Under the pieces are notes generated by a model. It saw only the letters and a list, made by a program, of their open reading frames with translations. It searched no databases and was not told where the DNA came from. From Planctomycetota bacterium (lineage in GTDB: Bacteria > Planctomycetota > GCA-002687715 > DRQF01): DNA of 64,000 bases. Positions within the stretch are counted from its first letter, which is position 1. The number at the start of each line of letters is the position of its first letter. Positions 1 through 64,000 of the stretch are shown piece after piece. The stretch spans positions 6,634 through 70,633 of the forward strand of contig JBLINQ010000002.1 in the NCBI GenBank assembly GCA_047639315.1, read 5' to 3'. The position numbers and the translations under genes are program-made.

Positions 1-420
1 GCGGGCACTCTCTTGCTTCGAGGCGCCCAAGCTGACGGCAGCGTTGTACCGTACTTGCAGAGATTCGTCGTCAAGCAAAGGAGTGAGGGCGCCAACGAAA
101 GGAGCGTGTTCGGGCACGCAACCCATGGCCCAGGCGGCTGTCGAGCGAATCTGGGACGTCTTGTGCTTAGCCAAGCCCAAGACCTCGTCGTACCAATCTT
201 CGGTTTTCGCATCCTTCTGTTCAACGCGATCGACGAACTGAGAGAGTGCCTTATGGACTTGTCCGTCTGACCCGTCGCCGCTGAGAAGTTTTTCCATCTG
301 AGAATCACTCAGCTTGGTGGCATACCAACAGGAACGCCAGCTGAATCCGATCAGGACAAGCATGACCGCGACTGTCAAAATGGAGTTGGTGCGACCGGGA
401 TTTTTGGTGTCGGTGCTCAT
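1..420 (-). CDS. membrane-anchored HEAT-repeat protein, N-terminal part (gene runs off the left edge)
   Basis: Absent from the ORF track because there is no stop in the window. My own minus-strand translation from ATG 420-418 gives MSTDTKNPGRTNSILTVAVMLVLIGFSW (one TM helix). It continues ...IRSTAAWAMGCVPEHAPFVGALTPLLDDESLQVRYNAAVSLG, a HEAT/PBS-lyase-type repeat signature. The frame is open for all 140 codons to position 1. Confidence 0.55.
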   Translation of the reverse strand, partial: MSTDTKNPGRTNSILTVAVMLVLIGFSWRSCWYATKLSDSQMEKLLSGDGSDGQVHKALSQFVDRVEQKDAKTEDWYDEVLGLAKHKTSQIRSTAAWAMGCVPEHAPFVGALTPLLDDESLQVRYNAAVSLGASKQESAR

Positions 421-525
421 GAGCCAGAATAACGCCTCATCCTCCCGGCAAAAGGGAGTAGGCATAGGAACGCCCTCGTAGGCGTGGTCTCAATCGAGAG
501 CTTACGAGGGCGTTCTTGTTGTTTC

Positions 526-1065
526 TTAGAAGAGGAAAGGCAGGTATTGCATCAAATGCTGCTGGGCATCAGGTGACACCAAAGCCAGCATCAGAATGAT
601 CAAGAAAACCGGAATGACGAGCAACAGGTGGAATGTCTTGCGCTCAAACTTCACATGCATGAAGTAAAGTGCCACCCACAGTGCCTTGACGACAGCCATG
701 ACGGTCAGGACGACCCATAGCGCGACACCACTGATGCCAAACCATGCTGAGCACTTCCATTCCAAGAGAGTCATGATCAAGAGCCCGACAAAAATCGCGA
801 TGTATGGCGATTCATGGTGATCATCATCATGCGCTGCAGCCGTTGTTGGCATTGCTGCTACGGCGGCACCGCCTGATCCTGCGCTGATGGTCGGACGACT
901 GTATTCCTTGCGGTCGACTTCTTGGCCGGTTCGTATCCCTTCAATCTGGACACGAATTTCCGCCACTTCAGACTGCCAGGCTGGGGTTACCGAGTAGGTC
1001 GGACGTCCCATGATGTCGTTTACTTTTGATTCGAGTTTCGCGATCTTTTCGCTGCTCATCGCCAT
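526..1065 (-). CDS. cytochrome c oxidase subunit IV family protein (prokaryotic COX4) with ~90-aa N-terminal extension
   Basis: The C-terminal ~95 aa has three hydrophobic helices and the KALWVALYFMHV motif typical of bacterial subunit IV (FMHL-type). It lies directly downstream of subunit III on the same strand. The N-terminal part is soluble and coiled-coil-like. Confidence 0.7.
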   Translation of the reverse strand: MAMSSEKIAKLESKVNDIMGRPTYSVTPAWQSEVAEIRVQIEGIRTGQEVDRKEYSRPTISAGSGGAAVAAMPTTAAAHDDDHHESPYIAIFVGLLIMTLLEWKCSAWFGISGVALWVVLTVMAVVKALWVALYFMHVKFERKTFHLLLVIPVFLIILMLALVSPDAQQHLMQYLPFLF

Positions 1066-1119
1066 TGATCCTTTTTAGGAAACGCTGCCATCCAGATTTC
1101 GAAGAATTCTCAAACGAAC

Positions 1120-1731
1120 CTATGTCAATGGTTCGAAGAGGTAGACGAAAGTGAAAAGAAGAATCCAAACTAAGTCGACAAAGTGCCAGAAAAGCCCAAC
1201 GATTTCGACCGGCATTGAATTGTCTGGGCCGTAACGGCCTTTCAGAGATGCAATATAAATGCAGGTCAAGTAGATGACGCCGGTCAAAACATGGAGCCCG
1301 TGGTAACACGTCAGAGCATAGAATGTCGCTGAGAAGTTATCTGTCCACGGGAGGACGCCGTCATGGACTAAGTGGTAATATTCGTAAACCTGAACGCCCA
1401 GGAACGCGCAGCCGCCAAGGATCGTCGCGAGCAGCATGCGGCTGGTGCCCTTTTGGTCGCCTGCTTTGCATGCCTTGAGCGCGAAGACCATCGTGACACT
1501 TGAACAGATCAAGATGAAGGTGTTGAAAGCAGTCAGGTCGACTGCCAAGACACCAGCATCATTAGGGTTAGGCCACCACTCCGCCGTCGCACGCGTGGCA
1601 GAATAAGCGGCAAACAGGCCTGCGAAGCCCATCCCGTCCGAAGCGATAAAAGACCACATGGCAAACTTGCCTGCGGACATGCCCATCAATTCGCGTGATT
1701 CTTTGCTCACGCTCACTGCTGCTGAAGACAA
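1120..1731 (-). CDS. ctaE: cytochrome c oxidase subunit III (heme-copper oxidase subunit III)
   Basis: 203 aa and polytopic. It carries the conserved C-terminal pattern YHGLHVLTGVIYL...WHFVDLVWILLF of subunit III. Confidence 0.85.
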   Translation of the reverse strand: MSSAAVSVSKESRELMGMSAGKFAMWSFIASDGMGFAGLFAAYSATRATAEWWPNPNDAGVLAVDLTAFNTFILICSSVTMVFALKACKAGDQKGTSRMLLATILGGCAFLGVQVYEYYHLVHDGVLPWTDNFSATFYALTCYHGLHVLTGVIYLTCIYIASLKGRYGPDNSMPVEIVGLFWHFVDLVWILLFTFVYLFEPLT

Positions 1732-2139
1732 ATCTCAGCCTCCTGAATCCGAATCAAGGTCAATACTAGCGCGTTAACTTATCCTAATTCCAGGTAAAGA
1801 AACTACCTGGACAGATTGTCGCAGAATTATCAGCCTGATTCTACGTCTTCCCTGGCTCGGGACAATCCCAATGCATTGCTTCTGACTTGGGTAGAGAACT
1901 GGTCTTGCGACATTCTGACTGGTTGCACAAACGCTCCAGTGTCCGTACATTCCAAGGTATGAGATAGGGTCCAGGTGGGGCAATGTGCACAATTGAGCCG
2001 AGATGTCGTATGTGGCGTCCCAGGGTCAAACAGAGCATTTTTGCCATGATTGGATACCTACTTCGCTGTTGGAATGGACAACCAATTTGCGTGCACTTTT
2101 GCGCACAAGTTGCGGATAGATGGACCTTGGAGCCACTTG

Positions 2140-2739
2140 ATGACCGAGGAAAACAAAGATCAGGCAAAAGCTGTTGAGGCCCCAGAGGCCAAAGCTGCTA
2201 CTGCTGCTTTGAAACCTACAAAGCCCAAGCCTCGTTTGGTGCGGGACGACGAAGATGAGAAGCGTGCTGACCTGACACGGGAGCAGCGCCGTAATTTTGT
2301 CACCCTGATGATGAATGGCTTCTTCTTCATTCTGTTGGGCGCGTTCATGCGGTTCTTCTTCCCGCGTGCACTCTTTGAGCCGAAAACCAAATTCCCGATT
2401 GGCACACCAGCTGACTTTGAGCTGGGCGTTGATACGAGCTGGCAGGGCCGGCAGAGAATTTGGATCGTCAAAGATGCCGAGGGGATCTTTGTCATTTTCG
2501 CGAAGTGTACCCACCTGGGGTGCACGCCTGACTGGAAGGCTTCCGAAGACAAATTCAAATGCCCATGTCACGGTAGTGGATTCACACGCGACGGCATCAA
2601 CTTCGAGGGCCCGGCTCCTCGTCCCCTTGATCGCTGCCATGTCGAGTTAGACGCCACCGGGGCGATCGTCGTCGATAAACTAAAACTTTACAACTTCGAG
2701 AACTTCGAAGCGCCTGGGGCTAGGTTGCGTGGTGTTTAA
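2140..2739 (+). CDS. Rieske [2Fe-2S] subunit of a cytochrome bc/b6f-type complex
   Basis: Rieske boxes CTHLGC...CPCHGSGF with an N-terminal TM helix. I prefer ATG 2140, which has GGAG 7 nt upstream, over the track start at 2050. Confidence 0.85.
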   Translation: MTEENKDQAKAVEAPEAKAATAALKPTKPKPRLVRDDEDEKRADLTREQRRNFVTLMMNGFFFILLGAFMRFFFPRALFEPKTKFPIGTPADFELGVDTSWQGRQRIWIVKDAEGIFVIFAKCTHLGCTPDWKASEDKFKCPCHGSGFTRDGINFEGPAPRPLDRCHVELDATGAIVVDKLKLYNFENFEAPGARLRGV

Positions 2740-2793
2740 CACTGCTCACAGGACCGCAATGAAGCGAGTCCAACCCCGTAACGGAGGACGGGA

Positions 2794-3648
2794 TTGACCA
2801 TGTCAAAGTCAGACCAAGGTTCCGGCAAGAAGTCGAACAAAGAGAAATTGGCCGAGCTGGAAAAACAGCTCAAAGAAGGTCAAATCTGGAAGTCCGTGTT
2901 TCGACACAAGTTGGACGAGACTCCCAGAAACCGCTCGCTTGCGGTTCTATCGAACGTTTTCTTGCATCTGCATCCTGCGCGCATTAACCGCGACGCTGTT
3001 CGATACAACTTCACCTGGGGTATGGGTGGAATTACGTTCTACCTCTTCATCATCCTGACGCTCACCGGCGTCTTGTTGATGTTCTATTACCATCCCTCCA
3101 AGGTGCAGGCTTTTCGCGATATTCTTTACATCATGAATGATGTGCCTTTTGGCAACATTCTGAGGAATATGCATCGATGGGCGGCCCATGCCATGGTGAT
3201 GACTACCTGGTTCCATATGCTCCGGGTGTTCCTGACCGGTTCATACAAACCGCCCCGCGAATTCAACTGGGCGATTGGTGTTCAGCTTCTGCTGATAACC
3301 ATGCTCTTGTCGTTCACCGGCTACTTGTTGCCTGATGATCAGCTCGGTTTCTGGGCTGTGACCGTGGGAACAAACATGGCTCGTGCGACGCCGCTTTTAG
3401 GCCATGAAGGTCCATTAGCAGCGGAAATTGGCATTAACGCATTCAACGACGTTCGATTTGCTCTGTTAGGAGGTTCCATTGTGGACTCCAATGCTTTGCT
3501 GCGAGCGTATATCTGGCACTGTATCGCTATTCCGATTATTGCCAGCGTGTTGATGATTGTTCACTTCTGGCGCGTTCGGAAAGACGGGGCAATTTCTGGC
3601 CCGGCACCGATGATGCTCGAGAGTGAAATCAAACCGATCAAGAAGTAG
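2794..3648 (+). CDS. cytochrome b6-like subunit (N-terminal cytochrome b, split form)
   Basis: 284 aa with four-helix-bundle His pairs (MHRWAAHAMV; WHCIAIPIIASVLMIVHFW) typical of the cytochrome b N-terminal domain. It follows the Rieske gene. The start could be ATG 2800 instead of TTG 2794. Confidence 0.85.
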   Translation: MTMSKSDQGSGKKSNKEKLAELEKQLKEGQIWKSVFRHKLDETPRNRSLAVLSNVFLHLHPARINRDAVRYNFTWGMGGITFYLFIILTLTGVLLMFYYHPSKVQAFRDILYIMNDVPFGNILRNMHRWAAHAMVMTTWFHMLRVFLTGSYKPPREFNWAIGVQLLLITMLLSFTGYLLPDDQLGFWAVTVGTNMARATPLLGHEGPLAAEIGINAFNDVRFALLGGSIVDSNALLRAYIWHCIAIPIIASVLMIVHFWRVRKDGAISGPAPMMLESEIKPIKK

Positions 3649-3689
3649 TGATTGCCCTAGGGCACTCCGATTAAGGGAGAGAAGACTGA

Positions 3690-4676
3690 ATGTTCTTCCT
3701 CAGTGATCCATCCGGCTCTAAGCCTGAACTAGATGTTCATCCGCCGGCCGTCTTTGACGGACACCAGCTTTGGGAACTCGTTTCGTTGCCAGACAACGTG
3801 CCGATTGTCCTGATGTTGATCCTATTGATCTTCTATATGTGGATGGCGTTTCGTCAGGCCTTTGCCAACGATCGCCTGATTGAGCAGTTGGAGGGCGATC
3901 CCAACTTAGCCAAGACGCACCATAGGAAGACCTCTCCTTGGCACCCGAGCTGGGAGAAGACTGTCGCCGTGTGGCCACATTTGCTGAAACGCGAATTCTT
4001 GGCATCGGTGATTATTTTGGCCTTCTTGATCGTGTGGTCAGTTTTCCTCGATGCACCTCTTGAGTCACCGGCGAACCCGACCCTGACGATGAACCCGTCG
4101 AAGGCCCCATGGTACTTTCTTGGGCTGCAGGAAATCCTGGTCTACTTCGATCCTTGGATCGCTGGTGTGATCTTGCCTGGAATCATCGTCGGTGGTTTGA
4201 TGGCAATCCCCTACCTTGACCCGAATCCATTGGGCAATGGCTACTACACTTGGAAGCAACGGAAGTTCGCTATCACGATCTTCCTCATCGGTTTCCTCAT
4301 CTTGTGGGTCGCCTTGGTCATCCTCGGAACGTTTATGCGTGGCCCGGGTTGGATGTTCTTTTATCCTGGAGAAACCTGGGATCACTTGAAGGTCATCTAC
4401 GAAATTAACGTCGACTTGCATGAGATGTTTGGGATCACAGGAGCATGGGCTCGAGGGATCTTCGGTGCAGTCGTATGTGGTGCTTACTGTGTCATTGCTG
4501 GTGGAATCTTCCACGCATGGTTCCGCAAGTCGACCATGTACGCCCGTCTCAGCATTGCGCAATACGCCCATCTCCAATTTTTCATGATCACCATGATGTC
4601 ACTACCCGTGAAAATGATCCTCCGACTTGGATTCAACGTGAAGTACGTCTGGGTAACACCGTGGTTCAATATTTAA
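3690..4676 (+). CDS. cytochrome b C-terminal domain / subunit IV-like protein (extended)
   Basis: Contains a PEWY-equivalent motif, PSKAPWYFLGLQEILVYF, and multiple TM helices. It sits after the b6-like gene as in split b6f/bc operons. At 328 aa it is longer than a classical subunit IV. Confidence 0.75.
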   Translation: MFFLSDPSGSKPELDVHPPAVFDGHQLWELVSLPDNVPIVLMLILLIFYMWMAFRQAFANDRLIEQLEGDPNLAKTHHRKTSPWHPSWEKTVAVWPHLLKREFLASVIILAFLIVWSVFLDAPLESPANPTLTMNPSKAPWYFLGLQEILVYFDPWIAGVILPGIIVGGLMAIPYLDPNPLGNGYYTWKQRKFAITIFLIGFLILWVALVILGTFMRGPGWMFFYPGETWDHLKVIYEINVDLHEMFGITGAWARGIFGAVVCGAYCVIAGGIFHAWFRKSTMYARLSIAQYAHLQFFMITMMSLPVKMILRLGFNVKYVWVTPWFNI

Positions 4677-4733
4677 GCCGAGCTGCCTCGCAGTCGGTCG
4701 AAACGCACAAGAGCAGGATTTAAGGAGCGACAG

Positions 4734-7700
4734 ATGGCTGACAAGCAGTCCGTCCCCAAGGACCCAATTCAGACCAAATCCCTCAGTTTGCCAATCTTCT
4801 TGGCATCCGTTGTACTGATGGGTTCCGTTGTCTTGGCAGGGTACGACGAGTTTTTTGGACGGAGACCCTATAAGGGCATCCAGAAGGATTTCGTTACCGT
4901 TTACCTCAATCACCTAGAGGTTCTGCAACCTCAGCAAGAGAAGAAGCTAGAGAAACTGCAGAGCTCCAGGGAATACAAAAGCCTGGCAGAAGAGCGTGAC
5001 GCTGAAATTGAGGTGATGAACGCAGCAGTGGAACCTGTTGCTGTCGAACTCGCCGAATTGCAGACGAACATCGGTAGCCTTCAAGCCGCGTTCAAGAATT
5101 CGAGAGCCCAACTTGGTGCGCATCGTTATTCCTTGGAAACGGCACGGAGTGATTCTCGGCGTGATGAGATTCGCGCTGAAATGGCCGAAGTGAAGGCGGA
5201 AAAACTGCCCGTTACTTTGATCGAAGGCGAAGACGAGGTGGATGTGACTCTCACCTTTGATGAGATCTCAGCCAAGCTGCTGGTCTTGAACAAGCGCAAG
5301 TCACAACTTGACGCCCAGCGCGGTCAGCTTTCAGCTCGGTCGGGCGCTCTGCAAAAAGAGATTGATTCATACATCACCAAGAACATGGTCGGCCCTTTGC
5401 CGGCTAATGTTGCCAAGCTGCATGAAAAGACGTCCAAAGGACTTCTGGGTTCAGAGGGCAAAGGCGTCAACGACATCCTTCAGATTCACATTGGTGAATT
5501 CGATTGGGTCGATCGTTGCGAAAGTTGCCACGCTGGTACTCGTGAGCCCGTCAGTATGCGTGATTGGGATATCAACTTCGCCACCCCAGGTGACGAGCCA
5601 GTTGAAAACGCCCATGTGTTTACCACGCATCCGCATACCGGTTTGTTGGACATTCACAACCCAACCAAGTTCGGTTGCTCCATGTGTCACAATGGCAATG
5701 GTCGTTCGGTTACATCTGAGCATCTTGCTCACGGCATGAACCATCACTGGCTTTTCCCATTGACTGAAAGAAACCCAGTCGATGTCGAGAAGGGGATGGG
5801 CAGTTTTGAAGCTGGCTGTGTCCAGTGTCACAAGAGTGACCTTTACCTTGGCTACACACCGTCACCGTTCGTCGAAAAAGACGAAGCAGGACATGCGGTC
5901 AAGGACGACAAGGGGAATATGGTCGAGCATGATCGGGCTTCGGCCTTCAATACAGCTCGCCAACTTTTCCAGCACAATGGTTGCTGGGGTTGCCATCGTT
6001 ATGAAGGCATTGACACTCAACCTGAAGATATCGTCCAGATCGATAGCGAACTCCTTGGCCTTGTAGGCAAGGTTGACCGCCTGGATTTGGCTCAGGACTC
6101 TGCGCGCGATCCAAATACAAAGCGCCGGATCAACATGGATCTGGCCGCAATCGACACACGTCGCAACGAATTGGTCGCGAAACGTGCGGACCTCGAGAAG
6201 GAACGCCAAAAAGTTGGACCTGATCTTCGGTACATCAAGAAGAAGGTTCGTCCTGATTGGCTTTTGCCATGGTTGTTGAATCCCAAGGAATTCCGTCCTT
6301 CGACTAAGATGCCACAGTTTTTCCTCAACTTGAGTGAGGATAAGGCTCGTGAGCATGCGATGAAGATTGCTGCTTATCTTTGGCAGCAAAATCCAGCTGA
6401 AGACAAGGTCATCGGAACCTATGCCCGCGGCGACGCGAAGAAGGGTGAAGTGGCCTTTAAGTCTCGGGGCTGCCTTGGCTGCCATGCGATCGAAGATAAT
6501 GGCGAGATCGTCGGTGACGCCTTTGCCGCGAATCTTTCTCATGTCGGCGATAAGGTCGAGTATGACTACTTAGTCAAGTGGATCATGGAGCCTGACAACG
6601 GCGTCATGCCAAATCTGCGTCTGTCCGAAGAAGATTCGCGCAACGTTGCGACTTATCTGAAGGGTCGCACCGGTTCTGGCGTGAGCTACGAAGTTGTTGA
6701 CAAGCTCGACGACAAGGACTTTGCCCTCGAAGGGAAGAAGCTGATTTCTCATTACGGTTGTGCTGGCTGTCACACAATCAACCAGTTTGAAAATGAGGGT
6801 CGTATCGGCGTTGAGCTGACTAAGGAAGGATCGAAGCCGAAAGAGCGCCTCGACTTTGGTCGCTTGGAGCATGGCTTCAAACGTGCCCATCGCTACACGC
6901 ACAAGGCGTTCTTCGAAGAGAAGCTTCGTAATCCTGGTGTGTTTGGCAAAGGCAAAGTTTACGAGGATCCAGAGCAACTGGACCGTCTCAAAATGCCGAA
7001 TTTTGGTTTGGACGAGACGCAAATCGTTGCCTTGTCGACTCTTCTTTTGGGAAGTGTCGAATCAGAGATTCCTGACGCATTCAAATACAATCCTGATGAG
7101 CGTGGCCAAGCAATCCAAAAAGGTTGGTGGGTCATTAAGAAGTACAACTGTATTGGTTGCCACCAAATCGAACCGAGTGTCAATCCTAGCGTTTGGGATC
7201 TTCCTTACGATCAGTACCAGTTGACGGACAAGTCAGGGAAGAAGAAGACTGACATGCGTCCGCCATCCTTGGTTGGCATCGGTTTCCGGACGAATCCAAA
7301 ATGGTTGGCTGAATTCCTGAGGAATCCAACGCAGACTCATGAGCCTCTCTATGGCAACGGTCTTCGTGGATACCTTCAAATTCGGATGCCGACGTTCCGT
7401 ATGAGTGAAGGCGAAATCCAAACAATTGTGAAGTTCTTCGGCGCCCTGGATTCGCAATCGACTCCCTACGTCGCACCGGACCTCGCGCCATTGACCGCAA
7501 AAGAAAAGGTCATGGCTGGAAACGTCTTCCGCGAAGTGAACTGCAACAGTTGCCATGCCATTGGTGATGAGGAGCGTGACGCCAAGATTGGCGTTTTTGC
7601 TCCGAATCTTGTCTGGGCTGGCCGCAAACTGCGCTCGGATTGGACGACACGTTGGTTGGCGAATCCTCTGAAGTTGCTCCCAGGCACGAACATGCCTTCG

Positions 7701-7991
7701 AACTTCAGTGAAGAATGGATGATCACGAAGACTGATGGCACCGTTGTCATGGGTACGGAAATGGTGATTCGTCGAGGCTTTGCCAATATCAAGGACTATG
7801 CCACTAATTCGAACCTCAAGGTTCCTGTGGGCGAGATCGCTGAATCGAAGATGACACGTTATGTGGCATCGTCGATCACCGGAGATCTCAAAACCTATAA
7901 GGGTGATCACTTGAAGCTCATGATGCGTTACTTGCATATGGGTTATGACGATGAAGAGGCCCGCAAGGTGACTCCTGATCTCATGAAGTAG
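4734..7991 (+). CDS. membrane-anchored octaheme c-type cytochrome (1085 aa) of the bc-type complex
   Basis: Eight CxxCH motifs: CESCH, CSMCH, CVQCH, CWGCH, CLGCH, CAGCH, CIGCH, CNSCH. There is an N-terminal TM helix (LPIFLASVVLMGSVVLAG) followed by ~200 aa of coiled-coil-like sequence. It is the last gene of the Rieske/cyt b operon and is followed by a strong terminator. Confidence 0.85.
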   Translation: MADKQSVPKDPIQTKSLSLPIFLASVVLMGSVVLAGYDEFFGRRPYKGIQKDFVTVYLNHLEVLQPQQEKKLEKLQSSREYKSLAEERDAEIEVMNAAVEPVAVELAELQTNIGSLQAAFKNSRAQLGAHRYSLETARSDSRRDEIRAEMAEVKAEKLPVTLIEGEDEVDVTLTFDEISAKLLVLNKRKSQLDAQRGQLSARSGALQKEIDSYITKNMVGPLPANVAKLHEKTSKGLLGSEGKGVNDILQIHIGEFDWVDRCESCHAGTREPVSMRDWDINFATPGDEPVENAHVFTTHPHTGLLDIHNPTKFGCSMCHNGNGRSVTSEHLAHGMNHHWLFPLTERNPVDVEKGMGSFEAGCVQCHKSDLYLGYTPSPFVEKDEAGHAVKDDKGNMVEHDRASAFNTARQLFQHNGCWGCHRYEGIDTQPEDIVQIDSELLGLVGKVDRLDLAQDSARDPNTKRRINMDLAAIDTRRNELVAKRADLEKERQKVGPDLRYIKKKVRPDWLLPWLLNPKEFRPSTKMPQFFLNLSEDKAREHAMKIAAYLWQQNPAEDKVIGTYARGDAKKGEVAFKSRGCLGCHAIEDNGEIVGDAFAANLSHVGDKVEYDYLVKWIMEPDNGVMPNLRLSEEDSRNVATYLKGRTGSGVSYEVVDKLDDKDFALEGKKLISHYGCAGCHTINQFENEGRIGVELTKEGSKPKERLDFGRLEHGFKRAHRYTHKAFFEEKLRNPGVFGKGKVYEDPEQLDRLKMPNFGLDETQIVALSTLLLGSVESEIPDAFKYNPDERGQAIQKGWWVIKKYNCIGCHQIEPSVNPSVWDLPYDQYQLTDKSGKKKTDMRPPSLVGIGFRTNPKWLAEFLRNPTQTHEPLYGNGLRGYLQIRMPTFRMSEGEIQTIVKFFGALDSQSTPYVAPDLAPLTAKEKVMAGNVFREVNCNSCHAIGDEERDAKIGVFAPNLVWAGRKLRSDWTTRWLANPLKLLPGTNMPSNFSEEWMITKTDGTVVMGTEMVIRRGFANIKDYATNSNLKVPVGEIAESKMTRYVASSITGDLKTYKGDHLKLMMRYLHMGYDDEEARKVTPDLMK

Positions 7992-8023
7992 ATCTCGGCG
8001 TGAGTTCTGAGAATTGAATCGAA

Positions 8024-8054
8024 GCACCGCCTCATTTGAGGCGGTGCTTTTCTT
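8024..8054 (+). terminator. rho-independent terminator after the octaheme cytochrome gene
   Basis: GCACCGCCTC-ATTT-GAGGCGGTGC is a 10-11 bp perfect stem with a 4-nt loop, followed by TTTTCTT. It starts 33 nt after the stop codon. Confidence 0.85.
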
Positions 8055-8300
8055 ATGCCTCTCTGTGGGAACTCAAGCCCTATGAACTAGCCGGAGGGGT
8101 GGGCGTCTCGCCCTCCAATCAACTGCCGTCTCCAACGTAAGCCGACAATCCGTACCCCTTGATTTTCTTGCTCCAAGAATCCAAGGCGAAGGCACATACG
8201 GGACTCCTAAGTCGTTGTCGCCGCCGCAAATCGGACGAGTTGACGCATCAGATGAGAGAATGTTGTCTCCAGCGAAGGGAGGGAGCTAAGATAGATCACT

Positions 8301-8984
8301 ATGGTTACCCCCTCCGCAATATTAGAAGATCCGAAGACCAACGAACCACCTGCTGTATGGCCACCTGATGATGAGGGTGGCGGAGGAGGTGGTGGCGGAA
8401 GCGGCAGCGGCGGCCAACAAAACAACAGCGGCCCGCCTGTTTCGGCAGCTCGTTTGGCGGTTGTCATTTTCTGTGCCTCTGTGGTGATGCTCTTCGCCGG
8501 CATTCTTTCGGCTTTGGTGATCTTGCGCCGTGAATCTGGGGCTTGGCCACCACCAGATGCGCCGACTTTGGTGCGTGATCTTTGGATCAGCACCGGCTTC
8601 ATCGTCGCTTCAAGCTTAGCTGGTTTTTGGGCCATGATCGGGGCTAAGCCCGAGCGCCGGAGGCAACTGACGAGGCGAGTGGCGTTGACTTGGATTCTGG
8701 GGCTCGGTTTCTGCGTTTCCCAGATGGCTCTGTGGAACTCACTGCTCTCTGCAGGTGTTCAGCTCGAGTACTCGGCCAACTTCACCGCTCTCTTCTATAT
8801 GATCACTGCACTTCACGTATTGCACGTGTTTGGAGGCATGATCTTTCTGGCAAAGTGCTATTTTCGCGGACGTGCCGGAGTCGACTTTCGCGATCTCAAA
8901 GCCAGCTGCGGCAACTGCATGATCTACTGGCACTTTGTTGGTGTGGTTTGGTACGTCCTTTTTGCCTTCCTTCACTCGAAGTAG
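8301..8984 (+). CDS. cytochrome c oxidase subunit III family paralog with Gly-rich N-terminus
   Basis: The C-terminal pattern ALHVLHVFGGMIFL...IYWHFVGVVWYVLFAFL matches the subunit III family, and the protein has 4-5 TM helices. The N-terminus carries DDEGGGGGGGGSGSGGQQNNSG. Confidence 0.7.
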   Translation: MVTPSAILEDPKTNEPPAVWPPDDEGGGGGGGGSGSGGQQNNSGPPVSAARLAVVIFCASVVMLFAGILSALVILRRESGAWPPPDAPTLVRDLWISTGFIVASSLAGFWAMIGAKPERRRQLTRRVALTWILGLGFCVSQMALWNSLLSAGVQLEYSANFTALFYMITALHVLHVFGGMIFLAKCYFRGRAGVDFRDLKASCGNCMIYWHFVGVVWYVLFAFLHSK

Positions 8985-9020
8985 GCTAGCGCGACGAATG
9001 ACAATCGACGAGATGATCCG

Positions 9021-9446
9021 CTATTTGGGGTAGAGAACGTGCAGGAGCACGTAAATGAGAACACCTGTCACGGATACGTACATCCATACCGGCAAGACAA
9101 AACGCGCCAGTTTCCTGTGGCGATCGATCTTGTCCTTGATCCCAGCATGAGCCAGAATCAAGATCGGGGGCACCATGATGGCCGCCAGCGGAATGTGCGT
9201 AATCAGAATGAAGAAGTAAATATAGCGAATGACACCTTCTCCAGCGAAATGCTTCTCCTCACCTAAAGAGTGGTAGGTCAGGTAGGAAACCAGGAAAAGG
9301 GCCGATGCGACCAAGGCGCAAAGCATGGTCTTCTTGTGTTTTTCGACCTGGCCAGACTTCACTTGGCGATAGCCCAAGACCAGCAGGGAGAAAGCAACAA
9401 GATTGAGGCTGGCGTTGACTGCTGGCAGTGACGAAACAAAGTCCAT
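9021..9446 (-). CDS. DUF420 family membrane protein (CtaM-like oxidase-associated)
   Basis: 141 aa with 4 TM helices. The N-terminus LPAVNASLNLVAFSLLVLGY and the conserved His-containing helices resemble DUF420, and the gene clusters with SCO and cox genes. Confidence 0.65.
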   Translation of the reverse strand: MDFVSSLPAVNASLNLVAFSLLVLGYRQVKSGQVEKHKKTMLCALVASALFLVSYLTYHSLGEEKHFAGEGVIRYIYFFILITHIPLAAIMVPPILILAHAGIKDKIDRHRKLARFVLPVWMYVSVTGVLIYVLLHVLYPK

Positions 9447-10141
9447 TATTCACCTTTTTCCGCGTACAGCTCTCGAGCCATCACTTCTAAGGCCTTGAAG
9501 TCTGAGACCCGCTCGGCTCCGGCGCCATCGAAATACCCTCGAATGTGACCGTTTCGATCGACCAAGGCGCACTTCTTGGAGTGCATCAGCGCATCTGTGT
9601 CATTGAGAAGGAAGAAACCATGGCGACCCAACGCCTGGACGTCCTTTTGAGCGGCGCGAAGGAAATGCCAGCGCTCGTTGTTGGCTTTGTATTCGGCCGC
9701 ATACTCCTTCAGGGCTAACAGGGAGTCACGGTCTGGATCGACAGAGAAACTGACGAAGTTGAGATCAGGTAGATCGGTCGTCCGCTCTTGCAGCAATTGA
9801 GTCATTTGACTCATTTCAGGGCAATAGCCAGCACAGCTGGTGAAGATGAATTCTGCAACCCAAACTTTGCCTTTGAGGTCTTCGAGCCCAAGCTTGCCGC
9901 CGTTGGCGGAAGCGAAACGGAAGGGTGGCACAGGAGAGTCGAGCTTCTTGGCGCTCGTCTCATCGGTCTTGCCCGTCGCAATGGGTGATTTGACGTTCCG
10001 ACGCTCCTGCAATTGGTCTTTTAAGCCGAGTTTTCGATTGGAAAGGCTCCAAGCTGCTGCGCATGCTAGAAGAATAGCGGCAATAGTGACCGTGGAAACG
10101 ACGATTTTTTTGTTGGGAGCTGATTCAGCCATCTTTCTCAC
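9446..10141 (-). CDS. SCO1/SenC family copper chaperone / thiol-disulfide protein
   Basis: N-terminal TM anchor and a thioredoxin-like fold with the CxxxC copper motif FIFTSCAGYCPEM. It has cox gene context and a 1-nt overlap with the downstream DUF420 gene. Confidence 0.85.
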   Translation of the reverse strand: MRKMAESAPNKKIVVSTVTIAAILLACAAAWSLSNRKLGLKDQLQERRNVKSPIATGKTDETSAKKLDSPVPPFRFASANGGKLGLEDLKGKVWVAEFIFTSCAGYCPEMSQMTQLLQERTTDLPDLNFVSFSVDPDRDSLLALKEYAAEYKANNERWHFLRAAQKDVQALGRHGFFLLNDTDALMHSKKCALVDRNGHIRGYFDGAGAERVSDFKALEVMARELYAEKGE

Positions 10142-10411
10142 CTACTGGAACGAGTTCTATCCTTCAGTTTAGCCTCCTCAAAGCTCAGACCCCAGAGGAG
10201 GCAGTTGAGGGACAATAAGACGCACCCTTATGGACCCCGTCTAAAGCCCCTCTGGACTTGCTAAATTCCCCAAAGACGCTATATCTGTGGAGGGCCGAAG
10301 TACCCTCTTTCTGGGAGCGGTCTGTCCATTTGGTCGGCCGGCAGAACCCCGTGTTTTGAGGTCTTTCTGTTAGCTCGGCTTAGCCCCTTTGGGTTAGCAA
10401 AGAGAAAAGGG

Positions 10412-11308
10412 ATGTTGATGTCTCACGGCAAATTGGCACCGAGTCTTGTGTTGCTGCTTTTGGTCTCGTCGTTGATGCCTCTCGTAGGCTGCGATGGTGG
10501 TCCGAAACGGCGTGGACCCCAGAACTACACTGAGTATCGTGCCATAAACGATCCTCGCTATCGTGGCGCCAAGGGTGGCGCTGTTGAAGATACTGGCGAT
10601 GGTGATTTCGGCCCGACTTCCGGCGAAGTCTCAGTAACCTCCAGTGACGCGATCCGGACGGGAACAGTTCCGAATTCCGGCACCGTCAAAGGGATGGTTA
10701 AGTACACCGGCAAGGCCTCGAAGCCGAAGAAGATCAACAACTCGAAAACCGGGTACTGTGTCGAGGCTGCCACGCTCTACAGAGAAGACCTCTTGGTCTC
10801 GAATAGCGGTGGTTTGCAAAACGTCGTCGTCTATATCTCCAAGGGATTTCAAAGGTTCGAATTCGAGCCTTCTGCCAGCCCTTTCCAGATCAATCAGCAA
10901 GCATGTCGCTACGTGCCGCACATTGTCGCAGCCATGGCTGGGCAAGAGCTAGCGATCCAGAACAGTGACAAGACACCACACAACTATCATTTCTCTGGCC
11001 TCGCTAATCCTGGTATTAATAAGACCCAAGCGGTTCCTACGACCAATACGGAGGTCTTGGAGAACCCTGAAGTTGGGGCCAGCTTCGCTTGCGATATCCA
11101 TCCTTGGATGCAGGCGCCGGTTTACATCTTCAAGCATCCTTACTTCACTGTTTCGAGTGAAGACGGAAGCTTCGAGATCAAGAACCTGCCCGCTGGCACG
11201 TATCAAATTAGCTTTGCCCATGAGCGCAATGACATGAAGACGGTCGTGCAAACGGTCACCATTGAGCCTGGCAAGGAAGTGGCCATCAACGCGGAGATCA
11301 GTCGCTGA
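10412..11308 (+). CDS. lipoprotein with amicyanin-like cupredoxin motif plus carboxypeptidase-regulatory-like beta-sandwich
   Basis: Lipobox SSLMPLVGC. Putative type-1 Cu ligands are TPHNYHF ... CDIHPWM (compare the amicyanin C-x-x-H-P-F-M loop). The C-terminal FTVSSEDGSFEIKNLPAGTYQISF is a CarboxypepD_reg-like signature. Its stop overlaps the next ORF. Confidence 0.55.
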   Translation: MLMSHGKLAPSLVLLLLVSSLMPLVGCDGGPKRRGPQNYTEYRAINDPRYRGAKGGAVEDTGDGDFGPTSGEVSVTSSDAIRTGTVPNSGTVKGMVKYTGKASKPKKINNSKTGYCVEAATLYREDLLVSNSGGLQNVVVYISKGFQRFEFEPSASPFQINQQACRYVPHIVAAMAGQELAIQNSDKTPHNYHFSGLANPGINKTQAVPTTNTEVLENPEVGASFACDIHPWMQAPVYIFKHPYFTVSSEDGSFEIKNLPAGTYQISFAHERNDMKTVVQTVTIEPGKEVAINAEISR

Positions 11309-11382
11309 TGACGACCTCAACGAAAAAACGCGGCCTGCGCGCCGCCTTGATTTCACTCGGTGCCCTGAAGGAGAATCATCCT

Positions 11383-12210
11383 ATGAATTGGCGCAGCTTA
11401 CGGGCGAAAGTCATCGCACCCATATTTGCTGTCCTTTGCCTTGCTGCCCCAGCAATGAGTCAGAGGGGCTGGTTGCTTCCTGAAGCGATTTCCGAAACTG
11501 CTCAGAAGACTGATGACCTCTTTTGGTTGATCTTCTGGTTGGTTGGCATCGTGTTCGTTGGCACCGAAGGCTTGTTGATTTATTTCATCATCAAGTATCG
11601 CGCCAAGGAAGGTGGGAAAGCCCACTACATCCACGGCAACTACAAGGCCGAATTGATCTGGACCGCAACCCCAGCGATCATCCTGCTCCTCTTGGCCGTC
11701 CTTCAGTTCCAAACATGGGCTGAAATCAAAGATCCAGCGACTTTCCCAACTCAAGAAGACGACAACGCCGTTCAGGTGCATGTCTTGGCTCAGCAGTTTG
11801 CATGGAATTTCCGCTATCAGGGTCCAGACGAAGAATGGGGTACTGACGACGATTTCACCATCGAAAATGTCCTCATGGTTCCAAAGGATCGTCCGGTCAT
11901 ATTGCAGATGCGTTCGATCGACGTGATCCATTCTCTTTACTTGCCAGAGCTTCGTTTCAAGCAGGATTTGGTTCCTGGTTTGACGATGACTGGCTGGTTC
12001 GAAGCCAACAAAGCAGGCGAGTACGAAATCGCTTGCGCCGAACTTTGCGGTGCTTCCCACTACACCATGAGAGCTCTGATGACGATTCATGAGCCTGACG
12101 AGTGGGACGCCAAGGTAGCCGAACTATCGAAAGCACAAGGCGGAATCGACTATGAGTCGTCCGTGCAAAACTTTCGTTATTGGCGTCCAGAAGAGTTCGA
12201 ACAGAAGTAG
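11383..12210 (+). CDS. ctaC: cytochrome c oxidase subunit II (CuA subunit, no fused cytochrome c domain)
   Basis: CuA site HSLYLPE...CAELCGASHYTM, with a signal peptide and two TM helices. I prefer ATG 11383, which has AAGGAG 9 nt upstream, over the track start 11308. There is no CxxCH motif anywhere in the protein. Confidence 0.85.
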   Translation: MNWRSLRAKVIAPIFAVLCLAAPAMSQRGWLLPEAISETAQKTDDLFWLIFWLVGIVFVGTEGLLIYFIIKYRAKEGGKAHYIHGNYKAELIWTATPAIILLLLAVLQFQTWAEIKDPATFPTQEDDNAVQVHVLAQQFAWNFRYQGPDEEWGTDDDFTIENVLMVPKDRPVILQMRSIDVIHSLYLPELRFKQDLVPGLTMTGWFEANKAGEYEIACAELCGASHYTMRALMTIHEPDEWDAKVAELSKAQGGIDYESSVQNFRYWRPEEFEQK

Positions 12211-12258
12211 TGTTCAAGCTGCCCGCCTATGGGGCAGGCAAAGGTCTGAGGAATTAGT

Positions 12259-14073
12259 ATGAACGCATCAGCAGCATCAGCTGACCACGATGATCACGGA
12301 GATCATGGCCACCACGAAGAGAGCTTCATTCAGAAGTACTTCTTTACGGTTGACCATAAGATGATCGCAAAGCAGTTCCTGTTTTCAGGAATGTTGCTCT
12401 TTGCCTTGGGTGGTTTACTTGCCATCGCCGTCCGTTGGCAATTGGCTTGGCCATTCTCGGACATTCCGATATTTGGTCAATTCTCGCCAGAGAACTATTA
12501 CGCCGCAGTCACCATGCATGCGTCGGTGATGATCTTCTTGGTCATTATCCCGTTGATGGTTGGCTTCTTCGGTAACTGGTGCATACCACTGATGCTTGGC
12601 GCACCGGACATGGTGTTCCCAAGACTGAACATGTGGAGCTTCTGGATGTTCGTGCCTGGCGCGATCTTCATGCTCGCTGGGTTCTTTGTCGAGGGTGGAC
12701 CGAACGGGGCAGGTTGGACTTCGTATCCACCACTCTCCGCGATTCAAGAAGGCAATGGCGTGACGTTCTGGGCCTTGGGCGTCTTGTTCACCGGTTTCTC
12801 CGGTGTCATGGGTGCGGTCAACTACATCACCACAGTGTTGAAGTTCCGCGCACCTGGAATGACTCTCTTCCGTATGCCTTTGGTGGTTTGGTCGATCTTC
12901 ATTACATCGATCTTGACTCTCTTGGCGACACCAGTCTTGGCATCGACCTTGATCATGGTGTTCCTCGACCGCGTTGCCGGAACAAGTTTCTTCTGCCCTG
13001 ATGGATTGGTTGCTGGTAAGCAAATCTACTCTGGACCAGACGGTGTCGGCCAAGTGGTCAAAGCCGGTGGTGGACAAGTCCTCTTGTTCCAGCATCTCTT
13101 CTGGTTCTATAGCCATCCTGCAGTTTACATCATGGTTCTGCCGGGCATGGGCATTGTCTCTGACATCCTCTCAACATTCGCTCGCAAACCAGTTTTCGGC
13201 TACAAGCCAATGGTCTACTCCATGAGTGGTATCACCGGGATGGGCTTCTTCGTCTGGGGACACCATATGTTCCAATCAGGCATGAATCCTTACCTTGGCC
13301 TGACCTTCATGGTCTCGACGATGTTCATTGCGTTGCCAAGTGCGATTAAGGTATTCAACTGGCTTGGCACCATCTGGCGTGGTCAGCTTCACTTTGAAGT
13401 GCCAATGCTCTTCGCGCTGTCGTTCGTTGGTATGTTCATCATCGGTGGACTCTCAGGTATCTTCATGGCGGCAACGCCAGTCGATATCCATCTTCACGAC
13501 ACCTACTTCATCGTTGCTCATATTCACTATGTGGTGTTCGCTTCGACTGTCATGTCGATCTTCGCGGCGGTTTACTACTGGTTCCCGAAGATGTTTGGCC
13601 GGATGATGAACAAGACCTTGGGACAGATTCATTTCTGGCTGACCCTCTTGTTCTTGAACGGCACATTCATGCTGATGCATTATGTGGGTACTCAAGGTCA
13701 CCCTCGTCGTATCGCCGTGGGTGCTTGGGACGAGGCCACGAACACGGGTTACAAGTACCTGGAAGACTTCCACTGGGCGAACCAGTTCATGACCATTTCG
13801 GCCATCTGCTTGGGCTTCGCTCAGATTCCGTTCTTCTTTAACCTCTTTGTCAGCGTCTATAAGGGCGACAAAGCTCCCGACAATCCGTGGCGTGCAAACT
13901 CCCTGGAGTGGGCTGCCCCAACGCCTCCTCCTCATGGAAACTTTAGTAGTCCAATCCAAGTTTACCGGGGTCCTTACGAGTACAGCCATCCTGACATGAA
14001 AGAGGATTACACTCCTCAGCATATTGAGGACGGCGTACCTGTGCCCGGTACAACGACGGTCGCTTCGAACTAA
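12259..14073 (+). CDS. ctaD: cytochrome c oxidase subunit I
   Basis: 604 aa and polytopic, with canonical heme-copper oxidase motifs (WFYSHPAVYIMVLPGMG, GHHMF, HDTYFIVAHIHYV). Confidence 0.95.
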   Translation: MNASAASADHDDHGDHGHHEESFIQKYFFTVDHKMIAKQFLFSGMLLFALGGLLAIAVRWQLAWPFSDIPIFGQFSPENYYAAVTMHASVMIFLVIIPLMVGFFGNWCIPLMLGAPDMVFPRLNMWSFWMFVPGAIFMLAGFFVEGGPNGAGWTSYPPLSAIQEGNGVTFWALGVLFTGFSGVMGAVNYITTVLKFRAPGMTLFRMPLVVWSIFITSILTLLATPVLASTLIMVFLDRVAGTSFFCPDGLVAGKQIYSGPDGVGQVVKAGGGQVLLFQHLFWFYSHPAVYIMVLPGMGIVSDILSTFARKPVFGYKPMVYSMSGITGMGFFVWGHHMFQSGMNPYLGLTFMVSTMFIALPSAIKVFNWLGTIWRGQLHFEVPMLFALSFVGMFIIGGLSGIFMAATPVDIHLHDTYFIVAHIHYVVFASTVMSIFAAVYYWFPKMFGRMMNKTLGQIHFWLTLLFLNGTFMLMHYVGTQGHPRRIAVGAWDEATNTGYKYLEDFHWANQFMTISAICLGFAQIPFFFNLFVSVYKGDKAPDNPWRANSLEWAAPTPPPHGNFSSPIQVYRGPYEYSHPDMKEDYTPQHIEDGVPVPGTTTVASN

Positions 14074-14105
14074 ACGTCGAGAAGGTAGATAACGGTAATT
14101 CAGTC

Positions 14106-14966
14106 ATGTGGTCTCAAGTCTCACAATATCTCGCAATGACCAAGCCGCGAGCCATGCTCGTCGTCCTCATGACGACAGCTGCTGGCTACTTCTTGGCCCA
14201 AACGGGAGAGACAGAGTGGTGGACCCTGACGAGTTTGTTGATCGGCGCAGGCCTCTCCGGTGGTGGTTCAATTGTTCTGAACCAGTTTTTGGAACGTGAC
14301 CATGATCGGTTGATGGTCAGGACGCAGAACCGACCACTGCCTTCCGGTGCCGTGATGCCTTTGAATGCCCTCATCTATGGCATTCTGTTGAGCTTCATCG
14401 GAACTGCGTGGCTGGCCATTGGCGTCAATGCAATCACCGCCATCTTAGGTGGCCTCTGTGTTCTGTCTTACGTTCTTATCTACACACCGATGAAGCGGAC
14501 GACCCACTGGAACACCGCGGTTGGCGCGATTCCAGGTGCCATCCCACCCATGATGGGGTGGACGGCCGTAACAGGATCTATTGATTTGGAGGCATGGGTT
14601 CTCTTCGGAGTCCTCTTCCTCTGGCAATATCCCCATTTCTTGGCGTTGGGTTGGATGTATCGCAAGGACTATGCTGACGCTGGTTATCGTATGCTTTCCC
14701 GCATTGACCTTTCAGGCGAGCGGACGGCAAGACAGGTTCTGCTCAATACAAGTTTGCTGACAGTCTTTACGCTCTTGCCAGCAAGTATGGGATGGGCAGG
14801 CGTCGTGTATGCGATGGGTGCGCCAATTTTGGGTCTTGGTCTGTTGGCTTTAGGCGTTGCCTTTTATCGCCAACGAAGCGACCTGATGGCCAGACTGCTC
14901 TTGCGCGGCACCATTGTGCACATAACGTTACTGATGGTTCTTTTGGTTATGGATAGGACGTCATGA
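14106..14966 (+). CDS. ctaB: protoheme IX farnesyltransferase (heme O synthase)
   Basis: A UbiA-family polytopic protein with NQFLERDHDRLMVRTQNRPLPSG and WQYPHFLALGW motifs, directly downstream of ctaD. Confidence 0.9.
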   Translation: MWSQVSQYLAMTKPRAMLVVLMTTAAGYFLAQTGETEWWTLTSLLIGAGLSGGGSIVLNQFLERDHDRLMVRTQNRPLPSGAVMPLNALIYGILLSFIGTAWLAIGVNAITAILGGLCVLSYVLIYTPMKRTTHWNTAVGAIPGAIPPMMGWTAVTGSIDLEAWVLFGVLFLWQYPHFLALGWMYRKDYADAGYRMLSRIDLSGERTARQVLLNTSLLTVFTLLPASMGWAGVVYAMGAPILGLGLLALGVAFYRQRSDLMARLLLRGTIVHITLLMVLLVMDRTS

Positions 14967-15205
14967 TGCGACATCTATCACTGATCTTCTTGGTCATGGC
15001 ACTCTTGGCCGTCGAGGCATTCGCCTGACCAAGCTGAAAGCAGGCCGTTAATTCCGCCGTGGTCACGCCGGATTCATCAGAGTGGTTTACGTCCATCGTC
15101 TTGATGGTGTCTCTCCCCGTCCTCATGGTCGGCGGAACAATCACGACTTTGGTTGTGATGACGAAGAACGCCCAAGCCAAGCAGGAAGAAGACGAGTCGA
15201 TCTAA
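14963..15205 (+). CDS. candidate recoded small membrane protein: signal peptide - [TGA]-P-S-[TGA] - TM anchor (alternatively a 21-codon ORF plus a separate small ORF)
   Basis: ATG 14963 overlaps the ctaB stop (ATGA). The frame stays open to TAA 15203-15205 except for in-frame TGA codons at 15026-15028 and 15035-15037. The translation is MMRHLSLIFLVMALLAVEAFA-*-PS-*-KQAVNSAVVTPDSSEWFTSIVLMVSLPVLMVGGTITTLVVMTKNAQAKQEEDESI. A terminator follows. See findings. Confidence 0.3.
15053..15072 (+). promoter_or_regulatory. SECIS-like hairpin candidate downstream of the two in-frame TGA codons
   Basis: TCCG-C-CGT [GGTC] ACG-C-CGGA: 7 bp with one C-C mismatch and a GGUC apical loop. The loop lies 23 nt after the second TGA and 32 nt after the first. 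Confidence 0.2.
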
Positions 15206-15225
15206 GACGAGTCTCGCGTAAAAAA

Positions 15226-15267
15226 AATGGCGGCTTCATACCAGGCACTCGGGAGGAAGCCGCCATT
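15226..15267. terminator. bidirectional terminator hairpin between convergent cox operon and mtnA-purEC operon
   Basis: AATGGCGGCTTC ... GAAGCCGCCATT is a 12-bp perfect stem. It is preceded by A7 (a T-run for the minus strand) and followed by TTT. Confidence 0.7.
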
Positions 15268-15292
15268 TCAACATCTACGGCGAAGAATTGGA

Positions 15293-15496
15293 TTACTTGC
15301 TGTAACCCAAGTTCTTCAAGACCTGCAACACCTCGCTCCAGCTAGGGAATAATTGGCCCGTCTCACTCTTGAACGTCTCGATGGCTTGGATGAATTCTAG
15401 TTCTTCATCCGCAACCGGAGTCGCGTAGTGTGAAACTTTACGGCCTGAGCTGGGTGTCGTCATTGCGATCTCCGTGTCACGGTCGGGAATCGCCAT
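15293..15496 (-). CDS. small hypothetical protein (67 aa)
   Basis: An ORF between mtnA and the terminator hairpin on the same strand. No family was recognised. The acidic helical C-terminus EELEFIQAIETFKSETGQLFPSWSEVLQVLKNLGY looks protein-like. Confidence 0.4.
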   Translation of the reverse strand: MAIPDRDTEIAMTTPSSGRKVSHYATPVADEELEFIQAIETFKSETGQLFPSWSEVLQVLKNLGYSK

Positions 15497-15627
15497 CGTC
15501 TCTCTCCACTGGACTGCCTCAGGGGAACCAGGGCAGTGTGGTCAAAAAAGTCTCTCAATACCTTTATCGTTCAGAATGATCTATATCTTAAAAGAATGCC
15601 CTGTGGATCTATATTCAGGGTGAGAGC

Positions 15628-16677
15628 CTAAGAATTGAGGACGCGACGCACTTCCTCGGTGGTAACCGGAGTGATGATCCCCTTTTCGGTCACAATGCCC
15701 GTGATCAGGGCGGCAGGAGTGACATCGAAAGCCGGTGACCAAGTTTTCATACCTTCCGGGGTACAACGTTGATTGTTGATGATTGTGATCTCGGCAGGGT
15801 CTCGTTCTTCGATGGGGATCTCGTCACCGCCGGCGAGGCTGAGATCGAAGGTGGACTTCGGGGCGACGACATAGAAGGGGACGTTGTGAGCTTTGGCTAA
15901 GACTGCCAAGCCATAGGTTCCAATCTTGTTGGCGGCATCGCCGTTGGCTGCGATCCGGTCGGAGCCAACAAACACACGGCTGATACCTTGGGTCTTCATG
16001 GCGTGTGCGGCCATGTTGTCGCAAATCAATGTGGCATCAATGTCGGCTTCTTTGAGCTCCCATGCCGTCAGCCGCGCACCTTGGAGCAACGGACGTGTTT
16101 CGTCCACGAACACCCGGAACGCTCGGCCGGCCTCATGAGCGTGAAACATGACACTCAATGCGGTCCCGGAACCAGCTGTTGCGAGAGCGCCAGCATTGCA
16201 ATGGGTGATGAGGACGTCTTGGTCCTTGACCAATTCTGCTCCAATGCGCCCCAGCTCGTCACAGATCAACTGGTCTTCCAATTGAATCTGGCACGCTTCC
16301 TTGAAGATGGCCTCAACTTGCGCGGGCGGGGAAAGCTCAGCATTCTCGGTATGCAGGTTAGAAAGACGATCTAAGGCCCAGAAGAGATTCACGGCGGTCG
16401 GTCTCGATGAGGCTAAGTAGTCACAGGTCTCTTCCAGGTGTTGGTCCAGACTTGCCTCACCGTCTTCTTGCCATTTTTGCAAACCAAGAACGACGCCATA
16501 AGCGGCAGCGACTCCAATGGCGGGTGCTCCACGGATGGCAAGCCGCTTGATTGCGTCCCACATGGTTTCCTTGTCGCGAATCTCGATGTATCGCAACTCT
16601 CCGGGTAAGAGTGTCTGATCAATCAGAGTGGCATGTCCGTTGGCATCACCGTGCCAGATGATCGTAGGATTTCGCAT
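15628..16677 (-). CDS. mtnA: S-methyl-5-thioribose-1-phosphate isomerase (eIF-2B alpha/beta/delta family)
   Basis: N-terminus LIDQTLLPGELRYIEIRD...AIKRLAIRGAPAIGVAAAYG and C-terminal VGSDRIAANGDAANKIGTY...FDVTPA motifs typical of MtnA. Confidence 0.85.
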   Translation of the reverse strand: MRNPTIIWHGDANGHATLIDQTLLPGELRYIEIRDKETMWDAIKRLAIRGAPAIGVAAAYGVVLGLQKWQEDGEASLDQHLEETCDYLASSRPTAVNLFWALDRLSNLHTENAELSPPAQVEAIFKEACQIQLEDQLICDELGRIGAELVKDQDVLITHCNAGALATAGSGTALSVMFHAHEAGRAFRVFVDETRPLLQGARLTAWELKEADIDATLICDNMAAHAMKTQGISRVFVGSDRIAANGDAANKIGTYGLAVLAKAHNVPFYVVAPKSTFDLSLAGGDEIPIEERDPAEITIINNQRCTPEGMKTWSPAFDVTPAALITGIVTEKGIITPVTTEEVRRVLNS

Positions 16678-16688
16678 AGGGGGAGTTT

Positions 16689-17213
16689 CTATTCTCTGCG
16701 GAGCAGTTTTTGAACGCGTCGATCCATGGCAGCAACTTTGTCGGAAAGCTCATCACGATAGGCGTAGAGGCGATCTTTCAGTTCTCTGTCATGCAATGCC
16801 AAGATTTGGATAGCCTCGAAGGCAGCATTCTTAGCGCCATGCTTGCCAATGCCCATGCACGCGACTGGTATTCCACCTGGCATTTGGACCATCGAGTGGA
16901 GCGCATCTAAACCTTTGAAGGCGGGCGTTTCCATTGGCACACCGATGACCGGGAGGATCGTGTAAGACGCGACAGCACCGGCCAAGTGAGCCGACATGCC
17001 AGCAGCGCATATCATCACTTGAATGCCCTTGCCCTCAGCCTCCCTGGCGATGCGCTCGACAACATGGGGAGCCCGGTGGGAGGAGGCCACGGTCACCTGG
17101 TTAGGCACGCCGAACTCCTCAAGTACTTCCACACAAGGTTTCATGGCATCAAAGTCAGACTCGCTGCCTATCAGGATCATGACGAGTGGGTCACTCATGG
17201 TTGATTCTCTCAA
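16689..17213 (-). CDS. purE: 5-(carboxyamino)imidazole ribonucleotide mutase
   Basis: ILIGSESDF...VASSHRAP...ICAAGMSAHLAGAVAS...PVIGVP are the classical PurE motifs. Confidence 0.9.
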   Translation of the reverse strand: MRESTMSDPLVMILIGSESDFDAMKPCVEVLEEFGVPNQVTVASSHRAPHVVERIAREAEGKGIQVMICAAGMSAHLAGAVASYTILPVIGVPMETPAFKGLDALHSMVQMPGGIPVACMGIGKHGAKNAAFEAIQILALHDRELKDRLYAYRDELSDKVAAMDRRVQKLLRRE

Positions 17214-17220
17214 TTGCTGG

Positions 17221-18159
17221 TTAGACGCTTAGCGGCTTGCCGGTGAGCAACTCATAGATCTCTAAATAGCGGCCAGCGGCAACTTCAAGGATCTCCTCGG
17301 GCACAGCAGGTGGCGCTGAGGTCTTGTCCCAGCCACTGGTTTCGAGCCAGTCGCGAACGACCTGCTTGTCGAAACTGGGTGGATCCTCGCCTTTTGGCGT
17401 GGCGTTCTTCTCGTCTGTCTTCCAAAACCGCGATGAATCGGGGGTGAAGGCCTCGTCGATCAGAGTCAGCGCTCCATCAACCAAGCCCCACTCGAGCTTG
17501 GTGTCGCAAAGGGTGATGCCACAGGAAGCGGCGTGCTCAGAGCATGCTGCAAAGGCATCCAGCGTGCGTTGTTTCATTGGTGTGGCCCATTTTTCGCCCA
17601 CGGCCTTGGCGAATCCATCCCAATCAACGTTTTCGTCATGGAGACCGACTTGCGCTTTGGTTGATGGAGTGAAAATCGCTGGGCTAATCGGATCGCCTTT
17701 GGCCATGCCTGTGGGCAGATCGATCCCGCAAACTTGGCCGGTTCGTTGGTAGTCCTTCCAACCAGATCCGACGAGGTAGCCTCGAACAATGCATTCAGCG
17801 TCAAAGGGAGTGGCTTTTAGGCAGAGCATGCTCCGGCCCCGCAGGACGTCGGCATGCTTCTTGACTGCCTCAGGCATTTCATCCACATCTGCAGTGACCA
17901 GGTGATTCGGCGTGACATCCTTGAGCAAGTTGAACCAGAAGAGGGAGATCTGAGTGAGCACGGCTCCTTTATTGGGAACCGGCGACTGTAAAATGTGGTC
18001 AAAGGCAGAAATGCGATCCGTCGCGACGATCAGGAGATGTTCCCCTGTGTCGTAGATGTCGCGCACTTTGCCCCGAACCTTGAGTTCTAGACCTTTCAGA
18101 TCTGTTTGCTGAACTGTGGGAATTGCCATCATCGTCCCCTCGCGTTGGTCGTTTGCCAA
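17221..18159 (-). CDS. purC: phosphoribosylaminoimidazole-succinocarboxamide synthase
   Basis: 312-aa long-form SAICAR synthetase with GKVRDIYD...LLIVATDRISAFD...CDTKLEWG motifs. Confidence 0.9.
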   Translation of the reverse strand: MANDQREGTMMAIPTVQQTDLKGLELKVRGKVRDIYDTGEHLLIVATDRISAFDHILQSPVPNKGAVLTQISLFWFNLLKDVTPNHLVTADVDEMPEAVKKHADVLRGRSMLCLKATPFDAECIVRGYLVGSGWKDYQRTGQVCGIDLPTGMAKGDPISPAIFTPSTKAQVGLHDENVDWDGFAKAVGEKWATPMKQRTLDAFAACSEHAASCGITLCDTKLEWGLVDGALTLIDEAFTPDSSRFWKTDEKNATPKGEDPPSFDKQVVRDWLETSGWDKTSAPPAVPEEILEVAAGRYLEIYELLTGKPLSV

Positions 18160-18233
18160 TGGGAGCAGGCACGGAATCCTTGATTGAATTCCTGCTGCTC
18201 ACATGTGCAAATTTATACCTAACGTCCCGGGTA

Positions 18234-18309
18234 GGCAATTAGATGTGCCCGGAATGGCAATTAGATTGATGGGATTTAGGACAATTGTACGCCATCAAGA
18301 ATTGATGGG
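18234..18309. promoter_or_regulatory. repeat-motif array in the purC upstream region (candidate operator sites)
   Basis: GGCAATTAGAT occurs at 18234-18244 and 18256-18266, a 22-bp period. ATTGATGGG occurs at 18265-18273 and 18301-18309. There is an inverted repeat CCATCAA-GAA-TTGATGG at 18292-18308. Confidence 0.3.
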
Positions 18310-18316
18310 TTCCGTA

Positions 18317-18667
18317 CTAAACTTGCTGGGACTCGATATGACGACGAATCTTTTCGATGTAACGTGCGTAGATTTCAACGAATTCAACGCCCATTTCGAA
18401 GGTCCCGTTCAGGATTCGGCTGACGTGGACCACTTTTCCCGTGGCTTCGATGACATCGTCGCCTACAGCTAAGCTGAAGCGGAACCGCTCGCCCAAGGGG
18501 ATTGGCTCGGAAGCTTGGACCTTGATGCCGAATTCATTCAAATCCAAGGTCACTCCCAGGCCGAGAGTGCGATTGAGGTCGGTTTCGCCGACGTCCGTGT
18601 GAATGACTAAATGGCCAGAATCCAGTCGGTCTGCCACCCGGCGATCTCGTGGGATCTTGTCATTCAT
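18317..18667 (-). CDS. PilZ domain protein (putative c-di-GMP receptor)
   Basis: 116 aa with an N-terminal Arg-rich RxxxR-type motif (PRDRRVADR) and a later D-x-[SN]-x-x-G-like motif (DLNEFG). The beta-rich sequence has PilZ size. Confidence 0.5.
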   Translation of the reverse strand: MNDKIPRDRRVADRLDSGHLVIHTDVGETDLNRTLGLGVTLDLNEFGIKVQASEPIPLGERFRFSLAVGDDVIEATGKVVHVSRILNGTFEMGVEFVEIYARYIEKIRRHIESQQV

Positions 18668-18853
18668 AATCTTCTCGCTCCAGAATTAGCCAGGAAAGGA
18701 CAGGGCGGATGCCCAGCCCTGCTTCTTTTCTATCGGAAATTCGCGGCGAGTCCTTTAGGGCCAACGACTTAGCCCTGCCCTTCGGCGCGTCGCCCAGCTT
18801 TGGTAAAATTAGCTCAAGTGACCCTAGTTTTCTTGTTTCAAGGACTTACATCC

Positions 18854-20416
18854 ATGGTCAGGCAAATAACCCTGTCAATCGCCATCCTCTTGATGGCTCC
18901 TTTGATCGCTCTGGCGCAAGACGAAGATGACGCCATGATCCGAGAGTACGAGAAATTCGTCAAAAATAAGGGCGGTCAGACCGAGCTCAAGAACGACCCC
19001 GATTACCGGGCATCATTGGGGCGGCGCACGCGTCTGTCCACGGTGGTCAACGCTGCCGTCAGCGAACAAGAAAAGGCCTTGATTGGCACGAAGACAGATA
19101 TCGAAAATGTCATCACGCTTTACGCCTCACGGGCTCAGAGCCGTGGCAATGCCATTGACCATTACCTCTATGGTCGTATCCTCGGTCAAACGGGTGAATT
19201 GGATGAAGCCTACAGAGAATTCAAGACGGCCTTAGGGATCGACCGCTATCTCACATGGGCTTGGGATGGGTTGGGTGTTTATCACTCCAACAAGGAAAAC
19301 TGGCCCCAAGCAATTGAAAAATTCAAGCGAGTCATTCAGCTGTGGCCTGGTCACATCAAGGCAACTTTCGGCCTCGCGCAATGCTACTTTAGAATCAACA
19401 AATTCAATGAGGGTGTTGTTCGCCTCCAAGAGATCTTGTCGAATGAAGAGGTGCGGGATGATCCGCGCGCACTCCGGCAAACACGTCTTCTGATTTCTGA
19501 AGCATTTCGCAGTCAACGCAAGTTTACTGATGCCGTGGATATCTTGACTGATGTGATTGACACCGATGGTAATGACACACGAGTCTTGACCATGCGAGCT
19601 TGGTGTTCCCGGCGACTTGATCGTCATGAAGATGCAGCAAAAGACTATGAGGCCATTCTCGTCCTCGAGCCCAAGTCTCGCAGATTCTATGAACAACTTG
19701 CCGATAGCCGTTTGGCTCAAGGCCGAAACGCAGAAGCGATTCGTGTTTTAGAGCGTCTCCTTGTGCATGCTTCCGACGACCAGACAGCGTCTCAACTTGA
19801 GAAATACCACGAAGCCATTGTGCGGTTGAAGAAGAAACCAGCCAAAGAAGATCCGAAAGATCGAGACCCAACTCTCGATGACTACATCAACAACTTGGCC
19901 AACTCTCCCCACGAGGAGAAGCGCCGAGAAGCCGTGGTCGTCCTGTCAAAAGCGCCGCCAATGAAGCGTGACGATCCACGGGCCAAAATCTTGCGCAAAG
20001 CATTTATCACCGCTCTTCGAGATGTTGATCACGTGGTTCGCTGTATTGCATTAGAGCAAATGAATGTTCGTTTTGGCGACGAGAGAGTCCTCAACGTCAC
20101 CAAGCTCTTTGCCAATCAAAAGCACGAGAAGGACCCGCGTGTTCGTGGTATGGCAAACCACATTCTTCAGGATTATCCACCAAAAATGGTGACCCCTTCC
20201 CTGATTATGTCGATGAAAACCGAGACCGACGTTTATGCGTTTAGGCGTATCCATGAGAGTCTCAATGCGACAACCTTGGCTTGGATCGAGCGAGTGATTC
20301 CCAACGATCTGGAAATCGTGGACATAGTTCGAATTCGCAATCAGTGGCTTGCGTGGTACAAGCGCAACCGCGACCTCTACCGCAAGCACGAGCCCAAGGA
20401 CTTCGATTTGAAGTAA
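18854..20416 (+). CDS. secreted TPR + HEAT repeat protein
   Basis: Signal peptide MVRQITLSIAILLMAPLIALAQ from ATG 18854. The middle is TPR-like (YREFKTALGIDRYLTWAWDGLGVYH..., AIEKFKRVIQLWPGH...). The C-terminal part is HEAT-like (EEKRREAVVVLS..., HVVRCIALEQM, DPRVRGMANHIL). Confidence 0.6.
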   Translation: MVRQITLSIAILLMAPLIALAQDEDDAMIREYEKFVKNKGGQTELKNDPDYRASLGRRTRLSTVVNAAVSEQEKALIGTKTDIENVITLYASRAQSRGNAIDHYLYGRILGQTGELDEAYREFKTALGIDRYLTWAWDGLGVYHSNKENWPQAIEKFKRVIQLWPGHIKATFGLAQCYFRINKFNEGVVRLQEILSNEEVRDDPRALRQTRLLISEAFRSQRKFTDAVDILTDVIDTDGNDTRVLTMRAWCSRRLDRHEDAAKDYEAILVLEPKSRRFYEQLADSRLAQGRNAEAIRVLERLLVHASDDQTASQLEKYHEAIVRLKKKPAKEDPKDRDPTLDDYINNLANSPHEEKRREAVVVLSKAPPMKRDDPRAKILRKAFITALRDVDHVVRCIALEQMNVRFGDERVLNVTKLFANQKHEKDPRVRGMANHILQDYPPKMVTPSLIMSMKTETDVYAFRRIHESLNATTLAWIERVIPNDLEIVDIVRIRNQWLAWYKRNRDLYRKHEPKDFDLK

Positions 20417-20498
20417 ATTCGACGCCGATCGCTCATCGAGGCTGAATCGGCTTGAATTGAAATTCATCAGTGAAAGACACAATCCGAGGAAACACACC

Positions 20499-21500
20499 AT
20501 GAGTCAGGGCGATACTATTCTTGTTGTAGGCGGTGCCGGCTATATCGGCAGTCATTGTCTTTGGGAATTACGGCAACGCGGATTCAAAACGCTCTGCTAC
20601 GACAATCTTTCAGAAGGACATCGTGCCGCCTGTGGCGACACGCCTTTTATCGAAGGTAGTCTCGACGACGAGGCCAAACTCGATAAACTCTTCGCCGAGC
20701 ATGATATCCGCGCGGTCTTTCACTTTGCTGCACACTGCTATGTTGGTGAGTCTTGCGAAGACCCAGAGAAGTACTACTTCAACAACGTCGGATCGACTCT
20801 GGTGCTCCTACGTGCCATGCGTCGTGCTGGCGTGATGCGCTTCATCTTCTCGTCGACGGCCGCTACGTTTGGCAATCCCGTACACGACACCATCGACGAA
20901 GCTCATCCACAAGATCCTATTAATCCTTACGGCCGCACGAAGCTCATGATCGAGCATATCCTGAAGGATTACCAATCGGCTTATGGCATGGAGCATGTGA
21001 TCTTGCGCTACTTCAATGCTGCCGGCGCAGCTGAAGGTGGAGTGATTGGCGAAGATCACGAGCCAGAGACTCATTTGATTCCTTTGGTTCTCAAGGTCGC
21101 CCTCGGTCAACGTGATGACATCAAGATGTTTGGTGACGACTACGAGACCATCGATGGCACTTGTGTTCGTGATTACATTCACATCCTTGACTTGGCAGAT
21201 GCTCATATCAAAGGTCTTGAGTACTTAGAGGGTGGTGGCGTGAGCTCAGCCTTCAATCTCGGTAACGGAACCGGCTATTCTGTGCGCGAGGTTATCGACA
21301 CCGTCGCTAAGGTCACAGGAAAGCCCATCAAGAGCGAGGCCGTTGCTCGTCGTGCTGGCGATCCGGCTATCTTGATTGCTGACTACAAAAGAGCGCAAGA
21401 AGTGCTCAACTGGAAGCCCAAGTATGGTGACCTCGAGACGATCGTTCGCACAGCTTGGGAATGGGCTGAATCGCATCCAAATGGTTATGGCGATCGCTAA
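20499..21500 (+). CDS. galE: UDP-glucose 4-epimerase
   Basis: GGAGYIGSH Rossmann motif, the YGRTK catalytic YxxxK, and a typical GalE C-terminus. ATG 20499 has GAGGA 8 nt upstream. Confidence 0.85.
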   Translation: MSQGDTILVVGGAGYIGSHCLWELRQRGFKTLCYDNLSEGHRAACGDTPFIEGSLDDEAKLDKLFAEHDIRAVFHFAAHCYVGESCEDPEKYYFNNVGSTLVLLRAMRRAGVMRFIFSSTAATFGNPVHDTIDEAHPQDPINPYGRTKLMIEHILKDYQSAYGMEHVILRYFNAAGAAEGGVIGEDHEPETHLIPLVLKVALGQRDDIKMFGDDYETIDGTCVRDYIHILDLADAHIKGLEYLEGGGVSSAFNLGNGTGYSVREVIDTVAKVTGKPIKSEAVARRAGDPAILIADYKRAQEVLNWKPKYGDLETIVRTAWEWAESHPNGYGDR

Positions 21501-23057
21501 ATGAGAGCGCCCTTAGATCCAATAAAGAAGTCTCTGCCTCTGCTTTGTGCAGTTCTTCTCACGGCGCTGGTCGCTTGTGGTGAAGCAGCTCACAAGCAGG
21601 TTCCTGGCCCCCAGGTGTCCGCTTCTTCGAATTCGGATCATAGTCAATCGCCTCCTGTGACGGTTGAAAAGCCGAGGTTGGTCCCTCAATCCCAGATACA
21701 AGATCTTCGTAGTCGCGTCGGCCGGGAGATTTCACGGTTAGGCGGCAAGGTCGAGTCTTCTGTGATGATCATGGATGTCTCGACCAAGCAAGTGCTCTTC
21801 GGCCACCGGCAAACGATGGAAGAGATTCCAGCGTCGAACATGAAACTGATCTTAGGGGCTGTTGTCGTTGATCAACTCGGACTCGACCATCGCCTCAAGA
21901 CCAGGTTTGCCATGGACGGCACGATGGAAGCTGGGGTCCTCAGCGGTGACTTGGTCGTCATCGGTGGCGGTGACCCGACTTTCAGTGCGCGTTTCTTTGA
22001 CGGTGACCCAACTCGTCCCATGGAAGTCTTGGCCGAAGCCTTGATCGATCAAGGCTTGACCAGGATCGATGGCCGAATCCTTGCCGATGGACGGGCATTT
22101 GTTGGGCCACGCACAGGGCCCGCTTGGCCCAAGGACGCGGTCTGGAAGACCTATATGGTCGATGTGCGCCCACTGGTCTTCAATGACAATCAGACGACAT
22201 TCAAACTACGTACCGTGGCAGGCAAACCACGCGTTCGGCCCTTTCCGGATATCGGCTACGTGAAGGTCAAGAACAAGTTGTCCTTGACCAACAACAAGAA
22301 GAGCCATTCTGTCGACGTAAGGCGAGGGAATCACAGTAACGACTTCTCTGTTCTTGGTCGTTTGTGGCGCAAAGGAGCTGGATTTGAGACCAAAGCAAAT
22401 GTACACAACGGCTCCCTCTATTTTGTTCACGCATTGCATCGGGCCCTGCGCAATAAAGGTGTCGTTGTCGAGGGTGGGGTCGGTGCTGTTGAATCCGATT
22501 TTGATGTTTCTTCCTTAGACGACCTAATGGTCTACACGTCAAAACTTGAACGCACATTGGCGCCGATGCTCAAGTACTCCCAGAACCTCTATGCTGAGTT
22601 GGTCCTCCGTGTCCTGGGCAATGAGCTTCAAGGTGAAGGTAGTTTTGAAGGCGGGACGACGGCGCTGACGGCTTGGCTCCAAGAGCGCGGAATCTTGGAA
22701 GAGGGCACAGTCATCGCTGACGGCAGTGGGCTGTCGCGCAAGAACAAGGTGAGCGCTCAACAGATGGTGAAGGCCCTCGTTGAAGTGGCTCAAGAAGAGG
22801 AAAAGCGCGACCAATTCTGTGAGTTGTTGGCGCAACCGAAACGCCCTGGCACTCTGAACCGCCGGATGAATAAACTCGAAGGCCGAGTCTTCGCCAAGAC
22901 CGGGACGATGAGTGGAATCAGCGCCCTTAGCGGCTACGTGAAAATCGCCCCCAAGCGCTATGTGGCATTCTCTGTTCTCTGCAATCACGCCCAAATTTCT
23001 CGGGCTCGGAAAGCCCAAGATGCCATCTGTGCGGCCATTGCTGGGCTACGTCCATGA
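21501..23057 (+). CDS. dacB: D-alanyl-D-alanine carboxypeptidase/endopeptidase (PBP4, peptidase S13)
   Basis: Signal/lipoprotein-like N-terminus (LLTALVACG). Motifs are SxxK (PASNMKL), SxN-like (DGSGLS) and KTG (AKTGTMSGISALSGY). Confidence 0.8.
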   Translation: MRAPLDPIKKSLPLLCAVLLTALVACGEAAHKQVPGPQVSASSNSDHSQSPPVTVEKPRLVPQSQIQDLRSRVGREISRLGGKVESSVMIMDVSTKQVLFGHRQTMEEIPASNMKLILGAVVVDQLGLDHRLKTRFAMDGTMEAGVLSGDLVVIGGGDPTFSARFFDGDPTRPMEVLAEALIDQGLTRIDGRILADGRAFVGPRTGPAWPKDAVWKTYMVDVRPLVFNDNQTTFKLRTVAGKPRVRPFPDIGYVKVKNKLSLTNNKKSHSVDVRRGNHSNDFSVLGRLWRKGAGFETKANVHNGSLYFVHALHRALRNKGVVVEGGVGAVESDFDVSSLDDLMVYTSKLERTLAPMLKYSQNLYAELVLRVLGNELQGEGSFEGGTTALTAWLQERGILEEGTVIADGSGLSRKNKVSAQQMVKALVEVAQEEEKRDQFCELLAQPKRPGTLNRRMNKLEGRVFAKTGTMSGISALSGYVKIAPKRYVAFSVLCNHAQISRARKAQDAICAAIAGLRP

Positions 23058-24430
23058 GCTCTGGCGGCCTATTTGACGACGAATTCGAAGAATCCGAGGC
23101 AAGTGTAGATTCTCAGCCTTTGGCTGAAAGAATGCGCCCGGTAGACTTTGAAGACATTGTCGGCCAAGACGAATTGATCGCCAAGGGTTCTCTTCTGCGC
23201 GATTTGATCGATCAAGATCACGTCCCGTCCATGATCCTGTGGGGGCCGCCGGGCGTTGGCAAAACAACGATAGCTCGCGTCATTTCGAAACGCACCGGCC
23301 TCAAGTTTGTCGCTTTCAGTGCGGTGCTCTCCGGAGTCAAGCAGGTGCGCGAAGTCGTGGCAGAAGCGCGCTACCAAAGACAAGCAGAGGGCATTGGGAC
23401 CATTCTCTTTGTTGATGAGATCCATCGTTTCAACAAGAGTCAGCAGGACGCATTTCTTCCTCATGTCGAAGATGGCACGATCGTGCTCATCGGTGCCACA
23501 ACAGAAAACCCGTCCTTTGCACTGAATGCAGCTCTTTTGTCTCGCTGTCAACTTTTCACTTTGGCGCCCCTCAACGCGAATAGCATAGAAGCACTGATCC
23601 GCCGAGCCCTGGCCGAGCCGACTCGTCATGATTTGCCCGAGGGCGTCAGCTTGACCGATGGTGCGATCGAATCTCTGGTGAAGCGGTCAGCCAAAGATGC
23701 ACGGAGTAGCCTTAATGCTCTCGAGGCCTTACTCATGAGAGAAGAGGCGAGAGGACACTTGGGTAAGAAACTCTTAGATGCAGCTTATGTCGAGCGCGCC
23801 TTGAATGAAGGCCGTCTCCGATACGATCGCTCTGGTGAAGACCACTTCAACGTCATGAGCGCTTTTCACAAGTCCATGCGTGGTGGAGATCCTCAAGCAT
23901 CCCTTTACTGGATGGTGCGCATGCTCAATGCCGGCGAAGATCCACTTTGGGTCGCTCGACGCATCATCCGCTTCGCCTCCGAGGACGTTGGTCTCGCTGA
24001 CCCCAACGCCCTGACATTTGCCCTGGCGGCGCGAGAGAGTTTTCACGTCATGGGGTCACCGGAAGGGGAGTTGGCTTTAGCGCAGGCAGCGGTCTACATG
24101 GCAACGGCTCCTAAGTCGAACGCCATCTACGCCGCCTACAATGCTGTGAAGAAAGACATCAAATCAGGGGAGGTCTTCGAAGTGCCGCACTATTTGCGCA
24201 ACGCTCCAACCGCCCACATGAAAGAGATCGGCTACGGACAGGGTTACAAATATCCCCACGACTTCGACGAAGCTGTCGTAGATCAGGATTATTTGCCTTC
24301 TGAAAAGAAGGGTACGATATACTTCGATCCTTCCCCCTTCGGCTACGAGAAGGACATTTCGGTTCGAATGGACTGGTGGAAGCAGCAAAGAGAAAAGGTC
24401 CGATGGCAGAAACCGAAGAAATCGAACTGA
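23054..24430 (+). CDS. rarA: replication-associated recombination protein A (AAA+ ATPase)
   Basis: Walker A GPPGVGKTT, Walker B LFVDEIHRFNK, and the C-terminal MgsA motifs HFNVMSAFHKSMRGGDPQASLYW...YKYPHDF. Confidence 0.9.
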   Translation: MSSGGLFDDEFEESEASVDSQPLAERMRPVDFEDIVGQDELIAKGSLLRDLIDQDHVPSMILWGPPGVGKTTIARVISKRTGLKFVAFSAVLSGVKQVREVVAEARYQRQAEGIGTILFVDEIHRFNKSQQDAFLPHVEDGTIVLIGATTENPSFALNAALLSRCQLFTLAPLNANSIEALIRRALAEPTRHDLPEGVSLTDGAIESLVKRSAKDARSSLNALEALLMREEARGHLGKKLLDAAYVERALNEGRLRYDRSGEDHFNVMSAFHKSMRGGDPQASLYWMVRMLNAGEDPLWVARRIIRFASEDVGLADPNALTFALAARESFHVMGSPEGELALAQAAVYMATAPKSNAIYAAYNAVKKDIKSGEVFEVPHYLRNAPTAHMKEIGYGQGYKYPHDFDEAVVDQDYLPSEKKGTIYFDPSPFGYEKDISVRMDWWKQQREKVRWQKPKKSN

Positions 24431-25227
24431 TTCTCCTGCACATGGAGCGGATCGCCCGAGCCGCCGGCGTCATCCTCATGGATCATCTTGGCCAACTAAA
24501 GGCCGAAGATGTCGACTTCAAGGGCAGTCGTGACTTACTGACCAAGGCCGATCGCACTTCCGAAGAGTTCATTGTCGCCGAAATTCAGCGCATTTTTCCG
24601 AATCACGACTGTCTTGCGGAAGAATCTGGCGATCACAGCGGTTCTAATCCCGCGGAGGACGGATTCCTTTGGATTGTCGACCCTCTGGATGGCACAACGA
24701 ACTTCGTTCACCAGATTCCGATGTTTGCGGTGTCGCTCGGAGTCCTGCACCAGGGAATCCCTGTGGCTGGATGCGTTTTTGCTCCTCGCTTAGATGAACT
24801 GTTCTTGGCGGGGCAAGGGCTTGGGACAACACTGAATGGGGTCTCAGTCGAAGTGAGTAAGACGACTGAGATGATCGATGCGATGCTCTCAACGGGTTTT
24901 GCTTATAAAATTGATACTCTCGAAGACGACAATTTGGATCATTTCGCCCGCCTGATTAAGAAGACTCGGGCCATTCGCCGTTGTGGCAGCGCCGCTTTGG
25001 ATATGGCCTATACGGCTTGCGGGCGATTCGACGGTTTTTGGGAATTGCATCTATCCCCTTGGGATGTTGCAGGTGGCGCGGTGTTGATCCGCGAGGCTGG
25101 TGGCGAGGTCACCGACTTGGATGGCGGTGAAAATTGGTTGTACGGTGGTGAGATCGTCGCCGGAAATGCCACCTTGGCGCAGGCTCTGCGGCAAGAACTC
25201 AGGAAAGCGGGAGAGAAGCAGCGATGA
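24403..25227 (+). CDS. inositol monophosphatase family protein (SuhB-like)
   Basis: IMPase motifs CLAEESG and WIVDPLDGTTNF, plus the C-terminal WDVAGGAVLIREAGG. The start is uncertain (ATG 24403 or 24442). Confidence 0.8.
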   Translation: MAETEEIELILLHMERIARAAGVILMDHLGQLKAEDVDFKGSRDLLTKADRTSEEFIVAEIQRIFPNHDCLAEESGDHSGSNPAEDGFLWIVDPLDGTTNFVHQIPMFAVSLGVLHQGIPVAGCVFAPRLDELFLAGQGLGTTLNGVSVEVSKTTEMIDAMLSTGFAYKIDTLEDDNLDHFARLIKKTRAIRRCGSAALDMAYTACGRFDGFWELHLSPWDVAGGAVLIREAGGEVTDLDGGENWLYGGEIVAGNATLAQALRQELRKAGEKQR

Positions 25228-25628
25228 AAGTCCTATTCCTTTGCACAGGTAATTCATGCCGCAGTCAGATGGCTGAAGGTTTTGGCCGCGCCCTTATGGC
25301 CAAAGGGCACCGCGTCTTCTCCGCGGGTACTGATCCTCAGGGAATCAACCCGCGAACCATCGTCTCGATGGCCGAGTGCGGCATCGACATTGCCGAACAA
25401 GAATCAAACAACGTGAACGAAATTCCGATTTCAGAATTGGATCTCGTCGTTTCCATGTGCGGGCATGCCCAAGAAAACTATCCTGATGAACTGGCTGATG
25501 TTGAACACATCCATTGGCCACTTCCAGACCCAGCGGATGCCAGCGGAGATGAAGAAGAGATCATGCGGTCTTTTGCAGAAATTCGTAATGACATTCGTAA
25601 TCGAGTCGAAGAACTTCTTAATTCCTAA
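25224..25628 (+). CDS. arsC: arsenate reductase, LMW-PTPase family
   Basis: P-loop VLFLCTGNSCRSQMAEG and 134 aa. It has a 4-nt overlap with the upstream gene. Confidence 0.8.
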   Translation: MKVLFLCTGNSCRSQMAEGFGRALMAKGHRVFSAGTDPQGINPRTIVSMAECGIDIAEQESNNVNEIPISELDLVVSMCGHAQENYPDELADVEHIHWPLPDPADASGDEEEIMRSFAEIRNDIRNRVEELLNS

Positions 25629-26214
25629 GTCGCTCTCATGACGCCCCGTTCAGCTGCGTGATGCGACATTCTGTCCGCTGGAAGTCACCCAATTTCCTGC
25701 ACGCTCCCAGCATTCGATAACCTCTATTGTTCCAAAGTCTCATTGGCCTTCACAAGAGGGTGTTCACACTATCCACACGCGGAAAATTTCATGAACGAAT
25801 CGTGAGAAGCAGAATCTGTGAACAGATCCACGATTGAGTAAAATCTACATTTGATTTTTTTGTGGGGAATTCTCCCGTTTTGGAAGAAAGAAAAAGCCGA
25901 TCGATCGAAGGCTCAGCTATCGGTTCTACATTAAAAGAATTTGATATTTGTGACCGAGTGAGTCCTTCGAAAGATCGATGCTTCTCGACCGGAGTCGTTT
26001 GCATTTAAGTCTTCGACAACATTCGGGGAACACTTGAATAGATTCCCATTAATCTGCATGCTTCTGAATCTTTGGGTTCGACTTGCGGCCCCTAAGTGAC
26101 GATTAGTCCTGCGTTCGTGCCCTTTGTTCGCAACCGCTAAGCTGCATATTATCGTTAGTTTCACCCTCTTTGCTCGATCAACACAAACGGCATCCGTCCG
26201 GAGTTCAAAATCCC

Positions 26215-29200
26215 ATGGGTCATAGTCAGATTGTTGTCCGGGGAGCCCGGGAAAATAATTTGAAAAACGTCAACGTTTCGATCCCTCGTGGCTCGTTGAC
26301 GACTGTGACTGGCGTGTCTGGGTCTGGCAAATCATCCCTCGCATTCGATACGATTCACAACGAAGGACAGCGTCGCTTTCTCGAGTCTTTGTCTTCGTAT
26401 GCACGTCAATTTCTCGGACAAATTGAGAAGCCTGCTGTCGACCATATCGACGGGCTCTCACCGACCGTTTCGATCGATCAAAAAACAGTAAACCGCAACC
26501 CAAGGTCGACTGTTGGCACAGTGACCGAGGTCTATGATCATCTGCGTTTGCTCTTTGCACGATTAGGAACTCCGTATTGTCCGGAGACCGGCGAGGAGAT
26601 TCGACCACAGACGGCGGATCAAATTCGCGATCGTCTGTTGAAGGAAAAAGATGGGCGATCCGTGATGGTCATGGCACCCATCGTGAAAGATCGGAAGGGT
26701 GAGTACCGCAAGGAGCTCGAAGATCTTCGTCTTGCAGGCTATTTGCGAGTCCGTATCGACGGTGAGTTGTTGAGGCTCGATGAAGAGATCAAGCTGGCAC
26801 GCTACGTCAGGCATACGATCGAAGTCGTGGTCGATCGACTCAAGGTCGGCAAAGATAAAGCCAGCCGTTTAGCAGAGGCCATTGAGCAGGCATTGAAGCT
26901 CGGCTCCGGTCTTATTGGCATTCTGGATGGCGATGAGCATGCGACGTTCTCATCAAAAATGGTGTCCTTGGCCACTTCTCGCACATTCCCCGATCTTGAG
27001 CCGAGGCTGTTCTCGTTCAACTCTCCGCACGGGGCCTGCGCCAATTGCGACGGATTAGGCATCCTTCATGATGCTGACGAAGATCTGATTGTCCCGGAGC
27101 CAGAAATGAGCATAGCTGATGGTGCTCTTGCACCACTCGGCTCGTCCCAACTGCGCGACTACGGCAATGTCTCGATGTTGAGTTTGCCGAGCATCGCCAA
27201 GCACTACGGCTTCCAGATGGACCAACCTTGGTCTGAAATCGATGCCGATGTTCGCCATGCGATCCTTTATGGTTCCGACGGTGAAGTCCTGCAGCTCAAG
27301 GTGGACTACCAAGGGAAGAACTGGCAGCTGAAGTCTTCGAAGAAGAAGCCTCTGCTCGGACTCATTCCTGGGCTTCGCGACGCCTTTGAGGCGAAGCCGC
27401 ACAAATATATGGAGCGCTTCTTTGCCAATGTCGATTGCAAGACATGCAATGGCAGCAGGCTCAATGAATTCGCTCGTGCCGTTCGCTTTCGAGATCGTGG
27501 TATTGCCGATCTCACGATTGCCAGCATTGAAGAGTTGGCCGCATTCTTCGAATCCATTGAGTTTGAGGGCAATGATGAGTTAATTGGCCGCCCGATTCTC
27601 AAGGAGCTGCTCAGTCGCCTGAAATTCCTTGGTTCTGTCGGCTTGGGCTATCTTAATCTCAATCGAAGTGCCGCAACTCTCTCAGGTGGCGAGTCGCAGC
27701 GGATTCGTTTGGCGACTCAAGTTGGTTCGAGGTTGAAGGGCATTCTCTATGTCCTCGATGAACCAAGTATCGGACTCCATGCCCGTGACAATGCACGTCT
27801 CATCAAGACACTTGAGGAGCTGCGAGATTTAGGCAACACCGTCCTTGTCGTCGAACATGACCAAGAGATGATGGAGCGTTCTGATTTCATAATCGATGTC
27901 GGTCCCGACGCCGGTGTTCACGGTGGTGAGGTGATTAGCGCAGGCACCTATCGTGAGCTACTTGAGGCGGAGGGCTCAGCAACCGGCGATTATCTATCCG
28001 GACGCCGCGTTGTTCCGATGCCAAAGCAGAGGCGCGTCGCACAAGAGGGGCGTCTTTCTGTTCTTGGTGCCCATCATCACAACCTCAAGAAGATCGATGT
28101 GTCTTTTCCTGTCGGCCTATTCTCGGTGGTGACCGGGGTTTCTGGTTCTGGCAAGAGCACGTTGATTGACGACATCTTGAAGCGGGCTCTGAGTGCCCAT
28201 TATCACGGTGCGAAGCAGAAACCTGGCCCACACCGCGCGATTGAAGGATTAGAGCATTTCGACAAGGTTATCGAAATTGACCAAAGTCCAATTGGCAGAA
28301 CACCACGGTCGAACCCAGCTACCTATACCAAGGTATGGGATCCGATCCGCGAACTCTTCGCCAAAGTCGGAGAAGCTAAGACGCGAGGATATGCCAAGGG
28401 ACGCTTTTCCTTCAATGTCGTCGGCGGACGATGTGAGGCATGCTCCGGAGCCGGTGTGAAAACCGTGTCGATGCAGTTCTTGCCCGATATCGAAGTCATC
28501 TGTGATGAATGTGCAGGACAACGCTTCAACGAAGAGACTCTCGAGATTACCTATCGAGATAAGAGCATTTTCGATGTTCTTGAGATGACAGTCGAAGACG
28601 CCACTGAGTTCTTCGTCAATCATCCCAAGATCAAGCGCATCTTTGATGCCTTGCTGTCAGTCGGCTTGGGTTACATTCGCCTGGGCCAAACGGCCACGAC
28701 ACTCTCGGGTGGCGAGGCGCAACGCGTCAAACTGGCGAGTGAGTTGCGTCGCCCAGCCACCGGTCGCACGCTTTACTTGTTGGATGAACCAACCACCGGG
28801 CTTCATTTTCAAGACGTAGAGAAGTTGCTTGAAGCGCTCCAAGGGCTGGTTGAGTCGGGCAACACAGTGATTGTCGTTGAGCACAATCTTGATGTCGTCA
28901 AAGTGGCTGATTGGATTATCGATCTTGGTCCAGAGGGTGGTGATGGCGGTGGCGAAGTCATCTTCCAAGGACCATTCGACAAGATCCTCAAGATCAAGAG
29001 ATCTTATACCGGCCAAGCGCTGAAGAACCACCTCTCGCCACGCAAGTTGAACCGCCGCAAACGCAAAGTGCCGCAAGACATGAGTGTGACCGGTGCCTTG
29101 ATCATTGAAGGTGCATCGACAAATAACTTGAAAGCGGTCGACGTGACCATTCCGACCGGAAGCTTCTCAGTCATCACCGGTCCCTCGGGCAGTGGCAAGA

Positions 29201-32022
29201 CATCCTTGGCCTTCGATACGATTTTCGCTGAAGGCCAACGCCGATTTGTGGAATCACTTTCGGCCTATGCCAGGCAATTTCTCGGACGATTGGAGAAAGC
29301 GCCGGTCGAGCGCATCGAGGGATTAGCCCCGGCCATCGCCATTAACCAGAAGAACGTCTCCAGAAACCCTCGTTCGACGGTAGCGACTACAACCGAGATC
29401 TACGACTATCTCCGCCTGCTCTACGCCCGCATCGGAATACCTCATTGCCCTCTTTGCGCTGAGGAACTGAAGACATGGGCACCCAACGCCATATGGAAGA
29501 AGGTTAAGAGTTTCGACCAGGAGAAAGCACGTCTCGTCGCACCGCTCTATAGTCGTAGCCTTGGCTGTGATTTGGTCTTGGGCAAGGCTTCCGAGCTTAA
29601 GGGTCGCGCGCCAGAATTCGTGAAAGAGGGTTTTCTTCGCGTTCTCATTGATGGCAAAGAAGCGCGACTCGACGAGGCGTTGCCGGCTCTATCCAAAGTC
29701 AAAGAACTTTGGTTGGTTCTCGATCGAATTAAAGTCGATGCCAAAATGCGTAATCGTGTCCTGGAATCGGTGACCGCCGCTTTCGAGCACGCCAACGGAG
29801 TCTTTGGCTTTGCCCCAGTTGATGGGGAACCTACTTGGTTCACCCGAGACCGAATCTGCGTTGATCACGGGCAAACGATCCCCGAGGAACTCACACCTCG
29901 CATGTTCTCGTTTAACTCTCACCACGGATCTTGTCCAACCTGCTCGGGGCTCGGCATGGTGCGGCGTTGTGATCCAGAGCTATTGATGGATGAGCCATCT
30001 AAGCCACTCATGAAGGGCGCGATGACTAGCAAGGTCGGCAAGTTCTTCAAAAGAAAGTCCTACTACCGTAAGTCATTGACTGCAGTAGCAAAACTCATGA
30101 AGTTTGATCTCGAAACGCCATGGGGAGAATTGACGAGCGAGGCACAAGACGCCGTTCTCAACGGAGTTGAGGATCGCATTCCTTTGCGCATGCAGAAGAC
30201 ACGCAAGGGCGAGAGTCGCCGGATGGAAATGAAGGTGACTTGGCCAGGCCTCGGGAGCTATGTCGAGCGGTGGTTTGGCGAAAGCGATAGTGACAAGTGG
30301 CGAGAGGAAGTGTCCACTGTCATGAGCGCCCGAGATTGCAAAGAGTGCCACGGCCATCGACTGCGCCGAGAATCTCTTGCCGTGACCATTGGTGACAAGA
30401 GCATTGCCGAGGCAACATGTTTGACTGTGGCTGAGGCTGCTCAGTTCTTCAACAAGATCAAATTGTCAGCATCCGATCGCCGCATCGCCGAGCGACCATT
30501 CAAGGAAGTGCAAGACCGCTTGCGATTCTTGGTTGAGGTTGGTCTCGACTATCTTGGTTTGGACCGTCGGGCCACAACACTCTCCGGTGGCGAAGCTCAG
30601 CGCATTCGTTTGGCGACGCAAATCGGCAGCGGCCTCACGGGCGTCCTCTATGTCCTTGACGAGCCAACGATTGGGCTGCATCAGCGTGACGTCAAACAGC
30701 TCCTGGGAACACTGGACGAGCTCAAAGACTTGGGCAACACAGTCATCGTTGTTGAACACGACGAGGACACGATCGAACGTGCCGATCATATTGTCGACAT
30801 CGGACCCGGCGCCGGACATCGTGGCGGCGAAGTTGTGTTCTCCGGCACACGCGCAGGCTTGTTGAAGAGCAAGACCTCTCTTACTGCCGCCTACTTAAAC
30901 GGGCGAATGGGCGTTGAAATTGCCGAGAGCCGTCGCACTGGCAACGGTAAGTCCCTGAAGCTGAAAGGCTGCCAGACCAACAACCTGAAGAATATCGATG
31001 TTGCTATCCCCTTAGGGTGTTTTGTCGGCGTGACGGGCGTCAGTGGCAGCGGCAAGAGTAGCTTGGTTGTGAGTACCCTCGTTCCGGCAGTCGAAAAGAC
31101 GCTCAGCCGGATACCCACGGGTCTCGCGCGCTACAAGTCGCTTCTCGGCGCCTCCCATATCTCTGATTTGGTCGTCATCAACCAAGCAGCGATCGGCAAG
31201 ACACCTAAGTCCAATCCAGCCACCTACACTGGTTGTTTCGATCTCATTCGCGCTGTGTTTGCGACCTCGCCAATGGCACGGATGAAAGGGTTCAAACCCG
31301 GTCGCTTCAGTTTTAATGCGATAGGGGGGCGCTGTGAAGCCTGTAGCGGTCGAGGTTCTATCAAGGTTGAGATGAACTTCTTGGCCGATGTCTGGATCAC
31401 CTGTGACGCCTGCGATGGACTGCGCTACAACTCTGAAACTCTTCTCGTTGAATATCGAGACAAAACGATCGCGGATGTGTTGAACCTGGAAGTCAGCGAA
31501 GCGGCAGACTTCTTTGTAAACCACAAGCGTATCGCAAGGATCCTTGGGACACTCGTTGATGTTGGCCTTGGCTATCTCAAGCTTGGGCAGGCCAGCAACA
31601 CTCTGTCTGGTGGCGAGGCCCAGAGGATCAAGCTCGCTCGTGAATTGGCCAGGCGAGTTCATGGGGATGTCCTCTATGTTTTAGATGAACCAACGACGGG
31701 ACTACATTTCGACGATGTTGCCAAGCTCATTCGCGTCCTCCATCGCTTGGTGGATCAAGGACATACTGTTTGCGTCATTGAGCATAACTTAGACGTTGCC
31801 ATGAGCTGTGATCATTTGATTGACCTTGGTCCTGATGGTGGCGATGCCGGCGGCGAGATCATTGCCGTTGGAACCCCTGAAGATCTGTGCAAGGCCACAA
31901 TATCCCAGACTGGGAAGTACTTGAAAACTCATATGACAAAACGGCGCAAAACGAGATCGATCTCAAGAGCGAAGAAGAAAGTCACCAAGACGAAGGGAGC
32001 GAAAAATGGCCTCTCGACGTGA
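26215..32022 (+). CDS. uvrA: tandem-duplicated excinuclease ABC subunit A (UvrA-UvrA single-chain fusion, ~1935 aa)
   Basis: Two complete UvrA units. Unit 1 starts MGHSQIVVRGARENNLKNVNV...GVSGSGKSSLAFDTI. Unit 2 starts near nt 29080, GALIIEGASTNNLKAVDV...GPSGSGKTSLAFDTI. Each unit has two LSGGE(S/A)QR signatures, two DEP(S/T)xGLH Walker B motifs and C-terminal Zn-finger cysteines (GGRCEACSG...C(D)xC). The basic linker is PRKLNRRKRKVPQD. The likely start is ATG 26215, while the track start is TTG 26170. Confidence 0.9.
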   Translation: MGHSQIVVRGARENNLKNVNVSIPRGSLTTVTGVSGSGKSSLAFDTIHNEGQRRFLESLSSYARQFLGQIEKPAVDHIDGLSPTVSIDQKTVNRNPRSTVGTVTEVYDHLRLLFARLGTPYCPETGEEIRPQTADQIRDRLLKEKDGRSVMVMAPIVKDRKGEYRKELEDLRLAGYLRVRIDGELLRLDEEIKLARYVRHTIEVVVDRLKVGKDKASRLAEAIEQALKLGSGLIGILDGDEHATFSSKMVSLATSRTFPDLEPRLFSFNSPHGACANCDGLGILHDADEDLIVPEPEMSIADGALAPLGSSQLRDYGNVSMLSLPSIAKHYGFQMDQPWSEIDADVRHAILYGSDGEVLQLKVDYQGKNWQLKSSKKKPLLGLIPGLRDAFEAKPHKYMERFFANVDCKTCNGSRLNEFARAVRFRDRGIADLTIASIEELAAFFESIEFEGNDELIGRPILKELLSRLKFLGSVGLGYLNLNRSAATLSGGESQRIRLATQVGSRLKGILYVLDEPSIGLHARDNARLIKTLEELRDLGNTVLVVEHDQEMMERSDFIIDVGPDAGVHGGEVISAGTYRELLEAEGSATGDYLSGRRVVPMPKQRRVAQEGRLSVLGAHHHNLKKIDVSFPVGLFSVVTGVSGSGKSTLIDDILKRALSAHYHGAKQKPGPHRAIEGLEHFDKVIEIDQSPIGRTPRSNPATYTKVWDPIRELFAKVGEAKTRGYAKGRFSFNVVGGRCEACSGAGVKTVSMQFLPDIEVICDECAGQRFNEETLEITYRDKSIFDVLEMTVEDATEFFVNHPKIKRIFDALLSVGLGYIRLGQTATTLSGGEAQRVKLASELRRPATGRTLYLLDEPTTGLHFQDVEKLLEALQGLVESGNTVIVVEHNLDVVKVADWIIDLGPEGGDGGGEVIFQGPFDKILKIKRSYTGQALKNHLSPRKLNRRKRKVPQDMSVTGALIIEGASTNNLKAVDVTIPTGSFSVITGPSGSGKTSLAFDTIFAEGQRRFVESLSAYARQFLGRLEKAPVERIEGLAPAIAINQKNVSRNPRSTVATTTEIYDYLRLLYARIGIPHCPLCAEELKTWAPNAIWKKVKSFDQEKARLVAPLYSRSLGCDLVLGKASELKGRAPEFVKEGFLRVLIDGKEARLDEALPALSKVKELWLVLDRIKVDAKMRNRVLESVTAAFEHANGVFGFAPVDGEPTWFTRDRICVDHGQTIPEELTPRMFSFNSHHGSCPTCSGLGMVRRCDPELLMDEPSKPLMKGAMTSKVGKFFKRKSYYRKSLTAVAKLMKFDLETPWGELTSEAQDAVLNGVEDRIPLRMQKTRKGESRRMEMKVTWPGLGSYVERWFGESDSDKWREEVSTVMSARDCKECHGHRLRRESLAVTIGDKSIAEATCLTVAEAAQFFNKIKLSASDRRIAERPFKEVQDRLRFLVEVGLDYLGLDRRATTLSGGEAQRIRLATQIGSGLTGVLYVLDEPTIGLHQRDVKQLLGTLDELKDLGNTVIVVEHDEDTIERADHIVDIGPGAGHRGGEVVFSGTRAGLLKSKTSLTAAYLNGRMGVEIAESRRTGNGKSLKLKGCQTNNLKNIDVAIPLGCFVGVTGVSGSGKSSLVVSTLVPAVEKTLSRIPTGLARYKSLLGASHISDLVVINQAAIGKTPKSNPATYTGCFDLIRAVFATSPMARMKGFKPGRFSFNAIGGRCEACSGRGSIKVEMNFLADVWITCDACDGLRYNSETLLVEYRDKTIADVLNLEVSEAADFFVNHKRIARILGTLVDVGLGYLKLGQASNTLSGGEAQRIKLARELARRVHGDVLYVLDEPTTGLHFDDVAKLIRVLHRLVDQGHTVCVIEHNLDVAMSCDHLIDLGPDGGDAGGEIIAVGTPEDLCKATISQTGKYLKTHMTKRRKTRSISRAKKKVTKTKGAKNGLST

Positions 32023-33757
32023 TGGTCCTCTGATCGTACAAAGCGACCGCACCGTCTTGCTCGACGTTCATCATCCGGCGGCGGATGATACGCGCGAACG
32101 GCTTGCGCAGTTTGCTGAGTTGGTCAAGAGCCCAGACAACCTCCACACCTATTGCATTTCACCGTTGTCATTGTGGAATGCTGCAGCTGCCGGTCTTTTC
32201 TTCGAAGACGTCGTGAGTTTTCTCGACGAATTTTCGATGTTTCCCATCCCCAAGAAGATCAGCCATGACATCGAAGAGGTCATGGGGCGGTTTGGCAAGT
32301 TGTTAATGCGTCGTGAAAACGGCGAGCTGGTTTTGAGCGTTACGCCCGAGCTTTGGGAAGACGTGAGCCAACTGAAGACGATTGCTGAATACATCGTTGA
32401 GACCAATGATATCGGCCATGAACTCATCATCTCCGAAGATGCACGTGGCGAACTCAAGAGAAACCTAGTCCGAGCAGGTTACCCGGTCGAAGATATCGCT
32501 GGTTATGTCGAAGGTGATGCTATGCAGTTTAGCCTGGTCGACACGCTCCCAGGAGGCAAAGATTTCGTCTTGCGTCCATACCAGAATGCCGCCGCGGCCG
32601 CCTTCTATCAAGACGGCGACCGACGTGGTGGCAATGGCGTCGTTGTCCTTCCTTGCGGCGCCGGCAAGACCATCATGGCCATGGCCGCGATGAATCTCTA
32701 TCAAACAAAAACTCTGATCTTGACTAACTCCACGACGGCCGTTCGCCAGTGGGTTCGTGAACTCAAAGAGAAGACGAATCTGCCCCATAGCGAGATTGCC
32801 GAGTATAGCGCGGAGGTGAAAGAGATCGCCCCGGTCACTGTCTCGACTTATCAGATGATCACCTACCGCGCGGTGAAAGACGGTAGTTTTCCTCACTTTG
32901 ATAATTTTATGAAGGTTAACTGGGGCCTCGTCATCTACGACGAAGTCCATCTCTTGCCAGCCCCCGTCTTCCGTATGACTGCCGAATTACAAGCGAGAAG
33001 ACGTCTTGGTTTGACGGCGACGTTGGTGCGCGAAGATGGGCGGGAAGACGAAGTCTTTTCGTTGATCGGCCCGAAACGTTATGACATGCCTTGGCGGCGA
33101 CTCGAAGGTCAGGGCTTTATTGCTGAAGCTCGCTGCATCGAAATGCGTGTACCCTTTGGCAAAGATGATGCTCTGCACTACGAGCATGCCGGACTGAGAG
33201 AACGATATCGCTTGGCCGCAGAGAACCCGTTCAAGCTCAAGGCTCTTGATGCGCTACTAAAAAGGCATGCCGAGGATCGGGTGTTGATCATCGGTATGTA
33301 TCTCAAGCAACTGGCTCAGATTCGTGCCATGACGGGCATCGAGATCATAACCAGCAAGACATCGCAAACCGATCGCGAACGCCTCTACTCGGCTTTCCGC
33401 GAGGGACGAATTACTCAACTTATTGTGTCCAAGGTGGCGAATTTTGCCGTCGACTTACCTGATGCAAACATTGCGATCCAGGTCTCAGGAACATTTGGTT
33501 CGCGCCAAGAAGAGGCGCAGAGACTTGGGCGTGTTCTGCGTCCGAAGAGTCATGAGAAAAAAACCATCTTTTATACACTGGTAACCGATGACACGCGGGA
33601 AATGATCTTTGCCGCCAATCGTCAAATGTTCTTGACTGAGCAGGGTTACCACTACGAAGTGAAACAAGCCAAAGGTGAGTTTCCGCGGATGGACTGGAGC
33701 AGTAGCGAGAAACTTCGCGCAACTGTGCTTAAGAACATGGAGAAACCTGAGGCGTGA
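32006..33757 (+). CDS. XPB/ERCC3/Rad25-type SF2 DNA helicase (bacterial XPB homolog)
   Basis: The N-terminal XPB-type domain is LHTYCISPLSLWNAAAAGLFFEDVVSFLDEFSMFPIPKKI. Helicase motifs are LRPYQ, LPCGAGKT, YDEVHLLPA, GLTATLVREDGRE (the XPB RED motif) and QRLGRVLRP. ATG 32006 has GGGAG 6 nt upstream and overlaps the uvrA 3' end by 17 nt. Confidence 0.85.
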   Translation: MASRRDGPLIVQSDRTVLLDVHHPAADDTRERLAQFAELVKSPDNLHTYCISPLSLWNAAAAGLFFEDVVSFLDEFSMFPIPKKISHDIEEVMGRFGKLLMRRENGELVLSVTPELWEDVSQLKTIAEYIVETNDIGHELIISEDARGELKRNLVRAGYPVEDIAGYVEGDAMQFSLVDTLPGGKDFVLRPYQNAAAAAFYQDGDRRGGNGVVVLPCGAGKTIMAMAAMNLYQTKTLILTNSTTAVRQWVRELKEKTNLPHSEIAEYSAEVKEIAPVTVSTYQMITYRAVKDGSFPHFDNFMKVNWGLVIYDEVHLLPAPVFRMTAELQARRRLGLTATLVREDGREDEVFSLIGPKRYDMPWRRLEGQGFIAEARCIEMRVPFGKDDALHYEHAGLRERYRLAAENPFKLKALDALLKRHAEDRVLIIGMYLKQLAQIRAMTGIEIITSKTSQTDRERLYSAFREGRITQLIVSKVANFAVDLPDANIAIQVSGTFGSRQEEAQRLGRVLRPKSHEKKTIFYTLVTDDTREMIFAANRQMFLTEQGYHYEVKQAKGEFPRMDWSSSEKLRATVLKNMEKPEA

Positions 33758-35787
33758 AACTAGAAGAAGCTCTATCCCAAATCGAAGGTCGCCAACTCGA
33801 TGCGGCCTTGGGTCATTGGAACTTGGACCGTCACGCGTGGCCCATCGGTGAGATTGACCGACGCCGCATGTTGCGCGAAGCATTGACTTCAAAGCAGATC
33901 ATGGAAAAGCGCCTGGCTCAACTGCCATCGCGACTCCGAGACCTCTTGGTTTATGTCGTTCGGACGGGCCTCTGGGCCGACCCATTTGATTTGCGTGGAT
34001 TTGATCAGAACGAGATTCCTGTCGACGACTTCGAGTTGCTTCCCGTTGGGACAGCCCTCGCTGAGCGGGCCTTTTTCGTGCCGAAGCGTATTCGTGGCAA
34101 GTCGAACCGCGGGACGTCATTTTGCATCCCGGAAGAGCTGGGGCACCTTCTGGAGGATGTCTTCAACAAGAGTAAGGGCCCAGTTGACGCTTCTCTCAAC
34201 TTGCAATCGCATATTCGATTCTTAGATCGAGGCGAACTACTCCATCGCCTTTCAGAGCTCGGTCTCGATGATTACCAAGAGTTAGATCACGGTGAACTAA
34301 GAACACGACTCTGCGTACGCGCTTCGATCGACTCTCGCGTCGCACGAATCAAGAACGACGAATTACGCACCCTATTTGACAATTTCACCGAACACGGTGG
34401 CATCTTAGACCCAGGAACTCTGCGTCGTCTTGGCATTGATGTCGAAGCCGCTGAGCTCCAGGAGTGGGGGCGTGATCTCGAGCAGAACCTCCTTGGTAGT
34501 TTCGAATCCAGTGAATTAGCTAACCACGGGCTGGCGTGTCGCGAAGGTTGGCTCGTTATCTTTGGTGAGGTTTCTGCAGTCTTGATGGGTATGGGAGAAG
34601 TCGATCAAGATGAAGCGTCGGCTGATCTGCAGCGCGGCGGCGATTCAATTGCCGACCTTCGTACGGTCGCGGCCGAGATCGGACGTTCTCCGTTTCGGAT
34701 CAAGAAGAGCGGCGAGTATTACAAAGCTGGCGTCAAGCGCATGGCAAAAGACTCACTCTCACCAGGGAAGAGACTCCTTGGTGAAGAGGAAGACCTTCTT
34801 TGGTTCTTGTCCTATTTCAAGTATCGCGAATTTACCGCAGTTGGTCTCGATTCCTGCTTGAAGATGACGCCACCATGGCGCGACATGTTAAGTCAGTCGG
34901 CTGCCGACCAAGCCACTGATCTCTTCAAGTTTGGCATGAAATCTCGTAACTGGGGCATGTCACCGATTCATCACAAGGGGCTACGCGAAGGGCTCATCGA
35001 ATTCCTCAAGGTGGCTGGCGTCGGTGTGTGGTGTGATGCCGCGACGCTCGTTCAGCGCTCTCGTAATCGGTACTTCAAAAGTGCTGTTCGCCCAGAACAA
35101 TCCGTGGTGTATCAAGAGCGCCACAAGAATGCTCCATTTCCGACATTGGCATCTCCCGAACTCATGCATCGCGAATTGCAGCGATGGATCGTGGAAGGCC
35201 TCACTCGGGTCGGCGCTATTGAATTAGCTCGTCGTGGACGCGAAAAGAGGCCATGGGCCATTCGTTTGACACCCTTGGGTGGCGCGCTTCTTGGTTTAGA
35301 AGTGGCAGCTGATGCACCAAACAACGGCATCGCCCTGATCGTGAACCCAGATCATGAGATCATCGCCTTTCCCGAAAACTCCACACCTGACTTAGTGCAC
35401 GAATTGGGCCGCTTTGCGAAGCGCGTCAAAGCGGATTTTGCTCTGCACTACCATTTGTCTAGCGAGAGTGTCCAAGAGGCGGCCGCATCTGGCATGACTG
35501 CTGATGAGATTCTTCATGTCCTTGAGGAACACACGCGGCATGGGATTCCTGAGAATGTCGCATTCTCAATCAGGGATTGGTGCGACAAGCTTGTTCATGT
35601 CACATCCCGCAGGCTCTGGGTGTTGGAAGCAAATAGCGCCGGTGAGATGGACCGCATTGCTGGACTGGCTGAAATCAAGCCGATGATCGTTGGTCGGCTC
35701 AATGACACGATGGTGGAAGTAAACGAAGACCCGAAGGAGTCTGGGCTCGTTAATCTTCTGCGCGATCGGGGCATATACTTTGGGTAG
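33754..35787 (+). CDS. XPB-associated protein with C-terminal XPB-N-terminal-like (helicase-associated) domain
   Basis: GTG 33754 overlaps the XPB stop (GTGA). The C-terminal ~90 aa, ALHYHLSSESVQEAAASGMTADEILHVLEEHTRHGIPENVAFSIRDWCDKL, follows the same pattern as the XPB N-terminus encoded by the previous gene. No nuclease or ATPase motif was recognised in the remaining ~560 aa. Confidence 0.6.
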   Translation: MKLEEALSQIEGRQLDAALGHWNLDRHAWPIGEIDRRRMLREALTSKQIMEKRLAQLPSRLRDLLVYVVRTGLWADPFDLRGFDQNEIPVDDFELLPVGTALAERAFFVPKRIRGKSNRGTSFCIPEELGHLLEDVFNKSKGPVDASLNLQSHIRFLDRGELLHRLSELGLDDYQELDHGELRTRLCVRASIDSRVARIKNDELRTLFDNFTEHGGILDPGTLRRLGIDVEAAELQEWGRDLEQNLLGSFESSELANHGLACREGWLVIFGEVSAVLMGMGEVDQDEASADLQRGGDSIADLRTVAAEIGRSPFRIKKSGEYYKAGVKRMAKDSLSPGKRLLGEEEDLLWFLSYFKYREFTAVGLDSCLKMTPPWRDMLSQSAADQATDLFKFGMKSRNWGMSPIHHKGLREGLIEFLKVAGVGVWCDAATLVQRSRNRYFKSAVRPEQSVVYQERHKNAPFPTLASPELMHRELQRWIVEGLTRVGAIELARRGREKRPWAIRLTPLGGALLGLEVAADAPNNGIALIVNPDHEIIAFPENSTPDLVHELGRFAKRVKADFALHYHLSSESVQEAAASGMTADEILHVLEEHTRHGIPENVAFSIRDWCDKLVHVTSRRLWVLEANSAGEMDRIAGLAEIKPMIVGRLNDTMVEVNEDPKESGLVNLLRDRGIYFG

Positions 35788-35790
35788 AGA

Positions 35791-36198
35791 ATGACCGCAG
35801 TTTTATCCAGAATGCAGAAGAAGGTGCTCGGCTTTGCTCTGATAATGGTGCTGTTATTCTCCACTTGGCCCTACATTCTCGGCTTCGTTTTTCAGCTGCT
35901 CTCTCCGACCGAGATTTCGTGTGAAGCGGAAACCACAGACGAGATGATCGAGCAGTTGGCCAAGGCGACACGTGCGTTGAGGCGAGAAGTGGGCGAGTTC
36001 TGCCGTGAGCATCAACGCATTCCGCTCGCGAGTGAGATCGATCTCGAGCTCTTGGACACAACATGTGGGCCCTTTCATATCGAGTCAGGCCACGCCAGCG
36101 AGTTTTGCGTCACTATCGGGAATTATGCGGCGGAAGGGACTTACACCTGGACATGTCGCGTTTCCGATCCGGAGGGTAAGTGGCACTTCGACACTTGA
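35791..36198 (+). CDS. small membrane-anchored Cys-containing hypothetical protein
   Basis: Starts 4 nt after the upstream stop. It has an N-terminal hydrophobic anchor (KKVLGFALIMVLLFSTWPYILGFVF) and five Cys in the soluble part. No family was recognised. Confidence 0.45.
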   Translation: MTAVLSRMQKKVLGFALIMVLLFSTWPYILGFVFQLLSPTEISCEAETTDEMIEQLAKATRALRREVGEFCREHQRIPLASEIDLELLDTTCGPFHIESGHASEFCVTIGNYAAEGTYTWTCRVSDPEGKWHFDT

Positions 36199-36327
36199 TG
36201 TGTCATGTGCGATTGGCGACGCCGATATCTGTGTGATCCAGGACCAAGCAACTGGGGATGACTTGACTCCTCAGATGCGTGAAGACTATGATTCATCACC
36301 CGTGCCTGGGCGTCTTCGAGGACTTTC

Positions 36328-38043
36328 ATGACTCGAATCTTAATTCTCGTCCTAACCTTAGCTGCTTTGACCAACGTTGTTGGTGGCCTTGGGGTCCTAT
36401 GTATCGCCCAAGTTGAGTTATCAAAACCAGCAAACCCCGCGATCGTCAAATTGCTCACGAGTCCTTATGCCGCTGAGCGCAAGATAGGTGTGAAGTCGCT
36501 CCTCGCTTTGGCAGAGAAACACTGGGAAGAAGAGAGCTTCTTAGATCCATGGCTCAATCATTCAAGCGAACTTGTTCGCCTTGGAGCCGCGAATGTTGCC
36601 GCTCAGGATCTTGATGCGAGCCGTGCCGTCAAGAAGATCAAAGCAGTCATCAAGAAAGAGAAACTGACGACGCGTCGCCAAGAACTGGCGAACATCGCCT
36701 TTGGTGCGGCATTCAACGGTTGGGATGGCACGGTCGATTACTTCGATGACAAAGAAGAAAACGATGAGTTTGCCGCCGCGGCCTTGCATTTCGTCCGCGT
36801 CAAATTATCAGCCCTCGCGAACTCAGGCACCCAAACAACAAACTATCGCGCGGTCGGGAAACTCGCGAGCCTCGGTCCCTATTCGATCCCTGTCTTGGAA
36901 AAAATCGCCTCAGAAAGTGGTGAGGGTTTGTATCAACGCGGGCTTGCTCTGTCTGCACTCGCCCGGATGAACTCACGGAGTTTTTGGGTGAACGACGACG
37001 GCACTTTGTCGGCCAAGACGAAGAAGATGCTTGATGACGGCCCTGAGTACCTCAAGATCAATACGCTGTTTTCGATGGCTTACTTTGGGACGGTAGATAA
37101 AACCTCTGTCAAAGCGATGAGCAACTTTGTGCTGCAGGACGCCTATTCGGCGGAGACCATTCAAGGTGGTCTCTACTACCTGTACACGTTGCCCGATAAG
37201 GAAGCACAAGCGGAACAGCAATACCTTGCTCAAGTAGCCAAGGAATATCTTGATGGTTCCTACGCTCAGAAAGTGAGATTTCACGCAGGCGTTCTTCTCG
37301 CTCGTATCAACGTGGCTACACTTGCCAGCCAAGCCATTGAGATGATCAAGGAATCTCCTGACTTCGCAGGCTATTGGGCTATGGGGGCGGTTCTCAATCG
37401 CGCCAACGATCTGCCTGAAGCCGACCGTGCCAAGACCATCTCTGATCTGATCGGGTGGGTATTGGCTTCAGAGAACTGTGCTCCGCAGCTTAAGGGGACA
37501 GCCCTATGGCACCTCAGGCAGAAAGGTACGAGCTTCCCTAAGGGGGTCACCGTCGAAAAGGTGACCACCGCCATTCATGCGAGCATGGAGAAGGTTCATA
37601 TGGCTAGCGAGGACCCGAGCTATCTGGCCATTCGTGGAGGCTTAGATATTCTCGCGTACTTGAAAGACCCCAAGGTCGACGAGGCTATCCTCAAGAACTT
37701 GAAGCACGAGAGCGAAGCGGTGCGCATGGCAGCAGCGCTTGCCGCAGGCAATACTGGGCACAAGGCTCTCATTCCTAAACTCTACAAAGCCATGAACGAT
37801 GATCATGAGTTTGCTGCTTACGGAGCAGCGTGGGCCCTTAATCAGCTTGGTGACAAGAGAGCGCGCCTTTGGTTCGCCCGTTATATGCTGAACGGCAATG
37901 CATGTCTGATGCGTTCATGCTTAGGTGCCCTTCGTACTGCAACCGGTTTGAAGGTGGGGGAGATAGTACCCACCGATCCGAAGAGCTGGAGAGTACGTGG
38001 GCGCGCTTGGATTTCTGTACTCAAAAAAAATGCGACCCGGTAA
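36328..38043 (+). CDS. signal-anchored HEAT-repeat protein
   Basis: N-terminal TM/signal MTRILILVLTLAALTNVVGGLG. Repeated HEAT/PBS-lyase-like units are present (SELVRLGAANVAAQ, EAVRMAAALAAGNTGHKALIPKLYKAMNDDHEFAAYGAAWALNQLGD). Confidence 0.6.
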   Translation: MTRILILVLTLAALTNVVGGLGVLCIAQVELSKPANPAIVKLLTSPYAAERKIGVKSLLALAEKHWEEESFLDPWLNHSSELVRLGAANVAAQDLDASRAVKKIKAVIKKEKLTTRRQELANIAFGAAFNGWDGTVDYFDDKEENDEFAAAALHFVRVKLSALANSGTQTTNYRAVGKLASLGPYSIPVLEKIASESGEGLYQRGLALSALARMNSRSFWVNDDGTLSAKTKKMLDDGPEYLKINTLFSMAYFGTVDKTSVKAMSNFVLQDAYSAETIQGGLYYLYTLPDKEAQAEQQYLAQVAKEYLDGSYAQKVRFHAGVLLARINVATLASQAIEMIKESPDFAGYWAMGAVLNRANDLPEADRAKTISDLIGWVLASENCAPQLKGTALWHLRQKGTSFPKGVTVEKVTTAIHASMEKVHMASEDPSYLAIRGGLDILAYLKDPKVDEAILKNLKHESEAVRMAAALAAGNTGHKALIPKLYKAMNDDHEFAAYGAAWALNQLGDKRARLWFARYMLNGNACLMRSCLGALRTATGLKVGEIVPTDPKSWRVRGRAWISVLKKNATR

Positions 38044-38053
38044 AGGGTCGCAT
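38030..38053. terminator. bidirectional terminator hairpin between convergent genes
   Basis: ATGCGACCC-GGTAAA-GGGTCGCAT is a 9-bp stem, preceded by A8 and followed by TTCGTCG. The TAA stop of the HEAT gene lies in the loop. Confidence 0.65.
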
Positions 38054-38092
38054 TTCGTCGTCTTCTGATGTGCGCCATTCGGCGCGACAGAC

Positions 38093-40384
38093 TTAGTTTT
38101 CTTGAGCCGAATTCGTTTCTTGGAGGATCACCGGTGAAATGGCAATCTCTTCGATCCGGAAATTCGACGAACCTGATGGCAAGATGACTTCAATCTCTGC
38201 GCCCAAGGATTGTCCAAGTAGTCCGCGCCCGAGTGGTGCCATGTAGGAGATGATGTGTTTGTCCATATCAGCATCCCATGGGCCAAGAAGGGTGTAGGAC
38301 TCGGTGATTGCCTTGTCGAGGTTCGTAATGCGAACTTCGCAGCCAATCGCAACCGTTTCATTGTTGACGCTGTCGGCATCAATGATACGGGCCTTGTCCA
38401 AGGAGTTTTTCATCTCTTCGGCGCGAGCAGTCAAAGCAGATTGCTTTTCAAGTGCAGCGGTCCATTCGGCATTTTCTGACAAGTCACCGAAGGAAGCAGC
38501 ACGGGTGATTTCCGTAGCGTTCTTCGGAATCTCGTCGTTGACAACGATGTTGTATTCATCTTCGTAGCGGAGGTAGCCCGCATTAGTAACGTAGATGATA
38601 TTCTCGTCGATAGCGCCGATGGTGTCGAGTTTGCGTTCTTCTGCTTCGGCACGACGTTTCGCGACTTCTGGGCGGGCTCTCAAGAGAGTCGCGACCAAGA
38701 TGTCTTTCACGTCATCAGGAAGGCTTCGGCTACCGCGGATGATGTTATAGAAACCACTCGCTTCATTGATGGTTCCTTCATCCAAGGTGTCGCGGAGGAG
38801 TTGCGACTTCTTGGCGACCAAGAGCTTCTCAATGTCTTTGCATTCTTTGCGGTAAGGCTCTTTGCGTGGATCTTTGTCGTCGCAAAGGAGGAACTTGCTC
38901 ATGCAATGTGAATGCAAGAGGATCGTCTTCTCCAAAAGGGACGTCAAAGAAGGCAATGGCAGTTCTTTGTGGATCTTCTTCTTCAAGCGGAGCTTGACGT
39001 ACCACACGAAGCTGCCGCGAAGATCACGGAACTTGGTGGCGAAGTCTTCGATGGCACGAGCTGTGCGATCGTAGGCCTTAACCGCCAAGAGCTCCTTCGA
39101 GCAGTATTCGCAAATGTCAGCCTCGCCCAAGTAAAGAGCGCGTTCGAATGACTCTTGCCAATCTTCTTTGAAGTTGTCTTTGATGCGAGCCAACACTTCC
39201 TTGCGGTCAGCGTTGATTGGCACAGTGGCCAAGTTGTCGAGGAAGCTGAAAGGGTCGGCCAAGATGTTGTCGAGAAGGAGGTCGTCTGGGATCTCGTAGT
39301 TATCTTCCATGGCAGCGATTTTCTCAAGCATGAGAGCAAGGCTGATCGCAGCGCCAGGATATTCGTCTCGTTCTTCAGCCGCACTCTTTGCCAGAACTCC
39401 CGCAGCAACCATCAAGGCTGGGCGAGTTTCTGGATGTTCTGTTAGCTCAATGAAGAGTTCGCGGACGTACTTGATTTTGCGCGGGAGGGTGCGAAGACCG
39501 CGAAGGTTGATCAAAGTTTGATCTTCGAAATTTTGCTCGGCGATCGTGACTTCAACAGTCGGGTTGTTGCCGGTTGTCATCTTGACGTTGGAATCACGCT
39601 TGGCCTTGGTCCGAGTCTTTGCCCACCATTTCGACCAGTCCTTCGTCGGGATGACCCCTTCGGTCAGCCGTTCGCGAAGATCGCGAACAGTTGTTTTTCT
39701 TTCGCGGCTGGTGACGACGCATTTCACCAAGGAGACAGGGTCTTCCTTGGCCATCGTCTGGAGGTCTTCAATGCGATCGAACTTCATCGCCTTGTAGCTA
39801 CTCCGTTCGAGATGCTTGGTAATGCTGCGTGCCATGTCGAGCCCGAGCTCGTGGCCCTTCAGCTCAAAGAAGTCGATGGTGACGGTGCCTTCGAGCGTAT
39901 CGACTGAAGCGACGGTTCCGACACCCCATCCGGCTGGATGCTCGACGTAGGAGCCTGGCTTGAAGCGCAAGTAGCTCTCGAGCTTCTCTGCGCAATCGGC
40001 GACCTGAATATCTTCAAGGATGCCAGAATGCTCGATCAACGTCTCGAGGCCCTCATTGTCGGCGTACTTGCGACGGAGAACTTTCAGGAAGTTATCTCGG
40101 AGGTTACGATCTCTCGGCGCGACGGTCGACAGATGATGAAGGCATTGAAGACCCTCATCGTCTTTCTCGGCGTCATCCAAGTAGCAGGGCAGCAACATAT
40201 TGATGTACGTCGCTGCTTTGCCCAAGTGGCCCTGGGTTTCCAAGGCGTAGATGCCCTCAAGAAGACCCTCAACGTCAGAAGAATCATTGGCGATAGCTTC
40301 CGCCCAGGCATTCTCAAATGGCTTGAGATCGTGTTTCTGAGCGAGGTCAACAAGGCGCTTGACGGTCTGTGATTTGGCTGGCAT
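38093..40384 (-). CDS. 763-aa GreA-family transcript cleavage factor fusion (large N-terminal extension + complete C-terminal GreA module)
   Basis: The C-terminal ~175 aa aligns by eye with E. coli GreA: FGDLSENAEWTAALEKQ matches HGDLKENAEYHAAREQQ, and SYMAPLGRGLLGQSLGAEIEV matches [20 protein letters not shown]. Residues ~150-215, FKPGSYVEHPAGWGVGTVASVDTLEGTVTIDF, resemble a CarD/TRCF-type RNAP-interacting Tudor-like domain. Confidence 0.75.
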   Translation of the reverse strand: MPAKSQTVKRLVDLAQKHDLKPFENAWAEAIANDSSDVEGLLEGIYALETQGHLGKAATYINMLLPCYLDDAEKDDEGLQCLHHLSTVAPRDRNLRDNFLKVLRRKYADNEGLETLIEHSGILEDIQVADCAEKLESYLRFKPGSYVEHPAGWGVGTVASVDTLEGTVTIDFFELKGHELGLDMARSITKHLERSSYKAMKFDRIEDLQTMAKEDPVSLVKCVVTSRERKTTVRDLRERLTEGVIPTKDWSKWWAKTRTKAKRDSNVKMTTGNNPTVEVTIAEQNFEDQTLINLRGLRTLPRKIKYVRELFIELTEHPETRPALMVAAGVLAKSAAEERDEYPGAAISLALMLEKIAAMEDNYEIPDDLLLDNILADPFSFLDNLATVPINADRKEVLARIKDNFKEDWQESFERALYLGEADICEYCSKELLAVKAYDRTARAIEDFATKFRDLRGSFVWYVKLRLKKKIHKELPLPSLTSLLEKTILLHSHCMSKFLLCDDKDPRKEPYRKECKDIEKLLVAKKSQLLRDTLDEGTINEASGFYNIIRGSRSLPDDVKDILVATLLRARPEVAKRRAEAEERKLDTIGAIDENIIYVTNAGYLRYEDEYNIVVNDEIPKNATEITRAASFGDLSENAEWTAALEKQSALTARAEEMKNSLDKARIIDADSVNNETVAIGCEVRITNLDKAITESYTLLGPWDADMDKHIISYMAPLGRGLLGQSLGAEIEVILPSGSSNFRIEEIAISPVILQETNSAQEN

Positions 40385-40434
40385 AGCTGGAATTCCGTCC
40401 TTTCAAGGACTCTCAAACGTGAAGCGTTATACTA

Positions 40435-41613
40435 TTAAACTGGACTCTCGATTCCACGGCTGGAGTCGAGAGGTCTTTGGTAAAGGCGATGAGTCTTGTG
40501 GGCAGTTCCACCGAGTTTCTCAATTGTGTTGATCATGACGGTGTTTGTTTCGAGCACCCATCCAAGCTCACTCCATTTCTTGCCTAAGTCCCGCGCTGCA
40601 CGAAAACTCTCATAGTAGAGCACGGAGTCAAGCCCACGGCGCTGCATGTCGCGACGAATTCCCATCGCCAAAAGGCGGATATCTGGGATCTTCTTCATAC
40701 CGAAAAGCAGCTTAAACAGTCCGAAGGGAAACAACTTGCCTTTGAGGTTCTGCGTGATGTAATAGATGTCCGGGAGCACAAGACTGAAGCCTACAGGATG
40801 TCCGTCAACTTCGACGAAATTAGCCAACTTAGCTTCGACTATCGGCTTCATTTCTTTGGCCATGTGGTCAATTTCCGCATTGGTCAAGCCCACGTGACCC
40901 CAATTCTCCATCCAAGCGTCTTCGTAGATGTCTTTGAAGCGCTTGACCTCGTCGGGGAATTTCTTCATGTCAAACGGGCGAACACTGAGATTCTCACGTT
41001 TCTTGATGCGCTCGATGATCCGCTCCATGCGTTCTGCGCCAAATTCCATGACGGGTAGGCTGAAGGAAATGAGGTCCATCACCTTTTCCAAGCCATAACC
41101 CGTTATCAGATCTTCGTACCACGGCGGATTCCAGGCCGTGAGCACTGTCTGGCGCCAATCGAATCCCTTGACCAAGATTCCAACTTCATCATTCATGCTG
41201 AAGCTGACTGGGCCGCGCATTTGGTCTAGGCCCCGGTCGCTTAACCATTGAGCGGCTCGATCGAGGAGTGCCTTAGCGATCTCGGGGTTGTTCTCTGATT
41301 CAAACCACCCAAAGAAGCCAACGCCATCCTTATGGATCTCGTTGTGGCGTCGATTTTCGATCGCAGCAATGCGACCGACGCAGCGATCTCCATCCAAGGC
41401 GATGAAATATTCCGCCTCAGCGTGCTTGAAGAAGGGGTTCTTCTGCTTGTCCAAGCGCGCTTTGACGTCGAACAAAAGGGGGGGTACGAAGTGTTTCTCG
41501 GCAGAATGGAGGCGATATGGAAGGTCGATGAACTGCCTAAGATGTTTCTTGCAGGCAATGACTTTGACTTCGTATTTCAAAACCGTGGCGCCCCCAAATC
41601 GGAGCGCCAGCAT
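40435..41613 (-). CDS. GNAT-like acyltransferase family protein (~390 aa, double-lobed)
   Basis: The pattern FIDLPYRLH...FVPPLLFDVKARLDKQKNPFFKHAEAEYFIALDGDRCVGRIAAIEN and the C-terminal LAMGIRRDMQRRGLDSVLY are acyl-CoA N-acyltransferase-like. It sits immediately downstream of the SPT-like gene. The start is uncertain. Confidence 0.55.
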   Translation of the reverse strand: MLALRFGGATVLKYEVKVIACKKHLRQFIDLPYRLHSAEKHFVPPLLFDVKARLDKQKNPFFKHAEAEYFIALDGDRCVGRIAAIENRRHNEIHKDGVGFFGWFESENNPEIAKALLDRAAQWLSDRGLDQMRGPVSFSMNDEVGILVKGFDWRQTVLTAWNPPWYEDLITGYGLEKVMDLISFSLPVMEFGAERMERIIERIKKRENLSVRPFDMKKFPDEVKRFKDIYEDAWMENWGHVGLTNAEIDHMAKEMKPIVEAKLANFVEVDGHPVGFSLVLPDIYYITQNLKGKLFPFGLFKLLFGMKKIPDIRLLAMGIRRDMQRRGLDSVLYYESFRAARDLGKKWSELGWVLETNTVMINTIEKLGGTAHKTHRLYQRPLDSSRGIESPV

Positions 41614-41626
41614 TCATCGTCTTTGA

Positions 41627-42820
41627 TCACTGGTCTGCTGCGACATTCGCATGGGACGCGAGTTTTGCAAACACGCCCAATGTGAAGTCCAGGTCTTCCT
41701 GTGTATGAGTAGCCATGTAGCTGGTCCGTACTAATCCGACGAATGCCGCTGGGGGCACCACAGGATTGACGAACAGGCCTTCTTCAAAAATTCGTTTTGC
41801 GAACTTAAACGTATCGATTTCCTCGCCGACGCGGATCGGGATGATCGGCGTCTGAGAGCCCATCGTGTCGAAGCCGAGAGCATCCAAGCCCTTCTTCATC
41901 TTGCTGACGTTATGTCGCAAGCGTGTCAGATGCTCTGGTTCGCTCTCGAGGATGTTTAGTGCGGTCAAAGCAGATGCCACGTTAGGTGGCGATATACTTG
42001 CTGAGAACATCAATGAGCGAGCCATGTGCTTGATGAAGTGAATCACTTCGTCACTGGCCGCGACGAACCCACCAAGGGATGCTAAAGACTTCGAGAAAGT
42101 ACCGGTGACAATGTCAACGCCACTATCCGGGCCGATCATGCCAAAGTGCTCGGTTGTACCACGACCGCGTTCGCCGAGGACACCAACACTGTGGGCGTCA
42201 TCAACCATCACTCGGGCGCCATACTTGCGGGCTATAGCAACGATTTCAGGCAGCTTGGTGATGCCGCCCAACATCGAGAAGACACCGTCGACGACGATGA
42301 GCTTGCCAGCATCAGGCTTTGCAGTCTTGAGTTTGTTTTCGAGGTCTTCTAGGTCGCCATGACGGAAGCGTTTCACGTCGGCGTAGCTGAGGCGACAGGC
42401 ATCAATAATGGAAGCGTGATTGTCTTTATCGCAATAGACGATGTCGCCTTTACCTGCGATTGAGGCAATGACACCCAAATTGACCTGGAAGCCAGTGGAA
42501 AAAGTGACAGCTGCAGGATAGCGCAAGAAATTGGCCAGGCGTTCTTCTAATTCCTCATGCAACGAAAGCGTACCGTTTAGGAAACGAGAGCCCGTGCACG
42601 ATGAACCGAATTGGTCCAGAGCATTCTTGGCTGCAGCCAGTACCCGAGGGTCATGAGTTAGGCCCAAATAGTTATTGGAACCAATCATCACCAATTCACG
42701 ACCATCGATCGTGACTCGAGAGCTAGTAGAGCTACTTGTTGGTCGGAAATACGGATACAGATCGGCCTGAATAAGCCGTTCTGCACGATCGAACCGACGA
42801 CACTTGTCAAAAAGATCCAA
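41627..42820 (-). CDS. alpha-oxoamine synthase, serine palmitoyltransferase-like (PLP-dependent)
   Basis: It matches the remembered Sphingomonas SPT pattern closely: GSNNYLGL, GSSCTGSRFLNGT, KRFRHGDLEDLENKL, VVDGVFSMLGGI, VDDAHSVGVLGERGRG, and the PLP-Lys motif GTFSKSLASLGGFV. Confidence 0.75.
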   Translation of the reverse strand: MDLFDKCRRFDRAERLIQADLYPYFRPTSSSTSSRVTIDGRELVMIGSNNYLGLTHDPRVLAAAKNALDQFGSSCTGSRFLNGTLSLHEELEERLANFLRYPAAVTFSTGFQVNLGVIASIAGKGDIVYCDKDNHASIIDACRLSYADVKRFRHGDLEDLENKLKTAKPDAGKLIVVDGVFSMLGGITKLPEIVAIARKYGARVMVDDAHSVGVLGERGRGTTEHFGMIGPDSGVDIVTGTFSKSLASLGGFVAASDEVIHFIKHMARSLMFSASISPPNVASALTALNILESEPEHLTRLRHNVSKMKKGLDALGFDTMGSQTPIIPIRVGEEIDTFKFAKRIFEEGLFVNPVVPPAAFVGLVRTSYMATHTQEDLDFTLGVFAKLASHANVAADQ

Positions 42821-42876
42821 ATCAGTACCTTCCCACTGAGGATCCAGTATACGTCGTCGGGAGCGCGACGCTCAAC

Positions 42877-42890
42877 GGGACTATAGTCCC
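42877..42890. promoter_or_regulatory. perfect 14-bp palindrome in divergent promoter region (candidate operator)
   Basis: GGGACTATAGTCCC equals its own reverse complement. It lies between the SPT-like gene start (42820, minus) and the SDR gene start (42989, plus). Confidence 0.3.
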
Positions 42891-42988
42891 ACGGCGGACT
42901 TTATGTCAAATTCCCCGAACCACTTCAATTTCATCCGTAAGAGTTTGAAGGGACCTATTTTGCGTGACTTAATGAGATGCCCTAAGGA

Positions 42989-44011
42989 ATGTCCCTGCAA
43001 CCCTTAACAGATAACTACGCAAATCAGACAATCGCTGTAACAGGTGGTTCCGGGTTCATCGGTGCTCGACTTTTGCGGCAATTGGCGCAAAGTCAGCCAA
43101 AAGAGCTTCGGGTTCTGGTCCGAAAAAGCTCCTCTTTAGACCTGATTAACGACCTGGAAACCGATGTTCGAATCGCTCCTCTTGAGGACGAAAAGGCCTT
43201 GGATTCGGCCTTAGAGGGCGTTGACTACGTTTTTCACCTCGCTGGCCTCACTCGCGCCAAGACCCGAGAGGCCCTATTTCGGGTCAATGCCGAGGGAACC
43301 GCGAACTTGGCAGCTTCGGTCAAGCGGGTTTCTCCTTCGGTTCGGCGCGTCGTCTTGGTTGGAAGCCAAGCTGCAATGGGCCCTAACCCACAGGAATGCC
43401 AAGAAGTTAGGGAAGATGATCAGCCTCGCCCGGTTACCTGGTATGGCGAATCAAAACTGGCTGCGGAGAAGGAGTTCAAGAGGAACCTCGGGGAACTTCC
43501 TTGGTCCATTGTCCGTCCGCCAGGCGTATATGGCCCCGGTGAAAAAGACTTTCTTAGCATGTTTCGTATGATCAAGAACCGATTTTCGCCGGTGATTGGC
43601 TTTAAGCCCAAGTCTTACTCCTTGGTCTTCTCGGATGACCTCGTTGACTCGATTTTGGCTGTCGCAACAAGTGAGAGTGCGGTCCAGCGGACGTACTTTG
43701 CGGCCGATCCGGCTGTCTACACCACCAACGATCTCTTGACGGCCATCGAAGGGGCCTTGTCCCGGCGGGCCTGGAAACCGCCGCTTCCTGAGTTCCTCGT
43801 TTATGGGTTAGCTGGATTCAACAGCCTCATCTCCCCCCTCATGTCACGACCGCCCCTCCTCAATTTACAGAAAGTGAAGGAGCTCCTGCCTGATCGTTGG
43901 GTGGTCTCAACAGATCGGCTGCGAGATGAAGTCGGCTTCGTCTGCCCGACTCCGCTCGACGAAGGGATCGCGGCGACCGCCCAGTGGTATCGAGAAAAAG
44001 GATGGCTTTGA
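42989..44011 (+). CDS. NAD-dependent epimerase/dehydratase family (extended SDR) reductase
   Basis: GGSGFIG Rossmann motif and the catalytic YGESK (YxxxK). 340 aa. Confidence 0.8.
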   Translation: MSLQPLTDNYANQTIAVTGGSGFIGARLLRQLAQSQPKELRVLVRKSSSLDLINDLETDVRIAPLEDEKALDSALEGVDYVFHLAGLTRAKTREALFRVNAEGTANLAASVKRVSPSVRRVVLVGSQAAMGPNPQECQEVREDDQPRPVTWYGESKLAAEKEFKRNLGELPWSIVRPPGVYGPGEKDFLSMFRMIKNRFSPVIGFKPKSYSLVFSDDLVDSILAVATSESAVQRTYFAADPAVYTTNDLLTAIEGALSRRAWKPPLPEFLVYGLAGFNSLISPLMSRPPLLNLQKVKELLPDRWVVSTDRLRDEVGFVCPTPLDEGIAATAQWYREKGWL

Positions 44012-44045
44012 GTTCAGGGGTTCGTCCTGGTGGTATTCTAATCCT

Positions 44046-45029
44046 ATGACCCACGGAGCCCTGACCATTTCCGCCTGTATCGTTTTGCACAATGAGGCTG
44101 GCGATTTGCCCGCATTGCGTGAAAGCCTTGGGCTTCAATCCTGCCCGATTGATCAAGTCATCTTTTGTCTTAACGGTGACAACGACGCCGTCAAGGAAGT
44201 GACCCAAGAGCTATTCCCCGGTGCCACGATCATTGATCAAGAGCAAAACCTTGGGTTCGCGGGCGGTATCAACGCTTGTTTGGCCGCGACTGACAGCACT
44301 TACGTCCTTCTGCTCAATGCGGACGTTGTTCTAAACGCGGACTACGTACAGTGCTGTCTGGATGTCTTCGATGCCGAGGAGCAAGTTGGTGGGGTCGGCG
44401 GTATTTTGCTGCGGTCCAAGGATGGCGAAGACTGCATCGACACGGCTGGGTTCGTGATGCAACCATGGCTGCGCATCGTTGATCGCGCGGCGGGATCCAT
44501 TGACCTGGCTCAGTTTCATGAACGGGAAGCCGTGATTGGGGTCTGTGCCGCCGCCGCCGTTTTCTCTCGCGCCGCTCTTGATCAAGTTGCCGAAGCTGGG
44601 GCCGTGATGGATGAAGACTTCTGGATGTACAAAGAAGATCAGGATCTTTGCCTCCGGATCAAGGAAGCCGGGTGGCAAGTCTTCTTTGAACCAGCTGCCA
44701 AAGGTCGTCATCATCGCGGATGGGCCCCAGAACGTCGATTTGACGTGCCAATCGAAATCCGACGCCATTCTCTGAAGAATCGCTATCTCCTTCTGACCAA
44801 GCATTGGCGCTTTGGCTCGCATTCTTGGAACCTGCCCATTCTCTTCCTATTCGAGATTCTGCTTTTTGTAGGTCTTTGCCTACGAGACCCGAAGGTTCTC
44901 ATCGGCTATGCTCGGGCTTTAGCCCTCCTGCCGAAAATGCTCGCCAAAAGAAAGAAGTTAATACGTCGGTTTTCTCGTACAAAGAAGGACGGAATCACCA
45001 AGCGCTTGGCAACATTCCTGGTCGTGTAA
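44046..45029 (+). CDS. glycosyltransferase family 2
   Basis: ISACIVLHNEAGDL...GFAGGINA...LLLNADVVL (DxD-like). It has a GT2 fold pattern and a C-terminal TM. I prefer ATG 44046 over the track start 43926, which overlaps the SDR gene. Confidence 0.7.
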   Translation: MTHGALTISACIVLHNEAGDLPALRESLGLQSCPIDQVIFCLNGDNDAVKEVTQELFPGATIIDQEQNLGFAGGINACLAATDSTYVLLLNADVVLNADYVQCCLDVFDAEEQVGGVGGILLRSKDGEDCIDTAGFVMQPWLRIVDRAAGSIDLAQFHEREAVIGVCAAAAVFSRAALDQVAEAGAVMDEDFWMYKEDQDLCLRIKEAGWQVFFEPAAKGRHHRGWAPERRFDVPIEIRRHSLKNRYLLLTKHWRFGSHSWNLPILFLFEILLFVGLCLRDPKVLIGYARALALLPKMLAKRKKLIRRFSRTKKDGITKRLATFLVV

Positions 45030-45038
45030 TACGGAATC

Positions 45039-45908
45039 ATGCAACTTTCCATCGTCATAACTAGCTTCAACACCCGCCCCTTGCTGCATGACTGCCTCCA
45101 GTCGATTCAGGAGTCAGAAGGCGGCGTCGAGTTTGAGGTTTTTGTTGTCGACAACGGCTCGACCGATGGATCACCAGGAATGGTGAAGACGGAATTCCCC
45201 CAAGTACAGCTGTTTGAAAACAAGACCAACCGAGGGTTCGCCAAGGCCAACAATCAAGCATTGCGGCAAACCCAGGGCGACTATGTTCTACTACTGAACC
45301 CCGATACCCAACTCAGGTCCCAGACCCTCAGCGAGATGATTGAGGTCATGGACGAAAAGCCAGAGGTGGGATTGGCCGGAATTAAGCTCGTCCGCCAGGA
45401 TGGTCAGATGGATCGGGCCTGCCGACGTGGGTTTCCAACCCCATGGAACTCATTGTGGCGGTTCTTGCTGTTAGACCGTCTGTTTCCGAAAAGCCGCTTC
45501 TTCGGCGGTTACAACCTCTCATTCATGGATCCTGATGGCGAGTACGAGGTTGACGCTATCGTCGGGGCATTCATGTTTTTCCGTCGGGAAACTCTAGAGG
45601 AAGTCGGAGTCTTGGACGAGAACTTCTTCATGTTCGGTGAAGACTTGGATTGGTGCTACCGGGTGAGCCGAAGCGAGTGGAAGATCCTTTACGTGGGTTC
45701 CAAAGAGGTGCTTCACATCAAGGGCGCATCGACCCGACAAAACCCGCAGTTGATGAATTCACACTTTCACCGGGCCATGCTCATCTTCCACAAGAAGCAT
45801 TTGGAGCATCACTACCCATTCTTCATCAATTGGCTTGTATCCATCGGAATCGGCCTTCGCTGGGTCTGCAAAGCTGTCCTCTTGCGCTTTCGTCGCCGTC
45901 ACGCCTAA
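45039..45908 (+). CDS. glycosyltransferase family 2 (rhamnosyltransferase-like)
   Basis: LSIVITSFNTRPLL...VVDNGSTDGS...NRGFAKANN...LLLNPD...GAFMFFRRE...FFMFGEDLDWCYR are the canonical GT2 motifs. Confidence 0.85.
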   Translation: MQLSIVITSFNTRPLLHDCLQSIQESEGGVEFEVFVVDNGSTDGSPGMVKTEFPQVQLFENKTNRGFAKANNQALRQTQGDYVLLLNPDTQLRSQTLSEMIEVMDEKPEVGLAGIKLVRQDGQMDRACRRGFPTPWNSLWRFLLLDRLFPKSRFFGGYNLSFMDPDGEYEVDAIVGAFMFFRRETLEEVGVLDENFFMFGEDLDWCYRVSRSEWKILYVGSKEVLHIKGASTRQNPQLMNSHFHRAMLIFHKKHLEHHYPFFINWLVSIGIGLRWVCKAVLLRFRRRHA

Positions 45909-45985
45909 AAGACTTCCTTTGTTGCTAACGAAAGCACTTCACCAAAAGACCCTCGAACGGGTATACTTCCTTGGCGAACGAAAGC

Positions 45986-46771
45986 ATGAGGAATGAAATG
46001 TCCGAACCGATTATCCGAATTCAGGGTCTGACCGACGTCGGCAAGAAGCGAGATCACAATGAAGATCGTTTCTATGTCTCAGAGATCCATAACTATGCGG
46101 TTTTAGCTGATGGTATGGGAGGGCGCCATTTCGGTGAAGTCGCTGCTCAGATGAGCGTTGATAGTATCCGGGATCGGTTTGAGAGTTATTTCCCTGAGTC
46201 AATCAGCAGCCTCCGAACAGCAGATCAGGCCCATTGCTCTGACATGGTGACCTGTCTCCTAGACGATTGGATTCGTGACGCGAATTTTGAGGTCTGGAAT
46301 CGCGGTCAGAAAGAAGAGAAGTATCGAGAGATGGGCACGACGCTGGTTATGGTCTACACCTTACCCAGCATGGCTATCGTCGCTCATATTGGTGATAGCC
46401 GAGGTTATCACATTGATGCGGACGGTAAGATGAAGCTGGTCACCAATGACCATTCATTCGTCAATAGTCAGGTGGCGACCGGCGCCATGACGATTGAAGA
46501 GGCGGAAGCCAGCAACCAAAAGAACATCATCACTCGCGCGATCGGAACTCACCGGCAGGTGAAACCCGAATTCAAAGCGATTCGCATGCATGCCGGAGAA
46601 CGACTCCTGCTTTGCTCGGACGGCCTATCCGACATGGTGGGTGCCGAAGCGATCGGCGAAATTGCCGCTCGGAGCGAAAAGGGCAAGCACATCTTGGAGG
46701 CCTTGGTAGAAGAGGCCAACCACAATGGTGGCCGTGATAACATCACCGTCGTCCTTGTTGAGTACCTCTAA
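45986..46771 (+). CDS. PP2C-family Ser/Thr protein phosphatase
   Basis: LTDVGKKRDHNEDRF, LADGMGG, HIGDSRGY, LCSDGLSD and GGRDNITVV are the classical PP2C/Stp1 motifs. ATG 45986 is preferred. Confidence 0.85.
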   Translation: MRNEMSEPIIRIQGLTDVGKKRDHNEDRFYVSEIHNYAVLADGMGGRHFGEVAAQMSVDSIRDRFESYFPESISSLRTADQAHCSDMVTCLLDDWIRDANFEVWNRGQKEEKYREMGTTLVMVYTLPSMAIVAHIGDSRGYHIDADGKMKLVTNDHSFVNSQVATGAMTIEEAEASNQKNIITRAIGTHRQVKPEFKAIRMHAGERLLLCSDGLSDMVGAEAIGEIAARSEKGKHILEALVEEANHNGGRDNITVVLVEYL

Positions 46772-46786
46772 GACCTTGTTGTCTTC

Positions 46787-48457
46787 TTAGCGACCGTAGA
46801 CACATACACCATTGATGTATGTGGCACGGACTTTTGCTTTCAGTAGCTCCTTGGGCGGACAAGTCCTCAAATTGGTATCGACCAAGATGAAGTCGGCCAA
46901 CTTACCTGGTGCGAGGCTTCCCAGGCTGTTCTCGTTAAAAGACGCGTACGCTCCAGCCTTGGTGTAGGAGTAGAGTGCTTCCCTCCTTGTCATGCACTGA
47001 TCTCCAAACCAGCCGCCCTTCGGCAGCCCCTTGGCATTCATTCGAGTTACCGACGCATATAAACCGGCGAAGGGTGTGAGTGCCTCCACTGGTGAGTCTG
47101 TGCCATTACAAATCACTGCACCGGCATCCAAGAGACTACGCCACGCATAGGCTCCCACTTCTGCACGTCCTTGGGTGACGCGTGCGACTACCCACGCCAT
47201 GTCAGAGGTGCAATGAACGGCTTGCATGGAAGCAATGACTCCCAAGGATGCGAAGCGAGGGATATCATCTTGGTGCAGGATTTGGGCATGTTCGATGCGA
47301 AAGCGCGGATCTGCGACCTGAGGAAATTTCGGGAACAGGTCGGCCCAAGTGTCGAGAACCATACGATTCCCTCGATCACCAATGGCATGAACACAAATCT
47401 GGTAGCCGCGCTCCAATGCAATGCGACTCATTTCCTTGAATGCGGCTTGGCGGGTGAGCAGGAGTCCTTGGTGACCGATACGATCCGCGTAGTCGCTGAT
47501 CATTGCCGCACCGCGCGAACCAAGCGCCCCGTCAGCATAAATCTTGAGTCCTCTAACGGTCAACTTACCGTTGTGATCACCGACCCTTGGCGGGATGACT
47601 GTTGCCAGCTTGGTTTGTCTGATGTCACTCACGCCAAGCATGACGTAGAGGCGCAGCTTCAAATCGCCTGAAGCATAGAGTTCGTCAAGTAACTCGATGT
47701 CACGTCGATCTGTTCCTTGATCATGAAAGGAAGTGATTCCGAGCGAGAGTGCCAGCTTTTGCGCGGCTAACATGTCAGCGCGTTTTGTTGCCTTGTCGGT
47801 TGTCGGCACCACCTCGTTGATGAGCACCATGGCCTTGTCGATCAGGACGCCGGTCGGTTCACCATTCTCTTTGCGGATGATCTCGCCACCGGCAGGGGCG
47901 GCTGTCGTCCTAACCATGCCAGCAAGGTCCATAGCCTTTTTGTTCGTTAAGAGTGCGTGGCCATCGACTCGTCGTAGGGCGACAGGGTGGTTTGGGACCG
48001 CATTACTCAGAGCATCATGCTCCGGAAACTCTTTTGAAGACCAGAGGTTCTGGTCCCACCCTCGGCCTGTGATCCATTCGCCAGCAGGGCGTGTCTTGGC
48101 TTCTTTTTGAACCAACTTGATCACCTCTTCGAAACTTTGGGTCCCATTGAGGCGAACAATTCGTTGGCTGTTGCCGACACCTTGGAAATGGGCGTGACTG
48201 TCAGTGAACCCGGGCATCACGTAGGAACCGTGAGCACCGACTTCCACAGTCTTCTTGCCAGCTAAGGCCCGAATTTCCTGGTCGCTACCCAGTTTCGTAA
48301 TGCGGCCGTTCTTGATCGCCATAGCCGTGGCTTCGGGATATCGGGAGTCCATTGTTTCGATGCGTGCATTGGTCACGATGACATCTGGATCTTGCGAGAG
48401 ACCTGTAGCTGACGCCAACAAGAGCAAAATGAGTGTCAAGACGGTGTGCTTCTTCAT
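46787..48457 (-). CDS. secreted amidohydrolase family protein (Amidohydro_3-like metal-dependent hydrolase)
   Basis: Signal peptide MKKHTVLTLILLLLASATG. Metal-binding motifs are GFTDSHAHF, a later HAIGD, and a C-terminal GTDSPVE. 556 aa. Confidence 0.75.
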   Translation of the reverse strand: MKKHTVLTLILLLLASATGLSQDPDVIVTNARIETMDSRYPEATAMAIKNGRITKLGSDQEIRALAGKKTVEVGAHGSYVMPGFTDSHAHFQGVGNSQRIVRLNGTQSFEEVIKLVQKEAKTRPAGEWITGRGWDQNLWSSKEFPEHDALSNAVPNHPVALRRVDGHALLTNKKAMDLAGMVRTTAAPAGGEIIRKENGEPTGVLIDKAMVLINEVVPTTDKATKRADMLAAQKLALSLGITSFHDQGTDRRDIELLDELYASGDLKLRLYVMLGVSDIRQTKLATVIPPRVGDHNGKLTVRGLKIYADGALGSRGAAMISDYADRIGHQGLLLTRQAAFKEMSRIALERGYQICVHAIGDRGNRMVLDTWADLFPKFPQVADPRFRIEHAQILHQDDIPRFASLGVIASMQAVHCTSDMAWVVARVTQGRAEVGAYAWRSLLDAGAVICNGTDSPVEALTPFAGLYASVTRMNAKGLPKGGWFGDQCMTRREALYSYTKAGAYASFNENSLGSLAPGKLADFILVDTNLRTCPPKELLKAKVRATYINGVCVYGR

Positions 48458-48549
48458 AGAATGATCCTGACTGAAGTCATCAATAAAGTGAACCTCGTTC
48501 TTCTATCTTCGTTTTCGTTTATCTGAAAGGCGAGGTTTCCTTTCCAGCA

Positions 48550-49308
48550 GTGTCGCGAGTGATATCGGCCGATAGCCGATTGTCTCAAAAGTGCGAGTCT
48601 TTGGGGAAGTCCGTGAGTGACCGAGTAAAACAAGCTAACGACCTGATGCGCAAAGCTTCAGAATCTTTCGCCGGCGGCAAGATGCAGAAGGCTTACAAGC
48701 AATATGGACAGGCGGCCAAGGCCTATGAATTGGCCCCAGAGGCTCCTCGTGAGCGTTGGGGCTTGGCACTCTACACGCGTGCCATGTTCATCTTATCTGG
48801 CGATGCCAGCGGGCATGTCGAATCAGACCTTGATGAAGGCGATCGCCTTGTCGCTGCTGAGGAGTTTGCTGGACGCGATCGGTTTCGCGGGCTTTTCTTG
48901 TTCGCACGTTCTAAATGGCGACGCCAACATGAAGATCTTGAGCCGGCTCAGGAATTTCTAACTGCGGCCCGGGCCTGCCTCGAGGAGTCGGGCGGACCCA
49001 TCGATGCCTTAGAAATTGACCGAGAGCAGGCAAGGCTCGGTGTCGATCGAAAAGAGTGGGACATCGCTGAAGCAGCGGCCAGGAAAAGTGTCGATGGTAG
49101 CCCGGACCCACGCCAATCAATCGAGTCTCGAATTCTCTTATCCGAAGTCTTCCGTTCCCAAGAACGCATGGGCGAAGTCTTAGCAACTTTGGAAGCAGCG
49201 GCGAGCCTCGCTTTTGACACGGAGCACAAAGAGCAGCTCTGGGATCTTAAGGATCGCATTGCGATCCTTAAGCGCAATCATCCTGAGCTCGAAACCAAAG
49301 AACCTTAA
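48550..49308 (+). CDS. hypothetical helical (TPR-like) protein
   Basis: An ORF with helical-repeat character (KAYKQYGQAAKAYELAPE...). No specific family was recognised, and the start is uncertain (GTG 48550). Confidence 0.4.
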   Translation: MSRVISADSRLSQKCESLGKSVSDRVKQANDLMRKASESFAGGKMQKAYKQYGQAAKAYELAPEAPRERWGLALYTRAMFILSGDASGHVESDLDEGDRLVAAEEFAGRDRFRGLFLFARSKWRRQHEDLEPAQEFLTAARACLEESGGPIDALEIDREQARLGVDRKEWDIAEAAARKSVDGSPDPRQSIESRILLSEVFRSQERMGEVLATLEAAASLAFDTEHKEQLWDLKDRIAILKRNHPELETKEP

Positions 49309-49328
49309 GTCTCGCCGCAACCTTCGCG

Positions 49329-52300
49329 CTACTGAATCACCAAGATGATCGCGTTGGTGACCTTCAGCGATGAAGGTGTTTCTTCAATGATGCCATAGAA
49401 CGTCACGACAATAGGAAACGGAATTCCCACGGTATCTGTGAAGTGCCATGGTGTCGGTGTCGACGCGACCAGCTGCGGGCATGGATCCAATAACGTGCTA
49501 TTGGTGATCAAGAACCCGACAGGGTTTGCCGGTGTCGCGCTGCATGGCAACCAAAGTGCTGCGCCGATTCCGTATGGAATCGTCAGCGTAAGATTCTGAT
49601 GCGGCAAGCCCAAGTAACCATACAAGCCGAAGTGCGCTGGATTCGGGTTCGCTTGTGGCTGCAACATCGAATAGCTGAGCTCTTCGTTCACGTTGGCAAA
49701 GATGATTCGATCCGCGCCACCGGCGCTATTGTTGATCAAGAAGGAGTCGTAAGGGCCATTGTCTGCCGACCCCAAAGTTCCTGCCATGACAGAGTCACCG
49801 TAAGGGGGAGCCAGCTCTGGATTTCTCGCCGGCAGAATCACGCTGAAGCCAGTGACTCCCGATCCTTCAGCACCAACGATCATTTCGCCAAGGCCGTCAG
49901 CATCGATGTCGCCAGTCGAAGAGACGCTTGTGCCAAATCGTTGGCCAGCTGCGCGGCCGAACAATTCATAACGGGGTGTGTTTGACGCCGTCGAGTAAGT
50001 GTAGATCTTGCCGCAATCGACAGTTGGCCCGTCATATCCGGGTGCGCCGATAATGAGGTCTTCAACCGTATCACCATCCATGTCGGCACCACTTGCGAGG
50101 GCCGTACCAAGCTCATCGCCTGGGTTTTCGCCAACGAATCCACTGATTGGTGTCAGCATGTTTGATTCGTAAATGACAACGAGGCCAGAGTCGATACCGC
50201 CGGGGCCATCGAAGCCTGGTGCCGAAATCGCGTAGTCGCGTTTGCCATCAACATTCTGGTCGACCCAAGTCACAACGGCTGCACCGAATCGATCGTTTGG
50301 TGTCGTGCCGTTGATTTCAGCCAGGCGAACACCAGTCACACTGGAGATTAGAACGAAGCGACCGCTATCAACGCCTCCAGGAGTGGCTCCAGGAACGCCA
50401 ACAATGAGGTCTTCAATGCTGTCGAGGTCTTGGTCTTCCACAGCCATCATCGATGCACCGAACTCAAGATCAAGTCCGATGTCATCACCGTCGACCACCA
50501 AGATTGGCGTGCTGTTGAGGCCGGAGAAAATTCGGAGAGAACCAACGCCCGGTGTCGAACCAACCATCGAGAAAGGCGATGTGACGACGTAGTCATTAAC
50601 AAGGTCGCCATTTGTGTCACCCAGTGCCACAATCGTTGACCCAAACTTACCATTGGCTTGAGTGCCATCAATGCTGAGAAGCACGGTGTGGGTTGTACCT
50701 GAATAGAGCCTGATTGTTCCGGCATCGATTTGTGTGTCTCCGACAGCGGTCGGAGAGGCAATCGCGTAGTCCGGAATCGCATCACCGTTAATGTCACCTA
50801 ATGCCGTGATCGTCGAACCAAATTGCTCGCCAGCAGTAGCACCGTTGAGTGTTGCCAAGAGGTTGCCTTTGGCGCCCGAGTAAACACGTACTCGCCCGGC
50901 ATCAACTCCAGCTGTGCCATCATAGCGGGGAGATCCAACGGCAAATTCTGAGATACCATCGCCATTCAGATCGCCCAAAGCCGCTGATGCGGCACCGCAA
51001 TGGTCGTCAACCTGTTCGCCGCGTTGCATGTAGAGGTGTGACGATGGATCGGGCAGGCTGAGGGCGGCTTGGAATCCTATGCTGTAAGTGTTGAGTAAGC
51101 CGGCAGCAAAAATCGGATCAAATCCTGGTGCGCCGATATCGCGGGTTGTCGTCCGCATGATGTCATGCACCTCGCTCGCTGTGAGCGATGGGTTGATCGA
51201 TAGGGCATAGGTGGCACTGGCACTGGCAAATGCTGTCGCGAAGCTCGTGCCTGCTTGATAAACGTAATCGTCTGGGTCGAGGAAACCGTCAGATCCGCTG
51301 CGGTCGGTGGTGAGGATCTGGCTCGCGGGAGCGGAGTATGCCATGTCTGAGCCGGTGGCAGAGAAAAATGCCAAAGTGCCGTCGAAGTTAATACCGATCA
51401 GGCCGTTTACCGAACTCAAGTTCGCTGGGTAGCGAGTACCAAGGGTGGGGTCATTGCCGGCAGCCGCAAAATGCAGCATGCCATTCGCTGCAGTCGAATC
51501 GTACTTTGAAGTTGTCGGCGCTGGTTGTGCACCCAGAACGACACTGTTGTTGGTGACACGAACGCCGTTCACTTCGCACCAGTCCAAGGCGGCGACGGTC
51601 CAGCTTGACATGGTTATGAACGAGGAATTCGAAGTGCTCAAGTAGCAGCGAACCGCGAGAAGTTGAGCGTCAGGGACCACGCCAGCGACGCCAATACCGT
51701 TGTTTTGAATCGAAGTGATGACACCAGCAACACTGGTACCATGATTGTCAAAAGCATTGATTGGTTGGCCTGCTCCGACATCAGTGGTCGTGTCGACACC
51801 ATCCATGCCAAAGGGCATGTCTGGGTGATTCATTTGAACGCCTTCATCCAGAACTGCGATCTTGACTGATGCTAATCCAGTGGAGATATCCCAGGCCTCT
51901 GGGAGATCCATGTCGATGTCAGAGAGCGAATAACCTAATTGTAATTCCTGGGAGACGCCCCACATCTCTCCGAGACGTGGATCGTTTGGTACGTTGAGTT
52001 TCTCACCAGTGAAGCAGAAGTCTGGTTCTGAAAAGATGACGCCTTCGATGGTCGCCAGTGAGTTGGCAATCTTCAGAACGTTGCCGCCGTCGTTACTTTT
52101 CAACTTGACGCGATAGGCGTTGGCGAGTCCACCCCAATTGACATCCAAAATAGTGCCTTGCTGATTCACGATCGCCTTGGCTTCTTCGACTGAGATGCTC
52201 TTGTCAAATCGAATCAGAAGATCTTGCGTCGGGAACATATATCCGTCGCAGCTATCGCGAAAGACTGGGGTCGCGAACTGGATGATGTCGTGCTGAGCGA

Positions 52301-52589
52301 GTCGTTTCACAAACTTGAGAAACGCGTCACCGCTCTTGGCGCTGGCCGGAACGTTTACCAACGACCAGCCTTTGAGTGCGTAAGACTGAACTTCTTCACT
52401 GTTGATGCCGAGGTCAAGCAAGCTGCTTGGCTCGTTGCCTTGCTGCCACTCAATCGCGATGACCGCGGGATTTAAGTCAAGCGCGTGTTTCTCACCGAAG
52501 GAGTTGCTTTCCCATTGGGCACAGACAATGCCGCTCAGGAAGAACTGGGCAAGTAGAATCGCTGTCATCACTTTGGAGTGGTGGTTCAT
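49329..52589 (-). CDS. secreted subtilisin-like S8 peptidase fused to a 7-repeat FG-GAP (integrin-alpha-like) propeller
   Basis: Signal peptide MTAILLAQFFLSGIVCAQ. The S8 triad is AVLDEGV (Asp), HGTSVAGV (His) and GTSFATAF (Ser). Seven DxNGDG/DxDxDG-type Ca-binding FG-GAP units follow (LGDLNGDGISEFAVGSP, LGDINGDAIPDYAIASP, LGDTNGDLVNDYVVTSP, ...). Confidence 0.8.
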   Translation of the reverse strand: MNHHSKVMTAILLAQFFLSGIVCAQWESNSFGEKHALDLNPAVIAIEWQQGNEPSSLLDLGINSEEVQSYALKGWSLVNVPASAKSGDAFLKFVKRLAQHDIIQFATPVFRDSCDGYMFPTQDLLIRFDKSISVEEAKAIVNQQGTILDVNWGGLANAYRVKLKSNDGGNVLKIANSLATIEGVIFSEPDFCFTGEKLNVPNDPRLGEMWGVSQELQLGYSLSDIDMDLPEAWDISTGLASVKIAVLDEGVQMNHPDMPFGMDGVDTTTDVGAGQPINAFDNHGTSVAGVITSIQNNGIGVAGVVPDAQLLAVRCYLSTSNSSFITMSSWTVAALDWCEVNGVRVTNNSVVLGAQPAPTTSKYDSTAANGMLHFAAAGNDPTLGTRYPANLSSVNGLIGINFDGTLAFFSATGSDMAYSAPASQILTTDRSGSDGFLDPDDYVYQAGTSFATAFASASATYALSINPSLTASEVHDIMRTTTRDIGAPGFDPIFAAGLLNTYSIGFQAALSLPDPSSHLYMQRGEQVDDHCGAASAALGDLNGDGISEFAVGSPRYDGTAGVDAGRVRVYSGAKGNLLATLNGATAGEQFGSTITALGDINGDAIPDYAIASPTAVGDTQIDAGTIRLYSGTTHTVLLSIDGTQANGKFGSTIVALGDTNGDLVNDYVVTSPFSMVGSTPGVGSLRIFSGLNSTPILVVDGDDIGLDLEFGASMMAVEDQDLDSIEDLIVGVPGATPGGVDSGRFVLISSVTGVRLAEINGTTPNDRFGAAVVTWVDQNVDGKRDYAISAPGFDGPGGIDSGLVVIYESNMLTPISGFVGENPGDELGTALASGADMDGDTVEDLIIGAPGYDGPTVDCGKIYTYSTASNTPRYELFGRAAGQRFGTSVSSTGDIDADGLGEMIVGAEGSGVTGFSVILPARNPELAPPYGDSVMAGTLGSADNGPYDSFLINNSAGGADRIIFANVNEELSYSMLQPQANPNPAHFGLYGYLGLPHQNLTLTIPYGIGAALWLPCSATPANPVGFLITNSTLLDPCPQLVASTPTPWHFTDTVGIPFPIVVTFYGIIEETPSSLKVTNAIILVIQ

Positions 52590-52773
52590 CAGTTATTGTT
52601 TCTCAATTTCTCACAGGCAATACGGCAGACAGACTAAAAAGTCTTCCAAGAGGCGAAGGCAATTGCCTTATGGTCTATATAGAGGGTTTGATCGGCGGTC
52701 TTACGTCTTGTGTAAGGTTAGAATTCGCGGCGCCATTACTCAAGATAATCGCAGAAATGTTGAGGATGCAGTT

Positions 52774-53514
52774 TTGCACTTAGGGATTGAAGGTGACGAC
52801 TTCTTAAGAGGAGTCTTATTAGAGCGTTACAAACGATTCTTTGCTGACTGTCAGCTCGATTCCGGTGAACTAGTTACGGCGCATTGCCCAAATACTGGAA
52901 GCATGAAAACGCTCTTAGCCAAAAATTCTCCCGTTTGGCTAAAAACTCACGACAATCCGAAACGCAAGCTGCCCTATACCCTGACGCTTTTAGGGGTTGG
53001 GGATGATGATTGGGCGCTCATTAATACGGCGTTACCTAACCACATTGTGGCCGAGGGGATCACGGCAGGCATCTCTCCGAGCCTTCTCGGTTACAAATCG
53101 ATGCGTGCAGAAGTGCCCTATGGTTCGCGACGCAGTCGCATCGACCTTTTGCTTGCCGATCGGGATTCGGAATTCGGCACCGACCAATTGTGTTACGTCG
53201 AAGTCAAGAATGTCACCATGGCATCGGCTTCTGTTTCAAAACGATCCGATTTTCCGGATTCCCGTACCGAGCGCGGTCTCAAGCACCTAAAGGAATTGAG
53301 TGACATGGTTGCCGAGGGCCATCGATGTATTCAGTTTTACTTGCTTGGGCGAACTGACTGTGACTCCATCGGTGTTGCCGAAGAAATTGATCCGAAGTAT
53401 GCGGAAGGACTTAGGCGAGCGATGGCGAGTGGCGTCGAAGTTGTGTGTCACAAGCTCAAGGTCGCGAGTGGCGAAGCGACACTCGGGGATGTCTGCCCGT
53501 TTGAGTTCGAGTGA
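52774..53514 (+). CDS. sfsA: sugar fermentation stimulation protein A family (DNA/RNA nuclease-fold SfsA)
   Basis: LLERYKRFFADCQL...AHCPNTGSM...YGSRRSRIDLLL...YVEVKNVT...FPDSRTERGLKHLKEL matches E. coli SfsA by eye. I propose a TTG 52774 start with GAGGA 7 nt upstream. The track start 52402 overlaps the protease gene and is rejected. Confidence 0.8.
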   Translation: MHLGIEGDDFLRGVLLERYKRFFADCQLDSGELVTAHCPNTGSMKTLLAKNSPVWLKTHDNPKRKLPYTLTLLGVGDDDWALINTALPNHIVAEGITAGISPSLLGYKSMRAEVPYGSRRSRIDLLLADRDSEFGTDQLCYVEVKNVTMASASVSKRSDFPDSRTERGLKHLKELSDMVAEGHRCIQFYLLGRTDCDSIGVAEEIDPKYAEGLRRAMASGVEVVCHKLKVASGEATLGDVCPFEFE

Positions 53515-53523
53515 AGTAAGATC

Positions 53524-54570
53524 TTAAGTGCCGGTTTCTTCTCGCCTCGGCGGCCTGGCGAGGCCGGCAGGATCCTGGGTATCTTGTGCCAAGTTCTTTT
53601 CTGCCAGAGACAAGACACGCATGACATTGACGCCGTGCGCGCCGTCAGTGAGCGGAGTCTCTCGTGTTGCACAACAAGTGACAAAATGGAGACACTCTTC
53701 TAAGAGCGGTTCGCATTGTGGCAGGGCAATCACTTCTTCTTCGCCAAGGCGTTTACTCGTTAACCCGGCTTCGTCCACGTCGATCCCGGCATCACGCACG
53801 ATAAGTTGAGCGCCTTGACGAAGGTCATCAAAAACGGCCATCTTCTGTGATCCGACGACAACGAGCTTCTGCTCTTTGAAGGGGTGAAGCCAAGAGACAA
53901 AAACGTGAGCTTTTTGACCTTGGGGGAAATCGAGATGAGTCACCGTGACGTCTTTGATCCCCGGTTGCAACCAACTCCCACCTGTTGCTTGGACATGCGA
54001 TGGTTCTGCATCCATCAAATGGAGGATGACAGCGATGTCATGGGGAGCAAAACTCCACAAGATATTCTCTTCAGTACGAACTGTGCCAAGGTTCAGGCGG
54101 TTGGAATAGACATAGCGAATGTCTCCCAGGTCACCGCTCGCAATCAAGTACTTCAGCTTCTTGATTGCGGGATGGTAGAGCAAGATGTGCCCGATCATAA
54201 GAAGGCGGCCACGGCGCAGCGCCTCAGCTTGCAAACTCTTGGCATCATCAAGGTCCAAGGCCATTGGCTTCTCAACGAAGACGTCACGCCCCAGATCCAT
54301 CGATCGCATTGCAAGATAAGTGTGAGTCGCCGCTGGAGTGGCGATGGCCACTGCATTGATCTCTGAGGCCAAGATCTCTGGCATGTCAGAATCTATGGCG
54401 AAAGCCGGGATGCCGTATTCTTCGGTGATGAATCGGCGGCATTTCTTCGACGGGTCGACCACAGCAACAAGGACGCCAAGTTTGTGGAAACATCGGGCCA
54501 AATTTCGCCCCCAACGTCCAGCGCCGTAGAGGCATACTTTGGTTTGGCTGTGGGGTGGTCCGTTTTCCAT
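53524..54570 (-). CDS. Gfo/Idh/MocA family oxidoreductase
   Basis: N-terminal Rossmann motif VCLYGAGRWGRNLARCF and the conserved VFVEKP motif. 348 aa. Confidence 0.75.
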   Translation of the reverse strand: MENGPPHSQTKVCLYGAGRWGRNLARCFHKLGVLVAVVDPSKKCRRFITEEYGIPAFAIDSDMPEILASEINAVAIATPAATHTYLAMRSMDLGRDVFVEKPMALDLDDAKSLQAEALRRGRLLMIGHILLYHPAIKKLKYLIASGDLGDIRYVYSNRLNLGTVRTEENILWSFAPHDIAVILHLMDAEPSHVQATGGSWLQPGIKDVTVTHLDFPQGQKAHVFVSWLHPFKEQKLVVVGSQKMAVFDDLRQGAQLIVRDAGIDVDEAGLTSKRLGEEEVIALPQCEPLLEECLHFVTCCATRETPLTDGAHGVNVMRVLSLAEKNLAQDTQDPAGLARPPRREETGT

Positions 54571-54651
54571 GATGGCGGATTATCGGCTCTTTGGCCCAAA
54601 ATCACAAATCTGGTTCAGAAGGTGGTTTGATGGGGGGAGGGCAGTGGGCTC

Positions 54652-55617
54652 TTAGATCTCTTCAGCGAGAACTTTCAGCTTCTTGTAGGCCATCTTTGAG
54701 ATAAGCACGAGCCAAACATCATTGCACTTGCGGACCATGACGCCCCGTTGAGGGCAGCCAAGAAGGCAAGATTCTTTGGTCTTGGAGCTGGCGATCTCGT
54801 GCAAGCCCTTGGCAATTTCAGCCGATTGAGAGTCACAGATCACGTAGACGGAGAGGGTTTCGTCCTCACTCATCATGATCAAATGCGGCACTTCGATCGT
54901 TTTGCCGTTGAATTCGAGCCCAGTCCGGCGGGCACCGACCAACTCAAATCTCTCGGGCAAACACGGGATGTTGACGCTTTGCTTCATGCAATCCGAGGCC
55001 AATTTCGCCACCGTTGCTCGACGATCGTCGCGGTTGGTGGTCGAGTTTGGAGCAAAGAATGCGGAGCCGATTTGTCCCTTGAGACTCTGCTTGACGCACT
55101 CATAGCGACAATCATGGTCTTTTGACTTCTCAACAAGGAGTTTTGTAAAACGTGAGTCGCTGACTCGAACGACATCAATCAGTTGGGTTGAGGCGCTATT
55201 TGCGTCACTTGGAATCGTTGTGGGCCGGAGACCTCGGCTGTTGTCGAAGGCTCCGCTCATCCATGCGACAAGGAACATAATTCCTGCTGCGATAGGCATT
55301 TGCCACGTTTTCTTGAGGAACAAGAGAACTTTCGATTGACCGCCACTTGGAGCCGGATCGAGCTTGCTTTCAACAGATCCTTGTGTGCTGAGCCCGGCAT
55401 CTTTGCGGAATTGGGCCAGAATACGGCCTTTCGTGACCATGTCGGAGGATTCGTTCAAGAGATCCCGGCTTGTATCTTGGAATCGTGATTCGAATTCCAC
55501 CAGAGCCTGGGCTTCCTCTGAGGATTCCAAATAGACCTCGACTTCATGACGCTGGGCGTCGTCAAGCTCTCCATCCATGTATGAATAGACTAATTCTAAG
55601 AAGTCGTCGTGGGTCAC
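54652..55617 (-). CDS. anti-sigma factor (zf-HC2-like N-terminus, single TM)
   Basis: N-terminus FLELVYSYMDGELDDAQRHEVEVYLESSEEA with a central TM (MPIAAGIMFLVAWMSGAF). It is downstream of an ECF sigma gene and has a GTG start. Confidence 0.7.
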   Translation of the reverse strand: MTHDDFLELVYSYMDGELDDAQRHEVEVYLESSEEAQALVEFESRFQDTSRDLLNESSDMVTKGRILAQFRKDAGLSTQGSVESKLDPAPSGGQSKVLLFLKKTWQMPIAAGIMFLVAWMSGAFDNSRGLRPTTIPSDANSASTQLIDVVRVSDSRFTKLLVEKSKDHDCRYECVKQSLKGQIGSAFFAPNSTTNRDDRRATVAKLASDCMKQSVNIPCLPERFELVGARRTGLEFNGKTIEVPHLIMMSEDETLSVYVICDSQSAEIAKGLHEIASSKTKESCLLGCPQRGVMVRKCNDVWLVLISKMAYKKLKVLAEEI

Positions 55618-55889
55618 GGTTTTTCCTCGAATGCAACGAGCTGGGCGGACGAATCATGCAACAACGTGTGTCTTGTTGTCATCACAACAGGACACGGAGC
55701 CAAGCTCACTCCTGTAAGTTCTTTTGAACCTTCCATATTCCAAAAATCGAAAAATCTGTGGAGGAAGATCAATTTATTCACGATTTTCCGCAATAAATCC
55801 CACTCAGCGACCTCAATCAAGCTGTTTGCCGCATGCCATCCCCGAAGGGGTGTGGAACTTTTGTCACGACGAGCAGGGCTGTGCTTCAT
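55614..55889 (-). CDS. candidate 91-aa ORF sandwiched between the ECF sigma and anti-sigma genes
   Basis: Its ATG 55889-55887 overlaps the sigma stop (ATGA). Its TGA 55616-55614 overlaps the anti-sigma GTG start (GTGA). The sequence is MKHSPARRDKSSTPLRGWHAANSLIEVAEWDLLRKIVNKL..., with no family recognised. The stretch is AT-richer. Confidence 0.3.
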   Translation of the reverse strand: MKHSPARRDKSSTPLRGWHAANSLIEVAEWDLLRKIVNKLIFLHRFFDFWNMEGSKELTGVSLAPCPVVMTTRHTLLHDSSAQLVAFEEKP

Positions 55890-56512
55890 GGTCTTTTTCC
55901 CGTCGTATTTGTTGTTCTGGCCAATTCCGCAAAATGGGCCAGGCGTTCCTTGAGCATGCCGCGGGCACGAAACAATCGAGACATCACCGTGCCGACTGGG
56001 CAATCCAAGATCTCGGAGATTTCTCGGTACTTGAGATCTTCCAAGACATTCAGCATGAAAACGATGCGGAGGTGTTCGGGGAGATCCAAGAGCGCCTGCT
56101 TAATGCGCTCATCGATTTGCTCAAATATCGCCTCTTGCCGCTGAGGAAGCTCCAAACCGACTTCGCTGGATGGGTCGAGAGGTTCTTCCGCCACAATCTC
56201 GGCGGCAATTTCCATATCAACCGTGGGTCCCTGTCGCTTCTTCTTTCTGTACGAATTGACAAAGGCGTTCATGAGGATTTTGAAAATCCATGCCTTAAAA
56301 TTGCTATCAGGTTGGAAGCGATCGAAGAATCGAAGCCCTTTGAGCATCGTATCTTGGACTAAGTCCTCAGCGTCGTTGGCGTCTTTAGTCAGACGTTGAG
56401 CGGTCCGCAGCATGGCGTCCAGCTGAGGTGTCACGAGGTCTTCGAATTGTGTAGCTTGGTCGTTGATACCAGGGATCTTCTTCGGGAATTTCGACTGACC
56501 TGACTCGGACAC
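55886..56512 (-). CDS. ECF-type RNA polymerase sigma-70 factor
   Basis: Region 2 is DAEDLVQDTMLKGLRFFDRF...FKAWIFKILMNAFVNSYRK. Region 4 is LKYREISEILDCPVGTVMSRLFRARGMLKERL. Confidence 0.85.
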   Translation of the reverse strand: MSESGQSKFPKKIPGINDQATQFEDLVTPQLDAMLRTAQRLTKDANDAEDLVQDTMLKGLRFFDRFQPDSNFKAWIFKILMNAFVNSYRKKKRQGPTVDMEIAAEIVAEEPLDPSSEVGLELPQRQEAIFEQIDERIKQALLDLPEHLRIVFMLNVLEDLKYREISEILDCPVGTVMSRLFRARGMLKERLAHFAELARTTNTTGKRP

Positions 56513-56620
56513 ACAGTGGTTTTATAGCACAAAGGGGCTCTTTACCGAGACCCTGGCCGATGACAAAATGGCCCTGGCGACCACTGGGGTCGGTCTCGGA
56601 ACTAGGAACCGACATCCAAA

Positions 56621-58396
56621 ATGCGTTTTATCGGCATTGCACTCTTCGCCATAACTCTTCTGTGCACCCTTCCAGGGCTAGGAGAGCGTGATTTCTGGCC
56701 ACCTGATGGTGCACGCTATGCCGGTGTTGCTCGAGAAATGTTCCGTAACCAAGATTACGCTGTGCCGCATCTGAATCAGGAGATTTATGGCGACAAGCCA
56801 CCTGGTTATTTCTGGGGTGTGCAAGTGGCCGCTTGGTTTCGAGGAAGTGTTGACGAGGGCACGGCCCGTCTCCCTTCTATTTGGGCCGCACTTTGCCTTG
56901 TTGTCTTGGTGGGAATGGTGGTCGCCAAGGCGACTGGAGCTCATGCCGGATTCCTGTCGGGCATGGCGCTATTAGGGACATGGAGTTTCGCCTGGCAAGC
57001 TCGCTATGCTCAACTCGACCTCCTATTTGCCGCCTTTATCTCTCTCTCCGCCCTGACCGGTTTCAAGGCGCTTGAGGAGAATCGGTCGAAGCTCTTGGCC
57101 TTAGCCTGCCTGTGGCTCGGGTTCGCGATTCTGGTGAAAGGCCCGCTCGCACTTCTGGTCATTCCTTTGCTTCTCCTTTGGCGTTATTTCGGCAAACCCG
57201 AAAGAGCCGAAGGTGCCAGTTTTGGGAGTGCGTGCTTGTGGGGCGGCTGCTTTCTTCTTTTGCCCGTTCTCTGTTGGATGTTCTGGGCTGCCCAAACTCA
57301 CGGTTTCGCTTATGTGAGCGAGGACCTACTCCAAAGAAATGTATTGGACCGCGCCAGGAACGGTCTCGCACATCAACAAAATTGGCACTTTTACTTCCGC
57401 AGGCTCCCCGCTTTTTGGGCTCCATGGATCTTGTTCTTGCCCCTGTATTGCTCTCGCCATGTACGCGGATTGCTCGGCGAGAAAGGCCGTCGGCTATGTG
57501 GGTTCTCCGCCCTTTGGATTTGTTTCTTCCTTCTTTTGCAGTCCTTGTTTCCGGGGAAGCGGAGCGTCTACACCTTCATATTCTGTGCCCCTGTTGCCAT
57601 CTTGCTTGGCCACGCCATGGCTGCAGCTGTGAATGTGAAAGCTCGACAGACACAAAAGTTTTTGGCTTCATCTGTTCTCTTCTTATTGGCCACTCTGTTC
57701 TTCATGGTCGGATCGATCGTCCTCATTGGATGTGTTGATTCGACGGTGATCGAAGGGGTTAAGGAACTGGTCGAGAGTAAGTTCACAGTTGATCTGGCGG
57801 CCACTTGGGAAAGCCTCAAATTGCCCGTTCCGAGGGACATGTTCTGGTCCGCTTTTCAATCCGACTTTCGTCTCATTGCCCTTGCTATGGCTGCCGGTGG
57901 TTTGAGTGTTTTGGGGCTGCTGATTCGCCGGAAACTTGATTATGCCATTGACCTGATGGCCCTGGTACTGGCCATAACCCTTGGATTAGCATTCGGCTAT
58001 GGCGCACCGTGGCTCGATGCGTCTCGGTCACGTCAGGACCTTGCCCAGAACATCAACCGCATCGTGGGGCCCGGAGAGCTCGCCATTTTCCGCCATACCG
58101 ACGAAGGTCTTCTTTTTTACTTGGATCGCCATCTGCCAGAATTGACTGGTGATCTTTCGACTCTTCAGGCTGAAGAGGACTCGGACGAGAGGCGAACTGA
58201 ACTCCTAAATCTGGCAGACGTTGAGGCCGCTACTTGGATGAAGCAAAACAGCAAGCGCTTCCTTTTGATCAGGCAGGTGGACCGTGAAGCGCTGCCGCGA
58301 TTTGGTACGACGGACTACGTCGTCGTTCACAGCCAGAGAGTTGGTTCGAAAAGATGGTATGATCTCGTCAAGCTAACCAAGGGAGCCAGCAAGTGA
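56621..58396 (+). CDS. ArnT/PMT-like glycosyltransferase family 39 membrane protein
   Basis: N-terminus DFWPPDGARYAGVAREMFRNQDYAVPHLNQEIYGDKPPGYFW is the typical GT39/GT83 loop. The protein has more than 10 TM helices and 591 aa. Confidence 0.8.
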   Translation: MRFIGIALFAITLLCTLPGLGERDFWPPDGARYAGVAREMFRNQDYAVPHLNQEIYGDKPPGYFWGVQVAAWFRGSVDEGTARLPSIWAALCLVVLVGMVVAKATGAHAGFLSGMALLGTWSFAWQARYAQLDLLFAAFISLSALTGFKALEENRSKLLALACLWLGFAILVKGPLALLVIPLLLLWRYFGKPERAEGASFGSACLWGGCFLLLPVLCWMFWAAQTHGFAYVSEDLLQRNVLDRARNGLAHQQNWHFYFRRLPAFWAPWILFLPLYCSRHVRGLLGEKGRRLCGFSALWICFFLLLQSLFPGKRSVYTFIFCAPVAILLGHAMAAAVNVKARQTQKFLASSVLFLLATLFFMVGSIVLIGCVDSTVIEGVKELVESKFTVDLAATWESLKLPVPRDMFWSAFQSDFRLIALAMAAGGLSVLGLLIRRKLDYAIDLMALVLAITLGLAFGYGAPWLDASRSRQDLAQNINRIVGPGELAIFRHTDEGLLFYLDRHLPELTGDLSTLQAEEDSDERRTELLNLADVEAATWMKQNSKRFLLIRQVDREALPRFGTTDYVVVHSQRVGSKRWYDLVKLTKGASK

Positions 58397-59205
58397 CGGC
58401 CGTAGAAATTTCAGTCGTCGTTCCTCTCTTCAACGAGGAAGACAACGTCCAGCCTTTGCTCGACGAGCTGCTACCGGTCTTGGCCGGCATCACCGCCCAC
58501 TTCGAAGTGTTACTGATCGATGATGGCTCTACTGATACCACTGCCCAGCGCATCGCAGAGAATGTTCGCCAACATCCTCAAATTATCAGGCATTTGTCGA
58601 TGCGTCAGAATACCGGCCAAACCGCTGCCATTGAAGCCGGCTTTCGGGCATCCTTAGGCCGACTTCTCGTCATGATGGATGGCGATCTTCAGGTCGACTC
58701 ACAAGACATTCCCATGATGATTGAGAAGACGAAGGAGTTTGATCTTGTGCACGGCTGGCGCTGGCAACGGAAAGACACGCCGTTTAAGAGATTGCAGACG
58801 GCGGTCGCCAATGGGGTTCGTAACCGACTGACGAAATCGGATGTTCGCGACACAGGGTGTCCACTCAAGGTATTCCGCCGTGAAGTTGTAGAGAGCTTCA
58901 AGCTCTACACCGGTATGCATCGCTTCTTTGTCACTTTGGCGCGCATGGAGGGCTTTTCCACATGTGAGGTCAAAGTGAAGCATCGGCCTCGATTTGCCGG
59001 GGTCAGCAAGTACGGCATGTGGAATCGAGTTTTTCGCGCCTTTCGTGATCTCTTTGCCATTCGATGGATGATGGCCCGCCGATATCGCTTGGATTTCGAG
59101 GAAATCGAGGCACCTGCGGAGAAATCAAAGGGCGCAAATCCGGTCACAGAGAGCGCAAATGGCAATTCTGGCGAAGATTTGGAAATTTCGACGCCTGGGT
59201 GTTGA
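58393..59205 (+). CDS. polyprenol-phosphate glycosyltransferase (GT2, ArnC/DPM1-like)
   Basis: ISVVVPLFNEEDNV...FEVLLIDDGSTDTT...MDGDLQ motifs. It has a 4-nt overlap with the upstream GT39 gene. Confidence 0.8.
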   Translation: MTAVEISVVVPLFNEEDNVQPLLDELLPVLAGITAHFEVLLIDDGSTDTTAQRIAENVRQHPQIIRHLSMRQNTGQTAAIEAGFRASLGRLLVMMDGDLQVDSQDIPMMIEKTKEFDLVHGWRWQRKDTPFKRLQTAVANGVRNRLTKSDVRDTGCPLKVFRREVVESFKLYTGMHRFFVTLARMEGFSTCEVKVKHRPRFAGVSKYGMWNRVFRAFRDLFAIRWMMARRYRLDFEEIEAPAEKSKGANPVTESANGNSGEDLEISTPGC

Positions 59206-59242
59206 GTCTCATTTGCCCCCCCGTTAAATTGCGCCCACGCGA

Positions 59243-59316
59243 GCACCCGTAGCTCAACTGGATAGAGTACCTGGCTACGAACCAGGCGGTTCCAGGTTCG
59301 AATCCTGGCGGGTGCA
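59243..59316 (+). tRNA. tRNA-Arg (anticodon ACG)
   Basis: I folded the cloverleaf manually. Acceptor stem GCACCCG/CGGGTGC plus discriminator A. D arm GCTC-AACTGGATA-GAGT. Anticodon arm CCTGG-CTACGAA-CCAGG. Variable loop CGGTT. T arm CCAGG-TTCGAAT-CCTGG. 74 nt, with no encoded CCA. Confidence 0.9.
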
Positions 59317-59322
59317 CTTAAA

Positions 59323-59353
59323 GTCACGAGTTTAATGCTCGTGGCTTTTTTTT
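59323..59353 (+). terminator. rho-independent terminator after tRNA-Arg
   Basis: GTCACGAG-TTTAATG-CTCGTGGC is an 8-bp stem including one G-U pair, followed by T8. Confidence 0.8.
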
Positions 59354-59381
59354 GTCGCCATTTTCGGTGGCTGGTTTGGAT

Positions 59382-59969
59382 TTAACGAGATCGCTGGATC
59401 CGGCGCCTGATTTGCCAAATCAACACGATCGTGGCGACGACGCCCAGCCCCAAGAGCCAGGGCCCATAGGTCGATCCCAAAACTTGAAATTTCCGAATCT
59501 GAGTCAGAGTTTCCAGGCCCGCGCCGGCGATTGCGCACAAGATTGTGTTCGGAAAAGTTCCAACCAAGGTTCCCAGTGCGATGGACCAAAGGGGGATGGA
59601 CGTCACGCCCAGGACATAGTTCGACGGCCCCGATGGGAAGATAGGGGAAAGCCGGAGCAGTATGACCCCTTTCCAACCTTCTCGACTGAGCGCTCGCTCG
59701 ATTCCTTGGATTCTTGCGTAATTGCCTATCTTCTTCTGGACGAAGTCGCGGATGAAATAGCGGGACAGGAAGCTACAAGTGAATGCGGTGAAGCTGCGGG
59801 AGAACATGGCGAGGGGGATCGCCACGGGCAGGGGCAGGAGAAAACCGGAGGCCACGCTCAAGAATGTTGCCGGCACAAATAGGGCATTCAAAGTGACGAA
59901 AACGACGAAATACAACGATGCGCGGGGTAGTGTCTCCATCGCAATCAAGGTGGCGATTAAGTCATCCAC
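59382..59969 (-). CDS. TVP38/TMEM64 (DedA/SNARE-associated) family membrane protein
   Basis: Polytopic, 195 aa. The motif GVILLRLSPIFPSGPSNYVLGVTSI is characteristic of the TVP38/DedA family. Confidence 0.7.
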   Translation of the reverse strand: MDDLIATLIAMETLPRASLYFVVFVTLNALFVPATFLSVASGFLLPLPVAIPLAMFSRSFTAFTCSFLSRYFIRDFVQKKIGNYARIQGIERALSREGWKGVILLRLSPIFPSGPSNYVLGVTSIPLWSIALGTLVGTFPNTILCAIAGAGLETLTQIRKFQVLGSTYGPWLLGLGVVATIVLIWQIRRRIQRSR

Positions 59970-59988
59970 GTGCCGTCGTCTCCATCAT

Positions 59989-61434
59989 TCACGATGCGGG
60001 CGGCGCGTTCTCAAGAACAATGCTCTCGAGCGTCTCGATCCAAGCCGGGTGATCATTCAAGGCCGGTGTCACGATCATCAGTTCGCCACCAGCTTCCTCA
60101 AAGTCTTCGCGTAAACTGATCGCAACTTCTTCAAGGGTCTCAAGGCAATCGGCGGTGAAGCCGGGCAGCACGATTTGTATGCGTGGTTTTTCTTTGGCAA
60201 TCGAAACGGTGTATTCGTCCAAGTACGGTTGCAGCCACGGCTCGTCGCCGAAGCGTGACTGAAAGATCAGCTCCCACTCATTTCTTTCGAACCCAAGAGC
60301 CTCAGCCAAGGCCCAGGCTGTTCGCTTGCATTCAACGAGATAGGAGTCGCCCTTCTTAACGTAGCTTTCCGGGATTCCATGAAAACTGAAAATCGTGAGA
60401 TCGACAGGACGGTCGCCACGAGCCTCTCGAGTCGTTTGGGCAACGGCGTCGATGTACTTGGGGTGATCGCAGTAGCATGGAAGCCAGTGCATCTTGACTT
60501 GGTCGCGTTTCTCAACCATCAAGCGAGCCATTTCAGCTTGGACGGTGCCAACGGTGGTGTTGCTGTATTGCGGGAACATCGACAGAAGTTGGATGACTTC
60601 GCAGCCAGAGGCTGCCAACTTATCAATACCGTGTCGCATGCTTGGGCTGCCGTAACGCATCGCAAGTACGACTTCGAAGCGATCGCTATCTAATCTTTGC
60701 CGCAGGCCATCAGCCGCCATCTTGCTGAAGTGGAGCAGTGGGGAGCCATAGTCGTCATGCCAGATCTTCTGATACATCCGGGCCGACTTCGGACTGCGGA
60801 ATGGCAAGATGATGACATTGAGGACGAAGGCCCACACGCCGCGGTTGACTTCAATGACACGCTCATCGCTGAGGAATTCGGCCAGGTAGCGTTTTACGTC
60901 TTTTGTCGACGGCGAATCAGGAGTTCCTAAGTTGACCAGCAGGACGCCGACTTTTCGCGTGTAGGGCTCTGGGCGATCATCGGTATTGAGCAGCATGGGT
61001 TTGCGGTCAGAGGCGAAGTAAACATAGGCGGCAACAGCCAGCGCCACGCCAATACCAACATAGAGAGCGCCAACACCGGTGTAGCCCCCGAGCATGCCTT
61101 TCTCAGCACCAGACCGCAGCAGTTTACCCAAACCGATCATCAACAGGATGACGAAGCAGAAGGTGAGGGAAAACACGTTCCAAACACGAGGGGCGCTCAG
61201 TGCCTTGATGCGACGGATGTTACGTCTTGCCGTTCGTGACAAGATGAATGTTCCCTTGAGGAATCCAATCGTAAGGCCAATGAGGATCGCTGTGACTGCG
61301 ACAGACGGGTCTAAGGGGTCGGACGCCGGCCGTTCACCGAACATCATGGCAAAGCCGCGACTGGCCAGCATGACGCCGATTGCGATCCAGACTACGCCAG
61401 CCACATATTTCAGGGTGTTCGTACGAACTCTCAA
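59989..61434 (-). CDS. hemH: ferrochelatase with ~150-aa N-terminal four-helix membrane extension
   Basis: The ferrochelatase core starts at KVGVLLVNLGTPDSPSTKDVKRYLAEFLSDERVIE. Later motifs are SMFPQYS and FSFHGIP. The preceding ~150 aa form about four hydrophobic helices in the same frame with no stop. Confidence 0.85.
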   Translation of the reverse strand: MRVRTNTLKYVAGVVWIAIGVMLASRGFAMMFGERPASDPLDPSVAVTAILIGLTIGFLKGTFILSRTARRNIRRIKALSAPRVWNVFSLTFCFVILLMIGLGKLLRSGAEKGMLGGYTGVGALYVGIGVALAVAAYVYFASDRKPMLLNTDDRPEPYTRKVGVLLVNLGTPDSPSTKDVKRYLAEFLSDERVIEVNRGVWAFVLNVIILPFRSPKSARMYQKIWHDDYGSPLLHFSKMAADGLRQRLDSDRFEVVLAMRYGSPSMRHGIDKLAASGCEVIQLLSMFPQYSNTTVGTVQAEMARLMVEKRDQVKMHWLPCYCDHPKYIDAVAQTTREARGDRPVDLTIFSFHGIPESYVKKGDSYLVECKRTAWALAEALGFERNEWELIFQSRFGDEPWLQPYLDEYTVSIAKEKPRIQIVLPGFTADCLETLEEVAISLREDFEEAGGELMIVTPALNDHPAWIETLESIVLENAPPAS

Positions 61435-61646
61435 TGCAAACCTCGATCTTCGCTTGGATAGGACAGTACTCTAATAGATAGCACTTATCCTGGGTGATCA
61501 AAGCAGTGGAAGCCTTCGTTGGCAAGAGGCGGGCCATGCATTTCCCCCGATTCGTTGGGGAATCCCAATCTCGACATGGACAGGATGCCATGTAGGATGG
61601 GGCGGGGATCAGCTACTTTATTCAGACATGAGAAGGGAAAGCAAAG

Positions 61647-62921
61647 ATGGGCCTGAGGCGCAACCAAATCGCGAATGCTATTTTCGTCGCTGTTTTCATC
61701 CTTGTCCTCCTTGCGCCTCATTTGACGAGAGGATTTCTGGAAAGCACTTTCGCCAAGGATGCCAGTGATTCGGGGCTAGGCTGGGCTACCAAGCCCGTGG
61801 CCCACTTGGTTAGCCCGAAGGACAACAGTGCTCTGATTGATGGCTCCTACGCTCGTGCTGTCGATGAGCACATGAAGGAGACTCTTTTTAGCCGCTACCT
61901 CACGGCCGTGGGCAACGAAGTACTCTATTCCAGCTTCGAGACTTTTCGCAGGCCATGGATTCGGGGTAGCGACGGGTGGGTTTTCTGGCAAAGCGGTTTA
62001 GATCACGTGGCCAGAATTCACAATCAAGCAGAAACCCAAATTCGAATCGAGGGCATGGCAGCAATGTTGGAGTTGGTCCAGCTTTGCCTCAGCTCGAAAG
62101 GCGTTGAGACGGTCGTTGTGACGATCCCAAAGAAGGCTAGTCTCTGCTCGGAGTTTCTACCTCGCGGCCGTCATGAACGTGAGGCCGACGGTTTTGTCGA
62201 TCCGGTTTGGGAACAGCTGATGGACGCCTGTCGTCGCCACAAAGTAAATGCCATTGATATGCGTCCACACCTGCGTGAACTCATCGGCCAGGGTGAGTTC
62301 CCTTTCTTCAAGAAGGGGACGCACTTGGCACCTGCTGGCATCAAAGAAGTATCGAACATGGTTGCTGCCAAGATTCGTCAAGATTTGCCCACCATGAAGG
62401 ATCGGGTCGGCGATCCATCGGAGGTTGAGATTGTCGCTCGCCAGCACACAACGGACGCAGCCTACCTGATGGGTTTTCGCACCAATCGCGATTGCGGTCC
62501 TGAATTCCGCTTCGAACTGGAACGGGAGGAGTATCCCCACGCGAAACTCAACGTCCTCAAAGATGCTGAAGTCGCGCTGGCCGGAACGAGTTTTAGCTCA
62601 CGATACGGTGATCGGATGAAAGGCAAAGCGAACCTGGCTCGATCGCTCAGTTGGCAGCTACAAACGACCGTTCATGATCGCGCGATTCATGGTGGTGGCC
62701 CGATCAAGGGTTTGGTCGAAATCCTAAAAAGTATGGATCAACTACCGCAACTCAAAGTCGTCGTGATCGAGTTTCCGTTTCGTCAATGCTTCGCCAACGA
62801 TTGGAACGAATTGGGGCGCATTCTGTGTGAGATCCCTTGGACTCGTCAGATCCTCGTCGAATTTGCCCAGAAGCATCCAGGCGACCAAGCGAATTTCGAA
62901 GAATGGACTCGCCGCAGATGA
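61647..62921 (+). CDS. AlgJ/AlgX-like SGNH-fold protein (polysaccharide O-acetylation accessory protein)
   Basis: N-terminal TM followed by IRGSDGWVFWQSG, the typical 'G.dgWLF' motif of AlgJ/DHHW proteins. KGTHLAPAG sits where DTHWTP is normally found. It is immediately upstream of an MBOAT gene. Confidence 0.5.
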   Translation: MGLRRNQIANAIFVAVFILVLLAPHLTRGFLESTFAKDASDSGLGWATKPVAHLVSPKDNSALIDGSYARAVDEHMKETLFSRYLTAVGNEVLYSSFETFRRPWIRGSDGWVFWQSGLDHVARIHNQAETQIRIEGMAAMLELVQLCLSSKGVETVVVTIPKKASLCSEFLPRGRHEREADGFVDPVWEQLMDACRRHKVNAIDMRPHLRELIGQGEFPFFKKGTHLAPAGIKEVSNMVAAKIRQDLPTMKDRVGDPSEVEIVARQHTTDAAYLMGFRTNRDCGPEFRFELEREEYPHAKLNVLKDAEVALAGTSFSSRYGDRMKGKANLARSLSWQLQTTVHDRAIHGGGPIKGLVEILKSMDQLPQLKVVVIEFPFRQCFANDWNELGRILCEIPWTRQILVEFAQKHPGDQANFEEWTRRR

Positions 62922-62974
62922 GGCGTGGGACACAGGCAGTGAGCTTGACGACAAACGAGCGTAGAAACTGAACC

Positions 62975-64000
62975 ATGGTATTTACCTCAGAGATCTTTCT
63001 CTTCTATTTTCTGCCGCTCGCTATCGGTGTCTATTTTCTGTTGATCAAGGCTCCCAATTCGGTCCGAATGGGTTGGCTCACGCTGATGAGCTACGTCTTC
63101 TATGGTTGGTGGCGCGTTGATTTCATCTTCTTGATGATGACGTCAACGATCATTGATTACATCTGCGGACTCAAGGTCGGTAAGGAGAAGAGCCGGCGTC
63201 CGAAGCTGTGGTTACTATTTTCGATCACCACGAATCTCGGCCTGCTCGGTTACTTCAAGTACGCCAACTTTATCGTGGCCAACTACAATGAGTTTCTCGT
63301 GCCGAATTTTGGCGCGACCGAAATTTCCAATTGGGAACGCCTCGTTCTACCAGTCGGCATTTCCTTCTACACCTTCCAGTCGATGAGCTACACCATTGAC
63401 ATCTATCGAGGGCATGCGAAACCTGTCCGTAACATTCTCGACTTTTCGGCCTATGTCGCTTTGTTTCCGCAGCTCGTCGCTGGGCCGATCGTGCGCTATG
63501 GCGCCATCTTTGAGCAGATTGTAAAGCGCACTCATACGCTCCAGAAGTTTGGCACTGGTTGCCGACTTTTCATGATGGGTTTTGCCAAGAAGATGATCAT
63601 TGCCGATGGCGTGGGAGTCATCGCCGACGAAGTCTTTGCTCGGGGAGACGCGGGGTTCTTTCAAGCTTGGATTGGCGCGTTCTCTTACGCCCTCCAACTC
63701 TACTTTGATTTCAGTGCCTACTCAGACATGGCAATTGGCTTGGGCCTCATCTTTGGCTTCTCGTTCCCATGCAATTTCAATTCGCCCTACAAAGCAACCA
63801 GCATTACCGACTTTTGGCGGCGCTGGCATATGACACTTTCAAGCTGGCTCCGTGATTACCTCTACATCCCTTTGGGCGGTAACAAATTGGGGTCTCTTCG
63901 CACTTATCTGAATCTGATGATCGTGATGCTGCTTGGTGGCTTGTGGCATGGAGCCCAATGGACCTTCGTCATTTGGGGCGCCATTCACGGCGGCTTTCTT
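62975..64000 (+). CDS. MBOAT family O-acyltransferase (AlgI/DltB-like), N-terminal 342 codons (runs off the right edge)
   Basis: Absent from the ORF track because there is no stop in the window. My own translation from ATG 62975 is MVFTSEIFLFYFLPLAIGVYFLL...GISFYTFQSMSYTIDIYRG...FPQLVAGPIVRY...DFWRRWHMTLSSWLRDYLYIPLGGN...LLGGLWHG, which carries the canonical MBOAT/AlgI motifs including the catalytic His region. Confidence 0.9.
   Translation, partial: MVFTSEIFLFYFLPLAIGVYFLLIKAPNSVRMGWLTLMSYVFYGWWRVDFIFLMMTSTIIDYICGLKVGKEKSRRPKLWLLFSITTNLGLLGYFKYANFIVANYNEFLVPNFGATEISNWERLVLPVGISFYTFQSMSYTIDIYRGHAKPVRNILDFSAYVALFPQLVAGPIVRYGAIFEQIVKRTHTLQKFGTGCRLFMMGFAKKMIIADGVGVIADEVFARGDAGFFQAWIGAFSYALQLYFDFSAYSDMAIGLGLIFGFSFPCNFNSPYKATSITDFWRRWHMTLSSWLRDYLYIPLGGNKLGSLRTYLNLMIVMLLGGLWHGAQWTFVIWGAIHGGFL

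Follow-up and report, generated by a model that had tools for sequence, protein, structure and literature searches.

The last cistron of the cox operon

The 3′ end of a planctomycete cytochrome oxidase (cox) operon raises the question of whether a reading frame broken by two closely spaced TGA codons is a gene, and if so how it is read. In the window, which is the whole stretch of 64 kb analysed here, a single plus-strand frame runs from ATG 14963 to the TAA at 15203-15205, with TGA at 15026-15028 and TGA at 15035-15037 as its only interruptions. The ATG overlaps the ctaB stop (14964-14966) as ATGA, and the conceptual product is MMRHLSLIFLVMALLAVEAFA-U-PS-U-KQAVNSAVVTPDSSEWFTSIVLMVSLPVLMVGGTITTLVVMTKNAQAKQEEDESI. 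A sequence-only reading of the locus had described this frame, the overlap and the two TGAs as a possible UxxU selenoprotein, and all of these were reproduced, together with the translation, when 14963-15205 was rechecked. The architecture at the core of that reading also holds, in that a signal peptide ending in AxA is followed by a U/CxxC-type motif and then by a transmembrane (TM) anchor. Our answer is that 14963-15205 is probably a real gene that closes the cox operon as a translationally coupled cistron and represents the selenocysteine (Sec) form of a small planctomycete protein family, with both TGAs read as Sec. The features on which the argument rests are these.

9021..10141, minus strand: SCO1/SenC (9446-10141) and DUF420/CtaM-like (9021-9446) genes, from Pfam matches
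11308..14073, plus strand: coxII (11308-12210) and coxI (12259-14073), Pfam COX2, COX2_TM and COX1, in the same operon
14106..14966, plus strand: ctaB, heme O synthase of the UbiA family (Pfam UbiA, E 1.5e-56)
14963..15025, plus strand: part coding for the signal peptide MMRHLSLIFLVMALLAVEAFA, with a basic n-region, a 13-residue hydrophobic core and an A-F-A cleavage motif
15026..15028, plus strand: first in-frame UGA (UGA1), proposed Sec, which would be residue 1 of the mature protein and aligns with the invariant Cys1 of CPxC
15035..15037, plus strand: second in-frame UGA (UGA2), proposed second Sec (UxxU), at the position of motif Cys4
15038..15055, plus strand: ancestral position of the family hairpin, degraded in the window (differences from L088, the closest relative, at 8 of 18 nt)
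15053..15072, plus strand: GGUC-tetraloop hairpin, candidate displaced SECIS, UCCG.CGU-GGUC-ACG.CGGA
15083..15160, plus strand: TM helix WFTSIVLMVSLPVLMVGGTITTLVVM, where conservation within the family is highest (S-I-[VL]-x-M...P)
15161..15205, plus strand: short charged cytoplasmic tail TKNAQAKQEEDESI and TAA stop; the Cys forms have a basic tail after the TM helix
15225..15268, no strand assigned: strong hairpin (terminator) between the convergent small cistron and a 67-aa minus-strand ORF, from folding energies

The neighbours named in the sequence-only reading, COX3, DUF420 and SCO1 on the minus strand followed by CoxII, CoxI and CtaB, all stand. The strong terminator that it had placed downstream is likewise real (-25.5 kcal/mol and z -5.2 on the plus strand; -25.3 kcal/mol and z -4.2 on the minus strand), its U-run being a U8 tail that occurs on the minus-strand transcript only. 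CtaB of the window has 286 aa and gave no record in an exact look-up; a 270-aa call of the same gene is P0045 (L087).

TGA is the ordinary stop codon of 15 of the 47 genes in the window, so the genetic code is not reassigned, and a scan of the window for other TGA-split genes gave nothing convincing. A GTG-initiated ORF of 48 aa is present at 15059-15205. In the contigs examined, gene callers give nothing for the Sec-form cistron, or merely a 35-aa fragment (L090), and the overlooked gene constitutes a gap in annotation.

Conservation and selection downstream of ctaB

The same cistron was found directly 3′ of ctaB in 10 further distinct planctomycete contigs (L001, L002, L004 (=L090), L088, L089, L091 (=L092), L093, L094, L095 and L096), the CtaB proteins of which are 59-85% identical to that of the window. 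An overlap with ctaB, either ATGA or TGATG, is kept in 11 of the 11 distinct sequences formed by the window and these contigs. It had been proposed to look for conserved TGA pairs at this position in related genomes, and for a constant frame relation between the signal peptide and the TM segment. The frame relation is kept in all 11 sequences, and motif position 1 is TGA in 11/11, with zero reversions to TGY. Conservation of the second TGA did not hold to the same extent, since motif position 4 is Cys (TGT or TGC) in nine of the 11 and TGA in two, the window and L094. The latter is a second UxxU in an independent lineage (CtaB 62% identical); there is a possible frameshift problem nearby on the L094 contig. 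A Logan assembly, L087, differs from the window by one mismatch in 15.5 kb and contains both TGAs, but possibly comes from the same sample and is perhaps not fully independent.

The sequence downstream of the UGA is under purifying selection and evolves as coding sequence. In pairwise comparisons pN/pS after the UGA is 0.16-0.49, with pS up to 0.93, and in the TM region it is 0.16-0.36 across pairs. Between the window and L088 the TM region differs at 14 of 87 nucleotides (16%), and 11 of these 14 differences lie at third codon positions. The segment from TGA to the TM helix (P-N/S-C-x-E-A-V...) is kept at the amino-acid level with synonymous changes. The signal peptide has a pN/pS of about 0.75-1.07, which is usual for signal peptides, and its frame and length are kept. 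A conserved in-frame UGA followed by conserved coding sequence, the pattern that marks a selenoprotein gene, is hence observed at this locus.

The fallback given in the sequence-only reading was the absence of any read-through, the region being noncoding or made up of two unrelated small ORFs, the first of them leader-like and 21 codons long. The near silence of the gene callers favours this explanation, as does the fact that selA, selB, selD and tRNA-Sec are not seen in the 64-kb window or in the related loci examined, which are small regions and carry little weight. ARAGORN and Rfam reported only tRNA-Arg in the window, Pfam identified no SelA, SelB or SelD among the 20 window ORFs of SelA-, SelB- or SelD-like size, and ARAGORN returned no tRNA-Sec from 10 related loci. 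Some Planctomycetes have full selA/B/C/D sets (PMC4807772). Against the fallback stand the conservation of the TGA-to-TM segment as amino acids, the constant frame relation between signal peptide and TM segment, and the relatives, which offer no start codon between TGA and the TM helix from which the downstream part could be made. The whole product moreover aligns end to end with proteins that are not interrupted at all (see below). The fallback is strongly disfavoured, and we regard it as very improbable indeed.

Cysteine forms and the CPxC family

The Cys-containing orthologues predicted by the sequence-only reading exist, as a CPxC family in which the first TGA falls on Cys1. A search of a protein database with the 80-aa conceptual product (U→C) gave no matches. 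Sec forms are never predicted by gene callers, and the family was reached by a metagenome scan with an alignment, which gave L081 and L082, followed by a search with a Cys form, which gave P0001-P0044. It comprises at least 741 clusters at E≤1e-10, and 2234 clusters when the threshold is relaxed to E≤1e-3; CPxC is present in 192 of 193 members. When the Sec forms, with U masked as X, were compared with the Cys forms by hhalign, profile against profile (alignment A3, the Cys-form family, and alignment A4), the match had a probability of 99.4% and an E-value of 2.7e-21, with X on Cys1; the Sec-form product aligns end to end with the uninterrupted proteins.

Members of the family have 70-120 aa. 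A cleavable signal peptide (A/V-x-A/G) is followed by the motif [C/U]-P-x-[C/U]-K-[E/D], a periplasmic stretch of about 15 residues, a single TM helix containing S-I-[LV]-x-M...P and a short tail in the cytoplasm, and the Sec forms share this architecture. Among the 192 CPxC members, position −3 of the cleavage site is A or V in 86% (A 74%, V 12.5%, L 4%) and position −1 is A or G in 100%, whereas position −2 is variable and often bulky (W, E, Q, D). These −3/−1 statistics fit a signal peptidase I site and not a lipobox. A lipoprotein reading of the A-C junction was considered and rejected, as the lipobox [LVI]-[ASTVI]-[GAS]-C is not matched, L being found at −3 in just 4%. The AF2 model of a Cys-form member contains helices only, one of them long and at the TM region. 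In it Cys1 caps the N-terminus of a short helix, a placement of moderate confidence (pLDDT about 64 at this point).

The genomic setting of the two forms is related but not identical. The Cys-form gene lies directly after SCO1-DUF420 in cox clusters in four of four contexts (L081, L082, L083 and L084-L086). The Sec forms also belong to cox clusters, where they follow coxII-coxI-ctaB and SCO1-DUF420 lies upstream in divergent orientation. Within the Sec clade, the small gene has been relocated to the 3′ end of the operon formed by coxII, coxI and ctaB.

Neither the Sec forms (U→C) nor the Cys forms matched a Pfam or NCBIfam family at the family cut-off or with a convincing E-value, and a profile search of the PDB gave nothing below E 0.9. 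Weak matches to GSU3128 and NOVBLXIJ did not hold across the family and were discarded. A 2026 list of 119 prokaryotic selenoprotein families (PMC13188914) does not include the family, nor is it mentioned in an oxidase-assembly review. Most likely, it is a previously undescribed selenoprotein family, the Cys versions of which are widespread beside cytochrome oxidase assembly genes of planctomycetes.

A candidate SECIS in the UxxC relatives

The sequence-only reading had pointed to a SECIS-like hairpin with a GGUC loop. Such a hairpin is conserved and covaries in the relatives, but the copy cited in the window (15053-15072) lies off the family position. A core stem starting 10-11 nt after the UGA is possible in nine of the nine UxxC forms. 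In seven of them it is a 6-bp stem with a GGUC tetraloop, at nt 15-30 after the U of the UGA, and the segment involved (the K-E-A-V-A-S codons) forms G(G)A(A/G/U)GC-GGUC-GC(U/C/A)UC(C). In the other two, L093 and L095, a longer stem begins at nt 15 and the first loop nucleotide is G. Taken together, the relatives have stems of 6-10 bp and GGUC, GAUCA or GACCAG loops that start 17-21 nt after the UGA, with folding energies of -7.4 to -17.1 kcal/mol. Bacterial SECIS elements (bSECIS) are recognized by the size of the loop, by a G among its first two nucleotides, by a spacing of 16-37 nt and by a cut-off of -7.5 kcal/mol (PMC13188914). In loop size, G position and spacing the hairpins of the relatives agree with this description, and the changes in their stems are compensatory.

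The covariation was seen in alignment A2, which holds six of the seven GGUC forms. All cells (100%) are paired, compared with 39-67% in slid controls, and two pairs have double changes (GC/AU/GU and AU/GC/UA), a result matched by 8 of 500 shuffles. The excised hairpins of the relatives have z-scores of -2.7 to -3.9, whereas z-scores for the minimum free energy of the whole segment of 45 nt after the UGA are -2.0 to +0.1 and uninformative for Sec or Cys forms alike. The signal of the hairpin is carried by its position, the identity of its loop and covariation.

Proposed decoding of the two UGAs in the window

The hairpin at 15053-15072 folds as the sequence-only reading had described it, though weakly. 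It consists of 3+4 bp with a C.C mismatch, has a folding energy of -7.2 kcal/mol (z -0.8 against dinucleotide shuffles), just short of the bSECIS cut-off, and another fold of comparable energy competes with it. Counted from UGA2 and from UGA1, the stem begins after 15 nt and 24 nt respectively, compared with 10-11 nt in the family, and the loop after 23 nt and 32 nt; loop and spacing both agree with bSECIS. In loop and codon phase the hairpin equals the canonical one of the family, from which it is displaced by exactly 5 codons (15 nt). In 128 kb of window sequence, only five GGTC tetraloops have at least seven of eight flanking pairs. The covariance model R1, which describes the canonical hairpin, did not recover the one in the window at E≤10, and the latter cannot for this reason be called homologous by sequence.

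These features could also arise if the family is a genuine UxxC selenoprotein of which the window copy is decaying. TGC→TGA at 15035 would then be a nonsense mutation, the ancestral SECIS would be lost and the GGUC hairpin would be coincidental; translation would end at or before 15037, and the TM part, if made at all, would come from GTG 15059 without a redox motif. The segment directly after UGA2 is indeed the part that has diverged most from L088, the ancestral hairpin position is destroyed there, and the changes include the non-synonymous E→Q and A→N, a divergence that fits relaxed constraint as well as it fits remodelling of a SECIS. The weakness of the new hairpin, its competing fold, its spacing off the family norm, its escape from the covariance model and the presence of the GTG-initiated ORF all point the same way. 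Yet the exact family tetraloop recurs in the same codon phase 5 codons downstream, which by chance would be expected at roughly 1e-3. Neither indels nor additional stops interrupt the frame, the coupling overlap with ctaB is retained and change in the TM region is biased towards third codon positions. The independent UxxU copy in L094 speaks against decay as well, with a strong hairpin that starts exactly 11 nt after UGA2, so that the hairpin lies further downstream in both UxxU variants. We consider decay of the window copy unlikely.

Two other ideas were examined and set aside. Two mutually exclusive hairpins, one for each UGA, found no support in L094 and the window, the upstream alternatives being weak (-4.8 and -3.8 kcal/mol, z about 0). 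A cupredoxin-like gene of L094, with an in-frame TGA and a strong AGGUC-loop hairpin, was ambiguous as independent proof of Sec, since the homologues are matched slightly better when a compensated double frameshift is assumed.

It may also be asked whether a SelC*-type tRNA (tRNA-ReC), with SelB and the same hairpin, inserts Cys at one UGA or at both, and at the second in particular, which would yield U-P-S-C or C-P-S-C. Genes for tRNA-ReC-like molecules occur in about 56% of genomes with UXXU-type hydrogenases and in about 2% of other Sec-type genomes, and where they occur either UGA may be read as Cys (PMC13582414). The homologous residues in the wider family are also Cys. On the other hand, no such tRNA is present in the window or the related loci, small regions of little weight, and the UGA at position 1 has been kept for long in every distinct sequence. 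That it never reverts to TGY argues that a Cys codon would not provide all that UGA does. Reading as Cys appears quite improbable.

The preferred interpretation is that both UGAs encode Sec. UGA1 would be decoded by SelB and tRNA-Sec acting on the hairpin, and in the lineage of the window Cys4 would also have become UGA, giving UxxU, with the hairpin rebuilt 5 codons downstream. One displaced SECIS would in that case serve two UGAs that are 9 nt apart. UxxU is known to arise within UxxC or CxxU clades (PMC13188914, PMC13582414), and a single SECIS serving UXXU has been proposed (PMC13582414). L088, with UPNC and the canonical hairpin, and the window, with UPSU and a hairpin 5 codons further on, are a natural pair of close sequences, to which L094 adds a second, independent case; with these, the decoding of two adjacent UGAs with one SECIS becomes testable. 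If true, this would be a natural demonstration of a bacterial SECIS repositioned for two UGAs, and of a U-P-S-U site capable of forming a diselenide.

Proposed function

A new selenoprotein family would here occupy an unusual place, the aerobic respiratory operon of Planctomycetota, and have an unusual shape, the mature protein being a membrane-anchored periplasmic polypeptide of about 58 residues with a predicted N-terminal Sec. After cleavage by signal peptidase, Sec would be the N-terminal residue of a membrane-tethered periplasmic peptide. Judged from gene context, the selenol/thiol (or diselenide) pair may cooperate with SCO1 and DUF420/CtaM in thiol-disulfide exchange or in handling of Cu(I) while the aa3-type oxidase matures, and we propose that the protein is a selenol/thiol or Cu(I) factor of the periplasm that serves this maturation. 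The tight linkage of the CPxC family to SCO1 and DUF420/CtaM makes it a candidate for a missing factor in CuA/CuB or thiol maintenance during oxidase assembly, and reviews state that such assembly factors remain to be found.

One may speculate further, and tentatively, that the protein is a minimal redox or metal module that dispenses with the thioredoxin fold. Sec or Cys would be residue 1 of a tethered peptide of about 20 residues, and its free alpha-amine could form, with the selenol/thiol pair, an active site that acts on SCO1/CoxII by delivering Cu(I) or by reducing disulfides. Under the same possible scheme, the two independent UxxC→UxxU transitions were each accompanied by a slide of the SECIS that would allow one element to decode two UGAs.

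Comparison with known systems

The closest parallel to the decoding signal is the SECIS of E. coli fdhF, where an in-frame UGA is likewise followed by a short hairpin within the coding sequence, with a spacer of about 11 nt before the stem. GGUC is located at nt 22-25 in fdhF (verified in its sequence) and at nt 21-24 from the U of the UGA in the family. The stem of the fdhF SECIS has a bulged U; that of the family is a plain 6-bp helix without it.

Known UxxU proteins, namely Prx-like/SelL-type proteins, the metal-binding protein NF041115, FmdB-family proteins and the UXXU-type Group 4 [NiFeSe] hydrogenases, resemble the window copy in having two UGAs with two sense codons between them that replace CxxC, apparently with one downstream hairpin. 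The small cox protein is nevertheless unrelated to them, having no Prx/Trx fold and not being a hydrogenase, and neither Sec (U→C) nor Cys forms gave NCBIfam matches to Prx-like/SelL, NF041115 or TIGR02605; UxxU spacing alone is common ground. In both cases described here the change to UxxU goes with a downstream shift of the hairpin, whereas the SECIS core of the hydrogenases is reported to be unchanged.

With TlpA, ResA and DsbA the family shares a membrane-anchored C-x-x-C facing the periplasm and a genetic link with SCO1 and oxidase genes. C-P-x-C is similar to the CPHC of DsbA and the CPYC of Grx, and Cys1 at a helix N-cap in the AF2 model recalls the active sites of Trx-fold proteins. 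TlpA reduces Sco and CoxB before insertion of CuA. The TlpA-like role suggested in the sequence-only reading is consistent with gene context, but the protein itself is not of the thioredoxin fold, which takes about 100 residues or more. Its periplasmic part has about 20 residues, its motif would be at the very N-terminus of the mature protein, and Thioredoxin and Redoxin models of Pfam and NCBIfam gave no matches at E≤10.

The copper chaperones of oxidases (SCO1/SenC, PCuAC, Cox11 and the mitochondrial Cox17) offer another parallel to this family, whose members are small, have two closely spaced Cys residues and are encoded with SCO1 and cox genes. No sequence similarity to any of these chaperones is seen, there is no Pfam, NCBIfam or solved-structure match to SCO1, PCuAC, Cox11 or HMA/CopZ, and no known metal-chaperone domain is present; the dithiol or selenol-thiol pair is a plausible set of ligands for Cu(I). 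Finally, CtaM (DUF420), which acts in oxidase biogenesis, is a different protein, and the Cys-form gene follows it immediately 3′ in four of four contexts, an adjacency that suggests that the two belong to one functional module (PMC9145763).

The small cistron and its neighbourhood

The open frame described in the sequence-only reading, with its ATG on the ctaB stop and two TGAs as its sole breaks, was matched exactly when the window was re-read. The start codon at 14963 overlaps the ctaB stop TGA at 14964-14966, and the conceptual product is MMRHLSLIFLVMALLAVEAFA-U-PS-U-KQAVNSAVVTPDSSEWFTSIVLMVSLPVLMVGGTITTLVVMTKNAQAKQEEDESI, where U denotes proposed selenocysteine (Sec). TGA is an ordinary stop in 15 of the 47 large ORFs of the window, so that a genome-wide reassignment of TGA does not apply.

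Features of the region
14963 (ATG) to 15203-15205 (TAA), + strand: small cistron, single frame, interrupted only by TGA 15026 (UGA1) and TGA 15035 (UGA2)
Neighbours: COX3, DUF420 and SCO1 on the minus strand; then a 298-aa protein, CoxII, CoxI and CtaB
15225-15268: strong hairpin, -25.5 kcal/mol, z -5.2, U-run on the minus-strand transcript

The strong terminator noticed earlier is a strong hairpin with its U-run on the opposite transcript. It is common to the small cistron and a conserved, convergent 67-aa ORF (15293-15496, minus strand) without Pfam match, for which it forms a canonical U8-tailed intrinsic terminator; this ORF is also gene-called in the related contigs L087 and L090, and measures 64-65 aa in L091 and L096. 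The 298-aa protein (10412-11308, plus strand), 5′ of coxII, has a weak CarboxypepD_reg match only, an amicyanin-like type-1 copper pattern (H-N-Y...C-D-I-H-P-W-M) and a signal- or lipoprotein-like N-terminus. Its position is kept across the clade (L090 6258-7157, L093 560-1450, L094 5062-5841), and it may be an electron donor or copper protein of this oxidase. Further 5′ of the cox genes (2050-7991, plus strand), there are ORFs of 229, 284, 328 (cytochrome b C-terminal domain) and 1085 aa, suggestive of a bc-type complex with a giant multihaem cytochrome adjoining the oxidase operon; the L090 homologue of the 1085-aa ORF has faint cytochrome c matches.

Conservation of the read-through frame

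Relatives came from scanning genomes with CtaB and from a protein search whose matches were looked up on their contigs. Ten further distinct sequences carry the same cistron; all derive from Planctomycetota (MAGs or metagenomes), and their CtaB shares 59-85% identity with that of the window. In addition, the Logan assembly L087 differs from the window by one mismatch in 15.5 kb and has both TGAs. In every relative the ATG overlaps the ctaB stop (ATGA or TGATG), and a signal-peptide-like N-terminus ending A/V/G-x-A/G is followed by TGA and P-N/S. The proposed TGA pair was retained in part: the first TGA is present in all, while the second recurs only in L094, and motif position 4 is Cys (TGT or TGC) in the other nine (L001, L002, L004/L090, L088, L089, L091/L092, L093, L095 and L096). 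The segment K/G/R-E/D-A-V-A-S-A...W/Y-F-x-S-I-V/I-x-M...P then leads in frame to the TM helix and a short tail, so that the signal-peptide and TM parts are linked through the TGA throughout.

No ATG, GTG or TTG occurs in the relatives from the TGA to the middle of the TM helix, and the P-N-C-x-E-A-V segment is therefore translatable only via read-through. Over the 47 codons after the TGA, pN/pS is 0.16-0.49 with pS up to 0.93 (Nei-Gojobori), and of the 14 differences that separate the window from its closest relative, L088, over 87 nt of TM sequence, 11 fall at third positions. Gene callers annotate nothing here, or only a 35-aa fragment (L090 10984-11091), in the window and all related loci, which is why the Sec forms are invisible in protein databases.

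A cysteine family aligned with the first UGA

A metagenome scan with the Sec-form alignment yielded two contigs with uninterrupted ORFs (signal peptide-A-C-P-N-C-K-E-A...TM) directly 3′ of a DUF420 gene. A protein search with one Cys form gave 44 proteins of 71-121 aa, none with a Pfam domain, in whose alignment C-P-x-C and S-I-L-F-M are invariant. When the nine full-length Sec forms, with X in place of U, were compared as a profile with this family, X fell on Cys1 (99.4% probability, E 2.7e-21), bearing out the expectation of Cys orthologues. Among 1.84 billion cluster representatives, 2234 family members were found at E<=1e-3 and 741 at E<=1e-10. Searches with Sec and Cys forms found the family neither in Pfam and PDB sequences nor in NCBIfam with its curated selenoprotein models. 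The window cistron is a conserved read-through cistron, and its UGA stands where the conserved CPxC has its first Cys.

In all four contexts examined, the Cys-form gene (X) closes the series ...SCO1-DUF420-X inside COX1-CtaA-CtaB-COX3-COX4-ABC-SCO1-DUF420 clusters. An ABC transporter (ABC_tran and ABC2_membrane) lies directly 5′ of SCO1-DUF420-CPxC, and in one context VKOR and a Redoxin protein are encoded close by; these are hints of a more extensive module for periplasmic redox or copper functions.

Side features of the Cys-form clusters
L083: 4706-6638
L086: 163-1029
L084: 3617-4195 and 7224-7895

The family hairpin

Seven UxxC forms (one TGA) have a 6-bp stem capped by a GGUC tetraloop at nt 15-30, numbering from the U of UGA. 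An alignment of six of these hairpins has each of its 36 cells paired, with both-side changes at pairs 15:30 (GC, AU or GU) and 18:27 (AU, GC or UA); just 8 of 500 column shuffles matched this pairing and covariation, and slid controls paired in 39-67% of cells. L096 has a G.U variant, and L093 and L095 have longer stems, also from nt 15, with the G-first loops GAUCA and GACCAG. The relatives' hairpins (z -2.7 to -3.9 when excised) agree with the bSECIS criteria (PMC13188914), and a GGUC-loop hairpin is missing from the corresponding place in the four Cys-form DNAs. In the E. coli fdhF SECIS, GGUC occupies nt 22-25, one nucleotide farther from UGA than in this family; that sequence is 100% identical in fdhF of 5413 genomes.

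In MFE folds GACCA (window 15027-15031, overlapping UGA1) pairs with UGGUU (15083-15087) of conserved Trp-Phe codons, about 55 nt apart and enclosing the whole SECIS region, as also in L004. This may be coincidence, both segments being under coding constraint as well.

Displaced hairpins in the UxxU forms

L088 has UPNC and the canonical hairpin; relative to it, the window motif shows N->S and TGC->TGA. Eight changes in 18 nt have left the ancestral hairpin site unable to fold, and six changes in 21 nt give a new hairpin, UCCG.CGU-GGUC-ACG.CGGA, that keeps the canonical tetraloop and codon phase and is shifted exactly 5 codons 3′. Its stem begins 15 nt 3′ of UGA2 and 24 nt 3′ of UGA1. GGTC tetraloops with at least 7/8 flanking pairs number 5 in 128 kb (both window strands), so that ~1e-3 would be expected in the 22-nt permitted zone. 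The SECIS-like GGUC hairpin first noticed here does fold and has a covarying counterpart in relatives, but this copy is a marginal, displaced version of the family element: its energy is -7.2 kcal/mol (z -0.8), an alternative fold of similar energy rivals it, and a covariance model of the canonical hairpin did not recover it.

L094, from a distant lineage (CtaB 62% identical), has U-P-S-U-K independently of the window, and its strong hairpin, CGCCUCC-GGA-GGAGGCG, begins exactly 11 nt after UGA2. Both UxxU hairpins thus lie farther downstream than those of the nine UxxC forms, a shift by which, in our reading, the SECIS has adapted to the second UGA. For UXXU-type hydrogenases one SECIS has been proposed to serve both UGAs, with Cys insertion by tRNA-ReC noted as possible (PMC13582414).

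L094 also has an in-frame TGA (5512-5514) within a cupredoxin-like gene, followed after 12 nt by the strong hairpin GCGCCCA-AGGUC-UGGGCGC (5527-5545; -13.7 kcal/mol, z -3.3), which has the GGUC loop motif. The TGA may be a second Sec site of the operon or belong to a compensated double frameshift; the alternative frame is slightly closer to the homologues.

Decoding and proposed function

The case for Sec rests on comparative evidence: Sec and Cys forms of one family, a conserved UGA, a coding signal and hairpin covariation. We infer, with good support, that UGA1 would be decoded by SelB/SECIS-dependent Sec insertion and, with moderate support, that UGA2 at 15035 would encode a second Sec served by the displaced hairpin. 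For the family as a whole, Sec at UGA1 is highly probable; it is fairly likely that the copy in the window works and that both of its UGAs are read through. The selenoprotein reading is in this way supported by UGA conservation, Cys1 alignment and covariation, but the hairpin it cited is the marginal one. None of selA, selB, selC and selD was found in the 64-kb window or related loci; some Planctomycetes carry the complete set (PMC4807772).

Among 193 members, the residue before Cys1 (-1) is A or G in 100%, residue -3 is A or V in 86%, and residue -2 is variable, often bulky or charged. These statistics rule out a lipobox and indicate a signal peptidase I site, cleavage at which would make Cys1/Sec the first residue of the mature protein. 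For a Cys form, AlphaFold2 predicts (mean pLDDT 78.8, with about 64 near the motif) a signal helix, then a break at A-C, then a short helix beginning with Pro, and a single long TM helix.

The gene context suggests that a membrane-tethered periplasmic selenol/thiol pair could act with SCO1 and DUF420/CtaM in oxidase maturation, by thiol-disulfide exchange or Cu(I) transfer. This suggestion draws on a review (PMC9145763) according to which TlpA reduces SCO/CoxB in some bacteria, TlpA homologues are missing from many, and further assembly factors are expected.

Comparison with known systems

The small protein belongs neither to the thioredoxin-fold proteins nor to the known copper chaperones or the lipoproteins. 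The 119 prokaryotic selenoprotein families tabulated in 2026 (PMC13188914) do not include its family, and the Cys form has no Pfam or NCBIfam model and is unmentioned in the oxidase-assembly review (PMC9145763). We rate the small protein as a new selenoprotein family. The manner of decoding proposed is that of classical bacterial Sec insertion. UxxU motifs are already known from Prx-like/SelL proteins, the NF041115 metal-binding protein, FmdB-family proteins and Group 4 [NiFeSe] hydrogenases; the small protein lies outside all of these, and its UxxU variants with a displaced SECIS are a noteworthy feature of the family.

Follow-up and report, generated by a model that had tools for sequence, protein, structure and literature searches.

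Eukaryotic TFIIH contains an XPB–p52(–p8) assembly (human XPB/GTF2H4, yeast Ssl2/Tfb2), in which the N-terminal domain of XPB and the clutch of p52 form a pseudo-symmetric dimer (PMC6422496); the sensor of that pathway is XPC. In archaea, the XPB gene adjoins that of a dedicated partner, Bax1, with which XPB works as a helicase–nuclease (PMC7672443). Among bacterial proteins, Rv0861c of Mycobacterium tuberculosis has been studied biochemically as an isolated XPB, homologues of p52 and p44 being stated as not found in bacteria (PMC3353954); its cellular role is undefined (PMC3353954, PMC13024598), and no linkage to UvrA is reported for mycobacteria. The canonical bacterial sensor forms UvrA2–UvrB2, and its gene is unlinked to xpb or a p52-like gene. 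Tandem UvrA, with two complete uvrA units in one ORF, has been published for Planctomycetes, and a planctomycete carrying it expresses UvrA, UvrB, UvrC and UvrD (PMC8567305). A related long form is found in Chlamydia.

In the window (the whole 64-kb stretch of Planctomycetota DNA analysed here), a tandem uvrA of this kind is followed directly by xpb and a gene for a p52/Tfb2-like protein. The features of the locus are the following.

25629–26214, no strand: upstream intergenic region of 586 nt, the sole long non-coding gap before the three genes; presumed promoter and 5' UTR of the operon
26215–32022, + strand: tandem-fused class I UvrA (UvrA-UvrA), 1935 aa, from NCBIfam NF001503, structure alignments and motifs
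26215–29064, + strand: UvrA half 1, aa 1–950, the more canonical unit, from Pfam
29065–32022, + strand: UvrA half 2, aa 951–1935, a complete unit with a basic C-terminal tail, from Pfam
31995–31999, + strand: GGGAG, Shine-Dalgarno-like site for xpb within the end of uvrA, read from the sequence
32006–33757, + strand: XPB, ERCC3/Rad25-type SF2 DNA translocase, 583 aa, from NCBIfam, Pfam and structure matches
32030–32401, + strand: XPB N-terminal domain, aa 9–132, predicted docking surface for the partner (Pfam Helicase_C_3, 96.6 bits)
33754–35787, + strand: p52/Tfb2-like XPB partner, 677 aa, from fold matches, the family profile and Pfam matches in relatives
35320–35784, + strand: C-terminal part of the partner resembling the clutch, aa 523–677, paralogous to XPB aa 4–164
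35791–36198, + strand: small ORF, 135 aa, with an N-terminal hydrophobic helix; probably outside the module

The three genes are tightly packed with overlapping termini, and their ORFs and junctions match the description in the earlier note. The tandem uvrA runs from ATG 26215, the start also used in NCBI record MFT7616502.1 (excinuclease ABC subunit A), to TGA 32020–32022, overlapping xpb by 17 nt; the xpb ATG at 32006 lies 6 nt beyond the Shine-Dalgarno-like site. At the second junction, the partner's GTG at 33754 and the XPB stop TGA at 33755–33757 share the four nucleotides GTGA, and relatives of the partner align from its residue 1. Upstream, the intergenic region has a GC content of 0.46 (about 0.52 for the window); a consensus scan detected no sigma-70-like site in it, and it has no motif in common with its relatives, whether a shared operator or SOS-like; its role as promoter is presumptive. 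Searches for promoters or terminators within the trio gave no matches above shuffled expectation, which together with the anatomy of the locus and the overlaps supports its probable co-transcription as one operon. The small ORF, whose ATG lies 3 nt past the partner's TAG (35785–35787), is the fourth small gene of the earlier note. It is a singleton cluster ('hypothetical protein') with no family match and no tblastn match in the related loci, and the corresponding place in L001 and L008 lacks it. It probably does not belong to the module and is best left out of it.

Both halves of UvrA-UvrA align over their whole length with solved structures of UvrA (half 1 with 2r6f, 1107 bits; half 2 with 9gxk, 956 bits), and the protein matches the UvrA equivalog NF001503 in two stretches with a score of 2564 bits. 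It carries the Walker A and LSGGE motifs four times each and is a single-chain equivalent of the UvrA dimer, both halves being full class I units. Against Geobacillus UvrA, whose sequence was rebuilt from one of these structure alignments, half 1 scores 1103 bits and half 2 scores 927 bits. The units resemble those of canonical UvrA2–UvrB2 in ATPase sites, zinc modules, insertion domain and UvrB-binding domain, but the dimer is covalent and its second UvrB-binding domain is diverged. Against the chlamydial model PRK00635 the protein scores 1396 bits, short of the 3054 bits required. Fusion as such is not special to this locus: besides the published planctomycete cases, the 150 best cluster representatives of a junction search include at least 130 with lengths of 1560–2343 aa. 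Tandem UvrA often has no XPB beside it.

The UvrB-binding domain is above the Pfam threshold in both halves, albeit more diverged in half 2 (UvrA_inter 125.2 bits in half 1 and 42.7 bits, cut-off 23.3, in half 2; UvrA_DNA-bind 69.3 and 69.5 bits). Among XPB-linked UvrAs, the second copy scores 43–63 bits versus 118–125 bits for the first, and identity among orthologues is 31% versus 48%; a weaker second copy is also seen in the tandem UvrA of L089, which is unlinked to XPB. In each of the seven proteins compared, both halves keep the arginine that corresponds to Geobacillus R216.

The second gene encodes XPB at the level expected of an orthologue: it scores 808 bits (cut-off 610) against NCBIfam NF045503 ('DNA repair helicase XPB'), matches Pfam Helicase_C_3, ResIII and ERCC3_RAD25_C, aligns with human XPB (8ebt_A, E = 1e-78 over residues 7–556) and carries GAGKT, DEVH and RED motifs. 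It is of the same bacterial kind as Rv0861c, combining an N-terminal domain with an SF2 core; its N-terminal domain is of eukaryote type, a difference from XPB of the archaeal XPB–Bax1 system. XPB had been described as only sporadically present in bacteria, yet it is widespread there: at E ≤ 1e-20 it has matches in more than 8,000 protein clusters, and the matches listed for a species-representative genome collection comprise more than 600 stretches from many phyla.

Annotated elsewhere as a 'helicase-associated domain-containing protein', the partner is, as judged from profiles and its predicted fold, a full-length homologue of TFIIH p52/Tfb2, previously unrecognised in bacteria. The top 18 Foldseek PDB matches of its model (pLDDT 80) are all p52/Tfb2 chains, with E-values down to 3.5e-9, and the family profile matches Tfb2 (6trs_A, 1.9e-5) and p52 (8ebt_D, 3.1e-5). 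Relatives match Pfam Tfb2, that of L073 above threshold, whereas the window protein itself stays below significance; global TM-scores are low (0.23–0.31), and the protein exceeds p52 by about 200 aa, albeit with the same overall order of folds. The N-terminal domain of XPB has a paralogue in the partner's C-terminal 155 residues (hhalign probability 98.7%, E = 3.5e-16), with Pfam Helicase_C_3 at aa 528–644 (54.6 bits). By analogy with TFIIH, XPB and the p52-like protein probably bind each other as a complex, and the translational coupling of their genes fits a 1:1 stoichiometry like that of XPB–p52. The operon lacks genes for p8, p34, p44, p62 and XPD and, in place of XPC, has bacterial UvrA as its upstream sensor; it also encodes no nuclease, and the partner has neither a nuclease domain nor similarity to Bax1. 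The earlier note's label, a hybrid of bacterial and eukaryote-type damage recognition, is more apt than its author knew, since the partner is a p52/Tfb2 homologue.

XPB and this partner form a widespread pair, not described before. Of 80 loci from many phyla, at least 44 have a partner-family gene no more than 10 kb from XPB, usually directly downstream, where it often overlaps XPB by 4 nt; in contrast to what the Rv0861c study stated, a p52-like gene accompanies XPB in these phyla, with a Streptomyces member (P0132) in the family. In most bacteria, Gemmatales and Planctomycetales included, the pair is not adjacent to uvrA. Outside the clade carrying all three genes no other gene family recurs beside XPB, and UvrA is its only informative recurrent neighbour.

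Synteny of the trio, whose absence from every related genome would have refuted the earlier note's reading, extends through a deep clade of Planctomycetota. The genes occur in the same order in 12 loci, the window and 11 others (L001, L004, L008, L015, L027, L030, L036, L042, L051, L063 and L088), from Phycisphaerae-type lineages and the window clade; the other tandem UvrA loci examined (L089–L092) lack the xpb/p52-like operon. Owing to this recurrence, the arrangement, which is new here, is more than chance. Overlaps of 4, 14 or 17 nt between uvrA stop and xpb start are present in 10 of the 11 related loci, the exception being L004 with a 38-nt gap, and across the loci identity drops to about 52% for XPB and about 24% for the partner. 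All XPB-linked proteins fall in one clade in trees of the UvrA halves, and the linkage looks like a single evolutionary event of old origin.

The reading that we favour, with confidence evenly balanced, is that of a three-gene DNA-damage operon in which a UvrA-UvrA sensor is served by an XPB–p52-like motor. Transcribed together from the long upstream intergenic region and coupled in translation by the stop/start overlaps, the genes would yield an ordinary excision-repair sensor in one chain, with four ATPase sites, two UvrB-binding domains and two insertion domains, and a motor of two subunits that is a homologue of the XPB–p52 'bottom lobe' of TFIIH in eukaryotes. In the latter, XPB would be the double-strand DNA translocase and the partner a p52/Tfb2-like scaffold, its clutch-like domain pairing with the homologous XPB N-terminal domain and tuning the XPB ATPase. 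Lesions would be found by UvrA-UvrA, and the motor would open or remodel DNA at the same sites, adding to the classical UvrB and UvrC steps.

A hand-off between UvrA and the motor can only be inferred, since part of the synteny extends to adjoining, unrelated genes: those for an S13 peptidase and an inositol monophosphatase on the upstream side, and thiamine genes and tsaE on the downstream side. This observation also fits a second explanation, possible but to our minds the less probable, in which co-expression or inherited gene order accounts for the locus. UvrA would then work with UvrB and UvrC, retaining its two UvrB-binding domains, and the motor, having arrived after uvrA once, would keep a general job of its own, the one that it has in other phyla, with no UvrA–XPB contact, held in place by syntenic stability or by convenient joint damage-inducible expression. 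The single origin of the linkage agrees with this. So does the self-contained nature of the pair, with its varying neighbours in other phyla; its separation from uvrA in most bacteria and the tandem UvrAs without XPB imply that the motor has a function independent of UvrA adjacency. The partner of L088 shares 8 nt with an unrelated thiamine gene, so overlap does not guarantee a shared pathway, and taking gene overlap as proof of functional coupling overstates it. Against mere gene order stand the uvrA/xpb overlap kept in those 10 loci despite roughly 50% protein divergence, the change of flanks between the window clade and the Phycisphaerae-type clade, and the low prior likelihood that two excision-repair family proteins adjoin by chance.

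It is improbable that the motor acts in transcription, by opening promoters or the nucleoid, or in defence against phages, and that its place after uvrA is irrelevant to excision repair. Eukaryotic XPB–p52 opens promoters too (PMC6422496), and the window clade has a gene for a GreA-like elongation factor close by, but that gene is on the opposite strand and not conserved beyond this clade, and no transcription-factor family recurs beside XPB in other phyla. The XPB helicase core has generic matches to the PbeA defence helicase; in PADLOC, the matches of XPB are limited to this generic SF2 core and the partner has none.

The earlier note had XPB and its partner replace or supplement UvrB, of which supplementing is the likelier, since both UvrA halves keep UvrB-binding domains. 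Replacement, in which the pair would take the verifying and opening helicase role of UvrB downstream of the single-chain UvrA dimer, is very unlikely: it draws on the weaker second UvrB-binding domain and on the absence of uvrB and uvrC from the window, which the earlier note had reported and which stands (every ORF of at least 480 aa is assigned to another family), but the R216-equivalent arginine is in place, the unlinked L089 protein has the same asymmetry, UvrB, UvrC and UvrD are expressed alongside tandem UvrA (PMC8567305), XPB is a duplex translocase unlike the lesion-verifying UvrB and XPD (PMC7708078), and the operon has no nuclease gene.

Read as a sensor with a supplementary XPB–p52-like motor, this clade-conserved operon offers a testable lead on the role of bacterial XPB.

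The ORF map bears out three overlapping plus-strand genes, as described in the earlier note, encoding a double-length UvrA, an XPB helicase and a partner protein. The uvrA start is identical to that of MFT7616502.1, the NCBI protein from this Planctomycetota MAG, and relatives' proteins align with the partner from residue 1 of the start listed here.

26215–32022, plus strand: uvrA-uvrA, ATG at 26215, TGA at 32020–32022, 1,935 amino acids
31995–31999: GGGAG ahead of the xpb ATG
32006–33757, plus strand: xpb, ATG at 32006, 17-nt overlap with the end of uvrA
33754–35787, plus strand: partner gene, GTG at 33754, 677 amino acids, GTGA shared with the xpb stop (4-nt overlap)
35791–36198: ORF of 135 amino acids starting 3 nt past the partner stop, with an N-terminal hydrophobic helix (MFT7616505.1, NCBI 'hypothetical')

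The first three genes (the trio) share a strand and 17- and 4-nt overlaps, and have no internal promoter or terminator beyond chance; on these sequence features the trio is very probably one operon. Within it, a promoter and terminator scan gave nothing above the shuffled expectation (14 terminator-like sites against 12.9 expected, none strong within the trio), and the sole good promoter-like site in the scan, at 36263–36292, lies ahead of a HEAT gene. A 586-nt gap of lower GC content precedes uvrA; a comparison of the uvrA upstream regions from 8 loci shows no gapped palindrome or 8-mer common to more than a pair, and Rfam and tRNA scans place no RNA gene in or near the locus. The fourth small gene counted earlier does start close to the partner, but it matches no family, is without a homologue at the related loci and forms a singleton cluster; it is left out of the module and may be lineage-specific or spurious. 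Neither uvrB nor uvrC occurs among window ORFs of at least 480 amino acids, in line with the earlier note.

Beyond the HEAT-repeat gene, a strong 12-bp stem-loop at 38027–38056 with T-runs on both sides, between this gene and a convergent GreA-like gene, looks like a bidirectional terminator. The latter (38093–40384, minus strand) encodes a 763-residue GreA/GreB-family protein with an N-terminal extension of ~590 residues, counterparts of which occur in the related genome loci L001 (14392–16650) and L004 (5854–8091); relatives are recorded with Pfam HTH_GRAD/GRAD_C. Conservation of the two genes next to the operon is confined to the window clade (the window, L001, L004 and L008).

UvrA-UvrA comprises two UvrA units, half 1 (residues 1–950) and half 2 (residues 951–1935). 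The UvrA equivalog NF001503 matches it in two full-length stretches (2564 bits, cut-off 1147), TIGR00630 scores 2470 bits (cut-off 730), and half 1 and half 2 align end to end with UvrA structures 2r6f (1107 bits) and 9gxk (956 bits), respectively. There are four GxSGSGKS/T motifs (residues 33, 641, 989 and 1608) and four LSGGE motifs (residues 489, 830, 1456 and 1797). Both halves contain the UvrB-binding domain (Pfam UvrA_inter, cut-off 23.3; 125.2 bits for half 1 and a much weaker 42.7 for half 2) and the insertion domain (UvrA_DNA-bind, 69.3 and 69.5 bits). Class II UvrA proteins such as UvrA2/DrrC lack the UvrB-binding domain. By its sequence, UvrA-UvrA is a class I UvrA with two ATPase modules per unit, for which DNA-damage binding and UvrB loading are predicted.

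The double architecture itself is already known, having been published for Planctomycetes (PMC8567305). It is alike in kind to that of the chlamydial long UvrA, but UvrA-UvrA falls outside that equivalog: its 1396 bits with the NCBIfam model PRK00635 (1,809 positions) fall short of the cut-off, 3054. Of the top 150 cluster representatives from an exhaustive junction-region search, at least 130 measure 1560–2343 amino acids, and tandem UvrA stands without a neighbouring XPB in four of four further loci (L089–L092, one from Spirochaetota). Among the best matches, representatives P0204–P0280 form a second size class (~1560–1680 residues, 7 matched stretches), ~300 residues shorter than the full tandem protein, in which the UvrB-binding or insertion domain may be missing from one of the units. 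At the other extreme, P0136 (2,334 residues) and P0143 (L092 6001–13032, 2,343 residues) extend ~400 residues beyond the double unit, and the ~370 C-terminal residues past the second unit in L092 have no significant Pfam match. A 'Rosetta stone' fusion of UvrA with XPB was considered and rejected: Pfam finds only UvrA/ABC and generic P-loop domains in the 2,334- and 2,343-residue proteins, with no helicase or XPB match, and the long open frames that precede XPB in L027, L036, L042 and L063 are off-frame from uvrA.

The middle gene product is, by its sequence matches, an XPB/ERCC3/Rad25 helicase with predicted ATPase and duplex translocase activity. NF045503, 'DNA repair helicase XPB', aligns over model positions 1–547 of 548 (808.3 bits, cut-off 610), Pfam ERCC3_RAD25_C scores 150 bits, and the translation contains GAGKT, YDEVH, LVREDGRE (the RED motif) and QRLGRVLR. 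Helicase_C_3 is matched at residues 9–132 (96.6 bits), and the alignment with human XPB begins at residue 7, so the eukaryote-type N-terminal domain is present. The earlier note called XPB sporadic in bacteria. This is contradicted by more than 8000 protein clusters matching at E ≤ 1e-20 and at least 600 matching stretches in a scan of species-representative genomes; the matches listed come from Planctomycetota, Chloroflexota, Cyanobacteria, Bacillota, Spirochaetota, Acidobacteriota, Gemmatimonadota, Fibrobacterota and some archaea. What bacterial XPB does in the cell has been an open question since its first biochemistry (PMC3353954), and a 2026 review still terms it elusive (PMC13024598).

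Following XPB is the partner, in which Pfam detects only Helicase_C_3 (residues 528–644), the family of the XPB N-terminal domain. An hhalign comparison of partner residues 523–677 with XPB residues 4–164 (probability 98.7%, E 3.5e-16) indicates that the C-terminal region of the partner is paralogous to the XPB N-terminal domain, as is characteristic of the p52 clutch. In TFIIH, p52 recruits XPB through a pseudo-symmetric dimer of these homologous domains (PMC6422496) and stimulates its ATPase (PMC7708078). The Pfam Tfb2 model (PF03849) does not match the window partner at E ≤ 0.01; at E ≤ 0.001 it matches 4 of the 36 ORFs that follow XPB in the window and related loci. The L073 partner scores 40.3 bits, over the gathering score of 34.5, and the matches in L011, L064, L086 and L078 (the last at E 0.01) are weaker. 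A 31-member family profile searched against PDB sequences recovers the XPB N-terminal domain (~1e-8), Tfb2 (6trs_A residues 91–328, E 1.9e-5) and human p52 (8ebt_D, E 3.1e-5); for a p8/Tfb5-like C-terminal dimerisation module it gives marginal matches to Tfb5 (E ~0.4).

An AlphaFold2 model of the partner, built from 11 sequences (mean pLDDT 80, pTM 0.56), has p52/Tfb2 chains as all of its top 18 Foldseek matches in the PDB (E 3.5e-9 to 1e-4, probability 1.00, 320–563 aligned columns), and XPB N-terminal domains rank after them. The TM-scores to p52/Tfb2 are low (0.23–0.34), as expected for domains linked flexibly in a string, and the likeness to p52 thus lies in domain order and local fold and not in rigid superposition. 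The predicted overall fold and domain order resemble those of p52, with its winged-helix domains, clutch and C-terminal module. From the profile matches and the predicted fold, we assign the partner as a bacterial homologue of p52/Tfb2. A Bax1-like nuclease was rejected as its identity: archaeal Bax1 carries a nuclease domain, whereas the partner has Helicase_C_3 alone in Pfam and no PDB sequence match or fold match to Bax1.

In 2012, homologues of p52 and p44 were reported as not found in bacteria in work on Mycobacterium tuberculosis XPB (PMC3353954). The literature searched, which covered few subscription-journal papers so that an earlier description is possible, contains no bacterial p52 homologue, no function for Rv0862c and no UvrA–XPB operon. 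The p52/Tfb2 identity of the partner appears to be undescribed in that literature.

Pairing of XPB with such a partner extends well beyond this locus. Among 36 candidate ORFs immediately following XPB, 30 contain Helicase_C_3, 32 join one family profile and many overlap XPB by 4 nt. With the family profile, at least 44 of 80 genome loci show a partner gene no more than 10 kb from XPB. The cyanobacterial partner genes sit on the upstream side of XPB, and Chloroflexota have two copies in tandem, suggesting that the complex is larger in some phyla. The gene pairing makes it likely that XPB and the partner form a complex. Together with the TFIIH structures (PMC6422496, PMC7708078) it leads us to infer that the partner binds XPB and stimulates its ATPase, and suggests that the active bacterial enzyme may be a heterodimer like TFIIH XPB–p52. 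Among the nearest other neighbours of XPB (112 flanking ORFs), no family recurs except extra Helicase_C_3 proteins.

The family varies in several respects. Tandem p52-like paralogues follow XPB at L052 (11840–13783 and 13780–16002) and L065 (11766–13688 and 13691–15922). Other members carry an extra C-terminal WYL domain or an N-terminal SWIM zinc finger (L014 11700–13517, L037 1884–3887, P0129/P0130; L060 11715–13991, L023 7807–9390). WYL is a ligand- or single-stranded-DNA-sensing domain known from damage-response regulators. At L035 (Hydrogenedentes), XPB is followed not by a p52-like protein but by a 1,071-residue AddB-like/UvrD-like helicase-nuclease (11661–14876; Pfam PDDEXK_1, ADDB_N and UvrD-helicase). 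Three archaeal MAG contigs, L044 (Thorarchaeota) and L054 and L066 (uncultured archaea), encode a bacterial-type XPB ~54–55% identical to that of the window, with a partner-family ORF 2–4 kb downstream; if neither contamination nor transfer is responsible, they bear on how the XPB–p52 pair of eukaryotes arose.

Linkage of this pair to uvrA is far more restricted. The order tandem uvrA, xpb, partner recurs in 11 Planctomycetota loci besides the window, answering the synteny check proposed earlier: L001, L004 and L008 of the window clade, and the Phycisphaerae-type loci L015, L027 and L042 (Phycisphaerales) and L030, L036, L051, L063 and L088 (unclassified Planctomycetota). Among the genomes with the trio are GCA_020639295.1, GCA_029212845.1 and GCA_002998485.1. 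The linkage was not found in Gemmatales, Planctomycetales or any other phylum sampled. The linked uvrA is double length wherever the gene is complete. Its end and the beginning of xpb share 4 nt in eight loci (in L015 the choice among xpb start candidates is ambiguous), 14 nt in L001, and 17 nt in both L008 and the window; L004 alone has a gap, of 38 nt. This retained tight coupling is good evidence that the trio is probably co-transcribed. In trees of the UvrA halves, the XPB-linked proteins, window clade included, form one clade per half, in favour of one ancient origin; in a neighbour-joining tree of XPB, the window clade and the Phycisphaerae-type group are not united.

Flanking the trio are unrelated genes that are partly conserved: S13 peptidase and inositol monophosphatase genes upstream and, in the Phycisphaerae-type loci, thiamine genes, tsaE and an ECF sigma factor downstream. 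In L088 the partner overlaps a thiamine gene by 8 nt. With unrelated flanks partly conserved and this overlap present, the synteny carries less weight than at first sight: it amounts to one rearrangement, long retained and tightly coupled. The upstream S13 D-Ala-D-Ala carboxypeptidase and inositol monophosphatase genes are conserved in distant XPB-linked lineages, being present in the window (21501–25628), L015, L027, L030 and L088; a RarA/MgsA gene (23054–24430) lies between the two in the window clade, sharing 55 nt with the inositol monophosphatase ORF.

The most likely mechanism is one in which UvrA-UvrA would serve as a housekeeping single-chain sensor, and XPB with its p52-like protein would act as a TFIIH-like heterodimeric duplex translocase. 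Made together with UvrA in this clade, the motor would help to open or remodel lesion DNA alongside UvrB and UvrC. We regard this scheme as a whole as evenly balanced between right and wrong. That XPB and the partner truly cooperate with UvrA is quite plausible, though short of probable; the rearrangement joined two families tied to excision repair, which is moderate evidence for a shared pathway. The linkage may instead reflect co-expression or inherited gene order and nothing further, a tentative but serious reading. A role of XPB and the partner outside repair is very unlikely, with no positive support from a PADLOC scan or from the census of XPB neighbours; as an anti-phage defence system the pair was rejected, the partner being unmatched in PADLOC and XPB giving only generic helicase-core matches to PbeA. 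The earlier note proposed that XPB and the partner replace or supplement UvrB, and of these supplementation is favoured: replacement is the least probable reading and highly improbable, since, although the second UvrB-binding domain of the XPB-linked UvrA proteins is suggestively weak (43–63 bits, against 118–125 for the first), these domains are retained, one unlinked protein is equally weak in the second, and UvrA, B, C and D are all expressed in the planctomycete Tuwongella immobilis (PMC8567305). Re-purposing of that second domain for XPB was rejected too; the unlinked tandem UvrA of L089 has the same asymmetry between halves, which thus shows no clean correlation with XPB linkage. The preferred scheme can be taken further, to an ancient bacterial XPB–p52 motor, the evolutionary core of the TFIIH 'bottom lobe', wired in this clade to UvrA-UvrA and recruited by it to open DNA at lesions; this extension we consider speculative and rather unlikely.

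Tandem UvrA and bacterial XPB were each known, and their combination here appears to be new. If the extended scheme holds, excision repair in this clade would truly combine bacterial and eukaryote-type components, and earlier biochemistry on XPB alone would have missed an obligate partner. Contrary to the 2012 literature, a p52/Tfb2-like protein is usually encoded with XPB, and the pairing in bacteria implies that this sub-module is older than eukaryotes. UvrA, in one deep Planctomycetota clade, is the sole recurrent and functionally informative neighbour of XPB found, and the uvrA-linked operon points to excision repair as a testable context for the bacterial helicase. Even if the link is one of co-expression only, the p52-like partner would be useful for the study of TFIIH evolution and bacterial XPB enzymology. 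Bacterial XPB is thus given a partner as well as, for one clade, a setting in a pathway, and each can be tested directly.

Follow-up and report, generated by a model that had tools for sequence, protein, structure and literature searches.

A compact candidate ceramide synthesis locus with a linked pair of GT2 glycosyltransferase genes in a planctomycete genome

The window, by which we mean the whole 64,000-nucleotide stretch of planctomycete DNA that was analysed, contains five ORFs arranged on the two sides of a 168-bp divergent intergenic region (42821-42988). On the minus strand lies a gene for an Spt-like alpha-oxoamine synthase (AOS; 41627-42820), a candidate serine palmitoyltransferase (SPT) of 397 aa with a TTG start. 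Downstream of it, after a gap of 13 nt (41614-41626), is a second minus-strand gene (40435-41613) for a GNAT-like protein of 392 aa, a candidate member of the bCerS family by its homology to a Sphingomonas protein. On the plus strand, the intergenic region is followed by the gene for a CerR-like extended-SDR reductase of the NAD(P)-dependent epimerase/3beta-HSD family (42989-44011; 340 aa), and then by two glycosyltransferase genes, GT2a (44046-45029) and GT2b (45039-45908; 289 aa). The GT2a reading frame is open from 43926 and, as opened from there, overlaps the SDR gene by 86 nt; because GT2a homologs are 317 to 327 aa long, translation probably begins at the ATG at 44046, which gives a protein of 327 aa. 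The SDR, GT2a and GT2b genes and a gene for a PP2C phosphatase are co-directional. In Pfam, the AOS matched Aminotran_1_2 (2e-54), the SDR matched Epimerase (1e-26) and 3Beta_HSD (4e-22), both glycosyltransferases matched Glycos_transf_2 (3e-16 for GT2a; 7e-26, 91.5 bits, for GT2b), and the GNAT matched Acetyltransf_1 weakly (4e-6). GC content is even throughout the region, giving no hint of a foreign island. The original prediction had described this layout, and its five ORFs, 13-nt gap and 168-bp spacer were all found at the positions given; the peptides it quoted, GSSCTGSRFLNGT, KRFRHGDLEDLENKL, GTFSKSLASLGGF, GGSGFIG and YGESK, were all present in the translations.

The intergenic region carries a promoter for the AOS gene on the minus strand, consisting of TTGACA (42909-42904), an 18-nt spacer and TATAGT (42885-42880). 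With 11 of 12 positions matched, it is the top sigma-70-like match within 40000-47000. The TTG start of the AOS gene and its GGAAGG Shine-Dalgarno sequence are conserved in five related loci, and the TTGACA and a -10-like hexamer are also conserved in related loci. The AOS and GNAT genes are almost certainly co-transcribed from this conserved TTGACA-N18-TATAGT promoter.

The AOS had been predicted to resemble SPT rather than Kbl or BioF, and the tree and the PDB and NCBIfam rankings all agreed. Its best PDB match was the crystallised SPT of Sphingobacterium multivorum (PDB 3a2b), with which it shares 48.6% identity across 391 aa. SPT structures scored 392 (3a2b), 286 and 279 bits, compared to 239 for Kbl, 212 (28eh) and 186 (7u7h, which we take to be Alistipes SulA) for the solved cysteate-C-fatty-acyltransferases (CFATs), and 196 for BioF. 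The tree contained 3a2b and the Kbl and BioF proteins of E. coli and of this genome, with CFAT left out; in it the AOS fell within a 60-row clade (SH-aLRT 98) that holds the S. multivorum enzyme (3A2B/8GUH), and Kbl and BioF fell outside. S. multivorum SPT has the very same lysine motif, GTFSKSLASLGGF, with the Schiff-base lysine; the motifs GSRFLNGT, HASIID and DDAHS are conserved between the two proteins, and all active-site motifs align without gaps. If the AOS were instead a paralog of Kbl or BioF, in a cluster unrelated to long-chain-base lipids, the 378 and 360 bits that the Kbl-related and BioF models of NCBIfam still give it would be accounted for. However, the genome already has elsewhere a bona fide Kbl (654 bits, against a cut-off of 493) and a BioF-like gene, both of which the tree sets apart from the AOS, and neither tdh nor bio genes surround the AOS. 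We regard this explanation as extremely improbable.

The top NCBIfam family for the AOS was SerpalmtaseCFB, and all of the NCBIfam scores, including those of the Kbl-related and BioF models, lay below the equivalog cut-offs. For the curated SPT equivalog models (NF047600, NF047599 and NF047603), the AOS scored 494 bits against a cut-off of 640 for CFB, 391 against 500 for BetaP and 322 against 670 for AlphaP. Because these models are lineage-specific equivalogs, sub-threshold scores are expected for a protein from another phylum. The score with the CFB model, compared to that with the alphaproteobacterial model, places the AOS with the Bacteroidota-like type of Spt. Since the AOS lies under every one of the SPT cut-offs, its substrate, be it serine, alanine, glycine or another, is not fixed by sequence. 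An enzyme using alanine or glycine would lead to lipids of the 1-deoxy-ceramide type or to related N-acyl amino-ketones. Ding et al. (2024, with supplement; PMC11334938) reported that 1-deoxyceramides are abundant in anoxic water and stated that they arise from alanine through the same enzymes. Against such a product are the close to 49% identity of the AOS to a serine-specific SPT and the gap-free alignment of the active site; further, if the GT2 genes are involved, a sugar head-group would require a C1 hydroxyl. A non-serine substrate therefore seems unlikely to us.

The original prediction also likened the GNAT and SDR to bCerS and CerR, and the comparison was made with syntenic Sphingomonas proteins as proxies for Caulobacter CCNA_01212 and CCNA_01222. 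On the chromid of Sphingomonas parapaucimobilis the order is CerR-ACP-Spt-...-LptF-LptG-desaturase-N-acetyltransferase, the Spt being a true SPT (833 bits). The bCerS position is the one after LptF2/LptG2, within the Spt/AcpR/CerR cluster, and the layout matches that of Caulobacter, CC_1164-1162...CC_1156/1155-CC_1154 (PMC11324152). Aligned along its whole length (383 aa, E 2e-68), the window GNAT shares 33% identity with the N-acetyltransferase that occupies the bCerS position, and is the sole match to that protein in this genome. The SDR, which has the GxxGxxG motif as GGSGFIG and the catalytic YxxxK motif as YGESK, shares 27% identity, again along its whole length (E 5e-23), with the NAD(P)H-binding protein beside acpR-spt, and is the best and only full-length match to that CerR-position reductase in this genome. 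Each of the three window proteins is homologous over its full length to its syntenic Sphingomonas ortholog and forms a reciprocal best hit with it; by these proxies, both likenesses are favoured. As for other relatives, the SDR is 33% identical to the epimerase of a Streptomyces AOS-GNAT-SDR trio, and HpnA is the best, sub-threshold, NCBIfam match of both the window SDR and the Sphingomonas reductase. An AF2 model of the GNAT (pLDDT 85, pTM 0.84) has a tandem-GNAT fold, and the top Foldseek matches of the model were tandem-GNAT amine N-acetyltransferases (5kf1, 2wpw, 7q3a and MshD; E about 1e-12). The modelled protein has the fold of a GNAT-superfamily acyl-CoA N-acyltransferase.

These partners also bear on an alternative suggested in the original prediction, sulfonolipid or capnine-type lipids as the product; the AOS would then be a CFAT. 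The chemistry and the gene classes of that route are analogous, as it too would use an AOS, a reductase and N-acylation. However, the CFAT scores of the AOS were below that of Kbl and far below those of SPT, no cysteate-synthase-type PLP enzyme was present among the ten neighbouring genes scanned, and the GNAT and SDR match partners from sphingolipid clusters. The suggestion thus found no support, and we consider a CFAT role very improbable.

The three genes travel together widely. Among the 80 best genome loci, drawn from more than 15 phyla, the AOS adjoins a GNAT homolog in 63, an SDR homolog is present in 53, and the full trio is found in 52. Compact trios of the same genes as those of the window occur in Gemmatimonadota, Ignavibacteriota, Zixibacteria, Acidobacteriota, Actinomycetota (Streptomyces and Rubrobacter) and Aureispira (Bacteroidota); these trios, together with the 'clade B Spt-like' enzymes of Ding et al. 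(2024), are among the closest known systems. The Aureispira and Ignavibacteria loci have the divergent SDR<>AOS-GNAT layout seen here. The adjacency of the three genes in the window differs from the situation in sphingolipid-producing Bacteroidota, for which they were reported as unclustered (PMC11334938, citing Stankeviciute et al. 2022). Within Planctomycetota, the bCerS-like GNAT gene was found in 129 of 301 sampled genomes (about 43%). An Spt-like AOS, of at least 48% identity, was found in four of six genomes in which the GNAT gene is not adjacent to an AOS gene, and in none of six genomes that lack the GNAT.

We conclude, with a probability of roughly 85%, that the AOS-GNAT-SDR trio makes up a module for ceramide synthesis of the type defined for Caulobacter, with Spt, bCerS and CerR as its enzymes. 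The Caulobacter crescentus pathway and the window share the same three families, namely a PLP-dependent AOS, a tandem-GNAT N-acyltransferase of about 380 aa and an extended-SDR reductase, the Caulobacter genes being Spt CC_1162/CCNA_01220, bCerS CC_1154/CCNA_01212 and CerR CC_1164/CCNA_01222 (Stankeviciute et al. 2022; Olea-Ozuna et al. 2021; PMC11324152, PMC11087976). Unlike in Caulobacter, the window trio forms one compact divergent unit, and there are no AcpR or AasR, LptF2/LptG2 or phosphoglycerate head-group genes nearby. A search for an ACP or acyl-ACP synthetase had been proposed, and none was present in the neighbourhood inspected, which fits an Spt of the non-proteobacterial, acyl-CoA-using type.

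From homology, phylogeny, synteny and co-occurrence we infer the following chemistry. The Spt-like PLP-dependent enzyme would form 3-ketosphinganine by condensing L-serine with a long-chain acyl-CoA, using no dedicated ACP or acyl-ACP synthetase. The tandem-GNAT bCerS homolog would then N-acylate the amine with acyl-CoA as the donor, and the extended-SDR CerR homolog would reduce the C3 ketone to give dihydroceramide; either order of these two steps is possible. In the final and least certain step, the two membrane-anchored GT2 enzymes may add sugars to the ceramide, producing a glycosphingolipid. The organism therefore probably makes sphingolipids, and perhaps these are glycosylated.

Bacterial sphingolipids were long believed to be limited to a few groups. 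The definition of the Spt/bCerS/CerR pathway in 2021-22 corrected this view, and metagenomic predictions now extend to about 40 phyla. The original prediction held that sphingolipid synthesis was not established in Planctomycetota. For biochemistry this stands: in the literature that we searched, no planctomycete sphingolipid had been demonstrated chemically, and neither biochemical nor lipidomic work supported the pathway in this organism or in any planctomycete in culture. At the genomic level it does not, given the Spt-like genes that Ding et al. (2024) found in 138 Planctomycetota MAGs (PMC11334938) and the frequency of the GNAT gene among the phylum genomes given above. Metagenomes had already led to a prediction of the pathway in the phylum, and the locus confirms published genomic predictions and overturns nothing. 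It is a clean, compact planctomycete example of the ceramide pathway, and offers the practical lead that cultured relatives should contain ceramides.

The role of the GT2 pair is a separate matter. Both proteins have a C-terminal hydrophobic helix. Overlapping its GT2 match, GT2b has a weak one (25.4 bits, E 1e-5) to Glyco_transf_21, the family of ceramide glucosyltransferases, and GT2a has no sequence match in the PDB. In the NCBIfam and PDB searches the similarity of the pair was of a purely generic GT2 kind, with rhamnosyltransferase, PgaC and EPS enzymes as the matches. The compact trios of other phyla lack the pair, which is a feature of the window: among the 80 best GNAT loci it was not found beside the trio in any other phylum sampled, and GT2 genes are absent beside the trio in 79 of the 80 loci from other lineages. 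These observations suit an arrangement in which the trio makes a sphingolipid and the GT2 pair and the PP2C phosphatase are unrelated neighbours, concerned with cell-envelope polysaccharide or protein glycosylation; the product would then stop at ceramide or bear a non-sugar head-group encoded elsewhere. In several relatives a gene for a Kelch protein lies between SDR and GT2a, so that the GT2 pair can be uncoupled from the SDR gene, and in close relatives much of the neighbourhood is syntenic anyway. We give this arrangement a little less than an even chance.

Set against mere proximity is the linkage within the phylum. Four families of the order retain the arrangement PP2C-GT2b-GT2a-(Kelch)-SDR<>AOS-GNAT even though the GreA neighbour is lost. 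GT2a is conserved beside GT2b and the trio within the same order, and also in two further families, f6 and f36. There the linkage reappears: GT2b is 4 to 10 kb away from the AOS-GNAT pair, other GT4 and GT2 genes lie in the interval, and the cluster has no SDR gene. Orthologs of GT2b (at least 50% identity) were found in 20 of the 301 phylum genomes, all 20 of which have the GNAT gene, compared to the base rate of 129 in 301; wherever contigs permit, GT2b is no more than 10 kb from GNAT in these genomes. This within-phylum linkage covers only about four or five independent lineages. The claim of a glycosphingolipid product is thus favoured by comparative linkage and is unproven, and we hold glycosylation of ceramide by the GT2 pair as a tentative reading whose odds fall just short of even.

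The known ceramide glycosyltransferases, such as the eukaryotic glucosylceramide synthase (GT21) and the Bacteroides fragilis alpha-GalCer synthase BF9343_3149, are membrane-associated, as are GT2a and GT2b. Caulobacter Sgt1 and Sgt2 are also ceramide glycosyltransferases, and to our knowledge the bacterial ceramide glycosyltransferases characterised so far are GT4-type. Zymomonas ZMO1957 is another ceramide glycosyltransferase (named in PMC10865984). GT2a and GT2b are ordinary GT2 (GT-A) proteins with no specific similarity to characterised ceramide glycosyltransferases in their Pfam and PDB matches. The proposal that the two make up a novel family of GT2 type, active as bacterial ceramide glycosyltransferases, is one we consider rather doubtful; as a practical lead, the linked pair provides candidate ceramide glycosylating enzymes outside Proteobacteria and Bacteroidota. 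Were the proposal correct, a sizeable branch of Planctomycetota would build oligoglycosyl-sphingolipids alongside lipid A, and would be a possible source of bacterial glycosylceramides in anoxic marine waters. The neighbours of GT2a and GT2b in sister families include a Kelch beta-propeller protein, further GT4 enzymes and fusions of GT2 with GT4.

A ceramide-type interpretation of the five-gene locus at 40435-45908, as first proposed for this DNA, was supported by the tree placement and scores of its alpha-oxoamine synthase (AOS), by the homology of its GNAT-like and SDR proteins, and by conservation of the AOS-GNAT-SDR trio. All five ORFs were found where the original prediction had placed them, and Pfam bore out their domain classes. 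The genes for the GNAT-like protein (40435-41613, 392 aa) and AOS (41627-42820, 397 aa, TTG start) lie on the minus strand. On the plus strand are the SDR gene (42989-44011, 340 aa) and two GT2 genes recognized by Pfam, GT2a (43926/44046-45029) and GT2b (45039-45908). The predicted 13-nt AOS-GNAT gap and 168-bp divergent spacer were also correct, and every quoted peptide motif was present in the translations. GC content is even throughout the region. The host MAG (5.2 Mb in 280 contigs, 89.6% complete; the window is C2:6634-70633) has nearest relatives that carry the label Planctomycetota.

Upstream of AOS, the best sigma-70-like site in 40000-47000 was TTGACA-N18-TATAGT at 42909-42880 on the minus strand. 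The -35 hexamer, a -10-like hexamer, the GGAAGG Shine-Dalgarno sequence and the TTG start are kept in relatives. A perfect 14-bp palindrome, GGGACTATAGTCCC (42877-42890), spans the -10 hexamer TATAGT of this conserved promoter; it is imperfect in relatives, reading GGGATTACTGTCCC at locus L007 and GGGCTATACAGTCCC at L092. Flanking the five genes are a GreA fusion and a phosphatase. The GreA fusion (38093-40384, minus strand, 763 aa), immediately downstream of GNAT, begins with a long N-terminal extension, and residues 597-747 make up its GreA N- and C-terminal domains; its homologs carry Pfam HTH_GRAD, and its position beside GNAT is kept in the family, not throughout the order. An Stp1/IreP-type PP2C Ser/Thr phosphatase (45971-46771, plus strand; 239 bits against an NCBIfam cut-off of 230) begins 62 nt after GT2b in the same direction.

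AOS was compared with serine palmitoyltransferase (SPT), Kbl, BioF and cysteate-C-fatty-acyltransferase (CFAT). The NCBIfam ranking placed the Cytophaga-Flavobacteria-Bacteroides (CFB)-type SPT model first (494 bits), followed by betaproteobacterial SPT (391), a Kbl-related model (378), and BioF and Kbl (360 each), with AOS under every equivalog cut-off, those of the SPT models included. Among solved structures, AOS scored 392 bits against Sphingobacterium multivorum SPT and 279-286 against alphaproteobacterial SPTs, compared with 239 for Kbl, 212 and 186 for CFATs, and 196 for BioF. The alignment with 3A2B had 48.6% identity over 391 aa, with the active-site motifs free of gaps. A maximum-likelihood tree of 70 sequences was built from the window AOS, 62 AOS genes adjoining GNAT homologs, and references (S. 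multivorum SPT, Sphingomonas Spt, the AOS of a Streptomyces trio, E. coli Kbl and BioF, and two paralogs from the MAG itself); CFAT was left out of the tree and compared by PDB bit scores. The window AOS fell inside a clade of 60 sequences with S. multivorum SPT (SH-aLRT 98), and Kbl and BioF fell outside. Scores and tree agree with the original prediction that AOS is nearer to SPT than to Kbl or BioF. Further, one of the two paralogs is a genuine Kbl (654 bits against a cut-off of 493) and the other resembles BioF, so that Kbl and BioF functions are already provided.

The GNAT-like protein had no NCBIfam match and no PDB sequence match. Its homologs, of about 373 aa, number more than 1,400 and occur in Planctomycetota, Gemmatimonadota, Ignavibacteria, Bacteroidota and other phyla. 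A syntenic Sphingomonas cluster, obtained by tblastn of plasmids and chromids, stood in for Caulobacter bCerS and CerR. The order on the Sphingomonas parapaucimobilis replicon is NAD(P)H-binding protein, ACP, AOS, ATP-binding protein, LptF, LptG, desaturase and N-acetyltransferase, and the AOS is a genuine SPT of the alphaproteobacterial type (833 bits, cut-off 670). This layout agrees with the Caulobacter cluster of cerR, acpR and spt (CC_1164-1162), LptF2/LptG2 (CC_1156/1155) and cerS (CC_1154), as given in PMC11324152. The window GNAT matched the Sphingomonas N-acetyltransferase over its full length (33% identity, E 2e-68), and in the reverse search of the MAG the window GNAT was the sole match. 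With the Sphingomonas protein in the bCerS position as proxy, for which NCBIfam likewise had no matching model, these results agree with the proposed relationship of GNAT to bCerS. An AF2 model (pLDDT 85, pTM 0.84) gave a tandem-GNAT fold, and its top fold matches, glucosamine N-acetyltransferase, MshD and MAB_4324, are amine N-acetyltransferases of the same tandem type. The predicted role, acyl-CoA-dependent N-acylation of an amine, fits these matches, which are informative at the level of 'tandem GNAT' only.

The third member of the trio is an extended SDR with the motifs GGSGFIG and YGESK. Full-length alignment with the reductase whose gene adjoins acpR-spt in Sphingomonas gave 27% identity (E 5e-23), and alignment with the epimerase-family gene product of a Streptomyces AOS-GNAT-SDR trio gave 33%. 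In reverse searches of the MAG, the window SDR was the best and only full-length match of both. For the window SDR, as for the Sphingomonas reductase, HpnA was the top NCBIfam family, far below threshold in each case.

A GNAT profile scan of one genome per species gave at least 596 loci. Among the best 80 of these, from more than 15 phyla, AOS directly adjoins GNAT in 63, and 52 have the full set of AOS, GNAT and SDR. Annotated trios include those of Rubrobacter, Streptomyces and Aureispira, the last with the divergent SDR and AOS-GNAT arrangement of the window. On a linear plasmid of Streptomyces sp. NBC_01001 (L088:10072-11319), the gene directly after the AOS-GNAT-epimerase trio, with stops and starts overlapping, encodes a condensation-domain protein, a hint that the product is modified in that actinomycete lineage. 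Of the 301 species genomes sampled within the phylum, 129 had GNAT (E <= 1e-30), as did 107 of 237 genera. The only sampled genome of the same genus (G287, 92% complete) had no match to GNAT or GT2b, possibly through a missing contig or a real loss; every other sampled genome of the family and order did give a match, and all of these have GNAT. Six genomes had GNAT with no AOS inside 9 kb, and four of them carried an Spt-like AOS elsewhere (48-54% identity). In six GNAT-negative genomes, AOS matches were at Kbl or BioF level only.

The GT2 genes gave only generic matches in PDB and NCBIfam. GT2b had a weak Pfam GT21 (ceramide glucosyltransferase) match overlapping its GT2 match, and both proteins end in a C-terminal hydrophobic helix. 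The pair was not seen in the trio neighbourhood of other phyla among the best 80 of the at least 596 loci. In four families of the order, the arrangement PP2C-GT2b-GT2a-SDR, divergent from AOS-GNAT and in some cases with a Kelch gene between GT2a and SDR, is retained even without the GreA-fusion neighbour. GT2b orthologs (at least 50% identity) occurred in 20 of 301 genomes of the phylum, all 20 of which have GNAT. Three further families, wherever their assemblies permit, have GT2b and AOS-GNAT together on one contig at a distance of 4-10 kb. The stretch between encodes, in family f36, a Kelch protein, a GT4 enzyme and a protein that fuses GT2 with GT4, and, in family f6, a third GT2. This linkage and co-occurrence within the phylum argue with moderate strength for a glycosyltransferase battery that would work with the ceramide genes, the linkage resting on few lineages, perhaps 4-5 of them independent. 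Some neighbours vary. The PP2C position is not kept in f6 or f36, and the CerR-like SDR is absent from f36 loci. At one f36 locus (L124:8047-13070), AOS-GNAT is separated from the GT2 pair by the genes for GT4 and the GT2-GT4 fusion, the latter of about 1,260 aa. In many relatives (e.g., L094:3770-5383, L096:3889-5484 and L124:6156-7796), a Kelch-repeat beta-propeller of about 535 aa is encoded on the stretch from SDR or AOS to the GT2 genes; it is absent from the window and from loci L007, L092, L099 and L102.

A search for ACP or acyl-ACP synthetase genes, proposed with the original prediction, found none near the locus. This agrees with the statement that dedicated ACP and ACS genes go with spt in alpha-, beta- and gamma-proteobacteria (PMC9386255). 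A dedicated AcpR/AasR-type system was rejected, since the only ACP-like ORF from a MAG-wide search was on a different contig. Elsewhere in the MAG, C185:1788-2738 encodes a protein homologous (36% identity) to the fatty-acid desaturase of the Sphingomonas sphingolipid cluster, and this protein could be a sphingolipid desaturase. Homologs of lpxA, lpxB, lpxC and lpxD were found in the MAG; replacement of LPS by a glycosphingolipid was therefore rejected, and any glycosphingolipid would sit beside lipid A.

The Spt/bCerS/CerR pathway was reportedly described by Stankeviciute et al. in 2022 and Olea-Ozuna et al. in 2021. Judged by sequence, the window trio is very probably this pathway in the compact form termed 'Spt-like clade B with co-localised bCerS and CerR', from work in which Spt-like genes were already counted in 138 Planctomycetota MAGs (Ding et al. 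2024, PMC11334938). Our literature search found no chemical proof of planctomycete sphingolipids and, for planctomycete ceramide lipidomics, only a Black Sea metagenome study. The GT2 linkage is the sole part that goes past published predictions.

Some homologs of GNAT carry other labels elsewhere. E. coli K-12 yghO (b2981; L127:5044-6216) is annotated 'putative DNA-binding transcriptional regulator', and YghO is homologous along its entire length to the bCerS-family tandem-GNAT (29% identity, E 3e-60), so the regulator annotation looks wrong. In K-12 an IS5 lies between yghO and yghQ, and on a Pseudomonas veronii plasmid (L117) yghO is near an AOS gene, an 86-aa ORF and yghR/yghS. Given this homology, the IS5 and the P. 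veronii context, the yghO-yghT region may be what is left of an AOS-linked lipid cluster. A further bCerS-family homolog, on Roseomonas gilardii plasmid pRo-1 (L118:4965-6122) and in 12 other Roseomonas records, is annotated 'dATP pyrophosphohydrolase', probably a propagated misannotation; the gene stands in a sphingolipid-cluster context, directly after genes for LptF/LptG-family permeases and a sterol-desaturase-family gene.
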